From the NCBI GenBank assembly GCA_977862235.1, contig OZ374561.1, positions 2,356,001 to 2,420,000 on the forward strand: a stretch of 64,000 bases of DNA. Direction: 5' to 3'. The DNA comes from Dudresnaya verticillata. Its lineage: Eukaryota. Position numbers and translations under genes: made by a program. This document shows, piece by piece, positions 1 through 64,000 of this stretch (positions are counted from its first letter, which is position 1; every line of letters starts with the position of its first letter). The notes under the pieces were generated by a model. That model was not told the DNA's origin, ran no database searches, and saw nothing but the letters and a program-made list of their open reading frames with translations.

Positions 1-78
1 GCGCATAACGAGCATCTGATTGGTGCGGCGATAATTAAAATAGCGTCTGGCCAATCAGGTGCTATACCGTGGCGTACA
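1..78 (-). repeat. Probable beginning of element D 3' LTR (continues out of window)
   Basis: The minus strand reads GACGGAGG-TAC-TGTACG, a weak purine tract, 3 nt, then TG. Elements A-C have the same spacing. No partner LTR in the window. Confidence 0.45.
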
Positions 79-180
79 GTACCTCCGTCGTGCGCGCAGC
101 AACCACTGTGGCATCGACTCCTGGGCCCGACTCTTCAATGTGGTGTCTCCACTTCATTTGGACCTGGTAGCGTTTGGGGG

Positions 181-1995
181 TTAGCCCACCATTGCCTTGG
201 TGATGGTGGAGGGGACGCCGAGACGTCTCCTCTTGCAATATGAGATAACTTGACTCCGCGGTAGATGTTGTATGGGCTCCCATGTATTTTGCGAAGACGG
301 ATAGCCGTACCATTTGACTTCAAACAGAAGTTGTGTATTATCATAACTGTGGTTCACCACTTTTTCGATGACATACTCGTCACGCTGCGGAATGTCGGCA
401 TGGTGTCGGTGCCTTGATGACACGGTGTCATCAGGCCGAGGGTCCGATTGTGACACGCGTGGAGCGGCGGTAGCTATACGGCGACTCCGTCTGGGGCTTG
501 GCGTGCCAATGGTCGCGGTTGTGACTTGATTGCGGTCTGCCGCTTCTGATCCGAGGATCCGGCTCACGAGAGGCCGCGTAGGGATTTCCCTAATGGTGTC
601 GTCAAACGTGACGTTCTTTCTTGGTGGGCGTGGAGAATCCTCCTGGTGGTTTTCTTGCGTTCTAGACGCGTCTGGTGACACATCGCGTGTCTCTCCTTCA
701 GGAGCGGGGCCCTTCCCGTTAGCGGGTAGGGTTTCAGCCTGACTATGGGGCCGTGACTCATCCACCTGATTGATGTCAGCCGAGTTTGCGGCAGGTGTTA
801 GGCGATGGGTGTGTAGTGTCCCGGATGGGTGTGGCTCGAGGTCTTCCGCTATCCGACGAATAGGCGAGCCTTTGCGGAGTATATCCCGCGTCGCTGCTTC
901 TTGTGGAGTACTCTCCTGGGAGGCGGTTATGCCGGTATTCTACGTGGGTTGCCGTTGACGAGGAGTTTCCTCCGAGTGGGGGTCGTCGGGCGATATCGCT
1001 GGTGCCTTTGGTGAGGTATCATGAGGAATTCCCTCTATTGTACCGTTGACGGCCTTGGTGCCTTCTGAGACAGCGTGCGGTTGATCCGCGATGGGGTGTC
1101 CATTTGCGCGGGCGCCGTTCGCTGGCCTGGATTCCGGCTCCAAACTTGCGTGAGCAGGAGTTGGAGTGGGAGCGGCGGCGTCAGCGCGTGTGGTGGGTGG
1201 TGAGTGAATTGCGGTAGTCCGCGTGCGGACGCCAGCGGTGCGTCTGGGTACTACGGGCGGCGGTAAATCCGCCAATCCGCGATCATTGCGTGGCTGTAGG
1301 GCTGGCGCCACAGCATGAAAAGTAATTGGGACATTTTCCCCGTGAGACACAGTAGCTCCGTCAGCGCGCTGCATTCGAGTATGATCGTTATTGAGATCGT
1401 CCGTTGGCGGTAATTCCGCATCTGTCAGGTCTGCCGTCCCTTCGGCGTTGGCTTGGTTGGTCGCGTCCCTTGGTGGGGCGGGCGCCAACACGACTCTGTC
1501 GCGGGAAATCCGCTCGTATTCAGGCCCGTCCTTCTCGACGGTGACCGTCTTGTCATTTGCGTCACTCACGCGATAGGGGCCGTCGGCGATAGGCGCCAGT
1601 TTTTGTTTTGGGGTATCCTTCCCATAGTACTCCTTACGTACGTAGACGTAGGAGTCTACTCCGATGACGTTGCGTGAGGGACGTACCCTGTTATCGAAAT
1701 TGCGTTTGTATCGCGCTTGTGTCTGTTCAACGCCTTTGGTGGCAGTTGACAGTAGTCCTGTGAGCCAGGACTGCCATTTGGCGTGGAATGTAGCCGAACT
1801 CGGCACTGGTTCCAGTGAGGGATGTGCCTCGACGCTTAGAGCGGGTGGAGGTCTGGAAAGTATCAGTTGAAAGGGGGCCAGGTTCGTGGTAGAATGAACT
1901 TGCGTATTGTACGCGTAGGTGATGGCATCTGAGAATAAATCCCATTCACGCGGATGGTCCGCAACGTAGTGCAGTAGCGCGGCGCGCATTGTATG
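181..1995 (-). pseudogene. Integrase C-terminus + long Pro/Thr-rich linker + chromodomain (disrupted)
   Basis: Split between ORFs 940-2088 and 181-765; similar to the pol ends of elements A and B. Confidence 0.85.
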
Positions 1996-3355
1996 CACCG
2001 GACTGCCGTTGCACTCGATGTGCAACGGTACCCCAAAAGCGAGCGTCACTTTTGGCGTGCGCCTCGGCGCGGGGCGCACGCAGCGCATCGAGCGCGAAAA
2101 ATGTTCCTTCTACAGTACGTACTTTAGCCGGGGGTCGGGAAACACCCAACCAGGCCAGCGGGCCGGAAGGCAACAGCCAATGCAAGGGGTTGCGAAAAAT
2201 CCCCAGCCAACGATTGGCTATAATTTGGGCGCAAACCGCCTCCCGGCGGGAGCAACAGCAGCGGCTGATCGATTAGCCAGAAGCGGCGCTCCGCCGGCAA
2301 GTGGGTGCGAGCAAGCGGCCTCGCCGAAGCTAGCCGCAGTGGCACCAGGCGCCCAAGACGGGCGCACAAGGGCAACCACTGTGGTCTCCCCCATGCCAAG
2401 GCGGCATGCCGCGCAGCGGCGCCGGGGCGCCATATGGGATCGGCACGCTTGCCTATTGCACCTGAGCAGCGGCTCACGCAAGCCCCGCGCCGAGACGACC
2501 GCTGTCGTGGCGCATTGGCGACGCACGAGGGCTCGATGCGCGCGCGCGCAGCACTCACCTTGGGCAGCAGCCCGACGTGGTGAGCTGCTGCGCTGGCGAT
2601 CGCCTTCGCCAAAAGAAGTTCGCATCGACGCGGGCCGAAGCCATATCCCACACTTTTCCCTTTAAACATGTCTATAGACGCAGCGGCGTAACTGGACTAA
2701 AAGGCGCAGCGGCGCTCTAATCGCTGAGTGCCGCGGCGCCCGCGAACACTATGCGTCGATCACACTATTGGGCAGCGTTGCCCTCGGCCCCCGCTCCTGG
2801 CTGAGCAGTCGTCGACGACGCAAAGCCAGGGGCGGAGGGGTCATAGCCGCGGCCACCCGGCCGCATCGCGCAGTTGAGTTGGCGCAGCAGCGCCCGCCGC
2901 GGTACCCGGCGCGTGGTACACCGCAGCGGCGCCAGCGGCAGCGGCCGCTTACCCGGCGGGGAGGGCGGTCGACGCCCCTGATCCGGGGTCGCCTTGCGCC
3001 GATGCGCTAAGGCCCCGGCGGGGAACCCCGCTCGGTGCGGTAGCGGAGGGCGGTGGCGTTCGCAGCGGCGAGGTCGCCATGAGTCTCCGCTAGAAGCGTC
3101 GCAAAGGCTGTAACAAGAGTGCGCAGCGGCGCATCCTCACCGAGTTGCAATACCGCAGCGGCGGAATTAATTTCGAAGGTGCACTTCCTACTCCGGCAGT
3201 GGAAGAGGACCTGACGACGGACCGCCGCGGCGTCAAGCGCGTCGAGCGCCGTGTGTGTCGCAAGGAGCATGCGCGTCCAGCGCCGCGGAATACAGTGCAC
3301 TCGCGCAAGCAGGCGAATCTAGCACTGTGCGCACGCGGGCGGGCGTGCGCCTCGT

Positions 3356-3592
3356 GCGCCACGCCTCAAGATCACGGCAGCGGCCGATCTCGGGCGAGAA
3401 AAATCGGCGCAGAAATTGCACGGCCAATCGCATGGGCCGTGCGCTTCGTGTGCCGCGCGCGTGCACAGGTGCGCACCTTTCAAATTTGGGCAGCGAGGCC
3501 CGTTGTGCGCATCGAGCGCCACGCCTCGAGATCACGGCAGCGGCCGATCTCGGGCGAGACAAATCGGCGCAGAAATTGCACGGCCAATCGCA
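3356..3592 (+). repeat. Direct repeat, two 77-bp copies 160 bp apart (2 mismatches)
   Basis: GCGCCACGCCTC(A/G)AGATCACGGCAGCGGCCGATCTCGGGCGAGA(A/C)AAATCGGCGCAGAAATTGCACGGCCAATCGCA at 3356-3432 and 3516-3592. Confidence 0.9.
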
Positions 3593-3678
3593 GCGCCGCG
3601 CGCGCGCACCGTGCACCCCTTTTGACTTGGGAAACATCAACGGCCGAGAGCGGGGCGCTCACGCTTGAGGAGGGGCCG

Positions 3679-4452
3679 TGTACTATAGCTGTCAGCACAC
3701 TATCAGCAGCGGCTGTAAGGTATGCTGGTAGCGCCGCACTGCAATGGTGCACACGATGACGCCCGCTGGCGAGTCGTGGTTGGGCAGCGTGCCCTTAGTT
3801 TTTTCGTTGAATTAGTAGCGGTCGACCGCATTGCTGACGGCAGCGGCCGCGCGCCGTGCCGCACACGGCACGCCCCTGTGACGCTCTCCGGCATCGAGCC
3901 GTTGAGAGGGCCGCTGCCCGTTACGCCCCGCGCGCGCCCACGGGTAACCGTTACCCGGACGTGTCGACACGTGTATGGGCGCGCGCTCGCACACCTCCCG
4001 CGTTGGTGTTGTGGGGCGCACCTACTGTAGAAGTAGTCGTAGTGCACATAGTGTAGGGTATTTAAGACCGTCGGCCATCGACGGCTCAGTAAACCGGGCA
4101 AGCAACAGCTCGCGCTGAAGCTTGCCCCCAGCCTTTTCGGGTTCGATCCCTTTGCCTTACGCCAGCGGGCGGTTTCCCTTTTTCCCCTTGCCTCGCTAGG
4201 CTTTCCCCTTTCCTTTTCCTTTCCGTCGGCTTCGTGCCGCCCTTCGACAGGGACGCTGGGATCCGGCCGCTGCCTACCCGCGTACGGTACGCCCCGTGCG
4301 CGCTCCGGCATCGACGCCGTCGATCCGCACCTGCGGGGCGCACGCGGCCGACACCGCTCTACCAACCCCAACAGCTACCCATCGACGGGTCTGTGTGGCG
4401 GCTTCGGACCAGCAAGTATCAGACGTCGGATCGACCCGACGTCTATACTACA
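3679..4452 (+). repeat. 3' LTR of element C (774 bp)
   Basis: TG...CA ends with a 9/10 terminal inverted repeat, an upstream PPT, a TATA-like TATTTAA near 4059 and a following pyrimidine tract. The layout matches element B's LTR. Confidence 0.75.
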
Positions 4453-4936
4453 ACCCGCACTAGAGACATGCTCTTGTTGAATGCCTTCTGGTCCTCGGAA
4501 AGCGCGGCCCCCTTGAATCCTACCTGCAAATACGACCGAAACGCGTATGCGGGATCGCCGTAGATGTAGAACTGGCGTCCGTCGATGAGCACGGAGGTCG
4601 AGAGGTCCTGTTCGATGGCCGACTGGCGGAACAGCGTCATGTCGTGACGACGCCCCTCCTCCGGACCGAACACATGGAAGATGAGCCCATCCGGCGTGCT
4701 CACGGCCTGCATCTCCAGGCAGTTTCGGCGCTTGTGCCCGTTGTATGTAAACCCCGACGGACGGGCGATGTAGAGATTGGTTCTGTCTAGGAACCCGACG
4801 CATGAGTCCAAAGCCGCACCCGCATTATGAATAGCGTCAACATACATCTCCGCACGCTCTTGCAGAAAGGACGACCTGAACGTAGTAACCAGCGCACTAA
4901 ACTTGTCGAACATGAACTCCAGAGCCTCGTAGAATA
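4453..4936 (-). pseudogene. PIF/Harbinger (DDE_Tnp_4-like) transposase, catalytic-domain segment
   Basis: CVGFLDRT...YNGHKRRNCL...GRRHD...IYGDPAY...FNKSMSLVRV; cut by LTR C just before the expected catalytic Glu. Confidence 0.9.
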
Positions 4937-5611
4937 TGTGGTGAAGTGAGCCGTGGCGCGCATGCGGCCCACCGACGGCGAACCAACCGTAACGGGTGAT
5001 GTGGCAATACACCACGCTGATGATCTGGCAACGTGTAACCGTGTCGGATGTTGTGCGCATTGCTGTACGCCGGTACGCATTGCTGTACAGCAGTGAAGCG
5101 CACCAACCATACCGGAGTATTTGTAGTGTTTATTCTTTATTTTTAGTGAGTATCTGTACAGTATGTGGAGTAGTGCGCCAGCCAATGAGAATGCTGCGCA
5201 TGTCCGTGCCGGAGATTGGGACCAGCAGGGCCGATTCCACCATAGGACCAGACCACTAGGGTCTGGCCCCCACGGACCGGACCGCTCGGTGCCACCCTGA
5301 CTTGTATATCCGGGCGGCACCGCAGCGGCTCCTAAGGTAAACGGGTAAGCAACCTTAGCCCAATCCTTTACGGTTTTCCCCGCGCCGAGCCCGTTGCGGT
5401 CTACCACCACCACCGTTACGGAGTCCGTCCCGGCACTTGTACCACCCCCTTGTCTGTTGCTTCCCAATATCCGTCTCGGTTAGCCGCTAGCTGTTCTCCC
5501 GTTACGGTGCGAACTGATCTACCACCCCTTGGAGGTAGTGTTGCTCTCGTCCGTTAAGGAAAGTCAGGCCAGCTGTCCGTCTCGGAGTTCGTGGGTTTTC
5601 ACTACACCACA
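4937..5611 (+). repeat. 5' LTR of element A (675 bp)
   Basis: TGTGGTG...CACCACA; matches 15674-16198 with ~9 substitutions plus a 150-bp extra segment (5291-5440). Confidence 0.97.
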
Positions 5612-5616
5612 TCTTT

Positions 5617-5634
5617 TGGTCTCCCGACCTAGAA
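5617..5634 (+). promoter_or_regulatory. Primer-binding site, probably tRNA-Tyr
   Basis: TGGTCTCCCGACCTAGAA is complementary to ...UUCUAGGUCGGGAGACCA. G72/A73 fit eukaryotic tRNA-Tyr identity elements. Confidence 0.75.
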
Positions 5635-5759
5635 CACCGTCACGGTTGGAAGAAACAGCCGTCGAAATCCGCTACGGTAGGAATTCGGCTGTACCGACAA
5701 CCCGTTACGGAATATTGGATAGACAAGCAAGAACAACCGTTGTGTTCCGTTAAGGTATC

Positions 5760-8237
5760 GTGCAGAACGAAGAACACGCAGACCCTCCCGTTACGGAACC
5801 TAAAGCCGGTGACACTACCCCCGCTGCGCGCAGTCTGCGCAGCGAAGGAGGTGAAATCCGTTCCGGAGTGGAGAACCCAGAAGACATCGTAAAGGGTGCT
5901 GCTGGTAAAGCTCCCCGTTCCCGTGTCGGATCAGACGCCTCCAAGAAGGCAGCGCCGCAGCCCAAGCCGGAATCCCATTGGGTCCACTGGGTCCTGTCGG
6001 AGGTCCTTTCTAGGGTGTTAGAGCATCTCCGATTGGAAGTACAACCTGGAATGGTAAAAGAGGTGGAGTTATCCCTCTCGGAAACTGTTCCGTCTTTGGT
6101 TAATTCCTATCTGGAGCAGCACCTTCCTCGGATAGTGCAAGCTTTGATCCTACAGGAAAAGGTGGCCGCCGAACTCGAGTGCCAGATTGCTCCCGGCATG
6201 GCAAGGCCTCCCACTACGGAAGCTTTCACTGAGCAACTACCGTTACGGAATGAATTCCCGGTCGAGGGAAGAACGCAGCAGCCGCAACAACCCCCCGTTT
6301 TGGGATTGCCGCCGGGCACAGTACCCTCTGGGCCACTGTCACCGGCTCCCGTAACGGATTGTCAACATCCACACGCCCCTACGGGACCAAAACACACTCA
6401 GCCACCGTTACGGTATTCGCCTGGACACGTAGATGTGCCTACGCCAGGGCGCTATCAGCAAGAGCGCTATACCGTTCCGGTTCGATCAGGTGGAGGCAGC
6501 GACCATCTCAGCGATGCGTCCAGCTCACCCCATCCGAGTCGGAGGACCGGTCGAGGTCGGCATAAACGAGATGCCCGACACTCCCGCTCTGACCCTCCCC
6601 GTCAGTCGCACATGGGCGACCACACCCAGCGACGACGCCACCAATCCGGTATGGAATCCAATGAGAGCAGCTCAGAGGATAGCCAACACCGCCGCCGCAA
6701 GAGGAGAAACAGAAGATCGCGGAAACGTGAAAAACATGACTCCTCTACCTCTACGGATTCAAACTCAGAGAGTTCTTCCGTAACGGATAGAGAGAATAGG
6801 CACCGGGCCAGAAAACACGGTGCCAAATCCGGAAAGGTGAAGGTAATCCGGCCGCTACATGACAAGTTTGTCAAGGCGCTGGACTACCGCACCCACCAAT
6901 TGGATAAGAGGAGTAAGACATACGGCTCTAAGTTCTCACAGAACATGAGCCGTATACGGAAGAAACTCGACGTCCAGATGTCGTCCCATACATTCGATGG
7001 GACGGACCCTATTACCGTCTTGGGATTTCTCGCCAAGTTCCGTGACGGTTGTAACATCAACGGCATCGCCGAAGGGGTTGCCGTCTGGTGCTTCCAGTTT
7101 TCCCTTAAAGGACAGGCCGAAGCCCTTCTACAGGCTAGGCTTGCTGGAGGTACCATGGAGGTTGACGTGGAGCAGGCCGAGATGCTCCGCACATATTCCG
7201 AGGTGGTGAACTTTTTAGTGAGAACCTACGCTACGGATGAAGTGATTGCTGAAGCCTATACGGATATCAGCAACTTCAGGCAAACATCCGCCATGCCGGA
7301 AGAGCAGTTCTCGAACCAGCTCTGGGCCAAGGCTCTCCGTTGCGGTACAGTATTTTCCGATCGGGCATTGAAGTCACTGTTCGTTGAAGGACTCCTACCG
7401 GGTACTCGTCAACAGATGAGAAATTATCTAGCGACGCATTCCCAGTTGGATTACCGGGCCATCACTCGTTATGCGACTGGCCTGGGTCAGTCCCATCGGG
7501 CAGCTCGACGCCAAACCGTTCCGGCTCACGTCTTTGATGGGCGCACTAAAGCACGCCCGTCTAAGGTGTTGTCGCTGGATTCCGTATCGGATGTACCCTA
7601 TGCGTCGCAAGGGAATCTTTCCGCTACGGATAATCAAGTGCTAGCCGTCGAGGGAGGCCACGGTGCCGCTACGGGAACGAGCACGGGGGTTACCTTTTCT
7701 ACCCCGTACTCCTCGCCCCCGCAAAGCGTCCACCCTACTCCGCCCAGGATGCCACGCGCACAAGGTCCCCCCTATGGTGGATCTCGCCCGGCTCCTGGCC
7801 CCCAACAGCAGCCGAGTCACCGTTACGGAAATAATGCCCACGATGAGCGAGGACAGCAGCAACCAGCACCTCCGTTACGGGATGAGTCGGATCCTCGGGT
7901 CCGACGCCTTTACGGAAGTGGTAACTGTCGCATCTGCCTTTCGCCAGAGCACGTTGTTTGCCCCTGGATACATGAATCCGATCGGGTTAAGCTTATGGAA
8001 GAGCGCGAGCGCAACTTCCAGAAGCACTACCCTGTAGGTCGCAGGTTCGTTGTAGGAACCAGTTCGAATCCTCAAGGGAATCGGGGCAGGCCGCAAACGC
8101 CCCCTCCGCAACGGAATGCCCCGATACTATCGGTGGAGGACCATGACGGAGTGGAACTCGCAGAATTGCGCGAGCCCATGGCGGCGGATCCGACTGGTGC
8201 AACCTTGAATTCGGAAAACTCAAGGGGGGATGCGTAA
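5760..8237 (+). CDS. gag: Gag of element A (825-codon open frame; first in-frame ATG at 6051)
   Basis: FDGTDPITVLGFL...VNFLVRTYA capsid-like region also found in element B gag; degenerate knuckle CRICLSPEHVVC. Confidence 0.88.
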   Translation: MQNEEHADPPVTEPKAGDTTPAARSLRSEGGEIRSGVENPEDIVKGAAGKAPRSRVGSDASKKAAPQPKPESHWVHWVLSEVLSRVLEHLRLEVQPGMVKEVELSLSETVPSLVNSYLEQHLPRIVQALILQEKVAAELECQIAPGMARPPTTEAFTEQLPLRNEFPVEGRTQQPQQPPVLGLPPGTVPSGPLSPAPVTDCQHPHAPTGPKHTQPPLRYSPGHVDVPTPGRYQQERYTVPVRSGGGSDHLSDASSSPHPSRRTGRGRHKRDARHSRSDPPRQSHMGDHTQRRRHQSGMESNESSSEDSQHRRRKRRNRRSRKREKHDSSTSTDSNSESSSVTDRENRHRARKHGAKSGKVKVIRPLHDKFVKALDYRTHQLDKRSKTYGSKFSQNMSRIRKKLDVQMSSHTFDGTDPITVLGFLAKFRDGCNINGIAEGVAVWCFQFSLKGQAEALLQARLAGGTMEVDVEQAEMLRTYSEVVNFLVRTYATDEVIAEAYTDISNFRQTSAMPEEQFSNQLWAKALRCGTVFSDRALKSLFVEGLLPGTRQQMRNYLATHSQLDYRAITRYATGLGQSHRAARRQTVPAHVFDGRTKARPSKVLSLDSVSDVPYASQGNLSATDNQVLAVEGGHGAATGTSTGVTFSTPYSSPPQSVHPTPPRMPRAQGPPYGGSRPAPGPQQQPSHRYGNNAHDERGQQQPAPPLRDESDPRVRRLYGSGNCRICLSPEHVVCPWIHESDRVKLMEERERNFQKHYPVGRRFVVGTSSNPQGNRGRPQTPPPQRNAPILSVEDHDGVELAELREPMAADPTGATLNSENSRGDA

Positions 8238-8253
8238 GGGCGCCGCCATCCCC
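8213..8253 (+). promoter_or_regulatory. Putative -1 ribosomal frameshift signal gag/pol (element A)
   Basis: G GAA AAC at 8213-8219, a short spacer, then stem GGGGATG...CATCCCC. The -1 frame is open from 8213 into the protease ORF. Confidence 0.7.
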
Positions 8254-11200
8254 GCCTCACGGCGTTCCACCTCTCGCGAGTGTGGACCCGCCAGGGGATC
8301 GGCGAGATACCGTTACGGAACTCCCATTGGCTTATCAGACGAATGATACTATCTGCTTTATGCAACATGAAAATTACAAGATGCAAATTACCGTGGGACG
8401 GACAGATAGCGTGATGCTTCCTTTAATCTCCGTCTTGGACTCTCGCGCTGGGCCCAATCTCATTAGTGCCAGGCGCCTCCCGCGCCAATGGCTCCCACTC
8501 ATACGCCCAGCAGCCAGTCCTCCATTACGGGATGCGTCTAATCGCGCTATACGCCCTCTTGGTCAGATCCAACTTTTCGTCCGTATCGGAGAGCTCCGTG
8601 CTCGCGTCCATTTTCTAGTGGTCGCGAACTTGGCGGCTCCCTGTATCTTGGGAACTACCTTCATCGATCGCTACGTGAAGGCAATCCTCCCACCGTTACG
8701 GAAAGTTGTTTTTCATCCTTACCCACCGGTATCCCTTGTTGTTCAAGCCAAAATTCCGAAGACGGGAACCACTGCAACCCTACAGCCCTCACCTCTTTCT
8801 ACCGCTACGGTTTCTCAGAAAATCTATTTAGCAAAATCTACCCTTATTCCCCCTATGACTCAAACCACCGTAACGGTTAATACCCCCACGGGTGGGTTAT
8901 GCTTCTACTAAATCATCCTAAGCCGGCTTTTAAGCACCTTACGTTAATGGCTAATGGTATTATGGATGTTGTACCTAACATACCGTTTCGGATCTGGGTC
9001 TCTAATTTTTCTAACAAGCCGGTACGGTTACCCAAATCTACTGTCGTGGGCCTCGCTACTGCTGCCCCCTCTGCTATTTTTACCGTTGACGGTATACCTC
9101 CATTTAAGGAGGGGGGAGGAATTATTCAATCATTTAATTCTAACCCTACCTCCGAAAAGGCCAGCAGCATCTCCCCTCATGAAAAGGAAGTAAACAAACC
9201 CGTAACGGAAAATACAAATACTACCGACTGGAAGGATCACGTCCAGATCGGCACAGAAGAAGCATCGCTCCGCAAACGGATTTTAACCCTACTCGAGGAA
9301 TATAAGTCGATGTGGAGTGGCGATCTTGGCAACATTACAGCTGCCAAGCACCGCATCGAGTTAACTCCCGGAGCTAAGCCAGTATACCAAGCCCCATACC
9401 GTGCCGGACATAAGCAGCGAGATCTCTAAAAGACAGAGATCGATCGCATGCTTTCCGCTAAGGTAATTGAACCAGCCTCATCGGAGTGGGCCAGCCCCGT
9501 GGTTTTCGTTCCAAAAAAGGACGGCACCATGCGGTTCTGTGTTGACTATAGAAGGCTCAATTCCGTAACGGTTAGGGACTCATATCCCTTACCCAGGATG
9601 GATGAGTGCATAGATTACCTTCGGGAAGCTACTGTATTTACCACCCTGCATTGCAATAGCGGATATTGGAAAGTCGAGATTCGGGAAGAGGAAAGGGACA
9701 AAACTACCTTCACTAGCCATTTTGGCTTATTCAGTTTTCGGAGAATGCCATTCGGATTGAAAAATGCACCGGCAACCTTCCAACAGGCAGTGGATATAAT
9801 CCTTTCTACGGTTAAATGGCAATTTGCCCTCGTCTACCTAGACGATGTAATTGTCTACTCAAAAACCGTTACGGAACATTTCCACCACTTGAGGGAAGTC
9901 CTTACGCTTTTACGATCCGCTGGGGTAACGTTGAAATTGTCAAAGTGTGACTTCTTCAACGCGTCTGTACAATACCTGGGGCATGTTATCCGTTCCGGAA
10001 AATTAGAAGTGGATAATCGAAATATCCAATCCGTTAAGGTCGCGAAGCCGCCGACTAACCAAACGGAATTGCGATCCTTCTTGGAAATGTGCAACGTGTA
10101 TCGTCGCTTTGTACCCAACTTCGCTCGGATTTCAGCACCGCTAAATAAGAAAACCGGCAAGGGCTCACCCTTTGAGTTTGGAATATTATCCGACACGGAA
10201 CATGAAGCCTTCGAGGAACTGAAGAGACGCCTTATCTCTCCACCTATATTGGCTCTACCCCGTCACGGATATAAATATACGTTGGACACTGACGCATGTG
10301 ACCACCAAGTCGGCTGTGTCCTTCTGCAGGAACAACCGAATGGCGATCACCTCCCTATTGGATACTGGAGCCGAAGCCTCACCGATGCGGAGAAAAATTA
10401 TACGACAACCGAAAAGGAATGCTTAGCCGTGGTCTGGAGCATGTTAACACTCCGACCCTACCTTTACGGTGACAATTTTATTCTCCGAACGGATCACGAT
10501 GCCCTGCGGTGGATCCTGAACCTCGCAGACTCATCTGGCCGCCTTGCCAGGTGGAGGCTCCGCCTATCGGAATTTGAATTTGAGGTGCAATACCGTCGTG
10601 GAATTAAGCATCAACTCGCCGATGGGATGTCGCGACTCCGAACGGATGGCGGTGACGATAGACCTTTGGATGAAGAGATACCCTGCTTTGTCGCCGAAAA
10701 TACCGTCGACGGATTATATGAGCATGGAGTCTATTTAACCGATTGGGCCACATCACGAGAAACTGCTACGGAAAATAACGTAATATGCGCCGTGGAGCCC
10801 GCCAGTGGGAGTGCATCCGCCTCCCCCGACAAGCCCGACGCCATACCGTCACGGTTTACTGTCATCCAAGACTCCGACGTTAAGGATGAGACAATTACCA
10901 GGGAGGAGTTCCTCGAAGCGCAAGCCAGAGACCCTTTCTGTTGTCTCAAATTCGATACGGTAGGCTCCCCTGGATCACAGTTTGACTATGACCGTAACGG
11001 ATTCTTGGTACGCAAGTCCCAATTGGATGGTGCTCTACAGAACGTGGTGCCAAGCGAACTCCGTGGACGGGTATTGTATTTATCCCACTACACCCTGATG
11101 TCGGGTCACCCAGGTGGAATTAAGATGTATTATACACTCCGACAGGATTATTATTGGCCTCATATGGCCAACGATGTATTTGAATCCGTTCGGACATTTC

Positions 11201-12554
11201 GCTCCTTCGTGAAGACAAAGGGAACCCGCTTTCGGAATCAAAGGTTTATGAAACTTTTCCCTGCTAGCGGACCTTTGGCGTTTGTCGCTATCGACATTCT
11301 CGGGCCACTTCCGAATACGAAACGGGGTTATGTCTACCTTTTGGTAATAACCGATCGGTTCTCTAAGCTGACGCGCTGTATTCCGTTACGGACAACAACA
11401 GCCGTTGTGGTGGCTAACGCCTTTCTGGACTTTTGGGTGTATGCGTACGGCGCACCCCAATTTGTCCTAACCGATAACGGACCGCAATTTACTGCTAAGT
11501 TCTTTGACGCGGTGTGTTCCTTACTCGGAGTCAGGCATCTACTCACCGCTGCCTACCATCCGCAGACAAATGGGCAGGCTGAACGATTTAATAAGACAAT
11601 CGCTCAGCGTTTGCGCCATTACGTTGAGGATCATCACTCCGACTGGGATTTGTACCTGCAACCGTTGACATATGCGTACAACATACAGGTACACCGTATT
11701 ACGGAAACAACGCCATTTGATTTGGTGCTGATACGCCACCCATCGGACATTGTTGTACGAGGGGCTCCTGTCGAGCATCAAGAAACCGTTACGGAAGGGC
11801 GTATGACCCCTGTGCTACAGAAGCGGACACCATGCGCCGTTTACGGTATGCGCTCCAGACAGCGTGCACGAAGCAGACAGTGGCTCAGCAAAAAGCCAAG
11901 GCACTGTTTGACCGTAAGGTGCGCTTTACGCCCATAATCCGTAGCGGAGATCAAGTCTAGGTCGACCGGCCGCCCCATAACTTGCGGCCTGCCGAACGCC
12001 GTGAACGGGACCGATTGGAAGGCAAGCCGGATGATGTGGGCGAGGTGGCTCAGGAAATGAAGAAACTTCTTCCGAGAGCCACGGGGCCTTATGAAGTGGA
12101 ATCCGCAACGGAACATGTTGTAACAATCCGCAAGGAAGGGGTATTGATCCCCGTAAGTATCGATCGCATCACGAAGGTTCCGATCGGAGTTGCGGTTCAG
12201 CCGGTACCCTTAACAGTGCCGCCTGTCACGCCATCAACCGTCTACGGAGAAGTAGTGCCACATCCAGAAGATATTACAGTAGTACCTCCTTCTGAAGGTA
12301 CTACTCCCTCCGCGACGGAACCACTGCAAGCCGATACGGGATATGTGATCGACAAGATTGTCGGTCACCGCGACGAACCTACTGGGATGACATAAAAAGT
12401 CCGCTGGTATGGTTACCCTCCGGATCAGGACACTTTTGAGCCCGCGGAAGAGTTACCGCAGAATTTCATCTACCGATATTGGAAGCAAAAGAAAAAGACA
12501 TCCACTAAGGGTAAGCCACGGCGACGTGCTAATCCAACACGTCACTCACCGTAA
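8213..12554 (+). pseudogene. pol: Pol of element A: protease, RT, RNase H, integrase, chromodomain (disrupted)
   Basis: LDSRAG (mutant DSG), YLDD, TDACD, integrase core, chromodomain KVRWYGY...TFEP. Frameshifts near 8910 and 11830, stops at 9427 and 12393, RT Asp>His (TLHCNSG), integrase CxxC lost. Confidence 0.95.
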
Positions 12555-15500
12555 CGGACAGTTGGATTGGTGGGGTGTGAGAACACACAATGTTTATCGC
12601 AAGCTAAGATCGAGGCACAAGGGAAACCGTTAAGGAGATCGTCGAACTGTAACTCTAAGAATTTACGTCGACGCCGTTTCGGAGCAGGGGCAAATGTATC
12701 TTCCTCGTTGCTCCCCTGACCCGTTCGTAAGCCCGGTTCCCCACTCGGATCCGATTGGAATACGCGCTGCGTAGTGTCTCCCAAGACGCGAACCGCACTG
12801 TCCATGCGCAGACGCTGACGACGGACCACTGCGCGGAGATGAATCACCTTCTCCATCAGCCCCTCCGCTAAGGTTAGCACTTCCTGAACGGATCCTGGCA
12901 ATGGGAAGCGCTGCGTACGGCAAATGCCCCGTAGCACCTGTAACCCACCTTCCGTAGCGGCTAAATGAGCCGGAACCGTAACGGGGGGATCCTCATCTTC
13001 TTGAAACTCTACCTTCGGGGAGATCGACGGCTGATCCCCAACCCCGGCTTCGAGTGAATGCTCCGTTGAGGAAACTACCAACACGGACGGTCCCGACTCG
13101 GGTGAAGGTACGTCCTTCCGCAGCGGTGGATCCGTGTCCTTCTCTGGCGAGGCGATATCTGGCGAGGCGATATCGCTTCTCTATAACGGTTCAGGACTTG
13201 ACGCGAGAACCGAGGGCTTGTCTCCAGTTGCCCCAACAATTGGGCGCTTTGCAGCCACTTCCGATGCGGTGATCGACGCCGCATTCCCCGCTAGTGTGGG
13301 AGTGGGCGCCAACAGCGGAGCACTTGGCGGGAGCGGTTCAGCGCGGAAGGCATTTGCGTCGCAGGAGACAGTGCCGCCGGCACAGTATCCGGCGCCACTT
13401 CCGAAACGGTCTGCTCCTTTGAGGCCCTCTTCTCGGATGGCACCGTAGGCTTGGGCACCGCCATAGTCGGCGCAACCACGCCAATGGGCGTTGGGGCCTT
13501 ATCTGATACGGGAGTAGTAGTCTCACGATCCACATCGCGCGACTTGGGCGTCGCGACTACCGGAAGGATTGGAGCGGGTGTCTTCTCGCTACCCGCTGCC
13601 ATTGAGGCGACGGGCGTGACCTCCTCCTGTTCTTCCAAGAAGGGGTCAGCTTCTTGCTGCCTCACCGTAACGGAATCGCGCGGGTCGATTGTACGCGAAC
13701 GCCCCGCTGCCTCCTGACAGCTCACCCAATCTTCAGCCCCGTCCAAACCGTCACGGTACGCATCCCTCGGTGCTTGGCGAGGGGCATGGCCCCGATGGGC
13801 CTGCACCTCTAAGGCCAACCATTCCGGACGCGGATCTTCTCGATGAAGGAAATATGGCTCACCCACGCCGGGCCTAAGCGGGGGCACCGATAGGACATGG
13901 TCCTCGTCCCAATTATACCCCAAGAAGCCCGGAGTGCGTGGCCAATCCTGCTCTCCGTGTACGGATAAAAGACGCTCAACCCGATGGAGAGGGTACGCCG
14001 ACCCCGTCACCAAATCGGCTACGCCGACTTGGCGAATTAGGGCGATCACCGTTACGGGAAGTTGAAAGATACGGCCACAGTCTCCTCCGGGCAGGTCATC
14101 CTCATCCCGTGGGAAGCATCGCCAGTCAGCTAACTTGGTGTTATACCGTACTCCGTAATAGGCCACCTGGAGCCACGAGAAGAGCACCAGCATGGCCCAT
14201 TCCGATCGGAAGATGCGCCACAGTACATCGAGCTGATCTTGATTCGGGGGACGTTCTCCGTTCGGATGCTTGTGATTCCACTCCCGTTCGGTGAGTAAGT
14301 CCGCCGAGAAGTACGCTACGACGGACGGCGTGGGGACAGACAACCAACGGGTCACCTCATAACGCGCCCACCATGACGGAGCTGTAAGGTACAATTCACG
14401 ACGCACCCGATACGGAAGATGGAGGAACTCCTTAGTGTTCCACGTATGCAGGATTGGCGAGCCAACTTGTATTCCGTCACGGGAACGAGTTCGCAAACGG
14501 TGTTCCGTCGCGGCATCATCCTTGCACCCATCGGCATAGCGGAACCAATATACCGATTGGTCATAGGGGCGGTCGAAGCAAATGAATTGCACTCCGACCG
14601 GCGCACCCCGGAGACGGAAACCTGTGGCCAACAGGTGACTCACCTTTGCGGGATATCCTACCTCCCCATGGCAGCGATACCACAACAAATCCGAAACGGT
14701 AGAGATCCTCGATTGACAATAGCCATGCACCCATCGGCTTTGCCACTCAAATTCTCTCCGATTCGGAACAACGCCAATGCGTTGATTCGCCTTGAAGGGT
14801 TGCGCCATGATGGCCTTGTACCTTCTTGCTTCCAAGACGGTTGGATATTTCTCAATGAAGAGGTCCACCGTCATCAGGGGCTTAATCTTTGCCCTTTCCG
14901 CATCGGTTCTAGCCGGGTGCCCCGCGCGATGATCAAAGTGGTGCCCCTGCCAATAAACACTCGGGGGCACGGCCCTCTCCATCACGCCCGTATACCCGGG
15001 GATGCACCACCGGCCACCAAGGTCCCGGTGCAGGTGGGTTGATTTGCGGGGGCCCACGCATCCGTCTCGGTGTACTTGAGGAAGGATGTGGACTGGAAAC
15101 CCTCCTACGACTCGGCGTCGATACCGGTGTCGATGGTGTCCGTAACGGAATGGCCGGTAGGTCTGCCAAGCTGAGCTCCTCGCCACCACGATGGAACGCA
15201 TCATCGCGCTCCTCGGTTGGCGCCTCTCCGTCACGGTGGGTCGCTGCACTCCCTGGTAGCACGGTCCTTGTGGCTGCGCTCGCAGCAAACCGATTCGGAT
15301 CGTAGACCGACCACCCTCGGCTCGCTGATGGAGCCGGTGAAGGTTCCGTCACGGCAGTGCTCGTACGACCGCCCGTCGCGGGTCACGTCGCTGCAGCCGA
15401 GGAAGAAGCCGGCGCTTGCGTCGAAGCATCCGTAACGGTTCGCGCGCCCTGCGCCCGAGTAGTGGAAGCAGCGCGGGAACGCCGTGTCGGTTGAAAGGGC

Positions 15501-15576
15501 GACGGTGAGCGCTTGGTATTCTCCCCTGACATGGTGGGAGAAGCGCGCACAAAGGGGAAGGGGCTGATGAGAACAC
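12542..15576 (-). pseudogene. Large antisense ORF of element A, unknown function (core 13291-15288; frameshifted)
   Basis: A 665-codon open frame, with adjoining frames 14933-15352, 15349-15576 and 12542-13084, fills the space between chromodomain and PPT. Its central domain resembles element B's antisense ORF. Exact 5' extent uncertain. Confidence 0.75.
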
Positions 15577-15660
15577 TTCCGTATGGGGTGTGTGTGTGTT
15601 CGTGGGTGGGGAAGCGATAGTGATCCGCTACGGTGGGCGCCCGAGGACGTGGCGTTATTT

Positions 15661-15671
15661 AAGGAGGGGAG
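15661..15671 (+). promoter_or_regulatory. Polypurine tract of element A
   Basis: AAGGAGGGGAG immediately before the 3' LTR at 15674. Confidence 0.9.
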
Positions 15672-15673
15672 TC

Positions 15674-16198
15674 TGTGGTGAAGTGAGCCGTGGCGCGCAT
15701 GCGGCCCACCGACGGCGAACCAACCGTAACGGGTGATGTGGCAATACACCACGCTGATGATCTGGCAACGTGTAACCGTGTCGGATGTTGTGCGCATTGC
15801 TGTACGCCGGTACGCATTGCTGTACAGCAGTGAAGCGCACCAACCATACCGGAGTATTTGTAGTGTTTATTCTTTATTTTTAGTGAGTATCTGTACAGTA
15901 TGTAGAGTAGTGCGCCAGCCAATGAGAATGCTGCGCATGTCCGTGTCGGAGATTGGGACCAGCAGGGCCGATTCCACCATAGGACCAAACCACTAGGGTC
16001 TGGCCCCCACGGACCGGACCGCTCGGTACCACCCCCTTGTCTGTTGTTTCACAATATCCGTCTCGGTTAGCTGCTAGCTGTTCTCCCGTTACGGTGCGAA
16101 CTGATCTACCACCCCGTGGAGGTAGTGTTGCTCTCGTCCGTCAAGGAAGGTCAGGCCAGCTGTCCGTCTCGGAGTTCGTGGGTTTTCACTACACCACA
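15674..16198 (+). repeat. 3' LTR of element A (525 bp; lacks a 150-bp internal segment)
   Basis: Direct repeat of 4937-5611, followed by TSD GAATA. Confidence 0.97.
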
Positions 16199-16633
16199 GA
16201 ATATCTCAGACAGCGCAGCATCCGGCCTTCCAAACTCCAGTTCCAGATCGCACCAACGGCAGATGGTGCCAAGACCGCGAGCCAGAACACAGAAGGAAAA
16301 CACAGCAGTTGTGCGGTAGCGGCGGCGGGTAGTGACATTTCGCTCTGCAGGCCACTTCATCTTCTGAACGATGCGGTAGATGTCACTTTTGCGGAAGCGA
16401 ATGCGCTGCAGGCAGACCATGTCGTCGATGGCGTCAAGGTCGAAGCGCATCTCGCTAATGCGCAGGTGCCTCTAGCGGCTGAGAGCCTGCTCTCCCTCGG
16501 CGTAGAGCACGTCCCGCAGGAAGAAGCAGGCCATGGCGTTGCTCAGATCCGCGCCGCGGGAGCGTGCCACAAGCAGAATGGACTCTGTAGATCGGTCGCG
16601 GTGCTTGGAAATGGTAGCGTCACGGATCCGCAT
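16199..16633 (-). pseudogene. PIF/Harbinger transposase, N-terminal segment
   Basis: ATG at 16633 (MRIRDATISK...), one in-frame stop, then MRFDLDAIDDMVCLQRIRFRKSD...CRWCDLELEFGR...ALSEIF. It joins YEALEF at 4931 in frame once element A and one TSD are removed. Confidence 0.88.
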
Positions 16634-16655
16634 GTTGTGTTGCCTGGCTGGAGTG

Positions 16656-17300
16656 TGTAGTAGTGTTGGTCGTCAAGGCAGAAACCCGCCACCCGGCAAG
16701 GACAGCTGCCCTGACGGTGCACAACACACTAGCTTAGGTAGCTCGGGAAAAGGGGTTGGTAGAGTCTTTGAAAGGCACAGAGCCTAAGGGAAAAGGGGGA
16801 AAAGGGGCGGCGCCACCCAGCTCGCACAGAGCAACCGTCGTGTGGAGGCAAGGCTCGTAAAGCACCTGAAAGGGAGGTTACGGTGAGTCCGTGAATTCCA
16901 GAAAAAGGGGAAAGACCCGAAACCCACCGTAGGTTCTATTCAGGAGGCCCCTGCTACTCAGGGGCCTATTAAGTATACAGAGCCGAAAATGCTCTTACCT
17001 CCTATGAGCTATTCTAAGCTGTTCTAACTGTCATTATTAATCTAATTGTACTGTTGTCAGTTATAAATACGGATTAGTGGTAGTACCGCGTCGGGACGCG
17101 TGAGTGGCCACAATAAATTACCCAATGGCAATTTGCCATCAATTTTGGTGCCAGCAAGGACGCCAGCAGGGCGCCTCATCCTTACAGCGCACGGTGCTTG
17201 TGCGCGCCTTACAGCTTGATGCGCGTGGGCGTCTTACACCTTAATGCGCACAGATACCTTACAGTGCGCCAGCACTTCTGCTGCGGCTCATTCTTCCACA
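16656..17300 (-). repeat. 3' LTR of element B copy 1
   Basis: TGTAGTAG...CTTCCACA; direct repeat of 29181-29825; the minus strand has PPT GAGGGGG-CCG just before it. Confidence 0.97.
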
Positions 17301-17518
17301 CGGCCCCCTCGTTAAAGCTGAGAGACCCGCGAAGCCAGCAAGGCTGTTTCTATTGGCCCCGTCTTGGACGAGCTTGAAATCCCAGTGGGGTATTGGGCCA
17401 ACAGGTCACTTGTAACTGCCGCCACTGGCGGCCGTTGTGGAACCGTTCGCAGTAGTGACAAATCACTGACTTCGCCGTCCCACTCTCGACGACGACCGTC
17501 TGACTATTCCGACGACCA

Positions 17519-20103
17519 GTGTGCGCTTTGGCGCGGAAAGCCCGAACCGGCTGCATATTTCAGCGACTTCTCAGCGGCTTCCGCTACAGTTCCCTGTGCA
17601 CATCCTCACGTCACACCACCATCTCCAACGCCTCCGCGCTTTGGATCGGCGACCCATCTAGGTTCGCGTACTTCCTCCGTGGCGGCGGTCTGCGCACCTT
17701 GCAGAAGCGGGACCCGCTGTACCCTGTCGCCACCGTGCACCGCTTCCTACGGCCGGGTCGTCACGGGCGCAACAGTCAAGAATAGCCACTGTGGCTGGAT
17801 AGAAGACCTGTTCACCCCGTGGAAGTCAAGATGAGTTACAGACAGATGGCTTATGGCGCGGCAGGTTCGAGCACCGGTGTGCTGGGCGTTGATGTTGACG
17901 AGGTCGGCGTCCCCTTTTCCATCAAGGAGAGTCGCGATTGGCGCGTACGCACCGACTTGACGCACCTGAAAGCGCATGCGGGCGCTGATGTTTCCGACAT
18001 TCGCCGTCGCGGGATGCGCAAGGCGCAGCGCCGCACGTGGCATTCGCATGCCCGTGCCCGTTTGTCCTTGTTGACGGGTTTGACCCGCCGCCTGCCCACC
18101 CTCACGGGTCCGTGGCAGTGGGACTTAGCGCATCCGCGCTTTCGTCATGAGGTGCGCTACACAGCCACCTTATGCAACAAGCTCAACTTGGAGCTGGAGG
18201 AGATCCAACAGGTTCACGATAGTGGCCAGTTTGACCTGGGGATGGTAGCGCATGAGCGTCCGCTGATTCCAGCGGCAGGGACAACTTCCATAATACCAAA
18301 GCGCGTGTCGTGCGCTGGGATGAAACATCCAACTTCAAATACGCGTTGGACAATCCCCAAACGGCCATGGCGTCCGACCTGGTACGCTTCGAACGTAGGA
18401 ATCGCCACCGTACTGGCTGTTTTGTGCCAGCGCACTGCCAAGAGGTCCCCTCCATGAAGCCGGATTTCTATAGGGTCAAATACCCTCAAGTTACGGGCGA
18501 CCATGCGGATCTGGAAGTCTCCTATTCCATGCCGGTGGGCACGGCCACTATCATAGCCTATCTTGGCTTAGAGATGATGGACGGTCATGCCGACGAAAAC
18601 CTCTCATGGTCGATATGTCGGCATGAGTGGATAGTCATGGTGACTCAGGTGTTTGTCTAAGAAGCCCGTCGGGGCTTGCTGTACTTCATTAGCGCTCGTC
18701 TTCGTGGAGCCATTCGGGCCATAGGCGCGGCCGCCTTCTTTGCCAACTCGGCGGATGCCGAGGATCTGGACCAGCTATTGGTGTTCTGTGAGCGTATCCG
18801 CTGGAGCGGTATCACCAAGCGCAATAGGCACTGGCCAGAGAACACTGGCCACGTAACCCCGGTCTACGACCGCGGGGACTGGGTCGAGTTCGACCCTGTC
18901 AAATGGCATCCAGTCCTCCCCGACTATTTGATGGCGCCGATACCCGGGGAGGGTGAGGCCATTACTCTCGACGAGGGCGAGCGCCGAACCGGCTACACGA
19001 AAGGATGGGTAAGCATCCGTTAGCGAGATGAAGGGCCTAAACACCCTGATGAGGTACCTCCTTTTGATGACACCGTCGATGGGGAGACTCAGGGGCCGTA
19101 TGCCCCAGTGTTGCCCCATCATCATCGGGCTGACGCCGAGATTAGGGATCTGTTTGGTCGGAGGGGTTTGGCCATCCGCTTGGCTGCCCACTGGGGCATT
19201 TATTCCCTCAACCTTCACAGTCTTGCTGACTGGGTGGAGGACGTCTTAGCCGAATATGAGGCTCATTGGATTGGCACCCGTGGTCCCATTGAGCGTCTCC
19301 TGGCTCATCTGGAGAAATTACCACCATTGGGCGGCCCAAAGGAGGAGCCGGGTGTCCAGGTCAAGAGAGAGCCTGGCTCTAAGGTTCGCCGCGGCATCGG
19401 CTACGGGAAGCCGGGTTCTTCCGCCCAAGGCTCGTCCGGAGCCATTCTGGCACCTGACGCTCGTGAAGCCACTGCGGCTGACGCGTCGAAGATTCCACGC
19501 GAAGAGCCGTCGGCTGGGATCTCTAACGAGGGGTTAACTATATCATCCAAGACCACCGACGGTCCGGCTCAGCCATTGGCTTCTCGAGTTGGAGTCCCTC
19601 TGCGCTCCGTGCTGCCAGGCTCCATGCCTACTTCTAGCGGCGCGTTACCACGCGTGGCGCCATCTGGGCCTTTGCAGCTACAGCCGCCTGCAACCAGAGG
19701 GGGGTTGGAGGCTTCGCCAGGCCCAAGCCCTACAGTGGCACCGCCGCCGACGTCGAGTCAGGCTGAGCTGCCTTCGGATGGGGCCAAGGAGGTTTCCTCT
19801 GCGCTTCAGAGCGATGAGCCGGTGGCTAAGGACGACTTGATCGTCAAGACGGAACTGGTCCTCAAGGAGGAGGAAGAGTTGGCTCCTGTGGGGGGCGATA
19901 TTACGCCGATGGATGTGGACCCGACGACAGCCAACGAGGCTCAAGGAACGGCAATGGAGGGTACCCGCCGGGGTCGTGGACCGCGTCGTGGCCAGGGTCG
20001 GCGGATCATCCGCGAGGTGCGCCGCATCGTGACGACGCGGGCGCCTTCTGCGCCTAACCCGCCTCTTGGCGATGAAGAGGTCATTGACCTCCTATCGGAT
20101 TAG
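17519..20103 (+). pseudogene. Large antisense ORF of element B copy 1, unknown function
   Basis: ORFs 17519, 17819, 18310, 18676 and 19108 form one frame once a 1-bp deletion (18269/18270) and three stops are allowed. It ends EEVIDLLSD*. Confidence 0.78.
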
Positions 20104-21057
20104 CCGAGCTAAGCCCCTTGTCTTTGAGGCATCGAGCCTGGTAGGGGTTAGAAGCCTACTCCAGCGGCTTAACCGCTTAGTAATAAACTTCGTCTTGTAT
20201 GCGTAACACACTGCTTCGGTAGGCTTCGAGCCTTCACCTCCAGCGCTACTTTTCTTCCTAGTGAGACAGTGGTGCCTTGCTTGTTCAGGCACCGTGGGAC
20301 AACCTATTATTGGTTGACCAATACGCCTCCCTAGCGTCTGTCGCTGCCTGAGCGCGTGCCAGCAATGTCGACAGTTGCTCTACAGTGCAGTGCGACGCAC
20401 TGTAGCGCATTTTGGCGCAAAAGCCTGTATGGCTGCTAATTGGCCACACCGCTCCGCCACCCTGCTGTAGCCTTTCCAGGGGCTTTTGGTTGCTCGTTAC
20501 AAGTACCATTTGGGTGCTAGCGCCATGAGCCCCTTAGGCTTACGCAGCCTCTTTGGACGCCGTCACGGTTTAACGTGCTTCTCGAATTCTCAGCGTCCAT
20601 TCGCTTGCTTTTCCCAGATGAAGTGGGGTCTCACGCGTCTCCCCGCAGTTGTCGCAACCCAAGGGTGGGGTGTCGTAAAGAGACTCATGAGTCTGGGGTT
20701 AGGCGCCTTTTTGCCTTACGCCCTTACTGGGTTCAATCCCATCGTGTTGGTAGCGGTAGCGTTGCTTCTGGGCAGTTCAGCCGCCAGGAAGCGTCGTAAC
20801 GCTTATGAATTAGGGTCATAATAAATTATAAGTTAGTCAGCGAGACTGTAAATCACCCGCAAATAGCCCTAGCGAGGCCTCCATAACTTGTACCTTTCAG
20901 GAGTGATCCCTTGAGGTAGCCAGGTTTTGGCCATCCTACCCATCAAGGTATTGCCCTGACGCTAGCGTTAGTTGCTCCTCCGACGAGGCATCGAATCCTA
21001 AATCCCCCGCTTACGCTCGCCTTAGCGAGATTATCTTACAGAGTCCACCTCTTGTTC

Positions 21058-21202
21058 ACATCTATCCATTTACATGCATCTATCCAGATTCTTGACTCTT
21101 CTTCCATCTATCCATAATATACATCTATCCAGAGTCTTGACTCTTCTTTCATCTATCCATTTCCACATCTATCCAGAGTCTTGACTCTTCTTCCATCCAT
21201 CT
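21058..21202. repeat. Tandem array, ~3 x 45 bp, built from CATCTATCCA and GAGTCTTGACTCTTCTT
   Basis: CATCTATCCA occurs six times; (GA)(G/T)TCTTGACTCTTCTT three times. Confidence 0.9.
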
Positions 21203-21462
21203 GGTCGCATCTTCTGAGAGGCTAACCTCTGCGTCTGCGCGCCCGGTCATGGGTGTATCCCGCACATAGCCCATAGGCTGGACTCATATAGGCGCGAGGA
21301 TGCCCCTTTCGAAACAGAACCACTGTTCTCCCTCAACTCACAACGATTATATCTCAGAGTCGTAGATATGACTTCGTACAGCATAACTACTGCTTGGATG
21401 TGCGGGTCTGACTGAGCCCAATTGTAGGTCTGGCGCCTTACTCAACACGGTTACTCACTACG

Positions 21463-24400
21463 TTAAGTTTCAGGGAAAGGTATCCCTTTTTGGCGATGGT
21501 ACCTCGCCACCAAATTGAGAGGGAGATGCCCCTTGGGCTCCCAAGTGTCCTTGGAAGCTGGGCTCTGGAACCACCGCACACGATAAAGGTGTGTGTCGGG
21601 GTCATAGGAAACGATCCTTTCGTACACGTGTTCGCGTGCTGGTGCCTTCTTGAAGCGCGAGAATTTGCGGCTTGCCGTCCCTTCAGCCACTGTCGGCGGA
21701 GATGATGACGCGTCCACCCCCTCATCTCTAGGAGCATTCTCCTGTCGTTGGGGGACAACAGGCGCAGTATGGGCGCCGCTAGTTTGCGCATCCCCACCTG
21801 TGTCAGCCAGTGTCTCGCCTTCAGCACCAGGTGCTTCGGGATGGGCCGGTTCATTACCGCCTGATGCGGTATTCATCGGGGGCCCAGTGCCGTTTGTGTT
21901 GGGCCCGTCGGTTGGCCCAGTTGGGCTACTTGAAGGTGCTGCACCTGTCTCCGGTGGCATTTCCACTACTGTGGGAGTCATGTATAGTGCCAGCGGCGCT
22001 TCGTGTGGCGATGAAGCCAAGGTGACTCGGTCCAAAGAGATTGCTTCTCTCTCGCCCTTGATGTCGAGAACCACCACATAGGTTCCTCTGTCGAGGACCT
22101 TATTTGGCCCAAGGGCTTTCGGGAACAGTTTCCCTTCCCTGCCACGCCTGAAGCGTCCTTCACATTGGTTTCCCGTTCGAGAAATACCCACGACCCAGGA
22201 CGTACCTTTTGGTTAGCCGGTCGAATGCGGCTATTAAAGTTGGTTTCATAGCGCTTTTGCGCTAGTTGCATCCTCGGCAGAGCCGTATCCATGAACTTTT
22301 CCAGTCGAGCGGTTAGGCGCTTCTTGACGTTCGTAGCGGGTATCCCGTCAATGTCTACCGTTTCCGCTTGTTCCAGTAGTAGGGAAGTCGGTGAATTTGA
22401 CAATACCAAGTCAAAAGGGGCTAACCCTGTGGCGCGATGCACTGTCGTATTGTAAGCGTACGTGAGCGCTGAGGTGAACTCGTCCCAGTCCCTCTGGTCT
22501 TCCGCTATGAAGTGGCGAAGGCCCGCTAGGATGGTGCGGTCGAACCTCTCGGTTTGCCCATTAGTTTGGGGATGGTATGTCGACGTGAACATATTCCGAA
22601 TCCGTAGGATATCGCACACGGCGAGGAAGAACTTAGAGGCAAATTGAGACCCATTGTCTGAAAGGACGTAACGGGGCGGTCCATAGATAAAGACCCAATG
22701 GTCACAAAACGCCTTCGCCACTGTATAGGCGGTTACCGTTTTCATCGGTATTGCTCGCGTCAGCTTTGAGAAGCGGTCCGTCATAACCAACAGGAACTCG
22801 TTCCCTTTCCCGGAGCGGGGTAACGGGCCCAGGATATCGATTCCTACGAACTCTAACGGCATGGTTGCCGGGAAGAGTTTCATATGCGAAGCATGTTTTC
22901 GTAACTTCACCCGCTCTTGTGCGCATTTGACACAATTACGCACGGTGGCGTATACATCCAATGCCATCTCTGGCCAATATACCTGTCTTCGCAGGTTATG
23001 ATACATCCGGGTTCCACCTGGGTGTCCCGCCATCTCGGGGTAGTGGGCTAGGTGTAACGCCCTTTCCTTAAGAGAACGAGGTATGAGAACCTGTATTGCC
23101 TTGTCGTTATACGACTTCCGGACTAGGAGTCCTCGTTCGTCCTCGAGATAGCAACCAGGCTTCCCGGCCTCGAGGTTCCTTCGGACCCAGATACAGAATT
23201 CATCTGTTTTCTGCTCACGGAGCAACTCTTCTGTGGTGATGAGGGATAGTCCCTTTTGTCCAGATTCCTTCTCGGCCACTTGGGCGATGACCGCTTCGTC
23301 ATCCGAATCGGACTCATCGACGGGTTCAATTTCCCATACTTCCAACGGTCGCGTGTTGGGCTCCGGTCGCGACCTTTCGCAGGGTTCGTCCCTCGGATCC
23401 GTCTCGAGGACTAGACACGGGATTTCCAAGTCCGGTTCCCATGGCGTGAAGCCATACGTGGGCAGCCGAGATACGGCATCAGCAATCTGATTCTTTTGCC
23501 TTTTCGGTACTGGACCGTGAAGTCGTATTCCAGGAGGCGTAATCTCCAACGGGCCAACCGTCCAGAAGCATCTGTCATGCTCATCATCCATTTCAGCGCT
23601 TGATGGTCTGTATACAGGTCAAAGTGGGACCTTTCTAGATATGGTCTGAGCAATTGTGCCGCCCAGACCACTGCGAGGCACTCCTTTTCGCCTACAGAAT
23701 AATTCTTCTCTGCCTTCGTCAGTCCTCTGCTCCAGAAGCCTATCGGGTGTCGAGTCCCGTCTTCTTCGGCTTGCATCAGCGCGCAGCCAATTTGGTAGTC
23801 GCACGCGTCGGTATCCACCGATAGGGCCTTACCCTCTTGTGGCAACCTAAGAATAGGAGGCGCTATTAGCGCTGACTTCAGCAAGCCGAACGCCTCGCGC
23901 TGACGTTAATTGAACTGTGGCTGTTCAAAACCCACTTCCTTCTGAAGGAGGGCATTGAGCGGAGCTGCCACGCGAGCGAAGTTAGGCACGAATCGCCTGT
24001 AGACGTTGCATTGACCGATGAAAGACCGCAACTGGGTCTGGGTGGTCGGCTCCTTGAAGCCTTCAATGGCTTGCGTATTCTTAGTCGCCACTTCTAATAA
24101 ACCCGGACGGATGACGTGCCCTAGGTAGTCGACACTCTTTGCGAAGAAGTTACACTTCTTGAGTTTCAAGGAGACCCCTGCTTCTTGTAATACAGAGAGA
24201 ATCTCTCTTACGTGCGTGACATCCTCGTCGACAGTCGCAGAGAATACGATAATATCGTCGAGGTATACGAGGCACGATTTCCATCGAAATCCTGATAAGA
24301 GGATGTCAACCGTTCGTTGAAATGTCGCCGGAGCGTTGCATAGCCCAAAGGGCATCCTGCAGAATTGGAAGCAGCCCGCGTGGCATGTAAAAGCAGTCTT

Positions 24401-25995
24401 ATGCTTATCCTCCGGTGAAACCGGAATCTGCCAGTAGCCTGAGTTGCAATCCAAGGTCGTGAAATATTGGGCTTCGCCCAAAGAGTCCAGACACTCGTCC
24501 ATGCGTGGCAGAGGATATGTATCCTTCACAGTTATCGCGTTAAGCTTGCGATAGTCTACGCAAAAGCGGAGTGACCCGTCGGGCTTCTTAACCAAGACGA
24601 CGGGGCTCGCAAACTCAGAGCGTGCAGGCTCTATAACGCCTTCTTTGAGCATTTTGTCGACCTCATCCTGTTCTGCTTGACGGGCTTTAGGGCCCGACCG
24701 ATACGGTTGCGTAAACACAGGTTTCGAACCTTCTTGGAGCTCAATTCGGTGTTCGGTCACCTTAATGGTGCCGAGTTGTCCGTCCCACATACCGGCGAAC
24801 GGTTTCAGCATTTTGAGCACGCGGCGCCGATCCGAAGTGGACAGGTGTTCCAGCTCGAGGTCATCAACCGTACTAGCGGTTGTCGCTGATGTTGCGATTT
24901 TGATTCCAGGCTTAGAGACTATATCCGTCTTCAGAGCAGCAGCAAGCCCCGCCCCCCTACATCGGAGAATGTTTCGGACGAGGGAAGCGAGTCACTGTCA
25001 GGAACATTATCCTCGATGGAGACAGTGTAGACCGGCGTCTGCGTGGGCGCCGGTACAGCCTTGCCAAGGCTTTGATTCTTGGAAAGCCGTTGAGGACGCG
25101 AAGAGAAGTTCGCGACCTTGACGTGGAAGAGACGGTTCTCTTGAACGTTAACGATTCCATTCGTCAAAACGACTTGTCGGCGCTCGTATAAGCGGGGTAG
25201 GGATTCCAGGAAATGTGTTCCTTTGGCGGAACAGGTAACAGGAACCCATGACTCACTGCCGGGCAGTAAAGTAGTAGTTTGTGCGACGCGAAGGAGTCGC
25301 GAGGTAGGTAACGGGGGAACGTCCATTGGTTCGTCAGACCTGCCTTTACGAGGTATACCGCATCGGCGGCGTAGAATTGGGTGAATGGACCCGTCGCGAA
25401 GAACCATGTTCTGTTGGCGGACGCGTAACCCTTCCACGTGGGTATCGATAAATGTGCAACCCAATATGGCATCTACTGCCAATGCCCTTATGACAACAAA
25501 AGGTTGCCGAACCGTGTAGGACCCGAGCCTGATTATCAGGGAGACTGTTCCCAGTGTAGTTAGTCGGTGACTTGACGCGGAGGTCAAGTTCACAATTGAC
25601 CGTGTTGTAGAAATCCGTTTCTTGTCTTTCGGTGATAGAACATCCGCACGGATGAGATTAGGGCCTGCCCCTGTATCCAGTACGGAGAGCACACGAGTAA
25701 GATCGTCAACAGAAGTCCCGATGGACGCAGCTACTTTATAGTTGTAGCGCGACAAGGAGCAAACGGGATCCTTACAATATTCATGATACTTCCGTCCAGG
25801 GGGTAAGCCCACGGGACGCGCTAAGATCTTCTTGGAAAGAGAAGTGACAGATTCACTGACAACCGGTCGATCCGTTGAGGAGAAGCTTTCGAAGCTGTAG
25901 CTCGAGGAGCTTGATTCAACGTACCGATCGGGGGGTTCCGGTGCCACCTGAGATATGTGGTGTACCGAAACCGGTTCCCCCCTCGCTATTTTTTC
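21463..25995 (-). pseudogene. pol: Pol of element B copy 1: protease, RT, RNase H, integrase, chromodomain (frameshifted)
   Basis: VLDTGAG, YLDD, TDACD, HPGG...CVKC, integrase core, chromodomain YRVRW...DTWEP; split across ORFs 24931, 23906, 23411, 21978, 21463. Confidence 0.95.
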
Positions 25996-28673
25996 GCCTT
26001 CATTGCGGGCGACCGCGGTAGCGGTGGAGGTGGTGGAAAGGGACGAGTCCCTTGGCGTGGTGACCTGGGCGTTGGCCTCGGAGCGTCGATGGGGTGGTTC
26101 AATCTAGGTTGAAATTGAACCTGTCGATTTCCCCCTTGACTTGCACCCAAATTTTGACGGGATCCATCCGTTGCCCTATGGGCGGCCCGGCGGGCCCTCG
26201 CTCGTTAGCGAACTCCGGCAGTCGGCCAACGGTCGCCAGCCACGCTTTTTGCTCGTGTGATAGTTGATGAAACTGTCTTCTTTTTAAAGTCTCAAAAGGC
26301 TGCTCATCGGTTCGAGCCAAATGCGGACAGTTGGGCTTTTTATGGCCAATGCCATAGCATTCGAAGCAGATATCATTGGGTTGGTCTTCAACCGTCACCC
26401 ACCCAGGGCGTTGAGTCCTGGTTCGCTGTGCCCAGGCTGGGAGCCTATTGTTGTAGTTCTGCGGTACCGCGTCAACTTCACCGTGATACGGTTGGTCGTA
26501 GTAATACTGTGTCGACCACGAATCCGATTGGGTCCGCCGTTGATGGTGGCGCTTCGTTAGCGATGGCAGCTACGACTGCGTCTTCACTTTCCGCATCAGA
26601 GCCGCTGCTCTTTGAAGTATCCGAATCGGAGGCGGATGCATCCTTTGCCTGGCGAATTAGGAGCGCCCGCCCTGACTTGTGGGTACGAACCTTCTTCAAG
26701 GTCTTCCTTGGTAGCGTCCTATTCGCTTTTGGCGTTCGTCCGCCACCCACTAGCGCCCGATGGGAATCTCCCTGCGCAGTCGCAAGCTCGACATAATCCG
26801 CCAGTCTGGCAGTCTTTGGGTCCAAGGACGACGTACTTAAAAGCGGCTTCACCGCTGGTAGCAAACCCTGAATAAACCTGGTTATCAAATCTTGTTCGGT
26901 GTATACACCAGCGACTCGACGCGCTTTGTTCTACAACCTTCTCGAAAAGGTCACTTCGTCCTCATCTGGCTCCTGCACCATTGTGTCCATCTCAGAGGCA
27001 ATCCTCTCAATATAGACGTCCTTGGCATATGTCCGAAGAAGGTAATTCACGGCTTCGGGCCATTCGATGAAACCACCATTGTCGTCACCCGCAGCGTCAA
27101 AATTCGCTTCAAACATATCCTTCGCATCCTTCTCGAGGAACTCGGGGATGAAGAGGATAGCGGCACCTTCGCTGATATGGGCTTGATCGAGCTGCCTCTT
27201 CAGCGTGGCTAAGAAGCCAATAATTGACACTGGGTCACTCCCGTCAAAACGGCGACTCCGCATAACGGACTTGACACGTTTGATTTTCTTCGTGGTCGCC
27301 TCGGTCACCTCGGGCCCGCGGTAATCATCCAGGTTCAATAACCTATATCTTCTATAGGACAGCACCTGTATGAATGCGGGATTCCTAGGAGTCAACTCCT
27401 TCACACCGGAACGTCGGGGACCCCTCCAGGAAGACCATGACGGTCTAGAATGCGAACGGGAACCCGGTCCTTCTTCATCCGAGGGACCCGGATTAGGGTG
27501 AGACCCTGACCGAGGATTCTCCTCGTGACGATGGCTTGAATATCTGTCACGATGAGAATCAACTTGGTCGCGGTGTGCAGAAGACCCAATTGGTCTGGTG
27601 CACTTGCAACCCAGTTGGCAACGGCCTCCATCTCCTTCACCTTGGGACCCACTGTCCGACCCCCTATGGGGTAGCCTCCTACGCCTGTCGCGCGTACCGC
27701 GAGGCACTGGTGAGCGCCGTCTCATGACTTCAGGGATATTATCCCTCTCGCGGGTTACGCGCCGCATCTGCAATTCCAGAAAAGCGACACGACGCTTCTC
27801 CTCATCGAGTTCTTTCCTTAGGACCTCGATGGCTCTGTCCTGTTCAACGCACCGTGCGTTGTCCACGTTAAATTGAACGTCCGCAATAGCCATTGCGGCT
27901 TCTGTCCTGGAAAGGTCGGCAGCCTTCGTGGCTTCATCTAATTCAAGATGAACCGATTCCAACTGGTCCCCCATTGAGTCCACTTGGGCTTGTAGGGTCT
28001 CGACCCTTTCCTTATCTAAACCCCTCAGGGGGCGTTGTTGGCAACGAGAACTGACCATTTCTTGGCACTTAGCCAGTAGCTGGTCGTCTCGACGCGTGGT
28101 GGCGTCGTCGAAATAGCGTTTCACCCGTGTGAGGGTTTCATCCGCCTGGCTTTCAAGCAGCGCCAATACGCTAGTGCCGAGAGCATTCTCGATGCCGGTC
28201 TCGACCAAGTGACCAATTTCACGCTCCGTAAAGCACCGTTGGTCGCTTGAGTTCGCCTTCGTTCTCATCGGCATTCCGATATCGGGTGGAAGCGATGAAG
28301 TCGTTTCTTCGTCTAAGGCCAATCCGCCTGTGTCATGCTGGCTGTAACCAGCTTGAAGCATCGGCGGTGGCAGCGTACTAGGGTCCGGACTCTCATTCGC
28401 ACCAATGTTGGCGGTGCTTGCGGCTGCAGTCCGGGCCGTATTTTCTCCTTCAGGGATCTGTCCCTTTCCATGGGCAGACGGGTCTTCGTCTCCTGGTGCG
28501 CCCGCCATTCGGGGCGGGCGTTCCACTTCTCCTACTGTAGGACCTCGAGCCAAAGCGGCTATTACAGCGCGGGTTCTTGCTCCCGTGGTCCTCACGGAGG
28601 ATAAGCTGCCGGTACATCTACCAGCCCGGCTTGTTAAGCCTGGGCGGGTGGTTTCACCGTTAGATGTCGGCAT
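25986..28673 (-). pseudogene. gag: Gag of element B copy 1 (frameshifted) with CCHC zinc knuckle
   Basis: FDGSDPVSIIGFL...VNYLLRTYA; CFECYGIGHKKPNC; ends at G AAA AAA TAG followed by a stem-loop (putative -1 frameshift). Confidence 0.88.
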
Positions 28674-29158
28674 CTTCTAAACGAGGTTGTTATCGACAAC
28701 GTTAAAACATAGGATTCGGTCCTGTGGTTGCGCTAATCGGGGAACTTCTCCCTAGGATGGCAAACTTCTCAGAACCGTAGTTCTCGGGGTTACGGGCGAT
28801 TCTGTCCGCGTGGAACTCCCAACGCGCGCGACCGCACAGCCCGTATACAGACGTGTTTTTGTTGACAGGTGTCACGATAACCTGCAGGAAGAGTTCCTTG
28901 AAGGGGCGTCACTCCACGACCAGGATCTTGTTCCTTGTACACAATTAAAAACCGCAGAAGCGGTGGCAGTTGCTTGCCTCGAATTTGACGCAACTTCGAA
29001 GCTTGGTATGAAGCTGAGAAACCGTCGACACTTGGCCGACTAGGATATCACCCTCAGGAAGTAGTTCCTTGAATTCTTGCACGGGGAATTCTCGTCCCGT
29101 GGGAAGGTCCGAAAGAAGACTTTCGGATGAGGTAGTAAAAAGGGGCCGACCCTGAAAA

Positions 29159-29179
29159 CGATTCTAGGTCGGGAGACCA
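29159..29179 (-). promoter_or_regulatory. Primer-binding site of element B, probably tRNA-Tyr
   Basis: Minus strand TGGTCTCCCGACCTAGAATCG, 1 nt from the 5' LTR; the first 18 nt are identical to element A's PBS. Confidence 0.8.
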
Positions 29180-29180
29180 C

Positions 29181-29825
29181 TGTAGTAGTGTTGGTAGTCA
29201 AGGCAGAAACCCGGCACCCGGCAAGGACAGCTTCCCTGACGGTGCACAACACACTAGCTTAGGTAGCTCGGGAAAAGGGGTTGGTAGAGTCTTTGAAAGG
29301 CACAGAGCCTAAGGGAAAAGGGGGAAAAGGGGCGGCGCCACCCAGCTCGCACAGAGCAACCGTCGTGTGGAGGCAAGGCTCGTAAAGCACCTGAAAGGGA
29401 GGTTACGGTGAGTCCGTGAATTCCAGAAAAAGGGGAAAGACCCGAAACCCACCGTAGGTTCTATTCAGGAGGCCCCTGCTACTCAGGGGCCTATTAAGTA
29501 TACAGAGCCGAAAATGCTCTTACCTCCTATGAGCTATTCTAAGCTATTCTAACTGTCATTATTAATCTAATTGTACTGTTGTCAGTTATAAATACGGATT
29601 AGTGGTAGTACCGCGTCGGGACGCGTGAGTGGCCACAATAAATTACCCAATGGCAATTTGCCATCAATTTTGGTGCCAGCAAGGACGCCAGCAGGGCGCC
29701 TCATCCTTACAGCGCACGGTGCTTGTGCGCGCCTTACAGCTTGATGTGCGTGGGCGTCTTACACCTTAATGCGCACAAATACCTTACAGTGCGCCAGCAC
29801 TTCTGCTGCGGCTCATTCTTCCACA
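29181..29825 (-). repeat. 5' LTR of element B copy 1
   Basis: Direct repeat of 16656-17300, adjacent to the PBS. Confidence 0.97.
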
Positions 29826-29830
29826 GAGTG

Positions 29831-29904
29831 GAGCTTTCGCGGGTACTGTAGGGTCTCCTACTGTAGTCTACCGGAATAAACTACTGTAGTGTTTTGCCAA
29901 AGCC
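29831..29904 (-). mobile_element. Candidate 5' terminus/subterminal region of the Harbinger element
   Basis: Lies just upstream of the transposase ATG once element B is removed; three TACTGTAG copies; the minus strand begins GGC(TTTGGC)AAAACACTACAGTAG. No partner TIR seen. Confidence 0.4.
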
Positions 29905-30626
29905 TCGTGTGTTTTTTATTTCGGTTCGCAATGTGGGATTAGAAAATACCAAAGAAATCATCCCACATCTGTCTGCTAAAACCTTCTACTGCCTCACAGT
30001 GGTGGGCATGAAGTTACAATCAAATTGTGGGCGCTGTTCAACAGCTATAGCAATGTGCCACACCGTAAGAGAATCGCTGGACATTCTTTTTAGTCTTTCC
30101 TGCTAGGACTAAATGTACGTTTATCGGCTCCGCACGCTCCTGGCACCATGCAGGAATGTGTGGAGCCGGCAAACGGAGCCGGCAAATGTTGCCTGTAGGT
30201 GCTGACTGCAACCCACGCATGGTATACCGCGGCAAACCCCACGGTCTCCAAACCTGTCCTGTTGGGGCAGCGCTATACCGACTGCTGTGATGGCAATGCT
30301 GATACACGGGTTGACACTGCCATTCGTGCCACCCGTGCCATCCGTGCCATCCGCCTGTCTGTGCCAACTCGGTGCCAGCGCAGCTATGCCGTCTGCAACC
30401 AGGGTCACGGTCACGGTCACGGTCACGTTACTGCCATTTACCTCCCAGCTTACACTTCCCTTCTATTTTTACCTTTTCCCTTGGCTACCCCGCGCCCTTT
30501 TTCCCGCCCTAGCGGCCTCTACAGATTCCAGACTTCCAGTTTCCAGACTTCAAGAATCTCAAATATGATTTTATTGGTTTCAATCTATGCGTAAAGTCTA
30601 TCACCATTTACTAGCGATTGAAAAGT

Positions 30627-32171
30627 TCATACTGAGCGTAGTTGTTCCGTAACGCATGCGGTTGTCACTGGCTTCGAATCGCATGGATGTGTCGGAAAAG
30701 GAGATGAAGCGCGAACTACAGCTATCCTTGAACTACGCAGCATATCAGAAAGAAGCGCGTGACGGTTCATATTCTTTGCACTACGGCTCCGGGAAAACAA
30801 CATCTGATGTAGAGCAGCCATTTGTAGCAGCTCCGGTGTTCGTTTAGGGGCACCGACAACAAGTGTTGACACTCTCTTACAGTCGTTCATATCTGGAAGC
30901 CCGCAGAAGGCAAAAGGCATACCTTCAGATATACCACTTCTGATATACTTCCCCAATCCTCCAATTGGCTTCAATGAGAAGTCAACAAAAAGGCCTCCAA
31001 ACTTGTGTAGAATATGCATCTTCGCGAAGTCTTCGAAGGCTTCATTTCTGTTTTGATAGGTTGTCCAATAGTGCTTCATAATGTTAGGGAAATACTTCAG
31101 GAGAAGATCGCTGGTCCAAACTAGGGTGATACATCCTGTGTTACTGTTCTCCCACTGACTAATCCGTAAGGCCTTTTCCGGGGCGAGCGGAGAACATTCA
31201 GCCCCATCCATGCATGAAAGGTCTATAAAATGGAAGATGTCATTCGGATTCCCAGTATTGGACTTGAGAACAACCCAAGACCGAAAGATTGTTAGGTGCC
31301 AGTCTGGCCATGAAATGTATTGGTCGCGCAGTGCGAAGAATAAGTTGACTGCGCCTTTGACAGCCTGTGCGCTGTAGTCCACGGAGCCGTCTGCTTGAAT
31401 ATTCCAGTTCTGGCCATCTTTGAGCCGAACATTGAGACTATCAGCATAGTCATGCCCTGAGATCACTCCCCCGACTCGAACTTTTGGGTACCAAGCTTCT
31501 AAATCCTCCATGACGCCTTGGTAATCATGTCGTGCGTCAACGAAGGCGTAATCAAAAGAGGAAGACTCGAATCTTTCAGCGCAAATCGCAGAGTAGTTAT
31601 GGCATACCTCAATCTTTTCTTTCCAACGCTCCACATTGGACAGAGCAGTCCTCTTATAGTCCTCGTGAACACTCTGTTGTACATTTGAAAAGTCCAAATA
31701 ATTCTCTTGGGGCCCCCATAGATCAACAAGAACGTATTTCTCACAAGACTTCCAATGCTTTAAGATCCTTTGAGAAAAGCGGCCTTTTTGAACACCTACC
31801 TCTACTCCGTTCTTCAGTGAAAGAAAATCCAATACACTTCCGATTACGTTCCTGGTTGTGTTCTTTGTGAAGGTAATCCGATTTGCTTTTGTTTCATCTA
31901 TATCGAAGCCAAAATTTTCAGCCCTCTTAAGTCGAGTTGTCAAGATATTTCCAGAACGCCGTTCTGGTTTGCGTTCCTGAAGATGGGACATGTCTCGGTA
32001 CAAGTGGAACCGTGATGCATTTGTTGAGTAAGACGGTGAGACTGCCCCCTTCTTGGCATGTAGCATTGGAGCCAGCAGAAATATGAGTAAGATAGACACT
32101 ATGGGAATCCATTGGAAACGAGAACACACAACTGGTACTTTCCACCGATTCGAAGAGTACATAGGAGGCAT
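30627..32171 (-). CDS. Membrane-anchored class I SAM methyltransferase (Methyltransf_24-like) fused to a GT32-like domain, copy 1
   Basis: N-terminal hydrophobic helix WIPIVSILLIFLLAP; GVEVGVQKG motif I; FVDARHDY...GGVISGHDY; C-terminal DFAKMHILHKFGGLFVDFS resembles GT32 D..R..IL...GG.Y.D.D. Intronless. Confidence 0.8.
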   Translation of the reverse strand: MPPMYSSNRWKVPVVCSRFQWIPIVSILLIFLLAPMLHAKKGAVSPSYSTNASRFHLYRDMSHLQERKPERRSGNILTTRLKRAENFGFDIDETKANRITFTKNTTRNVIGSVLDFLSLKNGVEVGVQKGRFSQRILKHWKSCEKYVLVDLWGPQENYLDFSNVQQSVHEDYKRTALSNVERWKEKIEVCHNYSAICAERFESSSFDYAFVDARHDYQGVMEDLEAWYPKVRVGGVISGHDYADSLNVRLKDGQNWNIQADGSVDYSAQAVKGAVNLFFALRDQYISWPDWHLTIFRSWVVLKSNTGNPNDIFHFIDLSCMDGAECSPLAPEKALRISQWENSNTGCITLVWTSDLLLKYFPNIMKHYWTTYQNRNEAFEDFAKMHILHKFGGLFVDFSLKPIGGLGKYIRSGISEGMPFAFCGLPDMNDCKRVSTLVVGAPKRTPELLQMAALHQMLFSRSRSAKNMNRHALLSDMLRSSRIAVVRASSPFPTHPCDSKPVTTACVTEQLRSV

Positions 32172-32455
32172 CTGCAAAAGCTAGAAAAGGAATACTCCGG
32201 AATGCATAGCCGGGCGAAGATCCGCCCCGCATTCACTACAAACTTTGAAATGGAGAACTTCCCGCAAATATATGGCTCACGCTTATGGAAGGGAACTGAG
32301 GAGTCTCCGATTGCAGACTTCGTTGCCCTGGAGCCCGCTGTTACCGATCGCTGCCAAGCTGCACTCAAGCTCTATATTGCAGTAGAGACTTGAGGCCCAG
32401 CAGATACTAACTCTTGGATACACTCGGGCGCAAATTTGGGGGTGGTTTCACTTTT

Positions 32456-32757
32456 GTGACATTTCGCTCTGCAGGCCACTTCATCTTCTGAACGATGCGG
32501 TAGATGTCACTTTTGCGGAAGCGAATGCGCTGCAGGCAGACCATGTCGTCGATGGCGTCAAGGTCGAAGCGCATCTCGCTAATGCGCAGGTGCCTCTAGC
32601 GGCTGAGAGCCTGCTCTCCCTCGGCGTAGAGCACGTCCCGCAGGAAGAAGCAGGCCATGGCGTTGCTCAGATCCGCGCCGCGGGAGCGTGCCACAAGCAG
32701 AATGGACTCTGTAGATCGGTCGCGGTGCTTGGAAATGGTAGCGTCACGGATCCGCAT
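32456..32757 (-). pseudogene. Duplicated N-terminal fragment of the Harbinger transposase
   Basis: Copy of 16332-16633, truncated at the duplication junction. Confidence 0.85.
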
Positions 32758-33642
32758 GTTGTGTTGCCTGGCTGGAGTGTGTAGTAGTGTTGGTCGTCAA
32801 GGCAGAAACCCGCCACCCGGCAAGGACAGCTGCCCTGACGGTGCACAACACACTAGCTTAGGTAGCTCGGGAAAAGGGGTTGGTAGAGTCTTTGAAAGGC
32901 ACAGAGCCTAAGGGAAAAGGGGGAAAAGGGGCGGCGCCACCCAGCTCGCACAGAGCAACCGTCGTGTGGAGGCAAGGCTCGTAAAGCACCTGAAAGGGAG
33001 GTTACGGTGAGTCCGTGAATTCCAGAAAAAGGGGAAAGACCCGAAACCCACCGTAGGTTCTATTCAGGAGGCCCCTGCTACTCAGGGGCCTATTAAGTAT
33101 ACAGAGCCGAAAATGCTCTTACCTCCTATGAGCTATTCTAAGCTGTTCTAACTGTCATTATTAATCTAATTGTACTGTTGTCAGTTATAAATACGGATTA
33201 GTGGTAGTACCGCGTCGGGACGCGTGAGTGGCCACAATAAATTACCCAATGGCAATTTGCCATCAATTTTGGTGCCAGCAAGGACGCCAGCAGGGCGCCT
33301 CATCCTTACAGCGCACGGTGCTTGTGCGCGCCTTACAGCTTGATGCGCGTGGGCGTCTTACACCTTAATGCGCACAGATACCTTACAGTGCGCCAGCACT
33401 TCTGCTGCGGCTCATTCTTCCACACGGCCCCCTCGTTAAAGCTGAGAGACCCGCGAAGCCAGCAAGGCTGTTTCTATTGGCCCCGTCTTGGACGAGCTTG
33501 AAATCCCAGTGGGGTATTGGGCCAACAGGTCACTTGTAACTGCCGCCACTGGCGGCCGTTGTGGAACCGTTCGCAGTAGTGACAAATCACTGACTTCGCC
33601 GTCCCACTCTCGACGACGACCGTCTGACTATTCCGACGACCA

Positions 33643-36228
33643 GTGTGCGCTTTGGCGCGGAAAGCCCGAACCGGCTGCATATTTCAGCGACTTCTCAGCG
33701 GCTTCCGCTACAGTTCCCTGTGCACATCCTCACGTCACACCACCATCTCCAACGCCTCCGCGCTTTGGATCGGCGACCCATCTAGGTTCGCGTACTTCCT
33801 CCGTGGCGGCGGTCTGCGCACCTTGCAGAAGCGGGACCCGCTGTACCCTGTCGCCACCGTGCACCGCTTCCTACGGCCGGGTCGTCACGGGCGCAACAGT
33901 CAAGAATAGCCACTGTGGCTGGATAGAAGACCTGTTCACCCCGTGGAAGTCAAGATGAGTTACAGACAGATGGCTTATGGCGCGGCAGGTTCGAGCACCG
34001 GTGTGCTGGGCGTTGATGTTGACGAGGTCGGCGTCCCCTTTTCCATCAAGGAGAGTCGCGATTGGCGCGTACGCACCGACTTGACGCACCTGAAAGCGCA
34101 TGCGGGCGCTGATGTTTCCGACATTCGCCGTCGCGGGATGCGCAAGGCGCAGCGCCGCACGTGGCATTCGCATGCCCGTGCCCGTTTGTCCTTGTTGACG
34201 GGTTTGACCCGCCGCCTGCCCACCCTCACGGGTCCGTGGCAGTGGGACTTAGCGCATCCGCGCTTTCGTCATGAGGTGCGCTACACAGCCACCTTATGCA
34301 ACAAGCTCAACTTGGAGCTGGAGGAGATCCAACAGGTTCACGATAGTGGCCAGTTTGACCTGGGGATGGTAGCGCATGAGCGTCCGCTGATTCGCAGCGG
34401 CAGGGACAACTTCCATAATACCAAAGCGCGTGTCGTGCGCTGGGATGAAACATCCAACTTCAAATACGCGTTGGACAATCCCCAAACGGCCATGGCGTCC
34501 GACCTGGTACGCTTCGAACGTAGGAATCGCCACCGTACTGGCTGTTTTGTGCCAGCGCACTGCCAAGAGGTCCCCTCCATGAAGCCGGATTTCTATAGGG
34601 TCAAATACCCTCAAGTTACGGGCGACCATGCGGATCTGGAAGTCTCCTATTCCATGCCGGTGGGCACGGCCACTATCATAGCCTATCTTGGCTTAGAGAT
34701 GATGGACGGTCATGCCGACGAAAACCTCTCATGGTCGATATGTCGGCATGAGTGGATAGTCATGGTGACTCAGGTGTTTGTCTAAGAAGCCCGTCGGGGC
34801 TTGCTGTACTTCATTAGCGCTCGTCTTCGTGGAGCCATTCGGGCCATAGGCGCGGCCGCCTTCTTTGCCAACTCGGCGGATGCCGAGGATCTGGACCAGC
34901 TATTGGTGTTCTGTGAGCGTATCCGCTGGAGCGGTATCACCAAGCGCAATAGGCACTGGCCAGAGAACACTGGCCACGTAACCCCGGTCTACGACCGCGG
35001 GGACTGGGTCGAGTTCGACCCTGTCAAATGGCATCCAGTCCTCCCCGACTATTTGATGGCGCCGATACCCGGGGAGGGTGAGGCCATTACTCTCGACGAG
35101 GGCGAGCGCCGAACCGGCTACACGAAAGGATGGGTAAGCATCCGTTAGCGAGATGAAGGGCCTAAACACCCTGATGAGGTACCTCCTTTTGATGACACCG
35201 TCGATGGGGAGACTCAGGGGCCGTATGCCCCAGTGTTGCCCCATCATCATCGGGCTGACGCCGAGATTAGGGATCTGTTTGGTCGGAGGGGTTTGGCCAT
35301 CCGCTTGGCTGCCCACTGGGGCATTTATTCCCTCAACCTTCACAGTCTTGCTGACTGGGTGGAGGACGTCTTAGCCGAATATGAGGCTCATTGGATTGGC
35401 ACCCGTGGTCCCATTGAGCGTCTCCTGGCTCATCTGGAGAAATTACCACCATTGGGCGGCCCAAAGGAGGAGCCGGGTGTCCAGGTCAAGAGAGAGCCTG
35501 GCTCTAAGGTTCGCCGCGGCATCGGCTACGGGAAGCCGGGTTCTTCCGCCCAAGGCTCGTCCGGAGCCATTCTGGCACCTGACGCTCGTGAAGCCACTGC
35601 GGCTGACGCGTCGAAGATTCCACGCGAAGAGCCGTCGGCTGGGATCTCTAACGAGGGGTTAACTATATCATCCAAGACCACCGACGGTCCGGCTCAGCCA
35701 TTGGCTTCTCGAGTTGGAGTCCCTCTGCGCTCCGTGCTGCCAGGCTCCATGCCTACTTCTAGCGGCGCGTTACCACGCGTGGCGCCATCTGGGCCTTTGC
35801 AGCTACAGCCGCCTGCAACCAGAGGGGGGTTGGAGGCTTCGCCAGGCCCAAGCCCTACAGTGGCACCGCCGCCGACGTCGAGTCAGGCTGAGCTGCCTTC
35901 GGATGGGGCCAAGGAGGTTTCCTCTGCGCTTCAGAGCGATGAGCCGGTGGCTAAGGACGACTTGATCGTCAAGACGGAACTGGTCCTCAAGGAGGAGGAA
36001 GAGTTGGCTCCTGTGGGGGGCGATATTACGCCGATGGATGTGGACCCGACGACAGCCAACGAGGCTCAAGGAACGGCAATGGAGGGTACCCGCCGGGGTC
36101 GTGGACCGCGTCGTGGCCAGGGTCGGCGGATCATCCGCGAGGTGCGCCGCATCGTGACGACGCGGGCGCCTTCTGCGCCTAACCCGCCTCTTGGCGATGA
36201 AGAGGTCATTGACCTCCTATCGGATTAG
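33643..36228 (+). pseudogene. Large antisense ORF of element B copy 2 (single frame, ~860 codons, three internal stops)
   Basis: ORFs 33643, 33943, 34801 and 35233 share one frame, with stops at 33907, 34783 and 35146. Confidence 0.8.
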
Positions 36229-37182
36229 CCGAGCTAAGCCCCTTGTCTTTGAGGCATCGAGCCTGGTAGGGGTTAGAAGCCTACTCCAGCGGCTTAACCG
36301 CTTAGTAATAAACTTCGTCTTGTATGCGTAACACACTGCTTCGGTAGGCTTCGAGCCTTCACCTCCAGCGCTACTTTTCTTCCTAGTGAGACAGTGGTGC
36401 CTTGCTTGTTCAGGCACCGTGGGACAACCTATTATTGGTTGACCAATACGCCTCCCTAGCGTCTGTCGCTGCCTGAGCGCGTGCCAGCAATGTCGACAGT
36501 TGCTCTACAGTGCAGTGCGACGCACTGTAGCGCATTTTGGCGCAAAAGCCTGTATGGCTGCTAATTGGCCACACCGCTCCGCCACCCTGCTGTAGCCTTT
36601 CCAGGGGCTTTTGGTTGCTCGTTACAAGTACCATTTGGGTGCTAGCGCCATGAGCCCCTTAGGCTTACGCAGCCTCTTTGGACGCCGTCACGGTTTAACG
36701 TGCTTCTCGAATTCTCAGCGTCCATTCGCTTGCTTTTCCCAGATGAAGTGGGGTCTCACGCGTCTCCCCGCAGTTGTCGCAACCCAAGGGTGGGGTGTCG
36801 TAAAGAGACTCATGAGTCTGGGGTTAGGCGCCTTTTTGCCTTACGCCCTTACTGGGTTCAATCCCATCGTGTTGGTAGCGGTAGCGTTGCTTCTGGGCAG
36901 TTCAGCCGCCAGGAAGCGTCGTAACGCTTATGAATTAGGGTCATAATAAATTATAAGTTAGTCAGCGAGACTGTAAATCACCCGCAAATAGCCCTAGCGA
37001 GGCCTCCATAACTTGTACCTTTCAGGAGTGATCCCTTGAGGTAGCCAGGTTTTGGCCATCCTACCCATCAAGGTATTGCCCTGACGCTAGCGTTAGTTGC
37101 TCCTCCGACGAGGCATCGAATCCTAAATCCCCCGCTTACGCTCGCCTTAGCGAGATTATCTTACAGAGTCCACCTCTTGTTC

Positions 37183-37327
37183 ACATCTATCCATTTACAT
37201 GCATCTATCCAGATTCTTGACTCTTCTTCCATCTATCCATAATATACATCTATCCAGAGTCTTGACTCTTCTTTCATCTATCCATTTCCACATCTATCCA
37301 GAGTCTTGACTCTTCTTCCATCCATCT
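37183..37327. repeat. CATCTATCCA tandem array, copy 2
   Basis: Duplicate of 21058-21202. Confidence 0.9.
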
Positions 37328-37587
37328 GGTCGCATCTTCTGAGAGGCTAACCTCTGCGTCTGCGCGCCCGGTCATGGGTGTATCCCGCACATAGCCCATA
37401 GGCTGGACTCATATAGGCGCGAGGATGCCCCTTTCGAAACAGAACCACTGTTCTCCCTCAACTCACAACGATTATATCTCAGAGTCGTAGATATGACTTC
37501 GTACAGCATAACTACTGCTTGGATGTGCGGGTCTGACTGAGCCCAATTGTAGGTCTGGCGCCTTACTCAACACGGTTACTCACTACG

Positions 37588-40500
37588 TTAAGTTTCAGGG
37601 AAAGGTATCCCTTTTTGGCGATGGTACCTCGCCACCAAATTGAGAGGGAGATGCCCCTTGGGCTCCCAAGTGTCCTTGGAAGCTGGGCTCTGGAACCACC
37701 GCACACGATAAAGGTGTGTGTCGGGGTCATAGGAAACGATCCTTTCGTACACGTGTTCGCGTGCTGGTGCCTTCTTGAAGCGCGAGAATTTGCGGCTTGC
37801 CGTCCCTTCAGCCACTGTCGGCGGAGATGATGACGCGTCCACCCCCTCATCTCTAGGAGCATTCTCCTGTCGTTGGGGGACAACAGGCGCAGTATGGGCG
37901 CCGCTAGTTTGCGCATCCCCACCTGTGTCAGCCAGTGTCTCGCCTTCAGCACCAGGTGCTTCGGGATGGGCCGGTTCATTACCGCCTGATGCGGTATTCA
38001 TCGGGGGCCCAGTGCCGTTTGTGTTGGGCCCGTCGGTTGGCCCAGTTGGGCTACTTGAAGGTGCTGCACCTGTCTCCGGTGGCATTTCCACTACTGTGGG
38101 AGTCATGTATAGTGCCAGCGGCGCTTCGTGTGGCGATGAAGCCAAGGTGACTCGGTCCAAAGAGATTGCTTCTCTCTCGCCCTTGATGTCGAGAACCACC
38201 ACATAGGTTCCTCTGTCGAGGACCTTATTTGGCCCAAGGGCTTTCGGGAACAGTTTCCCTTCCCTGCCACGCCTGAAGCGTCCTTCACATTGGTTTCCCG
38301 TTCGAGAAATACCCACGACCCAGGACGTACCTTTTGGTTAGCCGGTCGAATGCGGCTATTAAAGTTGGTTTCATAGCGCTTTTGCGCTAGTTGCATCCTC
38401 GGCAGAGCCGTATCCATGAGCTTTTCCAGTCGAGCGGTTAGGCGCTTCTTGACGTTCGTAGCGGGTATCCCGTCAATGTCTACCGTTTCCGCTTGTTCCA
38501 GTAGTAGGGAAGTCGGTGAATTTGACAATACCAAGTCAAAAGGGGCTAACCCTGTGGCGCGATGCACTGTCGTATTGTAAGCGTACGTGAGCGCTGAGGT
38601 GAACTCGTCCCAGTCCCTCTGGTCTTCCGCTATGAAGTGGCGAAGGCCCGCTAGGATGGTGCGGTCGAACCTCTCGGTTTGCCCATTAGTTTGGGGATGG
38701 TATGTCGACGTGAACATATTCCGAATCCGTAGGATATCGCACACGGCGAGGAAGAACTTAGAGGCAAATTGAGACCCATTGTCTGAAAGGACGTAACGGG
38801 GCGGTCCATAGATAAAGACCCAATGGTCACAAAACGCCTTCGCCACTGTATAGGCGGTTACCGTTTTCATCGGTATTGCTCGCGTCAGCTTTGAGAAGCG
38901 GTCCGTCATAACCAACAGGAACTCGTTCCCTTTCCCGGAGCGGGGTAACGGGCCCAGGATATCGATTCCTACGAACTCTAACGGCATGGTTGCCGGGAAG
39001 AGTTTCATATGCGAAGCATGTTTTCGTAACTTCACCCGCTCTTGTGCGCATTTGACACAATTACGCACGGTGGCGTATACATCCAATGCCATCTCTGGCC
39101 AATATACCTGTCTTCGCAGGTTATGATACATCCGGGTTCCACCTGGGTGTCCCGCCATCTCGGGGTAGTGGGCTAGGTGTAACGCCCTTTCCTTAAGAGA
39201 ACGAGGTATGAGAACCTGTATTGCCTTGTCGTTATACGACTTCCGGACTAGGAGTCCTCGTTCGTCCTCGAGATAGCAACCAGGCTTCCCGGCCTCGAGG
39301 TTCCTTCGGACCCAGATACAGAATTCATCTGTTTTCTGCTCACGGAGCAACTCTTCTGTGGTGATGAGGGATAGTCCCTTTTGTCCAGATTCCTTCTCGG
39401 CCACTTGGGCGATGACCGCTTCGTCATCCGAATCGGACTCATCGACGGGTTCAATTTCCCATACTTCCAACGGTCGCGTGTTGGGCTCCGGTCGCGACCT
39501 TTCGCAGGGTTCGTCCCTCGGATCCGTCTCGAGGACTAGACACGGGATTTCCAAGTCCGGTTCCCATGGCGTGAAGCCATACGTGGGCAGCCGAGATACG
39601 GCATCAGCAATCTGATTCTTTTGCCTTTTCGGTACTGGACCGTGAAGTCGTATTCCAGGAGGCGTAATCTCCAACGGGCCAACCGTCCAGAAGCATCTGT
39701 CATGCTCATCATCCATTTCAGCGCTTGATGGTCTGTATACAGGTCAAAGTGGGACCTTTCTAGATATGGTCTGAGCAATTGTGCCGCCCAGACCACTGCG
39801 AGGCACTCCTTTTCGCCTACAGAATAATTCTTCTCTGCCTTCGTCAGTCCTCTGCTCCAGAAGCCTATCGGGTGTCGAGTCCCGTCTTCTTCGGCTTGCA
39901 TCAGCGCGCAGCCAATTTGGTAGTCGCACGCGTCGGTATCCACCGATAGGGCCTTACCCTCTTGTGGCAACCTAAGAATAGGAGGCGCTATTAGCGCTGC
40001 CTTCAGCAAGCCGAACGCCTCGCGCTGACGTTAATTGAACTGTGGCTGTTCAAAACCCACTTCCTTCTGAAGGAGGGCATTGAGCGGAGCTGCCACGCGA
40101 GCGAAGTTAGGCACGAATCGCCTGTAGACGTTGCATTGACCGATGAAAGACCGCAACTGGGTCTGGGTGGTCGGCTCCTTGAAGCCTTCAATGGCTTGCG
40201 TATTCTTAGTCGCCACTTCTAATAAACCCGGACGGATGACGTGCCCTAGGTAGTCGACACTCTTTGCGAAGAAGTTACACTTCTTGAGTTTCAAGGAGAC
40301 CCCTGCTTCTTGTAATACAGAGAGAATCTCTCTTACGTGCGTGACATCCTCGTCGACAGTCGCAGAGAATACGATAATATCGTCGAGGTATACGAGGCAC
40401 GATTTCCATCGAAATCCTGATAAGAGGATGTCAACCGTTCGTTGAAATGTCGCCGGAGCGTTGCATAGCCCAAAGGGCATCCTGCAGAATTGGAAGCAGC

Positions 40501-42120
40501 CCGCGTGGCATGTAAAAGCAGTCTTATGCTTATCCTCCGGTGAAACCGGAATCTGCCAGTAGCCTGAGTTGCAATCCAAGGTCGTGAAATATTGGGCTTC
40601 GCCCAAAGAGTCCAGACACTCGTCCATGCGTGGCAGAGGATATGTATCCTTCACAGTTATCGCGTTAAGCTTGCGATAGTCTACGCAAAAGCGGAGTGAC
40701 CCGTCGGGCTTCTTAACCAAGACGACGGGGCTCGCAAACTCAGAGCGTGCAGGCTCTATAACGCCTTCTTTGAGCATTTTGTCGACCTCATCCTGTTCTG
40801 CTTGACGGGCTTTAGGGCCCGACCGATACGGTTGCGTAAACACAGGTTTCGAACCTTCTTGGAGCTCAATTCGGTGTTCGGTCACCTTAATGGTGCCGAG
40901 TTGTCCGTCCCACATACCGGCGAACGGTTTCAGCATTTTGAGCACGCGGCGCCGATCCGAAGTGGACAGGTGTTCCAGCTCGAGGTCATCAACCGTACTA
41001 GCGGTTGTCGCTGATGTTGCGATTTTGATTCCAGGCTTAGAGACTATATCCGTCTTCAGAGCAGCAGCAAGCCCCGCCCCCCTACATCGGAGAATGTTTC
41101 GGACGAGGGAAGCGAGTCACTGTCAGGAACATTATCCTCGATGGAGACAGTGTAGACCGGCGTCTGCGTGGGCGCCGGTACAGCCTTGCCAAGGCTTTGA
41201 TTCTTGGAAAGCCGTTGAGGACGCGAAGAGAAGTTCGCGACCTTGACGTGGAAGAGACGGTTCTCTTGAACGTTAACGATTCCATTCGTCAAAACGACTT
41301 GTCGGCGCTCGTATAAGCGGGGTAGGGATTCCAGGAAATGTGTTCCTTTGGCGGAACAGGTAACAGGAACCCATGACTCACTGCCGGGCAGTAAAGTAGT
41401 AGTTTGTGCGACGCGAAGGAGTCGCGAGGTAGGTAACGGGGGAACGTCCATTGGTTCGTCAGACCTGCCTTTACGAGGTATACCGCATCGGCGGCGTAGA
41501 ATTGGGTGAATGGACCCGTCGCGAAGAACCATGTTCTGTTGGCGGACGCGTAACCCTTCCACGTGGGTATCGATAAATGTGCAACCCAATATGGCATCTA
41601 CTGCCAATGCCCTTATGACAACAAAAGGTTGCCGAACCGTGTAGGACCCGAGCCTGATTATCAGGGAGACTGTTCCCAGTGTAGTTAGTCGGTGACTTGA
41701 CGCGGAGGTCAAGTTCACAATTGACCGTGTTGTAGAAATCCGTTTCTTGTCTTTCGGTGATAGAACATCCGCACGGATGAGATTAGGGCCTGCCCCTGTA
41801 TCCAGTACGGAGAGCACACGAGTAAGATCGTCAACAGAAGTCCCGATGGACGCAGCTACTTTATAGTTGTAGCGCGACAAGGAGCAAACGGGATCCTTAC
41901 AATATTCATGATACTTCCGTCCAGGGGGTAAGCCCACGGGACGCGCTAAGATCTTCTTGGAAAGAGAAGTGACAGATTCACTGACAACCGGTCGATCCGT
42001 TGAGGAGAAGCTTTCGAAGCTGTAGCTCGAGGAGCTTGATTCAACGTACCGATCGGGGGGTTCCGGTGCCACCTGAGATATGTGGTGTACCGAAACCGGT
42101 TCCCCCCTCGCTATTTTTTC
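37588..42120 (-). pseudogene. pol: Pol of element B copy 2
   Basis: Same motifs and same frameshifts as copy 1. Confidence 0.95.
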
Positions 42121-44798
42121 GCCTTCATTGCGGGCGACCGCGGTAGCGGTGGAGGTGGTGGAAAGGGACGAGTCCCTTGGCGTGGTGACCTGGGCGTTGG
42201 CCTCGGAGCGTCGATGGGGTGGTTCAATCTAGGTTGAAATTGAACCTGTCGATTTCCCCCTTGACTTGCACCCAAATTTTGACGGGATCCATCCGTTGCC
42301 CTATGGGCGGCCCGGCGGGCCCTCGCTCGTTAGCGAACTCCGGCAGTCGGCCAACGGTCGCCAGCCACGCTTTTTGCTCGTGTGATAGTTGATGAAACTG
42401 TCTTCTTTTTAAAGTCTCAAAAGGCTGCTCATCGGTTCGAGCCAAATGCGGACAGTTGGGCTTTTTATGGCCAATGCCATAGCATTCGAAGCAGATATCA
42501 TTGGGTTGGTCTTCAACCGTCACCCACCCAGGGCGTTGAGTCCTGGTTCGCTGTGCCCAGGCTGGGAGCCTATTGTTGTAGTTCTGCGGTACCGCGTCAA
42601 CTTCACCGTGATACGGTTGGTCGTAGTAATACTGTGTCGACCACGAATCCGATTGGGTCCGCCGTTGATGGTGGCGCTTCGTTAGCGATGGCAGCTACGA
42701 CTGCGTCTTCACTTTCCGCATCAGAGCCGCTGCTCTTTGAAGTATCCGAATCGGAGGCGGATGCATCCTTTGCCTGGCGAATTAGGAGCGCCCGCCCTGA
42801 CTTGTGGGTACGAACCTTCTTCAAGGTCTTCCTTGGTAGCGTCCTATTCGCTTTTGGCGTTCGTCCGCCACCCACTAGCGCCCGATGGGAATCTCCCTGC
42901 GCAGTCGCAAGCTCGACATAATCCGCCAGTCTGGCAGTCTTTGGGTCCAAGGACGACGTACTTAAAAGCGGCTTCACCGCTGGTAGCAAACCCTGAATAA
43001 ACCTGGTTATCAAATCTTGTTCGGTGTATACACCAGCGACTCGACGCGCTTTGTTCTACAACCTTCTCGAAAAGGTCACTTCGTCCTCATCTGGCTCCTG
43101 CACCATTGTGTCCATCTCAGAGGCAATCCTCTCAATATAGACGTCCTTGGCATATGTCCGAAGAAGGTAATTCACGGCTTCGGGCCATTCGATGAAACCA
43201 CCATTGTCGTCACCCGCAGCGTCAAAATTCGCTTCAAACATATCCTTCGCATCCTTCTCGAGGAACTCGGGGATGAAGAGGATAGCGGCACCTTCGCTGA
43301 TATGGGCTTGATCGAGCTGCCTCTTCAGCGTGGCTAAGAAGCCAATAATTGACACTGGGTCACTCCCGTCAAAACGGCGACTCCGCATAACGGACTTGAC
43401 ACGTTTGATTTTCTTCGTGGTCGCCTCGGTCACCTCGGGCCCGCGGTAATCATCCAGGTTCAATAACCTATATCTTCTATAGGACAGCACCTGTATGAAT
43501 GCGGGATTCCTAGGAGTCAACTCCTTCACACCGGAACGTCGGGGACCCCTCCAGGAAGACCATGACGGTCTAGAATGCGAACGGGAACCCGGTCCTTCTT
43601 CATCCGAGGGACCCGGATTAGGGTGAGACCCTGACCGAGGATTCTCCTCGTGACGATGGCTTGAATATCTGTCACGATGAGAATCAACTTGGTCGCGGTG
43701 TGCAGAAGACCCAATTGGTCTGGTGCACTTGCAACCCAGTTGGCAACGGCCTCCATCTCCTTCACCTTGGGACCCACTGTCCGACCCCCTATGGGGTAGC
43801 CTCCTACGCCTGTCGCGCGTACCGCGAGGCACTGGTGAGCGCCGTCTCATGACTTCAGGGATATTATCCCTCTCGCGGGTTACGCGCCGCATCTGCAATT
43901 CCAGAAAAGCGACACGACGCTTCTCCTCATCGAGTTCTTTCCTTAGGACCTCGATGGCTCTGTCCTGTTCAACGCACCGTGCGTTGTCCACGTTAAATTG
44001 AACGTCCGCAATAGCCATTGCGGCTTCTGTCCTGGAAAGGTCGGCAGCCTTCGTGGCTTCATCTAATTCAAGATGAACCGATTCCAACTGGTCCCCCATT
44101 GAGTCCACTTGGGCTTGTAGGGTCTCGACCCTTTCCTTATCTAAACCCCTCAGGGGGCGTTGTTGGCAACGAGAACTGACCATTTCTTGGCACTTAGCCA
44201 GTAGCTGGTCGTCTCGACGCGTGGTGGCGTCGTCGAAATAGCGTTTCACCCGTGTGAGGGTTTCATCCGCCTGGCTTTCAAGCAGCGCCAATACGCTAGT
44301 GCCGAGAGCATTCTCGATGCCGGTCTCGACCAAGTGACCAATTTCACGCTCCGTAAAGCACCGTTGGTCGCTTGAGTTCGCCTTCGTTCTCATCGGCATT
44401 CCGATATCGGGTGGAAGCGATGAAGTCGTTTCTTCGTCTAAGGCCAATCCGCCTGTGTCATGCTGGCTGTAACCAGCTTGAAGCATCGGCGGTGGCAGCG
44501 TACTAGGGTCCGGACTCTCATTCGCACCAATGTTGGCGGTGCTTGCGGCTGCAGTCCGGGCCGTATTTTCTCCTTCAGGGATCTGTCCCTTTCCATGGGC
44601 AGACGGGTCTTCGTCTCCTGGTGCGCCCGCCATTCGGGGCGGGCGTTCCACTTCTCCTACTGTAGGACCTCGAGCCAAAGCGGCTATTACAGCGCGGGTT
44701 CTTGCTCCCGTGGTCCTCACGGAGGATAAGCTGCCGGTACATCTACCAGCCCGGCTTGTTAAGCCTGGGCGGGTGGTTTCACCGTTAGATGTCGGCAT
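42111..44798 (-). pseudogene. gag: Gag of element B copy 2
   Basis: Same ORF fragments as copy 1. Confidence 0.88.
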
Positions 44799-46751
44799 CT
44801 TCTAAACGAGGTTGTTATCGACAACGTTAAAACATAGGATTCGGTCCTGTGGTTGCGCTAATCGGGGAACTTCTCCCTAGGATGGCAAACTTCTCAGAAC
44901 CGTAGTTCTCGGGGTTACGGGCGATTCTGTCCGCGTGGAACTCCCAACGCGCGCGACCGCACAGCCCGTATACAGACGTGTTTTTGTTGACAGGTGTCAC
45001 GATAACCTGCAGGAAGAGTTCCTTGAAGGGGCGTCACTCCACGACCAGGATCTTGTTCCTTGTACACAATTAAAAACCGCAGAAGCGGTGGCAGTTGCTT
45101 GCCTCGAATTTGACGCAACTTCGAAGCTTGGTATGAAGCTGAGAAACCGTCGACACTTGGCCGACTAGGATATCACCCTCAGGAAGTAGTTCCTTGAATT
45201 CTTGCACGGGGAATTCTCGTCCCGTGGGAAGGTCCGAAAGAAGACTTTCGGATGAGGTAGTAAAAAGGGGCCGACCCTGAAAACGATTCTAGGTCGGGAG
45301 ACCACTGTAGTAGTGTTGGTAGTCAAGGCAGAAACCCGGCACCCGGCAAGGACAGCTTCCCTGACGGTGCACAACACACTAGCTTAGGTAGCTCGGGAAA
45401 AGGGGTTGGTAGAGTCTTTGAAAGGCACAGAGCCTAAGGGAAAAGGGGGAAAAGGGGCGGCGCCACCCAGCTCGCACAGAGCAACCGTCGTGTGGAGGCA
45501 AGGCTCGTAAAGCACCTGAAAGGGAGGTTACGGTGAGTCCGTGAATTCCAGAAAAAGGGGAAAGACCCGAAACCCACCGTAGGTTCTATTCAGGAGGCCC
45601 CTGCTACTCAGGGGCCTATTAAGTATACAGAGCCGAAAATGCTCTTACCTCCTATGAGCTATTCTAAGCTATTCTAACTGTCATTATTAATCTAATTGTA
45701 CTGTTGTCAGTTATAAATACGGATTAGTGGTAGTACCGCGTCGGGACGCGTGAGTGGCCACAATAAATTACCCAATGGCAATTTGCCATCAATTTTGGTG
45801 CCAGCAAGGACGCCAGCAGGGCGCCTCATCCTTACAGCGCACGGTGCTTGTGCGCGCCTTACAGCTTGATGTGCGTGGGCGTCTTACACCTTAATGCGCA
45901 CAAATACCTTACAGTGCGCCAGCACTTCTGCTGCGGCTCATTCTTCCACAGAGTGGAGCTTTCGCGGGTACTGTAGGGTCTCCTACTGTAGTCTACCGGA
46001 ATAAACTACTGTAGTGTTTTGCCAAAGCCTCGTGTGTTTTTTATTTCGGTTCGCAATGTGGGATTAGAAAATACCAAAGAAATCATCCCACATCTGTCTG
46101 CTAAAACCTTCTACTGCCTCACAGTGGTGGGCATGAAGTTACAATCAAATTGTGGGCGCTGTTCAACAGCTATAGCAATGTGCCACACCGTAAGAGAATC
46201 GCTGGACATTCTTTTTAGTCTTTCCTGCTAGGACTAAATGTACGTTTATCGGCTCCGCACGCTCCTGGCACCATGCAGGAATGTGTGGAGCCGGCAAACG
46301 GAGCCGGCAAATGTTGCCTGTAGGTGCTGACTGCAACCCACGCATGGTATACCGCGGCAAACCCCACGGTCTCCAAACCTGTCCTGTTGGGGCAGCGCTA
46401 TACCGACTGCTGTGATGGCAATGCTGATACACGGGTTGACACTGCCATTCGTGCCACCCGTGCCATCCGTGCCATCCGCCTGTCTGTGCCAACTCGGTGC
46501 CAGCGCAGCTATGCCGTCTGCAACCAGGGTCACGGTCACGGTCACGGTCACGTTACTGCCATTTACCTCCCAGCTTACACTTCCCTTCTATTTTTACCTT
46601 TTCCCTTGGCTACCCCGCGCCCTTTTTCCCGCCCTAGCGGCCTCTACAGATTCCAGACTTCCAGTTTCCAGACTTCAAGAATCTCAAATATGATTTTATT
46701 GGTTTCAATCTATGCGTAAAGTCTATCACCATTTACTAGCGATTGAAAAGT

Positions 46752-48296
46752 TCATACTGAGCGTAGTTGTTCCGTAACGCATGCGGTTGTCACTGGCTTC
46801 GAATCGCATGGATGTGTCGGAAAAGGAGATGAAGCGCGAACTACAGCTATCCTTGAACTACGCAGCATATCAGAAAGAAGCGCGTGACGGTTCATATTCT
46901 TTGCACTACGGCTCCGGGAAAACAACATCTGATGTAGAGCAGCCATTTGTAGCAGCTCCGGTGTTCGTTTAGGGGCACCGACAACAAGTGTTGACACTCT
47001 CTTACAGTCGTTCATATCTGGAAGCCCGCAGAAGGCAAAAGGCATACCTTCAGATATACCACTTCTGATATACTTCCCCAATCCTCCAATTGGCTTCAAT
47101 GAGAAGTCAACAAAAAGGCCTCCAAACTTGTGTAGAATATGCATCTTCGCGAAGTCTTCGAAGGCTTCATTTCTGTTTTGATAGGTTGTCCAATAGTGCT
47201 TCATAATGTTAGGGAAATACTTCAGGAGAAGATCGCTGGTCCAAACTAGGGTGATACATCCTGTGTTACTGTTCTCCCACTGACTAATCCGTAAGGCCTT
47301 TTCCGGGGCGAGCGGAGAACATTCAGCCCCATCCATGCATGAAAGGTCTATAAAATGGAAGATGTCATTCGGATTCCCAGTATTGGACTTGAGAACAACC
47401 CAAGACCGAAAGATTGTTAGGTGCCAGTCTGGCCATGAAATGTATTGGTCGCGCAGTGCGAAGAATAAGTTGACTGCGCCTTTGACAGCCTGTGCGCTGT
47501 AGTCCACGGAGCCGTCTGCTTGAATATTCCAGTTCTGGCCATCTTTGAGCCGAACATTGAGACTATCAGCATAGTCATGCCCTGAGATCACTCCCCCGAC
47601 TCGAACTTTTGGGTACCAAGCTTCTAAATCCTCCATGACGCCTTGGTAATCATGTCGTGCGTCAACGAAGGCGTAATCAAAAGAGGAAGACTCGAATCTT
47701 TCAGCGCAAATCGCAGAGTAGTTATGGCATACCTCAATCTTTTCTTTCCAACGCTCCACATTGGACAGAGCAGTCCTCTTATAGTCCTCGTGAACACTCT
47801 GTTGTACATTTGAAAAGTCCAAATAATTCTCTTGGGGCCCCCATAGATCAACAAGAACGTATTTCTCACAAGACTTCCAATGCTTTAAGATCCTTTGAGA
47901 AAAGCGGCCTTTTTGAACACCTACCTCTACTCCGTTCTTCAGTGAAAGAAAATCCAATACACTTCCGATTACGTTCCTGGTTGTGTTCTTTGTGAAGGTA
48001 ATCCGATTTGCTTTTGTTTCATCTATATCGAAGCCAAAATTTTCAGCCCTCTTAAGTCGAGTTGTCAAGATATTTCCAGAACGCCGTTCTGGTTTGCGTT
48101 CCTGAAGATGGGACATGTCTCGGTACAAGTGGAACCGTGATGCATTTGTTGAGTAAGACGGTGAGACTGCCCCCTTCTTGGCATGTAGCATTGGAGCCAG
48201 CAGAAATATGAGTAAGATAGACACTATGGGAATCCATTGGAAACGAGAACACACAACTGGTACTTTCCACCGATTCGAAGAGTACATAGGAGGCAT
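46752..48296 (-). CDS. Methyltransferase/GT32-like fusion protein, copy 2
   Basis: Translation appears identical to 30627-32171. Confidence 0.8.
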   Translation of the reverse strand: MPPMYSSNRWKVPVVCSRFQWIPIVSILLIFLLAPMLHAKKGAVSPSYSTNASRFHLYRDMSHLQERKPERRSGNILTTRLKRAENFGFDIDETKANRITFTKNTTRNVIGSVLDFLSLKNGVEVGVQKGRFSQRILKHWKSCEKYVLVDLWGPQENYLDFSNVQQSVHEDYKRTALSNVERWKEKIEVCHNYSAICAERFESSSFDYAFVDARHDYQGVMEDLEAWYPKVRVGGVISGHDYADSLNVRLKDGQNWNIQADGSVDYSAQAVKGAVNLFFALRDQYISWPDWHLTIFRSWVVLKSNTGNPNDIFHFIDLSCMDGAECSPLAPEKALRISQWENSNTGCITLVWTSDLLLKYFPNIMKHYWTTYQNRNEAFEDFAKMHILHKFGGLFVDFSLKPIGGLGKYIRSGISEGMPFAFCGLPDMNDCKRVSTLVVGAPKRTPELLQMAALHQMLFSRSRSAKNMNRHALLSDMLRSSRIAVVRASSPFPTHPCDSKPVTTACVTEQLRSV

Positions 48297-50014
48297 CTGC
48301 AAAAGCTAGAAAAGGAATACTCCGGAATGCATAGCCGGGCGAAGATCCGCCCCGCATTCACTACAAACTTTGAAATGGAGAACTTCCCGCAAATATATGG
48401 CTCACGCTTATGGAAGGGAACTGAGGAGTCTCCGATTGCAGACTTCGTTGCCCTGGAGCCCGCTGTTACCGATCGCTGCCAAGCTGCACTCAAGCTCTAT
48501 ATTGCAGTAGAGACTTGAGGCCCAGCAGATACTAACTCTTGGATACACTCGGGCGCAAATTTGGGGGTGGTTTCACTTTTGCTCTCGATATTGTGGATCC
48601 CGTCAGAGATGCCATGAAACAGGGTGCGGCCAATGCTTTCTTCTGCTCCTCGGTGCCCCGCACCAGGTGGGAGCAAGCAAGAAATTTGGCAATCAAGATC
48701 ATTGCCCGTCAGAGTTTATATGAAGTCGCCTGGGATAACCTTTCTGCTGATTTCAGCGTATCAGGAGAAAGAATTAGGGGTATGGAGGCCCCCACGCAAG
48801 TGGGTCTGCGGAGGACTGTGCTCCCTAGCAAGTCTCATTGCCCCCTTCCCGGCGGTGACATCGATTTATTTCCCGGCTCCACCTAAAAGGGAACGAAATC
48901 AAACCATTGTTGCCATTGGCACAGCACGAACTCGTGAACACATCGCTCCTATGTGTTTTGGGAGTATCTCAAGGCTGTACATATAGACTTTGTTTCCTTT
49001 ATCATTCTAAAAGACCTTTTTTTTGCCCCTTCGGACGCTTCCAAGAGTTGGTTTCTGTTTCAGTCTCTTTGGCTCTCCTGGCCGATTTGTTCTAGTCTCT
49101 CGCTGCAGTGACGGAATCCAAACAACAGCAAATAGTCTATATATGCAAAGAAGGGAAGCCGGAAACGGTAGCTTGCTTGCATGATCGTGCGTGCAAGCAG
49201 TGCCATTTGCGCTGGCAATGGAGACATACACCGAGAGGTTTTCGAGTTTTCTGTACTTTGCTCTGACGAGCAAGCATTGTCTCGAATTCGATTATTGCAT
49301 CACAAGCGTTGTGGGCAGGGGCAGTCGAACAGCAACTATGGTGGGCTGAGGTGTCAAACGGAAAGCCCCCACAAATAGTGCTCTTTCTCAGTTCATGAGT
49401 GCAGTGCTGCGAGCCAGGGATTTGACGATAAGCCTCGGCTCTCTATCCACCCCAGGACCGAATACATGTTAAGTTATCCAGAGAGATTGCTTTAAAGGGA
49501 GCCCGCAGTACTTCGCGGTATTTGTCAAGCCATTCGTTTTGGACTTCCCTGCAACTTGCAGCCATTTAGAAAAATGTGCATATTGCCAATGATGTCTCCA
49601 AGTTAACACTTGCGTTCGTGTGTATCAACCGGGGAGTGCCAATTTAGCAAATTGGGACTAATTCACGCTCTATAAGCCTCGGTTTGCTGAGAACCTGAGG
49701 ATAAATGATAAAGGAGCTCCGAGACAAGACGACAGACGATAATATTACTTGCCGTTGCTGCATTGCATGTGTAAACGAAATATATCTATATATACCACCC
49801 GGCTCCTTGTCTTGTTGCAGCCTGCAACTTGCAAGTGACTCTTCTTATGTAGAGTACGGTATCTAACTGCAAGTTTGTGGTCTCGCTTTGTGGTAATATC
49901 GTATAATGTGTAGATAATTCTGATACCGATGGTACTCTTGAGACGTAGTCCCAGTGCCAGATCAGGGTGGCTGTGCCACGTCGTTTACGAATTAGAGATG
50001 TTTGATGTAATATG

Positions 50015-51139
50015 CTACTGGTCCACGAAATTGAAACTAACAGCAGCGCGGCAATGGCCTTCAGCAAACACGTCAACAACTGAAAGCCGACATCCCCACT
50101 TTGCAATAACCTTGCGAGTACAGAGAGCCACTTGCAAATCCAGAGATGACTTCAGAGCCCATGCACCGTTTCTGAAAGCCATATCATTTGGATCAGCAAT
50201 CCGTCCAAAGAGAGCACCGACTTCTACCTGGTCAACTTCAGTGGCGCTCTCTTGCGCTGCACGTATGACGAACTTCGTATATCTGAGGTTCTTTCGAACG
50301 TCCTTCTTGTTTCCTAGAATTCCGTGCCCTGTTGAGAAATATGCAAAGTCCAGTTTCATCAAGCGCTTGTGCACAGCAATGTAGTTGGCCAGATCCATGG
50401 TGAGTGTGAACTGAATAAATGGTGCTTCTCTAGCAGTGACCACGTCGACAAAGTGAAGCACGCCCTTGAGGTTTGATGCAGGTGGGATATACGCAAGAAC
50501 ATCAGCATCGGTGTGGGCGGGCACGGCGGAAAGCTGGAGCTTCAGAGTAGGTGCAAGGGAAATAATATGGGATGAGGATGGAGTGGAAGGGATAATTTGA
50601 GTGGGCGGTGGGACAGGGGTGGTGGATTTCTTCGTCCGAAGATCATCCGCAGCTTCCTTCGTTCCCCATATGAATACTTTGGCGCTCGGAAAAGTGGTCT
50701 CCACAAAAGTCTTATATAGACTGGCACTACCAATATGATCCAAGTGTCGATGGCTGTACACCATATCGACTCTCTTCGGTTTCTTTCCGTTTAAAATTGC
50801 AAGAGTAGCTTCTGAAAGCAGGTAGGTGCCATTAGGGGTAAAGGAGTTGGGTGAGCGCGGGAAGTCAATGACCAGGAGGCGGGTGCGGGCGGGGTTGTGT
50901 AGCAGCAGGGTATGGTAGGCGTCATCAGAATAATGGAAGACGCCCGGACGCAGAGTTTTGAGAGTGTAACCTGTAGGGCCTGGTGGCGGGGCAAAGGTGC
51001 CTGGTAGCATTGGGAAGAGCGGACATGGTTTGTTTTCTTGGAGAAGGGCAAGGCAGGAGGCCTTTGTCTTGGAACAAGGCAGAGATGCCAGCGATAGGGA
51101 GGCTAAGGAGAGCACGATTGCTAGGACACGAAGGGGCAT
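50015..51139 (-). CDS. Secreted metallo-beta-lactamase-fold hydrolase (374 aa)
   Basis: Signal peptide MPLRVLAIVLSLASLSLA; SHRHLDHIG (HxHxDH); AHT, FVD and GHG metal-ligand motifs; intronless. Confidence 0.88.
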   Translation of the reverse strand: MPLRVLAIVLSLASLSLASLPCSKTKASCLALLQENKPCPLFPMLPGTFAPPPGPTGYTLKTLRPGVFHYSDDAYHTLLLHNPARTRLLVIDFPRSPNSFTPNGTYLLSEATLAILNGKKPKRVDMVYSHRHLDHIGSASLYKTFVETTFPSAKVFIWGTKEAADDLRTKKSTTPVPPPTQIIPSTPSSSHIISLAPTLKLQLSAVPAHTDADVLAYIPPASNLKGVLHFVDVVTAREAPFIQFTLTMDLANYIAVHKRLMKLDFAYFSTGHGILGNKKDVRKNLRYTKFVIRAAQESATEVDQVEVGALFGRIADPNDMAFRNGAWALKSSLDLQVALCTRKVIAKWGCRLSVVDVFAEGHCRAAVSFNFVDQ

Positions 51140-51650
51140 GCTGTCGAGGCTGGAAAGGAAGGTAGCTTTTCTTGGAAAGGAAGGAAACTTTTTTTGGAAC
51201 GGATAGGATTATTGACTTGGCTGGGATGTTTCTGGACCCCGTGCGGGCACTGCTTAAGTATTTGTTGCCGGTGTTACTCGGCCTGAGTATCCGCCATATC
51301 CCTGAGTACCTTGGGAATACAGCCTGGATGAGGGCGACCGTGAGGCCATGCGCCTTTTGCAAAAGGTTTTCTATGTTGTGTCGGACAGGCTTGCAGAGGA
51401 TGAAGAGTTCGGTATTAAGGATTGCTGGCGAAACATGAATACAGTGCACAGTGTGGCGAAGGCGATTGGAGGAAGGCGTTACTGAATGGCTCAAAACGCT
51501 TATGACCCTGTGCACGGCGCGCGTAGCCACAGGTTGGCGAGAGTTGCGACTGACGTGCCAGCCACTCTGTTTCCACCTCCTGTGAAATCCCGTTCTCGTT
51601 CGCATCCGTTCGTCGAACGACTCAGCTCACGCTCATCTCCTTCGCTCTGA

Positions 51651-53343
51651 ATGCTGCGCCTCGTCCGTACCTCCGCCGTCGCTGCGCCGCCCAAGTCTCT
51701 CTCTGAGTTGCCATGCCACAGCCGAGCTCGACATGAATGGCGTTCGTGTCGATGCGCTTGCTCGTTCGTCGCCCCACTCACCCACTTCCGGACGGCTGCA
51801 GCCCCCATGCTCCCCAGCTCCGTCTCCGTCTCCCACAAAGGCTCTCCGCATCGTGCCAGGCGCGCCGCTCTCTCGTGCGCCGCCTCTCAACCCAACCCCA
51901 AAGACCTCATTCGGAAGCGCAAACCGCGCACGCCTCAACCTTACGAAGGCCGCACTGACTCCCCGAGCGATGCGCTGCGTCTGGCCGCTTCAAGCGTAGT
52001 GCACAATCACGCCGAGGCCACCCGTCTCTTTGCACGCAGCGTCGAGCTCGACCCGTACAACGGCCGCGCCTGGCAGGACTGGGCCAACTTCGAGTCGCGC
52101 ACGAGACGCAGCTCGCGCGCTGCAGAGCAAGTCTTGACCAATGCCCTAAGGCATAACCCGCGCAATCCCTATCTCTGGCAGTCGCTTGCTGTATTATGCC
52201 AGCGTGCCCAGAGGTACCGTGAGGCCGTGCAACACTGCCAGAAGGGTCTGCTAGCGGATGACGGCCACCTTCCGTTGTATGCTACTTGGGCTATTGTGGA
52301 GGGCCGCCTGGGCAACTGCGTCGAGGCCCGCCGCATTTTCGAAAGGGCTGAGGCCGTTGGACACCCGGGGCCTAAATTGTACCATGCGTGGGGGAGAATG
52401 GAGCTCAAACAAAGGAATTCTGCCCGCGCCGTTGAGCTCTTTGAGAAGGGTCTTGCGCAGGACCCAGCAAACTCGTACATTTGGCATAGCATGGGTTCTG
52501 CCGCGCGTACAAATGGACTTCTTAGTAGAGCTCGGTTTTGCTTTCAGAAGGCGCTGAAAGTGAACGAAGCTAACGCGGTCGTACTGCTTGACTGGGCTCG
52601 CGTTGAGGCTGATGACGGCAATGATGATCTTGCAAGAGAGCTCTTTGCGAAAGGCGCTTCTTTTGCTCCAGCCGACAGTCATCTGCTACACAGCTGGTCT
52701 TTTTTTGAGTTTCAGGTACGGGAAGAATATTTCGGGCTATCTTGCGGGCTATCGGCGTGGATTGAGAAGATTTATAGGTGTTCGGCTTTCTGACTGTATC
52801 TGTTCTTTTATCAACTCGGAATGCTGCTGCTAACGTGACATTCACGATATTTTATGATGCTCTTGTTTCTCTCAGAGGGAACAGTACAGAGATGCAGGAA
52901 GCTTGATTCGCAAGGCCTTGAAAACGTCACCAAGCGATTCGGTTCTCTGGTGCCATCAGGCCAAGATCCAAGCCGCCCTTTGTGATTTCGATAAAGCCCG
53001 TGCTTCGTACAAGCACGCGTGCAAGGTGAACCCCATGGACTGGTAAGCAAAGCGTTTGCCCCTATTCAACGTTTCATCCATATCGCAAAGCGATTCGTGC
53101 GCAACTAGCACTACGCAAACGTACAGCCGCTGGCCTTCTAACTGCTCTATCCTAACTGAACTCTCCCTGACGAATCCTACTGCCCAAAACAGGCTTGCGT
53201 GGGATAACTGGAGCGCAATGGAGCATCGGATAGGTAATACCGAGGAAGCCGAAAGGTTGCTCCAAGAAGCCTTTAAGGTCCGATTTAACGCACAGGGGGC
53301 CTTCAATATCCTTGCCAACACGATTACGGACAAGCAACGATAA
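51651..53343 (+). CDS. HAT/TPR-repeat protein (Mbb1/HCF107-like), possibly plastid-targeted; exons ~51651-52715, 52876-53042, 53193-53343
   Basis: Repeated W..WA..E...G....AR..F units. Introns 52716-52875 (GTACGG...GCTAAC...CAG) and 53043-53192 (GTAAGC...CCTAAC...CAG) keep the frame. Start codon uncertain. Confidence 0.8.
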
Positions 53344-54005
53344 GAACGCTGGTCTCGGAGATAGGAATGTAGGCGATGCAGATGCGAAAGTAGGGTAAAC
53401 CTTCGTTGGGACGTATTTATTGATATAGTAAAAAGGACTAGCTGAGTTCATACGCGTTTCAGTGGGCTTTGCCCGGCTACTCACATCTCGGCCCGAAATC
53501 TGCAAGACCAAGCGTTTCCTCCACAGCGCAAGAATTCAATGGTTTGCTCTCGTTGAAAGACCGATTCCTTTCAAAGCATTCCCGGAAGACAAGATCCGCG
53601 CCGCCTTTTTATATCTGCAAGCGTCACCTTGGGCCTAACACATGCTTTTAACAACTGAACCTTTGCAGAACCGCTTACCGTGTGGAGTTCGTTCAAGGTT
53701 CGACCATTAGCTTCAGTCGAAGGGAACCGAAGGGCATCCCCGAGGAAATCCAGCTTTCGCCATTGAGTCCAAAATTCTTCATATTTTCGGTTTATTTTGA
53801 TGGGTTTGCGCCTGAGGAAGACCGACGGCGTAACCACCGATGAGGATAAACGGCAAGTCACTTTCAATCCATGAGGGAAGACGTTTTCAACTACCTCTTG
53901 CAGGTAGTTTCTCTCGTGGACCTTTGCTGAACTCAGTACCTAGGGAGCTGAAGTCTGCGGTGGTAGTGCTGCATAGGCTGCTTGACTGTGGACAGCTCTA
54001 CCGCA

Positions 54006-54872
54006 ATGGTGTCGACTCGCAGAACCCCGGCCCCGCCGTCGCCAAGCTCTGCCGTTCATTTGGGGCAAGTCCGCCAGGTCCCGGAAGATGCTTTACGGAC
54101 AGGCCCGGAAGTTGTAGAGATGAGGTCAGAATCTGCTTCACCCTTGGCAGCAACCGCCGGTGCTTGTGCTGACAAAGTGCTGAAAGAAAAGCCATCTGGA
54201 GAAACTGTCGACAAGAGCTCTCCAGCCATTCGAAATGTCATGGGTGAGCCGGCCGATTCGGCTATCGAAAGCTCCACAGGTGATAACGAAGTTTCAGATG
54301 CTCCTGATGAGGAGCCGTCGTCTGCTGTTGCGGCGTTGGCCCAGGAGCAACTGCGGAAGGAATGGCAAGCTCGTGCAGATGTGAAGAACGCTCGTCGTGC
54401 ACGGCGAAGGAGCCGGGGGCAAGCCTGTGAGCTTGCAGCTTTGGAGAGGAAACGCATGGAGTTGCAGGGGACCGAGACTGGAGCTGGCAGCGAAGGCATA
54501 GCTAACGACAAAGGGGAAGGTGAGGAAGCGGGCGATCAAGAAACTCCGGCGTTTCTTCCAGAGGAGGTATTACGTACTGTAGAAGATGCTGTTGGGGAAA
54601 GGAAAAAGAGCGAGAAGCTAAAGAAGCTCTCAGAAGGATTGCGAAAGCAGAAGGGCACAATTTTGAAGGGACGAAGCATGAAGGAACTCCACGGTGGGAT
54701 ACAGATTGCTATTGCGGGGAGAAAGGTTGGACACGGCTCGGCCAAGTCTAGGCCTGGCCGTGAATCTGCCTCGGCATTTCTGAAGGGTAGTATCAAAGCA
54801 GCAGGAAAACCGCGGGTGTCTGCTGCTAAGGCTATTCGCATTGCCTCGAAGAGGAAAGTTATAACGAAATAA
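54006..54872 (+). CDS. Hypothetical charged protein, probably nuclear/nucleolar
   Basis: ATG at 54006 (MVSTRRTP...); open for ~288 codons; E/K/R-rich, coiled-coil-like; no family recognised. Confidence 0.6.
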   Translation: MVSTRRTPAPPSPSSAVHLGQVRQVPEDALRTGPEVVEMRSESASPLAATAGACADKVLKEKPSGETVDKSSPAIRNVMGEPADSAIESSTGDNEVSDAPDEEPSSAVAALAQEQLRKEWQARADVKNARRARRRSRGQACELAALERKRMELQGTETGAGSEGIANDKGEGEEAGDQETPAFLPEEVLRTVEDAVGERKKSEKLKKLSEGLRKQKGTILKGRSMKELHGGIQIAIAGRKVGHGSAKSRPGRESASAFLKGSIKAAGKPRVSAAKAIRIASKRKVITK

Positions 54873-54956
54873 TGTTGTGTATGTAGTTAGTTGACTCCTA
54901 TATTTAGGATACCTCTGGTCAGTTCTAGTGTCTGGTTCATGGCTTACGCGGGTGAA

Positions 54957-57900
54957 TCAGCTCTCTCCCCAGTCAACTGGAATCACAGTAGTTGGGTGAC
55001 AGAGCACGAAGACTGCGTCACTAGCCACAACGAGGGAATACGGTTCAGGACAGCAATACACATACGGTAAGACGTTCTCCCCGTTGGAGGCCTCTTGGTA
55101 AAATATCCGGCGCTTCGTTGACGGGCAAGTATAATACATCTTGTCGAACTCATCGGCTTCTTCGTCTTGTGTGCGTAGCATGTTCGCAATATCAGGGATG
55201 GATACGCGATTTGAGCTCAGATTAGGCGCAGGCACGGTCCCAGAATTTTGAGTCCGATGCCCGCTTGCCCGGCCGACTCTTCTGTCAGAGTATACGTTGC
55301 TGTCGATGATTCGTGTAGCCATGCTTCGAGATTCTGCCTCCGATCGAAGTACTGCTATTTCTTCCTCTTCTAGGTATACTACCTCCGAAACCCTTCTTTC
55401 CCATTGCTCGCTCCGCGTCTCTACCCTCACTGGAGCTTCTCCAGAGCGATAGAGACCTAACGCGATACACCCCATCTTCAATAACTTGACGGTGGTAGAA
55501 CGATATGTCCGCCCGCTAATTGCTTTCTCAGCTCTTGTCCAGGATTCCGGAATATCAATCTGTCTTATCCAGCTACCTGCTGAACCCGAAGCCGCTCCGA
55601 TCAGTTGACGGACAAGTCGTACATAGCCTGGTGCAGTGTACTCCCTCGCTAGTAATGCTGTGAACAGCGATGATATCATCATTTCACCAGAAGCGTAGCG
55701 CTGCCTCTCATAGTATTCTTCTCGTAGGTGTTCCTGGTCATGGTGCTCATCCCTGAGCGTACGAATATCCCGCCGATCCTCGTCCTCGCTTGAATCATCT
55801 TCATCCAAACGCATACTGTTGGATCTAGTCATCCCTTTGAGGCGGAGTCTGTTCTTCTTGTTTTGCCGCTTGGCAAGCGCCTGTGGTCCAGTTGCGCTAC
55901 CAGGGAACATGCTGGCAAACGTCCCATATCGAGCTGAGGCACCTAAGCCGCCACCCAACCCTGCCATGAATGCTGACGGCGGAAGATTTCGAATCAAGCT
56001 TGTTGATGATGTCGTGCGTTGCGGTAGGCTTGCCATTGGAGAACGCTCGAGGTTAAATAGGTCTGGTTCTCGCTGTTCTCCTAAGTTCACGCCCACTCGT
56101 CGAGCCTGCCGTGGCGCCCGCAAAAGCTGCAAAGACTCTTCAGCATCGAGTACACAGCAAACGAAAGTGTCTTGGTATGCAAGAAGCGAGTCTAGAGTCA
56201 TCACAGTGAAAATCGCTTTTGAATCTGTTGAACCTTTTCCCGTATTGGAATGACTCTCTGACGCCATGATCAGAATTGCTCGAGCGCTTTGGTACTGTGC
56301 CTGCTTCAGGGTCTCTAAGGAGAGCGAGTTACCCTGAAGTAGGAACAACCCTTCCTGCAGTCCTCCAATTTGGCGAGGAAAGTTCTTGGGAAACCGAGGA
56401 TGGATTACGACAACTGGAGCCTTCTTCTTTTGTCCCGCTCTTCGAAGCCACATGCGACGGAGCAACACTTCTAGGTTGATTAGGGGGCTTTCTCCGTCGA
56501 GGCAGATAATTACATGGCCCCTTAAAGCCGCCGGAAGTTTTTCCACGTTTGTGTAGATTAACTTCTTCTGCTTCGTGCGACGAGATGAATCTCTACTCGA
56601 CGCTCGCTGCCTTCCAACCTTCGGGCCCGGGCCACCAGAAGAGCCAGCCCCGTCTCCGACATCGTCACTTCCAGCGAATATAGACGTTGTACGCTTCATA
56701 ACACGCGCTGTTGATGTTGAAAGGGATCGGGTAATAGCGGGTTTACCAACTGACTTCGGGCGCTGGGAAGCCTGCGCACCGTCTGTTTGGTTCGCATCCA
56801 TGGCAATATCAACAGAATCTGCAAATATGTCTTCGTTACCCATCACAGGCACGAGCGTTGTTTCGTGTCTTTCCAAGCCGCCTTCAGAACGTTCGGGCGA
56901 GTCGGGGTCTAGTTGAGAAGTCTCCGTCTGTTTGCCACTGCTCTCGGTCTCCAATATGTGGCTAGTACCTGCCGGAATTCCAGCTTGTGACAGTCCATCC
57001 TGACCTCTTGCACGTATGCTGTGTCCTTCTTTTATGAACTTTGTCGCGTGTTCAACGATCCTCGTAATGACGCTGTGATCGTGGTACGATAACGCCATAC
57101 TTAACATGTTTGCTTCTAGTGTTGTTTCCACGCTGAGCAGAGTCCAATCCTTGTCTGTGCTCCTTCTCACAGCAAGAAGCACAAGGCCATAATCTTGAAG
57201 CACTGTCGCTATTCTTCCAAACCGAATTGCGTCAAACTCTTGGGGGATCTTGATCTGTTGAATACTGCATTCTGCCCCCAGCTTGTACTCTACTAGCCAC
57301 GGGCGATCATTTCGGTTCGGCTGCGGGGCAACGCGAAGAGTTGCATTGGCGATGAGAGTGCTCAAACCGTTGCAAAACACGTTTTCTGCCAACAGTACCG
57401 TTTCTAACTCTTGCATACAAAGACTTTCGCTTTTTCGGCCCTTGTTATGCGCTTGGGGATAGACCGCCTGGAAGCCAGCATTGGTACCTTGCACACTGTT
57501 CCCGTCTAAGGAGTTGGCTGCTCCCCCATATTCGTCTTCTCGGTTGTAAAGATTGTGCGGCCCGTCATCGAGAACGTTTGACTCTCCAGGTCCCATACTG
57601 TGACCAGCACCTAATACAGGAGATCTGGCACCCCCAAAAGGACCGTGGGTATGCTGCCCATCATCTTCTGTTTCTAGACGTGAATACTGATTTCCTGGAA
57701 CGACTGTCGGCGTCTGTGGAATACCAAGAAAAGTTCTCGAGTAAGGCAACATAGAGCCAATCCCATTCATGTACTCTGCACCGGGAAGGGGCTTGAGATG
57801 TTCCATGGCAATGCCAAACTGGAAAGAAGACTCATGCAACGTGTTCAAAGTGTATACCGGGACAGTCCCTGAATAGTTTCTGATGGTCAAAACCGCCTTC

Positions 57901-59198
57901 AGAGTATCCGAGTCTTCTTTGTAGGGGTCCCGGCGGTGTGGATCTGCCAGTATGAAAACTCCATTCGCTGCACTAACGTGCGCCCGGCTTAGGTCATCCA
58001 TTTTTAAGGCAGAGCCGTCCAGGTAGATTAGATGATGATCAAAAAAGGGATTGTGCCCTACAAACTTCAGCCAGTCGTCATCAGTCCAATTCGGGCTAGA
58101 AGTCAAAATGATCACTTTAGTGTCCAGGTTTGATGATTCTGCAAGGAACTCCTTCACAAATTGCTGTAGAAACTCCCACTTCACTCTTCCCGTGACTACA
58201 ACATGCTCTGTTCCTGCCGAGTTTACATAGGACCCGCCACCTCTTCTCATGCTCTTCAGAGCATCAATAAGTAAAGAAATCTCGCGGGACACCAGGTAGG
58301 CTGCAAAAATGATGTGGAACACAATCCACATGCGCCCAAGAAGTGTATACGGAACGAAATCACCATATCCAACAGTCATCAGAGTCACGACCGCAAAGTA
58401 CACTGCATTAGCCCAAGTTATTTGAAAGGTTTCAGAACGCAACGCCTGTCCGGGATCTCCCAGAAGTTCAAAGAACTGTACGCCGCAAGAAGTCACGAAC
58501 AAGAAGGTAAGCAGCTGAAGGAAGAGGTTGATGAGGAGCCTTGTGAGCGTGGAGTAGTTGCGCATGACAATGTCATGCTTCTCAAGTATTGCCCACTCAA
58601 TCAGTATGCAATACGCCTGCAGAAAGTTGAAGTTGAGCCATCTAGCACCAGATGACATAAGCAAGCTGGGAATAGAAAGACACTCGATGATAGTCTTCAG
58701 GCTGAATGCAAAAAGGATTGGTTGCTCGGCGTAGACACATACCAGGAGCAGATTGACGGCAATGGCGGTCCCATAAACGCACTGGAACGCGTAGTAGTGG
58801 GCCGGTATTCCTTGCATGTAAGTATCAATAATGTACAGCATGCATACGACGACGCCGGCGATGAAGCGAGGCAGTCCGAAGTACTGTGCGGTGGCAGTTT
58901 CGGGAAACTTGTTGCGAACTAGGAACAGGCGAAAGACTCGAAATGCCTTTGCAAAACGCACAAGCGGTCCACGAGCGCGGCGGTCTCTTCTCGATTTCTT
59001 AACAACGGAGCGGAAGGAGTCGGATTGGAAGTAACGAGATACAGCTGAGCGAAGCACACCAACGATCAGGATGGAGCACCATAAGAGCGCGGACGCATTG
59101 AGTAGCGGCATGAGGTCGGACCATGACGGTGGGACGAAGCCGCTGGAAGCAGCCTTCTCGGCCAGCGACTGGGCTTGGTGGGACGGGTCTCTTTGCAT
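54957..59198 (-). CDS. BK/Slo-like potassium channel alpha subunit with RCK domains (~1413 aa)
   Basis: YFAVVTLMTVGYGD pore; multiple TM helices; HVVVTG and GHVIIC RCK starts; RYASG...SLFTALLAREY resembles Slo PFACG...LDSLMSATY. Confidence 0.92.
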   Translation of the reverse strand: MQRDPSHQAQSLAEKAASSGFVPPSWSDLMPLLNASALLWCSILIVGVLRSAVSRYFQSDSFRSVVKKSRRDRRARGPLVRFAKAFRVFRLFLVRNKFPETATAQYFGLPRFIAGVVVCMLYIIDTYMQGIPAHYYAFQCVYGTAIAVNLLLVCVYAEQPILFAFSLKTIIECLSIPSLLMSSGARWLNFNFLQAYCILIEWAILEKHDIVMRNYSTLTRLLINLFLQLLTFLFVTSCGVQFFELLGDPGQALRSETFQITWANAVYFAVVTLMTVGYGDFVPYTLLGRMWIVFHIIFAAYLVSREISLLIDALKSMRRGGGSYVNSAGTEHVVVTGRVKWEFLQQFVKEFLAESSNLDTKVIILTSSPNWTDDDWLKFVGHNPFFDHHLIYLDGSALKMDDLSRAHVSAANGVFILADPHRRDPYKEDSDTLKAVLTIRNYSGTVPVYTLNTLHESSFQFGIAMEHLKPLPGAEYMNGIGSMLPYSRTFLGIPQTPTVVPGNQYSRLETEDDGQHTHGPFGGARSPVLGAGHSMGPGESNVLDDGPHNLYNREDEYGGAANSLDGNSVQGTNAGFQAVYPQAHNKGRKSESLCMQELETVLLAENVFCNGLSTLIANATLRVAPQPNRNDRPWLVEYKLGAECSIQQIKIPQEFDAIRFGRIATVLQDYGLVLLAVRRSTDKDWTLLSVETTLEANMLSMALSYHDHSVITRIVEHATKFIKEGHSIRARGQDGLSQAGIPAGTSHILETESSGKQTETSQLDPDSPERSEGGLERHETTLVPVMGNEDIFADSVDIAMDANQTDGAQASQRPKSVGKPAITRSLSTSTARVMKRTTSIFAGSDDVGDGAGSSGGPGPKVGRQRASSRDSSRRTKQKKLIYTNVEKLPAALRGHVIICLDGESPLINLEVLLRRMWLRRAGQKKKAPVVVIHPRFPKNFPRQIGGLQEGLFLLQGNSLSLETLKQAQYQSARAILIMASESHSNTGKGSTDSKAIFTVMTLDSLLAYQDTFVCCVLDAEESLQLLRAPRQARRVGVNLGEQREPDLFNLERSPMASLPQRTTSSTSLIRNLPPSAFMAGLGGGLGASARYGTFASMFPGSATGPQALAKRQNKKNRLRLKGMTRSNSMRLDEDDSSEDEDRRDIRTLRDEHHDQEHLREEYYERQRYASGEMMISSLFTALLAREYTAPGYVRLVRQLIGAASGSAGSWIRQIDIPESWTRAEKAISGRTYRSTTVKLLKMGCIALGLYRSGEAPVRVETRSEQWERRVSEVVYLEEEEIAVLRSEAESRSMATRIIDSNVYSDRRVGRASGHRTQNSGTVPAPNLSSNRVSIPDIANMLRTQDEEADEFDKMYYTCPSTKRRIFYQEASNGENVLPYVYCCPEPYSLVVASDAVFVLCHPTTVIPVDWGES

Positions 59199-59852
59199 CT
59201 CATTCCGTGCAGCAAGAGTCAGGCTGGGAAACAAACATCCAAGCGCGTTTGAACAGGTGATGATGGCGCCGCCAGAAAGTGGGAGGAAAGAAGCCTCACT
59301 CTGGTCCTCGGCGCGTTCCCGGAAGATGCTTTACAAGAAGCAAGAGGTGCTCGGCGTTTGGAGGCGCAAGAGGCGATGAGGAGAAGTGGAGTTATGCAGC
59401 GACTGTGGGGGAGTTGGTGGCACCGACTCTGTGAGGGGCGCAAGGTGCATATGAGAGCATAGCCAACTGAACGACACAGTGCAACGGCCGCTTCGGAAAA
59501 GAATGCGAAGCTGTCGATGGCTGGGACAAACAACGTTCACATGGCTGGACTGCAGGTGGGTGGCACAGTCACGCGCGCCGCCATAGGCCGAGTGCAAGGG
59601 CCAAAACAAGTCGATTTCGAAAGCGGATGTTGCACCCGAAATTTATTCAATTTTCTAGCCATCCGTCTCGGGTCTGTACACGACTTGTGCTCTCCTGCAC
59701 CCTACTTGGGCGCCAGTTTACAAAACGACCGGCGCAAACAACGGCTTCCGCACGTCCACCGCCGTCCGCTACAGATGCTGAAGCCGCAGCATCTTTTCAT
59801 CTGCCATCTACATCCTTAAGTACTAGTCTGGTATCTACACGAATCCGTGCTC

Positions 59853-61875
59853 CTAGTCGCTCTTCAATGATGAGTATAGAAACCTCACAAACCGTCGCGC
59901 AGAGAAGAAGCCTACCGTGCCACACATCAAAAAGAACGCATAGCTTACGAGCAGCATGCACCCAAAGAAGAAGCTGGCCTGCATGAAACCTTCAAGCGGC
60001 GACCGAAAGTAGTAGTAGAACGCACTGTATGCGAAAATGTACGCGCCCACGCTCCCACCGTATCCCAAGCTGGCCCATGCCCACTTGTAGTTCTCGACAA
60101 CCAGCTGGAAGTATACAGCAGACGCAGTTGTGATTATTGTTACCATCATCAGGATAGCAAACACAATCGCCAACATCTCATACACTTCGAAGATTTTGTG
60201 ACCCCACACAGCTCCAAATATAAAGTACATCTCCACGTAGATGGAGCTGAAGGGCATCACACCGCAAACCGATGCCATGAACCACGGCTTCCGATACCAT
60301 GGGCATTCGGGTATTTCTCGTGGGATCTTCGTCGTCCGCCCTGGTGCATCGTAGGGCCTGCTCTGATTCTTCCCCAAAATCGCCCCGAATACGGTGAGTG
60401 GAATCGTAACTACGGCCCACAGCAGTACGATGGACGCAATAGTCCATATCGGCAACGCCCGTGTCGAGCTGTACAAGACTGCCACCGAGTTTAGATATAC
60501 CCAAATGATTGCAACTGGGCCGCAGAACGCGAAAACTGTCACGAACGCATTGCGCACCCACGCACTTCCACCCATTTGCTTGTACAAGTATCCTGAAGAG
60601 AATCCGGCAATCCATGCGGTGAACGCATAACAGACGACTGCGGTTGTGTAAATAGTTCCACGAGAGAGCGGATGGAAGAACTCAAGGGCACCAAATAGCA
60701 ACAGAATTCCTGACAGCGTGAGCAATTGCACCCCGGTTCCAAGGAAGGGGCAGAGAAGACTCAGTCCTCGAGGGAAACGGAATACGTCCCCATAGAGCAG
60801 CTTCCACCCAAAATCGTCAGATTCGTCATCAGCGCCTAGCTCTTCATACTCTCGGAAGTCTTTCCGGATCACGCGCATAAGAATAGAGCCAAGCAGGCCC
60901 ATAAGAAGCAGTACGCTCAGAATCGCGTTTCCGATGCTGAACCAATGTATTTCCTTGTCTCGCACATGAGAAGGATCCTTGTACTTTTCTGCCCTTCTTT
61001 CAAATGGAAAGTCCGTCTAAAGCAATCGAAGATGCAAAAAGAAAGCGAGGGTCAGTACCAACACGAAATTGTAGTTGCCATGCCAAATCGCTTCTGACGA
61101 ATGTCGCATCAGACGCGCTTTGCAGCGAAGAGACAGAAGCGGATGATAGCGTTGCGCCGTTGACTTACTTCCTGCCAGTGAACAGAATAAGAGAAGGCAA
61201 CCTTTGCTGGAGTACCATCTCGGAGCTCAACCGGTCGCCCCGGTGTAGCCGAGGCTTCGATTACGCGGTCGCCATTGACTTTAACAGAGAATTCGATATG
61301 GGTGTAGAGATAAGTCCTGCTGGCCGGTTCATCTTCGTTTAGCTCGCCCACAAAAAGCTTCATTGGCAAGTTGTCCAGCAGTAGATCGTAGACGAAGCGC
61401 TTCTTGACTGCTTGGACGAAGGAAGACACTTCTTCGACTGTCAGAGGCTTTTCGCAGAGTTGCTTGGTTTCTACCGGGTCGCGGAACGTAAAATTGTACG
61501 CGGCGCGAACCAAGAAGTCGCCGGCCAACGCTTCTCCCAGCTTAAGGGCGCGCCGTTCGAGCTTTTCTGGGCGGCACCATGGCATCTTGTCGAAGAAACC
61601 GTAGCTTTCGGTGGGGGACGAATATGGACCGATCTTATTCACCCATAGATCCATCGCCTGGGCGGATACGCAAATGGCAAATAATACATAGCCGCGTAGT
61701 CGTCAGCTCGACCAGGTTTGGCAATCGGAAGGCGTGAGTAGTAGGGGCGGGCTACGCTTGTGCTTACCTGTCCATTGAAGTATCTTCCACCCTGGGCTGC
61801 AGCCCAACCGACTGCGCTGAGAGAAATGAAATGGAGAAGGTTGAAAAAGAGGCCGGGACGGCTATGACTGATCAT
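59853..61875 (-). CDS. TM9SF: Transmembrane 9 superfamily (EMP70/nonaspanin) protein; exons 61768-61875, 61169-61657, 59853-61016 (~586 aa)
   Basis: WVNKIGPY...TESY, IHWFSI, GWKLLYGDVFRFP, C-terminal KSD; two phase-0 GTAAG...YAG introns. Confidence 0.93.
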
Positions 61876-62384
61876 GGCGGTCTCCGGTGTCCGCTGCACT
61901 GGGTGCAGACGGAGCGGCTCCGCGGAGAACGGACTTCAGCCAGGACTGGCAGGAAGTGGGACTCGGAGATACTGGACTATTGATGATGAAGGGGGGCGGG
62001 GGTAGCGTTGCCGGGACAGTGTCGAGGTGGAGCGACGCAGACACGGCGACGGAATACAAACGTCACAAGGCGTGAAAAGGAAGAGACTTGCATCGGGCAA
62101 TGAAGGGCAAGGTCAAATCGGCGCCGAACTTTTAGGGGGTAGTATGCAATTTCACAGTACTACAGTACATGCCACACGATCTCAGAGGACACTGTCAGCT
62201 GTAAATCATTCAGCTGTAATGACATTGTAGCCGGTCAGTCTATTTTCCTTATCCTTCTGTCAGGCTCGGTGACACGGTGGACAAGTTTGTTATCACATCG
62301 CATCACCCACCTCGCTTGACCGAGATTTGTTCATTCCCAAACAAACGCTCGGTGACAGTGAGTCTGTCCACTGCTGCATGGCCA

Positions 62385-62446
62385 GAAGGGCAAAGTCGCC
62401 CTGAGAAGGGCAAAGTCGCCCTGAAGGGCACGAAGGGCACGAAGGG
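62385..62446. repeat. Short GAAGGGCA-based tandem repeat
   Basis: GAAGGGCAAAGTCGCCCT x2, then GAAGGGCAC x2, then GAAGGG. Confidence 0.7.
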
Positions 62447-62578
62447 TATCAAGAGTACCACTTGCAGGCTACCATTTGGAAGCCAGTTCTAAGTTCTAAT
62501 AAGTCAGCAATTAAGTCAGCCGAAAGGGTGAGGTGCCAGTTTGCCACCGTCTTTGCGCGTTACACTCCCTTCTTACTG

Positions 62579-63946
62579 CTACCCGGTCGACACCCGCTCG
62601 TAGCCGCTACCACGAATCATTCTCCCGAGAATCTCGGGCTTTCCACGGTTTCGAATACAACATGCCAGTAATATAGCTGCAGCCACCAGAAATAGAACGT
62701 CCTCAACCCCACCAACTGTCCAAATGTTCTCCCATCCAAAAACCTGCATCGCCCTGGGCTGTTCGCAATCCTTCGTCACACAGAACTCTAACACCCTAAA
62801 TTGTAGCAGCTGAAGCGTGAAGATCACCATCACACGCCCTTCTTGCAAACAGACAAAGTCAACATTCACCACCCGAGTCCGTCCCTCAGTTAGGACTCCC
62901 AATTCTGACTTTCCCGAATCCTCCAGGCGAACCCTTGCCGTCTCCGAATTGCTCATGGTCACGTGCAGTTTCCCGAGGTGTAATGGTCCGAGCCCTTCTG
63001 CATGTGTGTTTCGAATATGCAGCCAAATACGCTTGGTCTGTCGCCCGACCACATGGTTTTGGACGCCATTCCCGTAGCCGACCGCACTTGATACATTGTA
63101 CTCTCCGGTTACCACGCCCTGATCCACAATGTCGCTGAGACCAGTCCCTGTTCCGATATCCACCATATCTGGGGTGTGCCCACCGCAACTCTTTTCTAGA
63201 TGTACTGTCAAATCGTTCCATGGTGGAATAGGGATCGTTACAGATACATGTGTTTTGTAGTTGGTGACGCAGTCGTACACGAGCCAGAAATTCAAGTCTT
63301 CACCCTGCAATATATTCGTCCCCGTCGAAATCCCCCTGATGTCTGTTACAATATCCTTATCCGAGGACGCTACATTCGGAGTCCCGATCAAAATGCTTTG
63401 TGTTGGTGCAACCACCCGGATAAACATATTCGACGTTTGAGATGTTGGTGGGACTTGAATAACCCCTGTTGCATTTGTTAAGAATTCCTCACCACGGCCA
63501 ACGGTGATCCCGAGTCGCACGTATGGATGCGGGCCAAACCCACATCGCTTGGTAAACCTCGTGGTGATATTGAAATTGCGAAGTATTGGTACGTCTAGGT
63601 CGAACACTTCTGTGGAGTTAAACGACTTTCGAACGCAATTGAAGAAAACTGTGAACACAAAGCTCTCTCCATCGCCATCAAAGGCGTCAATGGAGGGGTG
63701 CGAATGCCTTGTGAGTGCAGTTACCGCTGGTATTGCGAAGAAGTACTCCGTGGAGCGTTGCGATTCGTATGTGTACCTCATGGATATCCTGTCATCATAG
63801 GACGCAAGCACGACGCAGTTTGAAAACTGCACAGCATTTTCACCGCATCCAGCCCATTTGCCCACCAAGTGACCTTTCTCGAACACTGGCTCCGTCTTGA
63901 AGGACCTCAACCGCAATCTGTCTGCAGTTTTGAGCGTGATAGCCAT
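62579..63946 (-). CDS. Hypothetical single-pass membrane protein with three repeated beta-rich Cys domains (probably 5'-partial)
   Basis: 455-codon ORF; C-terminal TM VLFLVAAAILLACCI and short tail; a TTTAG just upstream could be a splice acceptor. Confidence 0.7.
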   Translation of the reverse strand: MAITLKTADRLRLRSFKTEPVFEKGHLVGKWAGCGENAVQFSNCVVLASYDDRISMRYTYESQRSTEYFFAIPAVTALTRHSHPSIDAFDGDGESFVFTVFFNCVRKSFNSTEVFDLDVPILRNFNITTRFTKRCGFGPHPYVRLGITVGRGEEFLTNATGVIQVPPTSQTSNMFIRVVAPTQSILIGTPNVASSDKDIVTDIRGISTGTNILQGEDLNFWLVYDCVTNYKTHVSVTIPIPPWNDLTVHLEKSCGGHTPDMVDIGTGTGLSDIVDQGVVTGEYNVSSAVGYGNGVQNHVVGRQTKRIWLHIRNTHAEGLGPLHLGKLHVTMSNSETARVRLEDSGKSELGVLTEGRTRVVNVDFVCLQEGRVMVIFTLQLLQFRVLEFCVTKDCEQPRAMQVFGWENIWTVGGVEDVLFLVAAAILLACCIRNRGKPEILGRMIRGSGYERVSTG

Positions 63947-64000
63947 GACTAAAGGGTTCTGCTTCGTTGAATTCCAGCTTGACTCTGCGAGAGTAGGAGG

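Follow-up and report, generated by a model that had tools for sequence, protein, structure and literature searches.

Two chromodomain-bearing Ty3/gypsy retrotransposons of the red alga Dudresnaya verticillata carry an antisense gene near their 3' end that belongs to a real and selected accessory gene family, apparently undescribed, which represents a new protein family at a position where antisense ORFs are already known. We consider it very likely that this frame is the third gene of a red-algal chromodomain Ty3/gypsy lineage and that it is functional for the element. As far as the available portions of two published accounts go (PMC7264820, PMC11963269), the function of 3' antisense ORFs in LTR retrotransposons is an open question. 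In the family described here, a confident structural model that matches no solved fold, a set of near-invariant residues, and copies that look full length make function directly testable.

Elements A and B and their antisense frames

The window is the whole 64,000-nucleotide stretch of DNA that was analysed. Both elements mapped in it, here called A and B, are complete Ty3/gypsy LTR retrotransposons with a chromodomain, a class assigned from domain content, LTRs, TSD, primer-binding site (PBS) and polypurine tract (PPT). Their features, in window coordinates, are as follows.

4937-16198, + strand: element A, 5-bp TSD GAATA
4937..5611, + strand: A 5' LTR, 675 bp, TG...CA
5617..5634, + strand: A primer-binding site, 18 nt, identical to that of B
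5754..8237, + strand: A gag, weak Retrotrans_gag match (E=0.01)
8147..12554, + strand: A pol, fragmented (protease, RT, RNase H, integrase, chromodomain with internal stop)
12542..15532, - strand: A antisense accessory gene, about 1000 codons with frameshifts and stops
12662..12679, - strand: NLS-like basic motif of A, close to the C-terminal end
12788..12961, - strand: A second conserved module, helix-Pro-helix into likely coiled coil
13807..14964, - strand: conserved core of A, model of 386 aa with pLDDT 86.5 and pTM 0.88
15661..15671, + strand: A polypurine tract
15674..16198, + strand: A 3' LTR, 525 bp, with a 150-bp deletion
16656-29825, - strand: element B copy 1, TSD GAGTG
16656..17300, - strand: B 3' LTR, 645 bp
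17831..20103, + strand: copy 1 of the B antisense accessory gene, with two internal stops and one nucleotide deleted at 18270
18002..18810, + strand: part of the B core that the A-family profile matches (34126-34935 in copy 2)
21049-21201, no strand: 45-bp x 3.4 tandem repeat between the stop of the B accessory gene and the B chromodomain
21463..26103, - strand: B pol, fragmented (protease, RT, RNase H, integrase, chromodomain)
26099..28676, - strand: B gag region
29162..29179, - strand: B primer-binding site
29181..29825, - strand: B 5' LTR, 639/645 bases identical to the B 3' LTR
32780-45950, - strand: element B copy 2, within a 16.1-kb tandem duplication
33955..36228, + strand: B antisense accessory gene copy 2, one frame, 757 codons from the first ATG, two internal stops

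As the original prediction had it, each element contains a long antisense frame that lies between chromodomain and 3' LTR and converges on pol, and both the elements and the frames could be mapped; in A and B all these frames are interrupted and none is intact. For A, an ORF had been proposed at about 12542-15576, and a long antisense region is indeed there, but it is broken and its first ATG is at 15532, 141 nt inward of the 3' LTR, rather than at 15576; its longest piece measures 685 aa (13291-15348) and the second, in a different frame, 212 aa (12542-13180). The single frame of about 860 codons described for B copy 2 was recovered as one frame of 862 codons, which however holds three stops (codons 90, 382 and 503) and counts 757 codons from the first ATG at 33955, 530 nt inward of the 3' LTR. 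Over the core domain, the antisense frame has no stop in A, one in B and none in a third, GC-rich family (C) recovered from metagenomes; the five other frames have 5-19 stops in A and B and 1-10 in C.

The gag and pol genes of A and of B are broken as well, by stops or frameshifts, and the domain order gag-PR-RT-RH-IN is found in both and also in family C, whose gag similarity was found using A gag as query. The B chromodomain matched PF00385 at E=5.6e-4, under the gathering score, that of A was read from the translation and has an internal stop, and in family C a tblastn match was obtained in 6/39 loci. The RTs of A and B are 62.5% identical. The two LTRs of A agree at 516/525 aligned bases, and between A and B the LTRs show no useful similarity, the best blastn match being only 16 nt, which bears out the dissimilarity noted earlier. 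The 18-nt PBS, which we take to resemble the 3' end of tRNA-Tyr, is common to A and B although their LTRs are unrelated, and family C apparently uses another PBS. The tandem repeat of B sits in a 1.36-kb non-coding gap that separates the antisense gene from the chromodomain.

Homology across families and selection in family C

The blocks that had been aligned by eye between the A and B proteins are the same ones that a family profile aligns, and in this respect the original prediction was right, although the by-eye alignment alone is within chance. In pairwise comparison, in fact, BLASTP gave a borderline E=0.005, the core score was reached by 9/500 global and 13/500 local shuffles, and the full-length score by 33/500 and 205/500, respectively. 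It is the profile that makes the homology significant, and the pairwise alignment alone does not carry it. A phmmer search with the A core, run as a full scan of 1.84 billion representatives, returned 96 matches at E<=0.001 (22 at <=1e-10) with 24-57% identity, the best at E=2.8e-31 and 33% identity. The profile built from these 96 homologues of A scored B at 49.6 bits, compared to at most 5.4 in 500 local shuffles of B, so that the profile alignment proposed as a check proved significant, and it scored family C (P0110) at 44.9 bits. After removal of the eight matches nearest to B, the values were still 45.2 bits for B and 41.4 for C, compared to at most 5.6 in 400 shuffles. In the six frames of the window, the profile matches A and the two B copies only, and the latter are not independent because they derive from a single 16.1-kb duplication. 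Within the family, B is a short subtype that lacks about 25 residues ahead of the GRL motif. Judged on sequence comparison, the conclusion that the antisense proteins of A and B belong to one homologous family holds.

Among the 26 family clusters looked up, the one that bears an organism name is a 90% cluster of five hypothetical gene models of Gracilariopsis chorda, and the named proteins returned for the family were from G. chorda or carried generic JGI labels only. It is likely, then, that some red-algal "hypothetical genes" are accessory genes of retrotransposons. Copies that look full length include PXF39757.1 of G. chorda and metagenome locus L005. One phmmer match of 633 aa (P0048) is a repeat protein of eight stretches to which the family profile finds no match; it is likely false and was excluded from alignments.

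Genomic context was analysed for A, B and C only, three families beside some 90 further homologues. The C protein P0110 retrieved 39 metagenome loci, all of one family, and in 20/39 pol domains were seen downstream of its ORF and in opposite orientation, which is the antisense, pol-convergent layout. Two of the loci (L010 and L016) have two bounding LTRs of about 645 bp. Two weak same-strand integrase matches (L010 and L013) fall outside the element, that of L013 within an apparent copia element. The remaining loci end early or are interrupted; the 14 checked by blastn all align to the element, and four long ones among them extend to its 3' pol region. These loci were picked by the antisense ORF itself. 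In L005 (1-9855) the order is the 3' half of the C gag with the 5' LTR, one LTR, the antisense gene and pol; this may reflect an arrangement with one LTR, either tandem or circular, or a collapse in the assembly, and the antisense ORF there is full length, with 792 codons.

Selection was estimated as pooled Nei-Gojobori dN/dS, with loci >99% alike collapsed and bootstrapping over codons only; related copies from several samples are pooled, which makes the intervals too narrow. The C core gave 0.45 (95% interval 0.36-0.57; 22 distinct of 32 covering loci), the N-tail of the accessory protein 0.64 and its C-tail 0.40, and the same element gave 0.40 for integrase, 0.37 for RT/RH and 0.49 for gag. 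The same DNA read in four other frames gave 1.01-1.23, and the mirror frame that shares third positions gave 0.54 yet has 7 stops. Core variants shared between copies had a value of 0.45 and singletons 0.66, as expected when copies decay after insertion, though shared RT/RH variants, at 0.08, are far more constrained than shared core variants. The ratio near 1 across copies that might have been feared was thus not found, at least in this third family. These sequence data show that the antisense frame is under purifying selection in family C, and that it has decayed in A and B.

The same data bear on the possibility that the frame is a passenger which does nothing for the element, whether it was taken from the host, came in as a nested element or is just a shadow ORF. 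Both copies in the window are broken, as this reading would have it, and the G. chorda copies are annotated as ordinary hypothetical genes; gag and pol are broken too, however, and the five G. chorda gene models fall into one 90% cluster. Because the antisense frame is the constrained one (0.45 vs 1.01-1.23 in the four others), and three families with RTs of 54-63% identity all have it at the same position, we find this reading very improbable and largely refuted. Selection has kept the gene in one antisense location despite RT differences of 37-46% between the elements, which indicates instead that it serves the element.

Protein architecture and proposed nuclear role

The accessory protein consists of a variable N-tail, a core of ~360 aa, a low-complexity linker and a module of ~55 aa with a helix-Pro-helix arrangement that leads into a likely coiled coil, often followed by a terminal basic motif. 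In the AlphaFold2 model the core forms one unit that is largely helical (pLDDT 86.5, pTM 0.88), with values of 90.3 and 0.87 for its C-half. Searches against Pfam, PHROG, PDB sequences, Foldseek and VIA gave no match, and the model is possibly that of a new fold. The original prediction had recognised no env or known domain, and the Pfam and fold searches agree with it; the broader suggestion of an uncharacterised, homologous and selected accessory protein family likewise stands, given the significant profile, the dN/dS of 0.45 and the lack of a domain or fold match. Several charged residues of the core (profile numbering) are near-invariant, namely D106 (34/36), R111 (37/39), E115 (36/40), R202 (59/69), E269 (56/62) and D294 (63/70). 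Arginine makes up 8-13% of the core, whose net charge in 24 members ranges from -10 to +10 and is thus not uniformly basic.

The second module was recovered by leave-one-out at 4.9-24.4 bits in 10/10 seeds, compared to at most -0.9 in reversed sequences. At E<0.01 it was found in 18/53 tails, 10 of which are the hand-picked seeds, while 4 of the remaining 8 are closely related to other rows; reversed tails gave 0 matches, and the module was undetected in B or C. The C-terminal segment, which we had taken to resemble a bHLH/SAP-type module, returned no such match at E<=10 in PDB sequences or Pfam. A K[KR]x[KR] pattern within the last 30 aa was present in 11/28 long members (those, among 98 examined, with at least 150 aa beyond the core), compared to 0.24 expected and a maximum of 4 in 1000 shuffles; none was found in B or C, and the last 30 aa are without the motif in 17/28 long members, some of them truncated. 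The B antisense protein ends (20080-20103) in an acidic SUMO-interacting-like motif, and similar ones occur in several homologues, a post hoc lead only. Both the NLS and the SIM patterns are consensus motifs.

An NLS-like end and the lack of a clear membrane anchor indicate the nucleus, and a nuclear role is in our opinion probable. More specifically, the reading that we prefer, tentatively and at somewhat short of an even chance, is that of a trans-acting activator or anti-silencing factor that would bind the DNA or chromatin of its own element and keep it transcribed against host silencing. Such a gene would have a promoter of its own, located within the 3' LTR or immediately inward of it, and would be expressed independently of the 5' LTR, as a separate antisense unit would allow; given where the first ATGs lie, an internal promoter as in Grande is as possible as one in the 3' LTR. 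The protein would then be imported through its predicted C-terminal NLS-like motif, with a predicted disordered linker, oligomerise through the predicted helix-Pro-helix/coiled-coil module and bind nucleic acid through its arginine-rich core, and its effect would be positive, opposing silencing. The accessory proteins of A and B barely align while their RTs are well conserved, and a protein that diverges much faster than RT yet keeps its fold fits a factor engaging host chromatin defences. In G. chorda TEs are methylated and associated with small RNAs, according to the accessible part of a review (PMC8566409). Over-represented 7-mers in the four LTRs were not significant (5.5-92% of shuffles equalled the top count), and the only outliers in non-coding DNA were the tandem-repeat gap of B and a C run in the leader of family C.

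The core could alternatively be catalytic, with a fold not known for enzymes and with chromatin or nucleic acid as substrate, and AlkB or methylase domains have been captured by other Ty3 lineages. Its many near-invariant charged residues and its behaviour as a single rigid unit of ~360 aa (pTM 0.88) would suit a catalytic domain, but no enzyme fold or Pfam match was obtained and, with the exception of H94, no metal-binding Cys/His set appears among the columns conserved at >=70%, which makes this distinctly improbable. An env-like or other membrane protein is extremely improbable: although the best 19-residue hydropathy is >=1.6 in 12/24 sequences, mostly in a central helix, that helix lies within the high-confidence globular model and begins with a near-invariant Glu, the values of A, B and C are only 1.1-1.6, no viral fold was matched, and the gene is antisense rather than sense, with an NLS-like C terminus.

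Another reading is a nuclear negative regulator, HBZ-like or acting in copy-number control, which would keep gag-pol expression down, perhaps with help from the pairing of sense and antisense RNAs. The NLS-like motif, the selection and the antisense layout fit it too, an antisense transcript must by its nature pair with the genomic RNA sequence, and both retroviral antisense proteins and a dsRNA route are raised in the available text of PMC7264820; a protein of 750-1000 aa with a fast-diverging tail nevertheless exceeds what self-restriction needs, and divergence that is rapid relative to RT would suggest a host-facing role, so that we hold this to be quite unlikely. A post-transcriptional role, either Rev-like export of genomic RNA or nuclear import or tethering of the pre-integration complex, is also unlikely. 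It would draw on the NLS-like motif and the arginine-rich core, and has been proposed for plant antisense ORFs (PMC7264820, as far as its available text goes), but these elements already have an integrase chromodomain for targeting and no RNA-binding fold was matched. Returning to the anti-silencing factor, a bolder version, which taken as a whole we regard as rather doubtful, is that red-algal chromodomain elements anciently evolved a new-fold protein of this kind independently of plant VANC, PMD and TRP28, made in antisense, nuclear and recognising its own element, which would recruit or block the SUMO-dependent chromatin machinery of the host. If true, an anti-silencing protein of their own would be part of the reason why LTR elements have enlarged the genomes of red seaweeds.

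Comparison with known systems and surroundings of the elements

Antisense ORFs at the 3' end are known, with function unknown, in Retand, Grande, RIRE2, PvRetro13 and the fungal Boty, and the antisense gene of Grande (gene23) encodes a nuclear protein with its own promoter (both from the accessible part of PMC7264820). The red-algal family fits the aORF-3R class by position, antisense from pol to 3' LTR, and by conservation, with 0.45 in family C vs 0.49 for gag and 0.40 for integrase. The antisense ORFs of Retand carry TRP28, reported only from flowering plants in the available portion of PMC11963269. Retand/Tat elements (TRP28, PF04195) are non-chromoviruses of flowering plants, whereas those studied here are chromodomain elements of a red alga, and TRP28 was found in 0/94 members at E<=0.05 in single-sequence scans. 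That chromodomain elements of another host lineage have a second, apparently unrelated family in this place suggests repeated origins of the arrangement. The tandem repeat of B near its antisense gene has a counterpart in about half of Retand elements.

Boty has a chromodomain, and HBZ is a small bZIP protein. The Boty element of Botrytis/Sclerotinia likewise belongs to Ty3/gypsy, lives outside plants and has an antisense ORF on its 3' side, as described in the accessible text of PMC7264820, but it is fungal. HTLV-1 HBZ is also encoded in antisense near the 3' end of its element and acts as a regulator in the nucleus, according to the available parts of PMC11963269 and PMC7264820, but it is retroviral, with no sequence or fold link to the red-algal family. 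The extra ORFs of sunflower and maize Tekay chromoviruses are also accessory and have a predicted nuclear localisation; from what is accessible of PMC11728184, however, they are located 5' and have a DRBM-like fold, whereas no dsRNA-binding fold was matched here.

Our working analogy for mechanism is VANC of VANDAL/MuDR, a TE accessory protein which, as the available part of PMC13547354 describes, combines a MAIN-like globular domain with a coiled-coil oligomerisation region, likewise globular plus coiled coil. VANC, however, belongs to a dicot-specific DNA transposon and has target motifs, whereas this is an LTR element with no significant 7-mer in four LTRs. The VANC/MAIN fold (PDB 9LNK according to the accessible text of PMC13547354) was absent among the fold matches listed, from libraries that may not include 9LNK, and a Pfam scan of the accessory proteins gave no match to PMD (PF10536). 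A screen of three red algae found no retrotransposon chromodomains, as far as the available text shows (PMC3350952). Our literature search found no paper on such a red-algal gene; subscription papers and repeat-database entries, mostly outside its coverage, could annotate it.

The rest of the window offers some further observations. Element A is inserted in a PIF/Harbinger-type DDE_Tnp_4 transposase ORF (4443-4936; PF13359, E=1.7e-16), and what is left of a third gypsy element (181-2109, - strand) comprises the C-terminal end of an integrase joined by an extremely long disordered linker to a clear chromodomain (E=4e-12); the 3' part of this element, the expected site of any antisense gene, extends beyond the window. 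The tandem duplication (16332-48581) has units of 16.1 kb with 99.98% identity, one indel and two substitutions, includes all of B and a methyltransferase gene (30627-32180 and 46752-48305), and may be either very recent or an assembly artefact. At 54957-59330 (- strand) there is one open frame of 1457 aa that by eye is like a BK-type calcium-activated potassium channel, and a neighbouring TM9SF gene, which marks the host as a florideophyte red alga, is 81% identical to that of G. chorda, 78% to that of Agarophyton chilense and at most 50% to those of plants.
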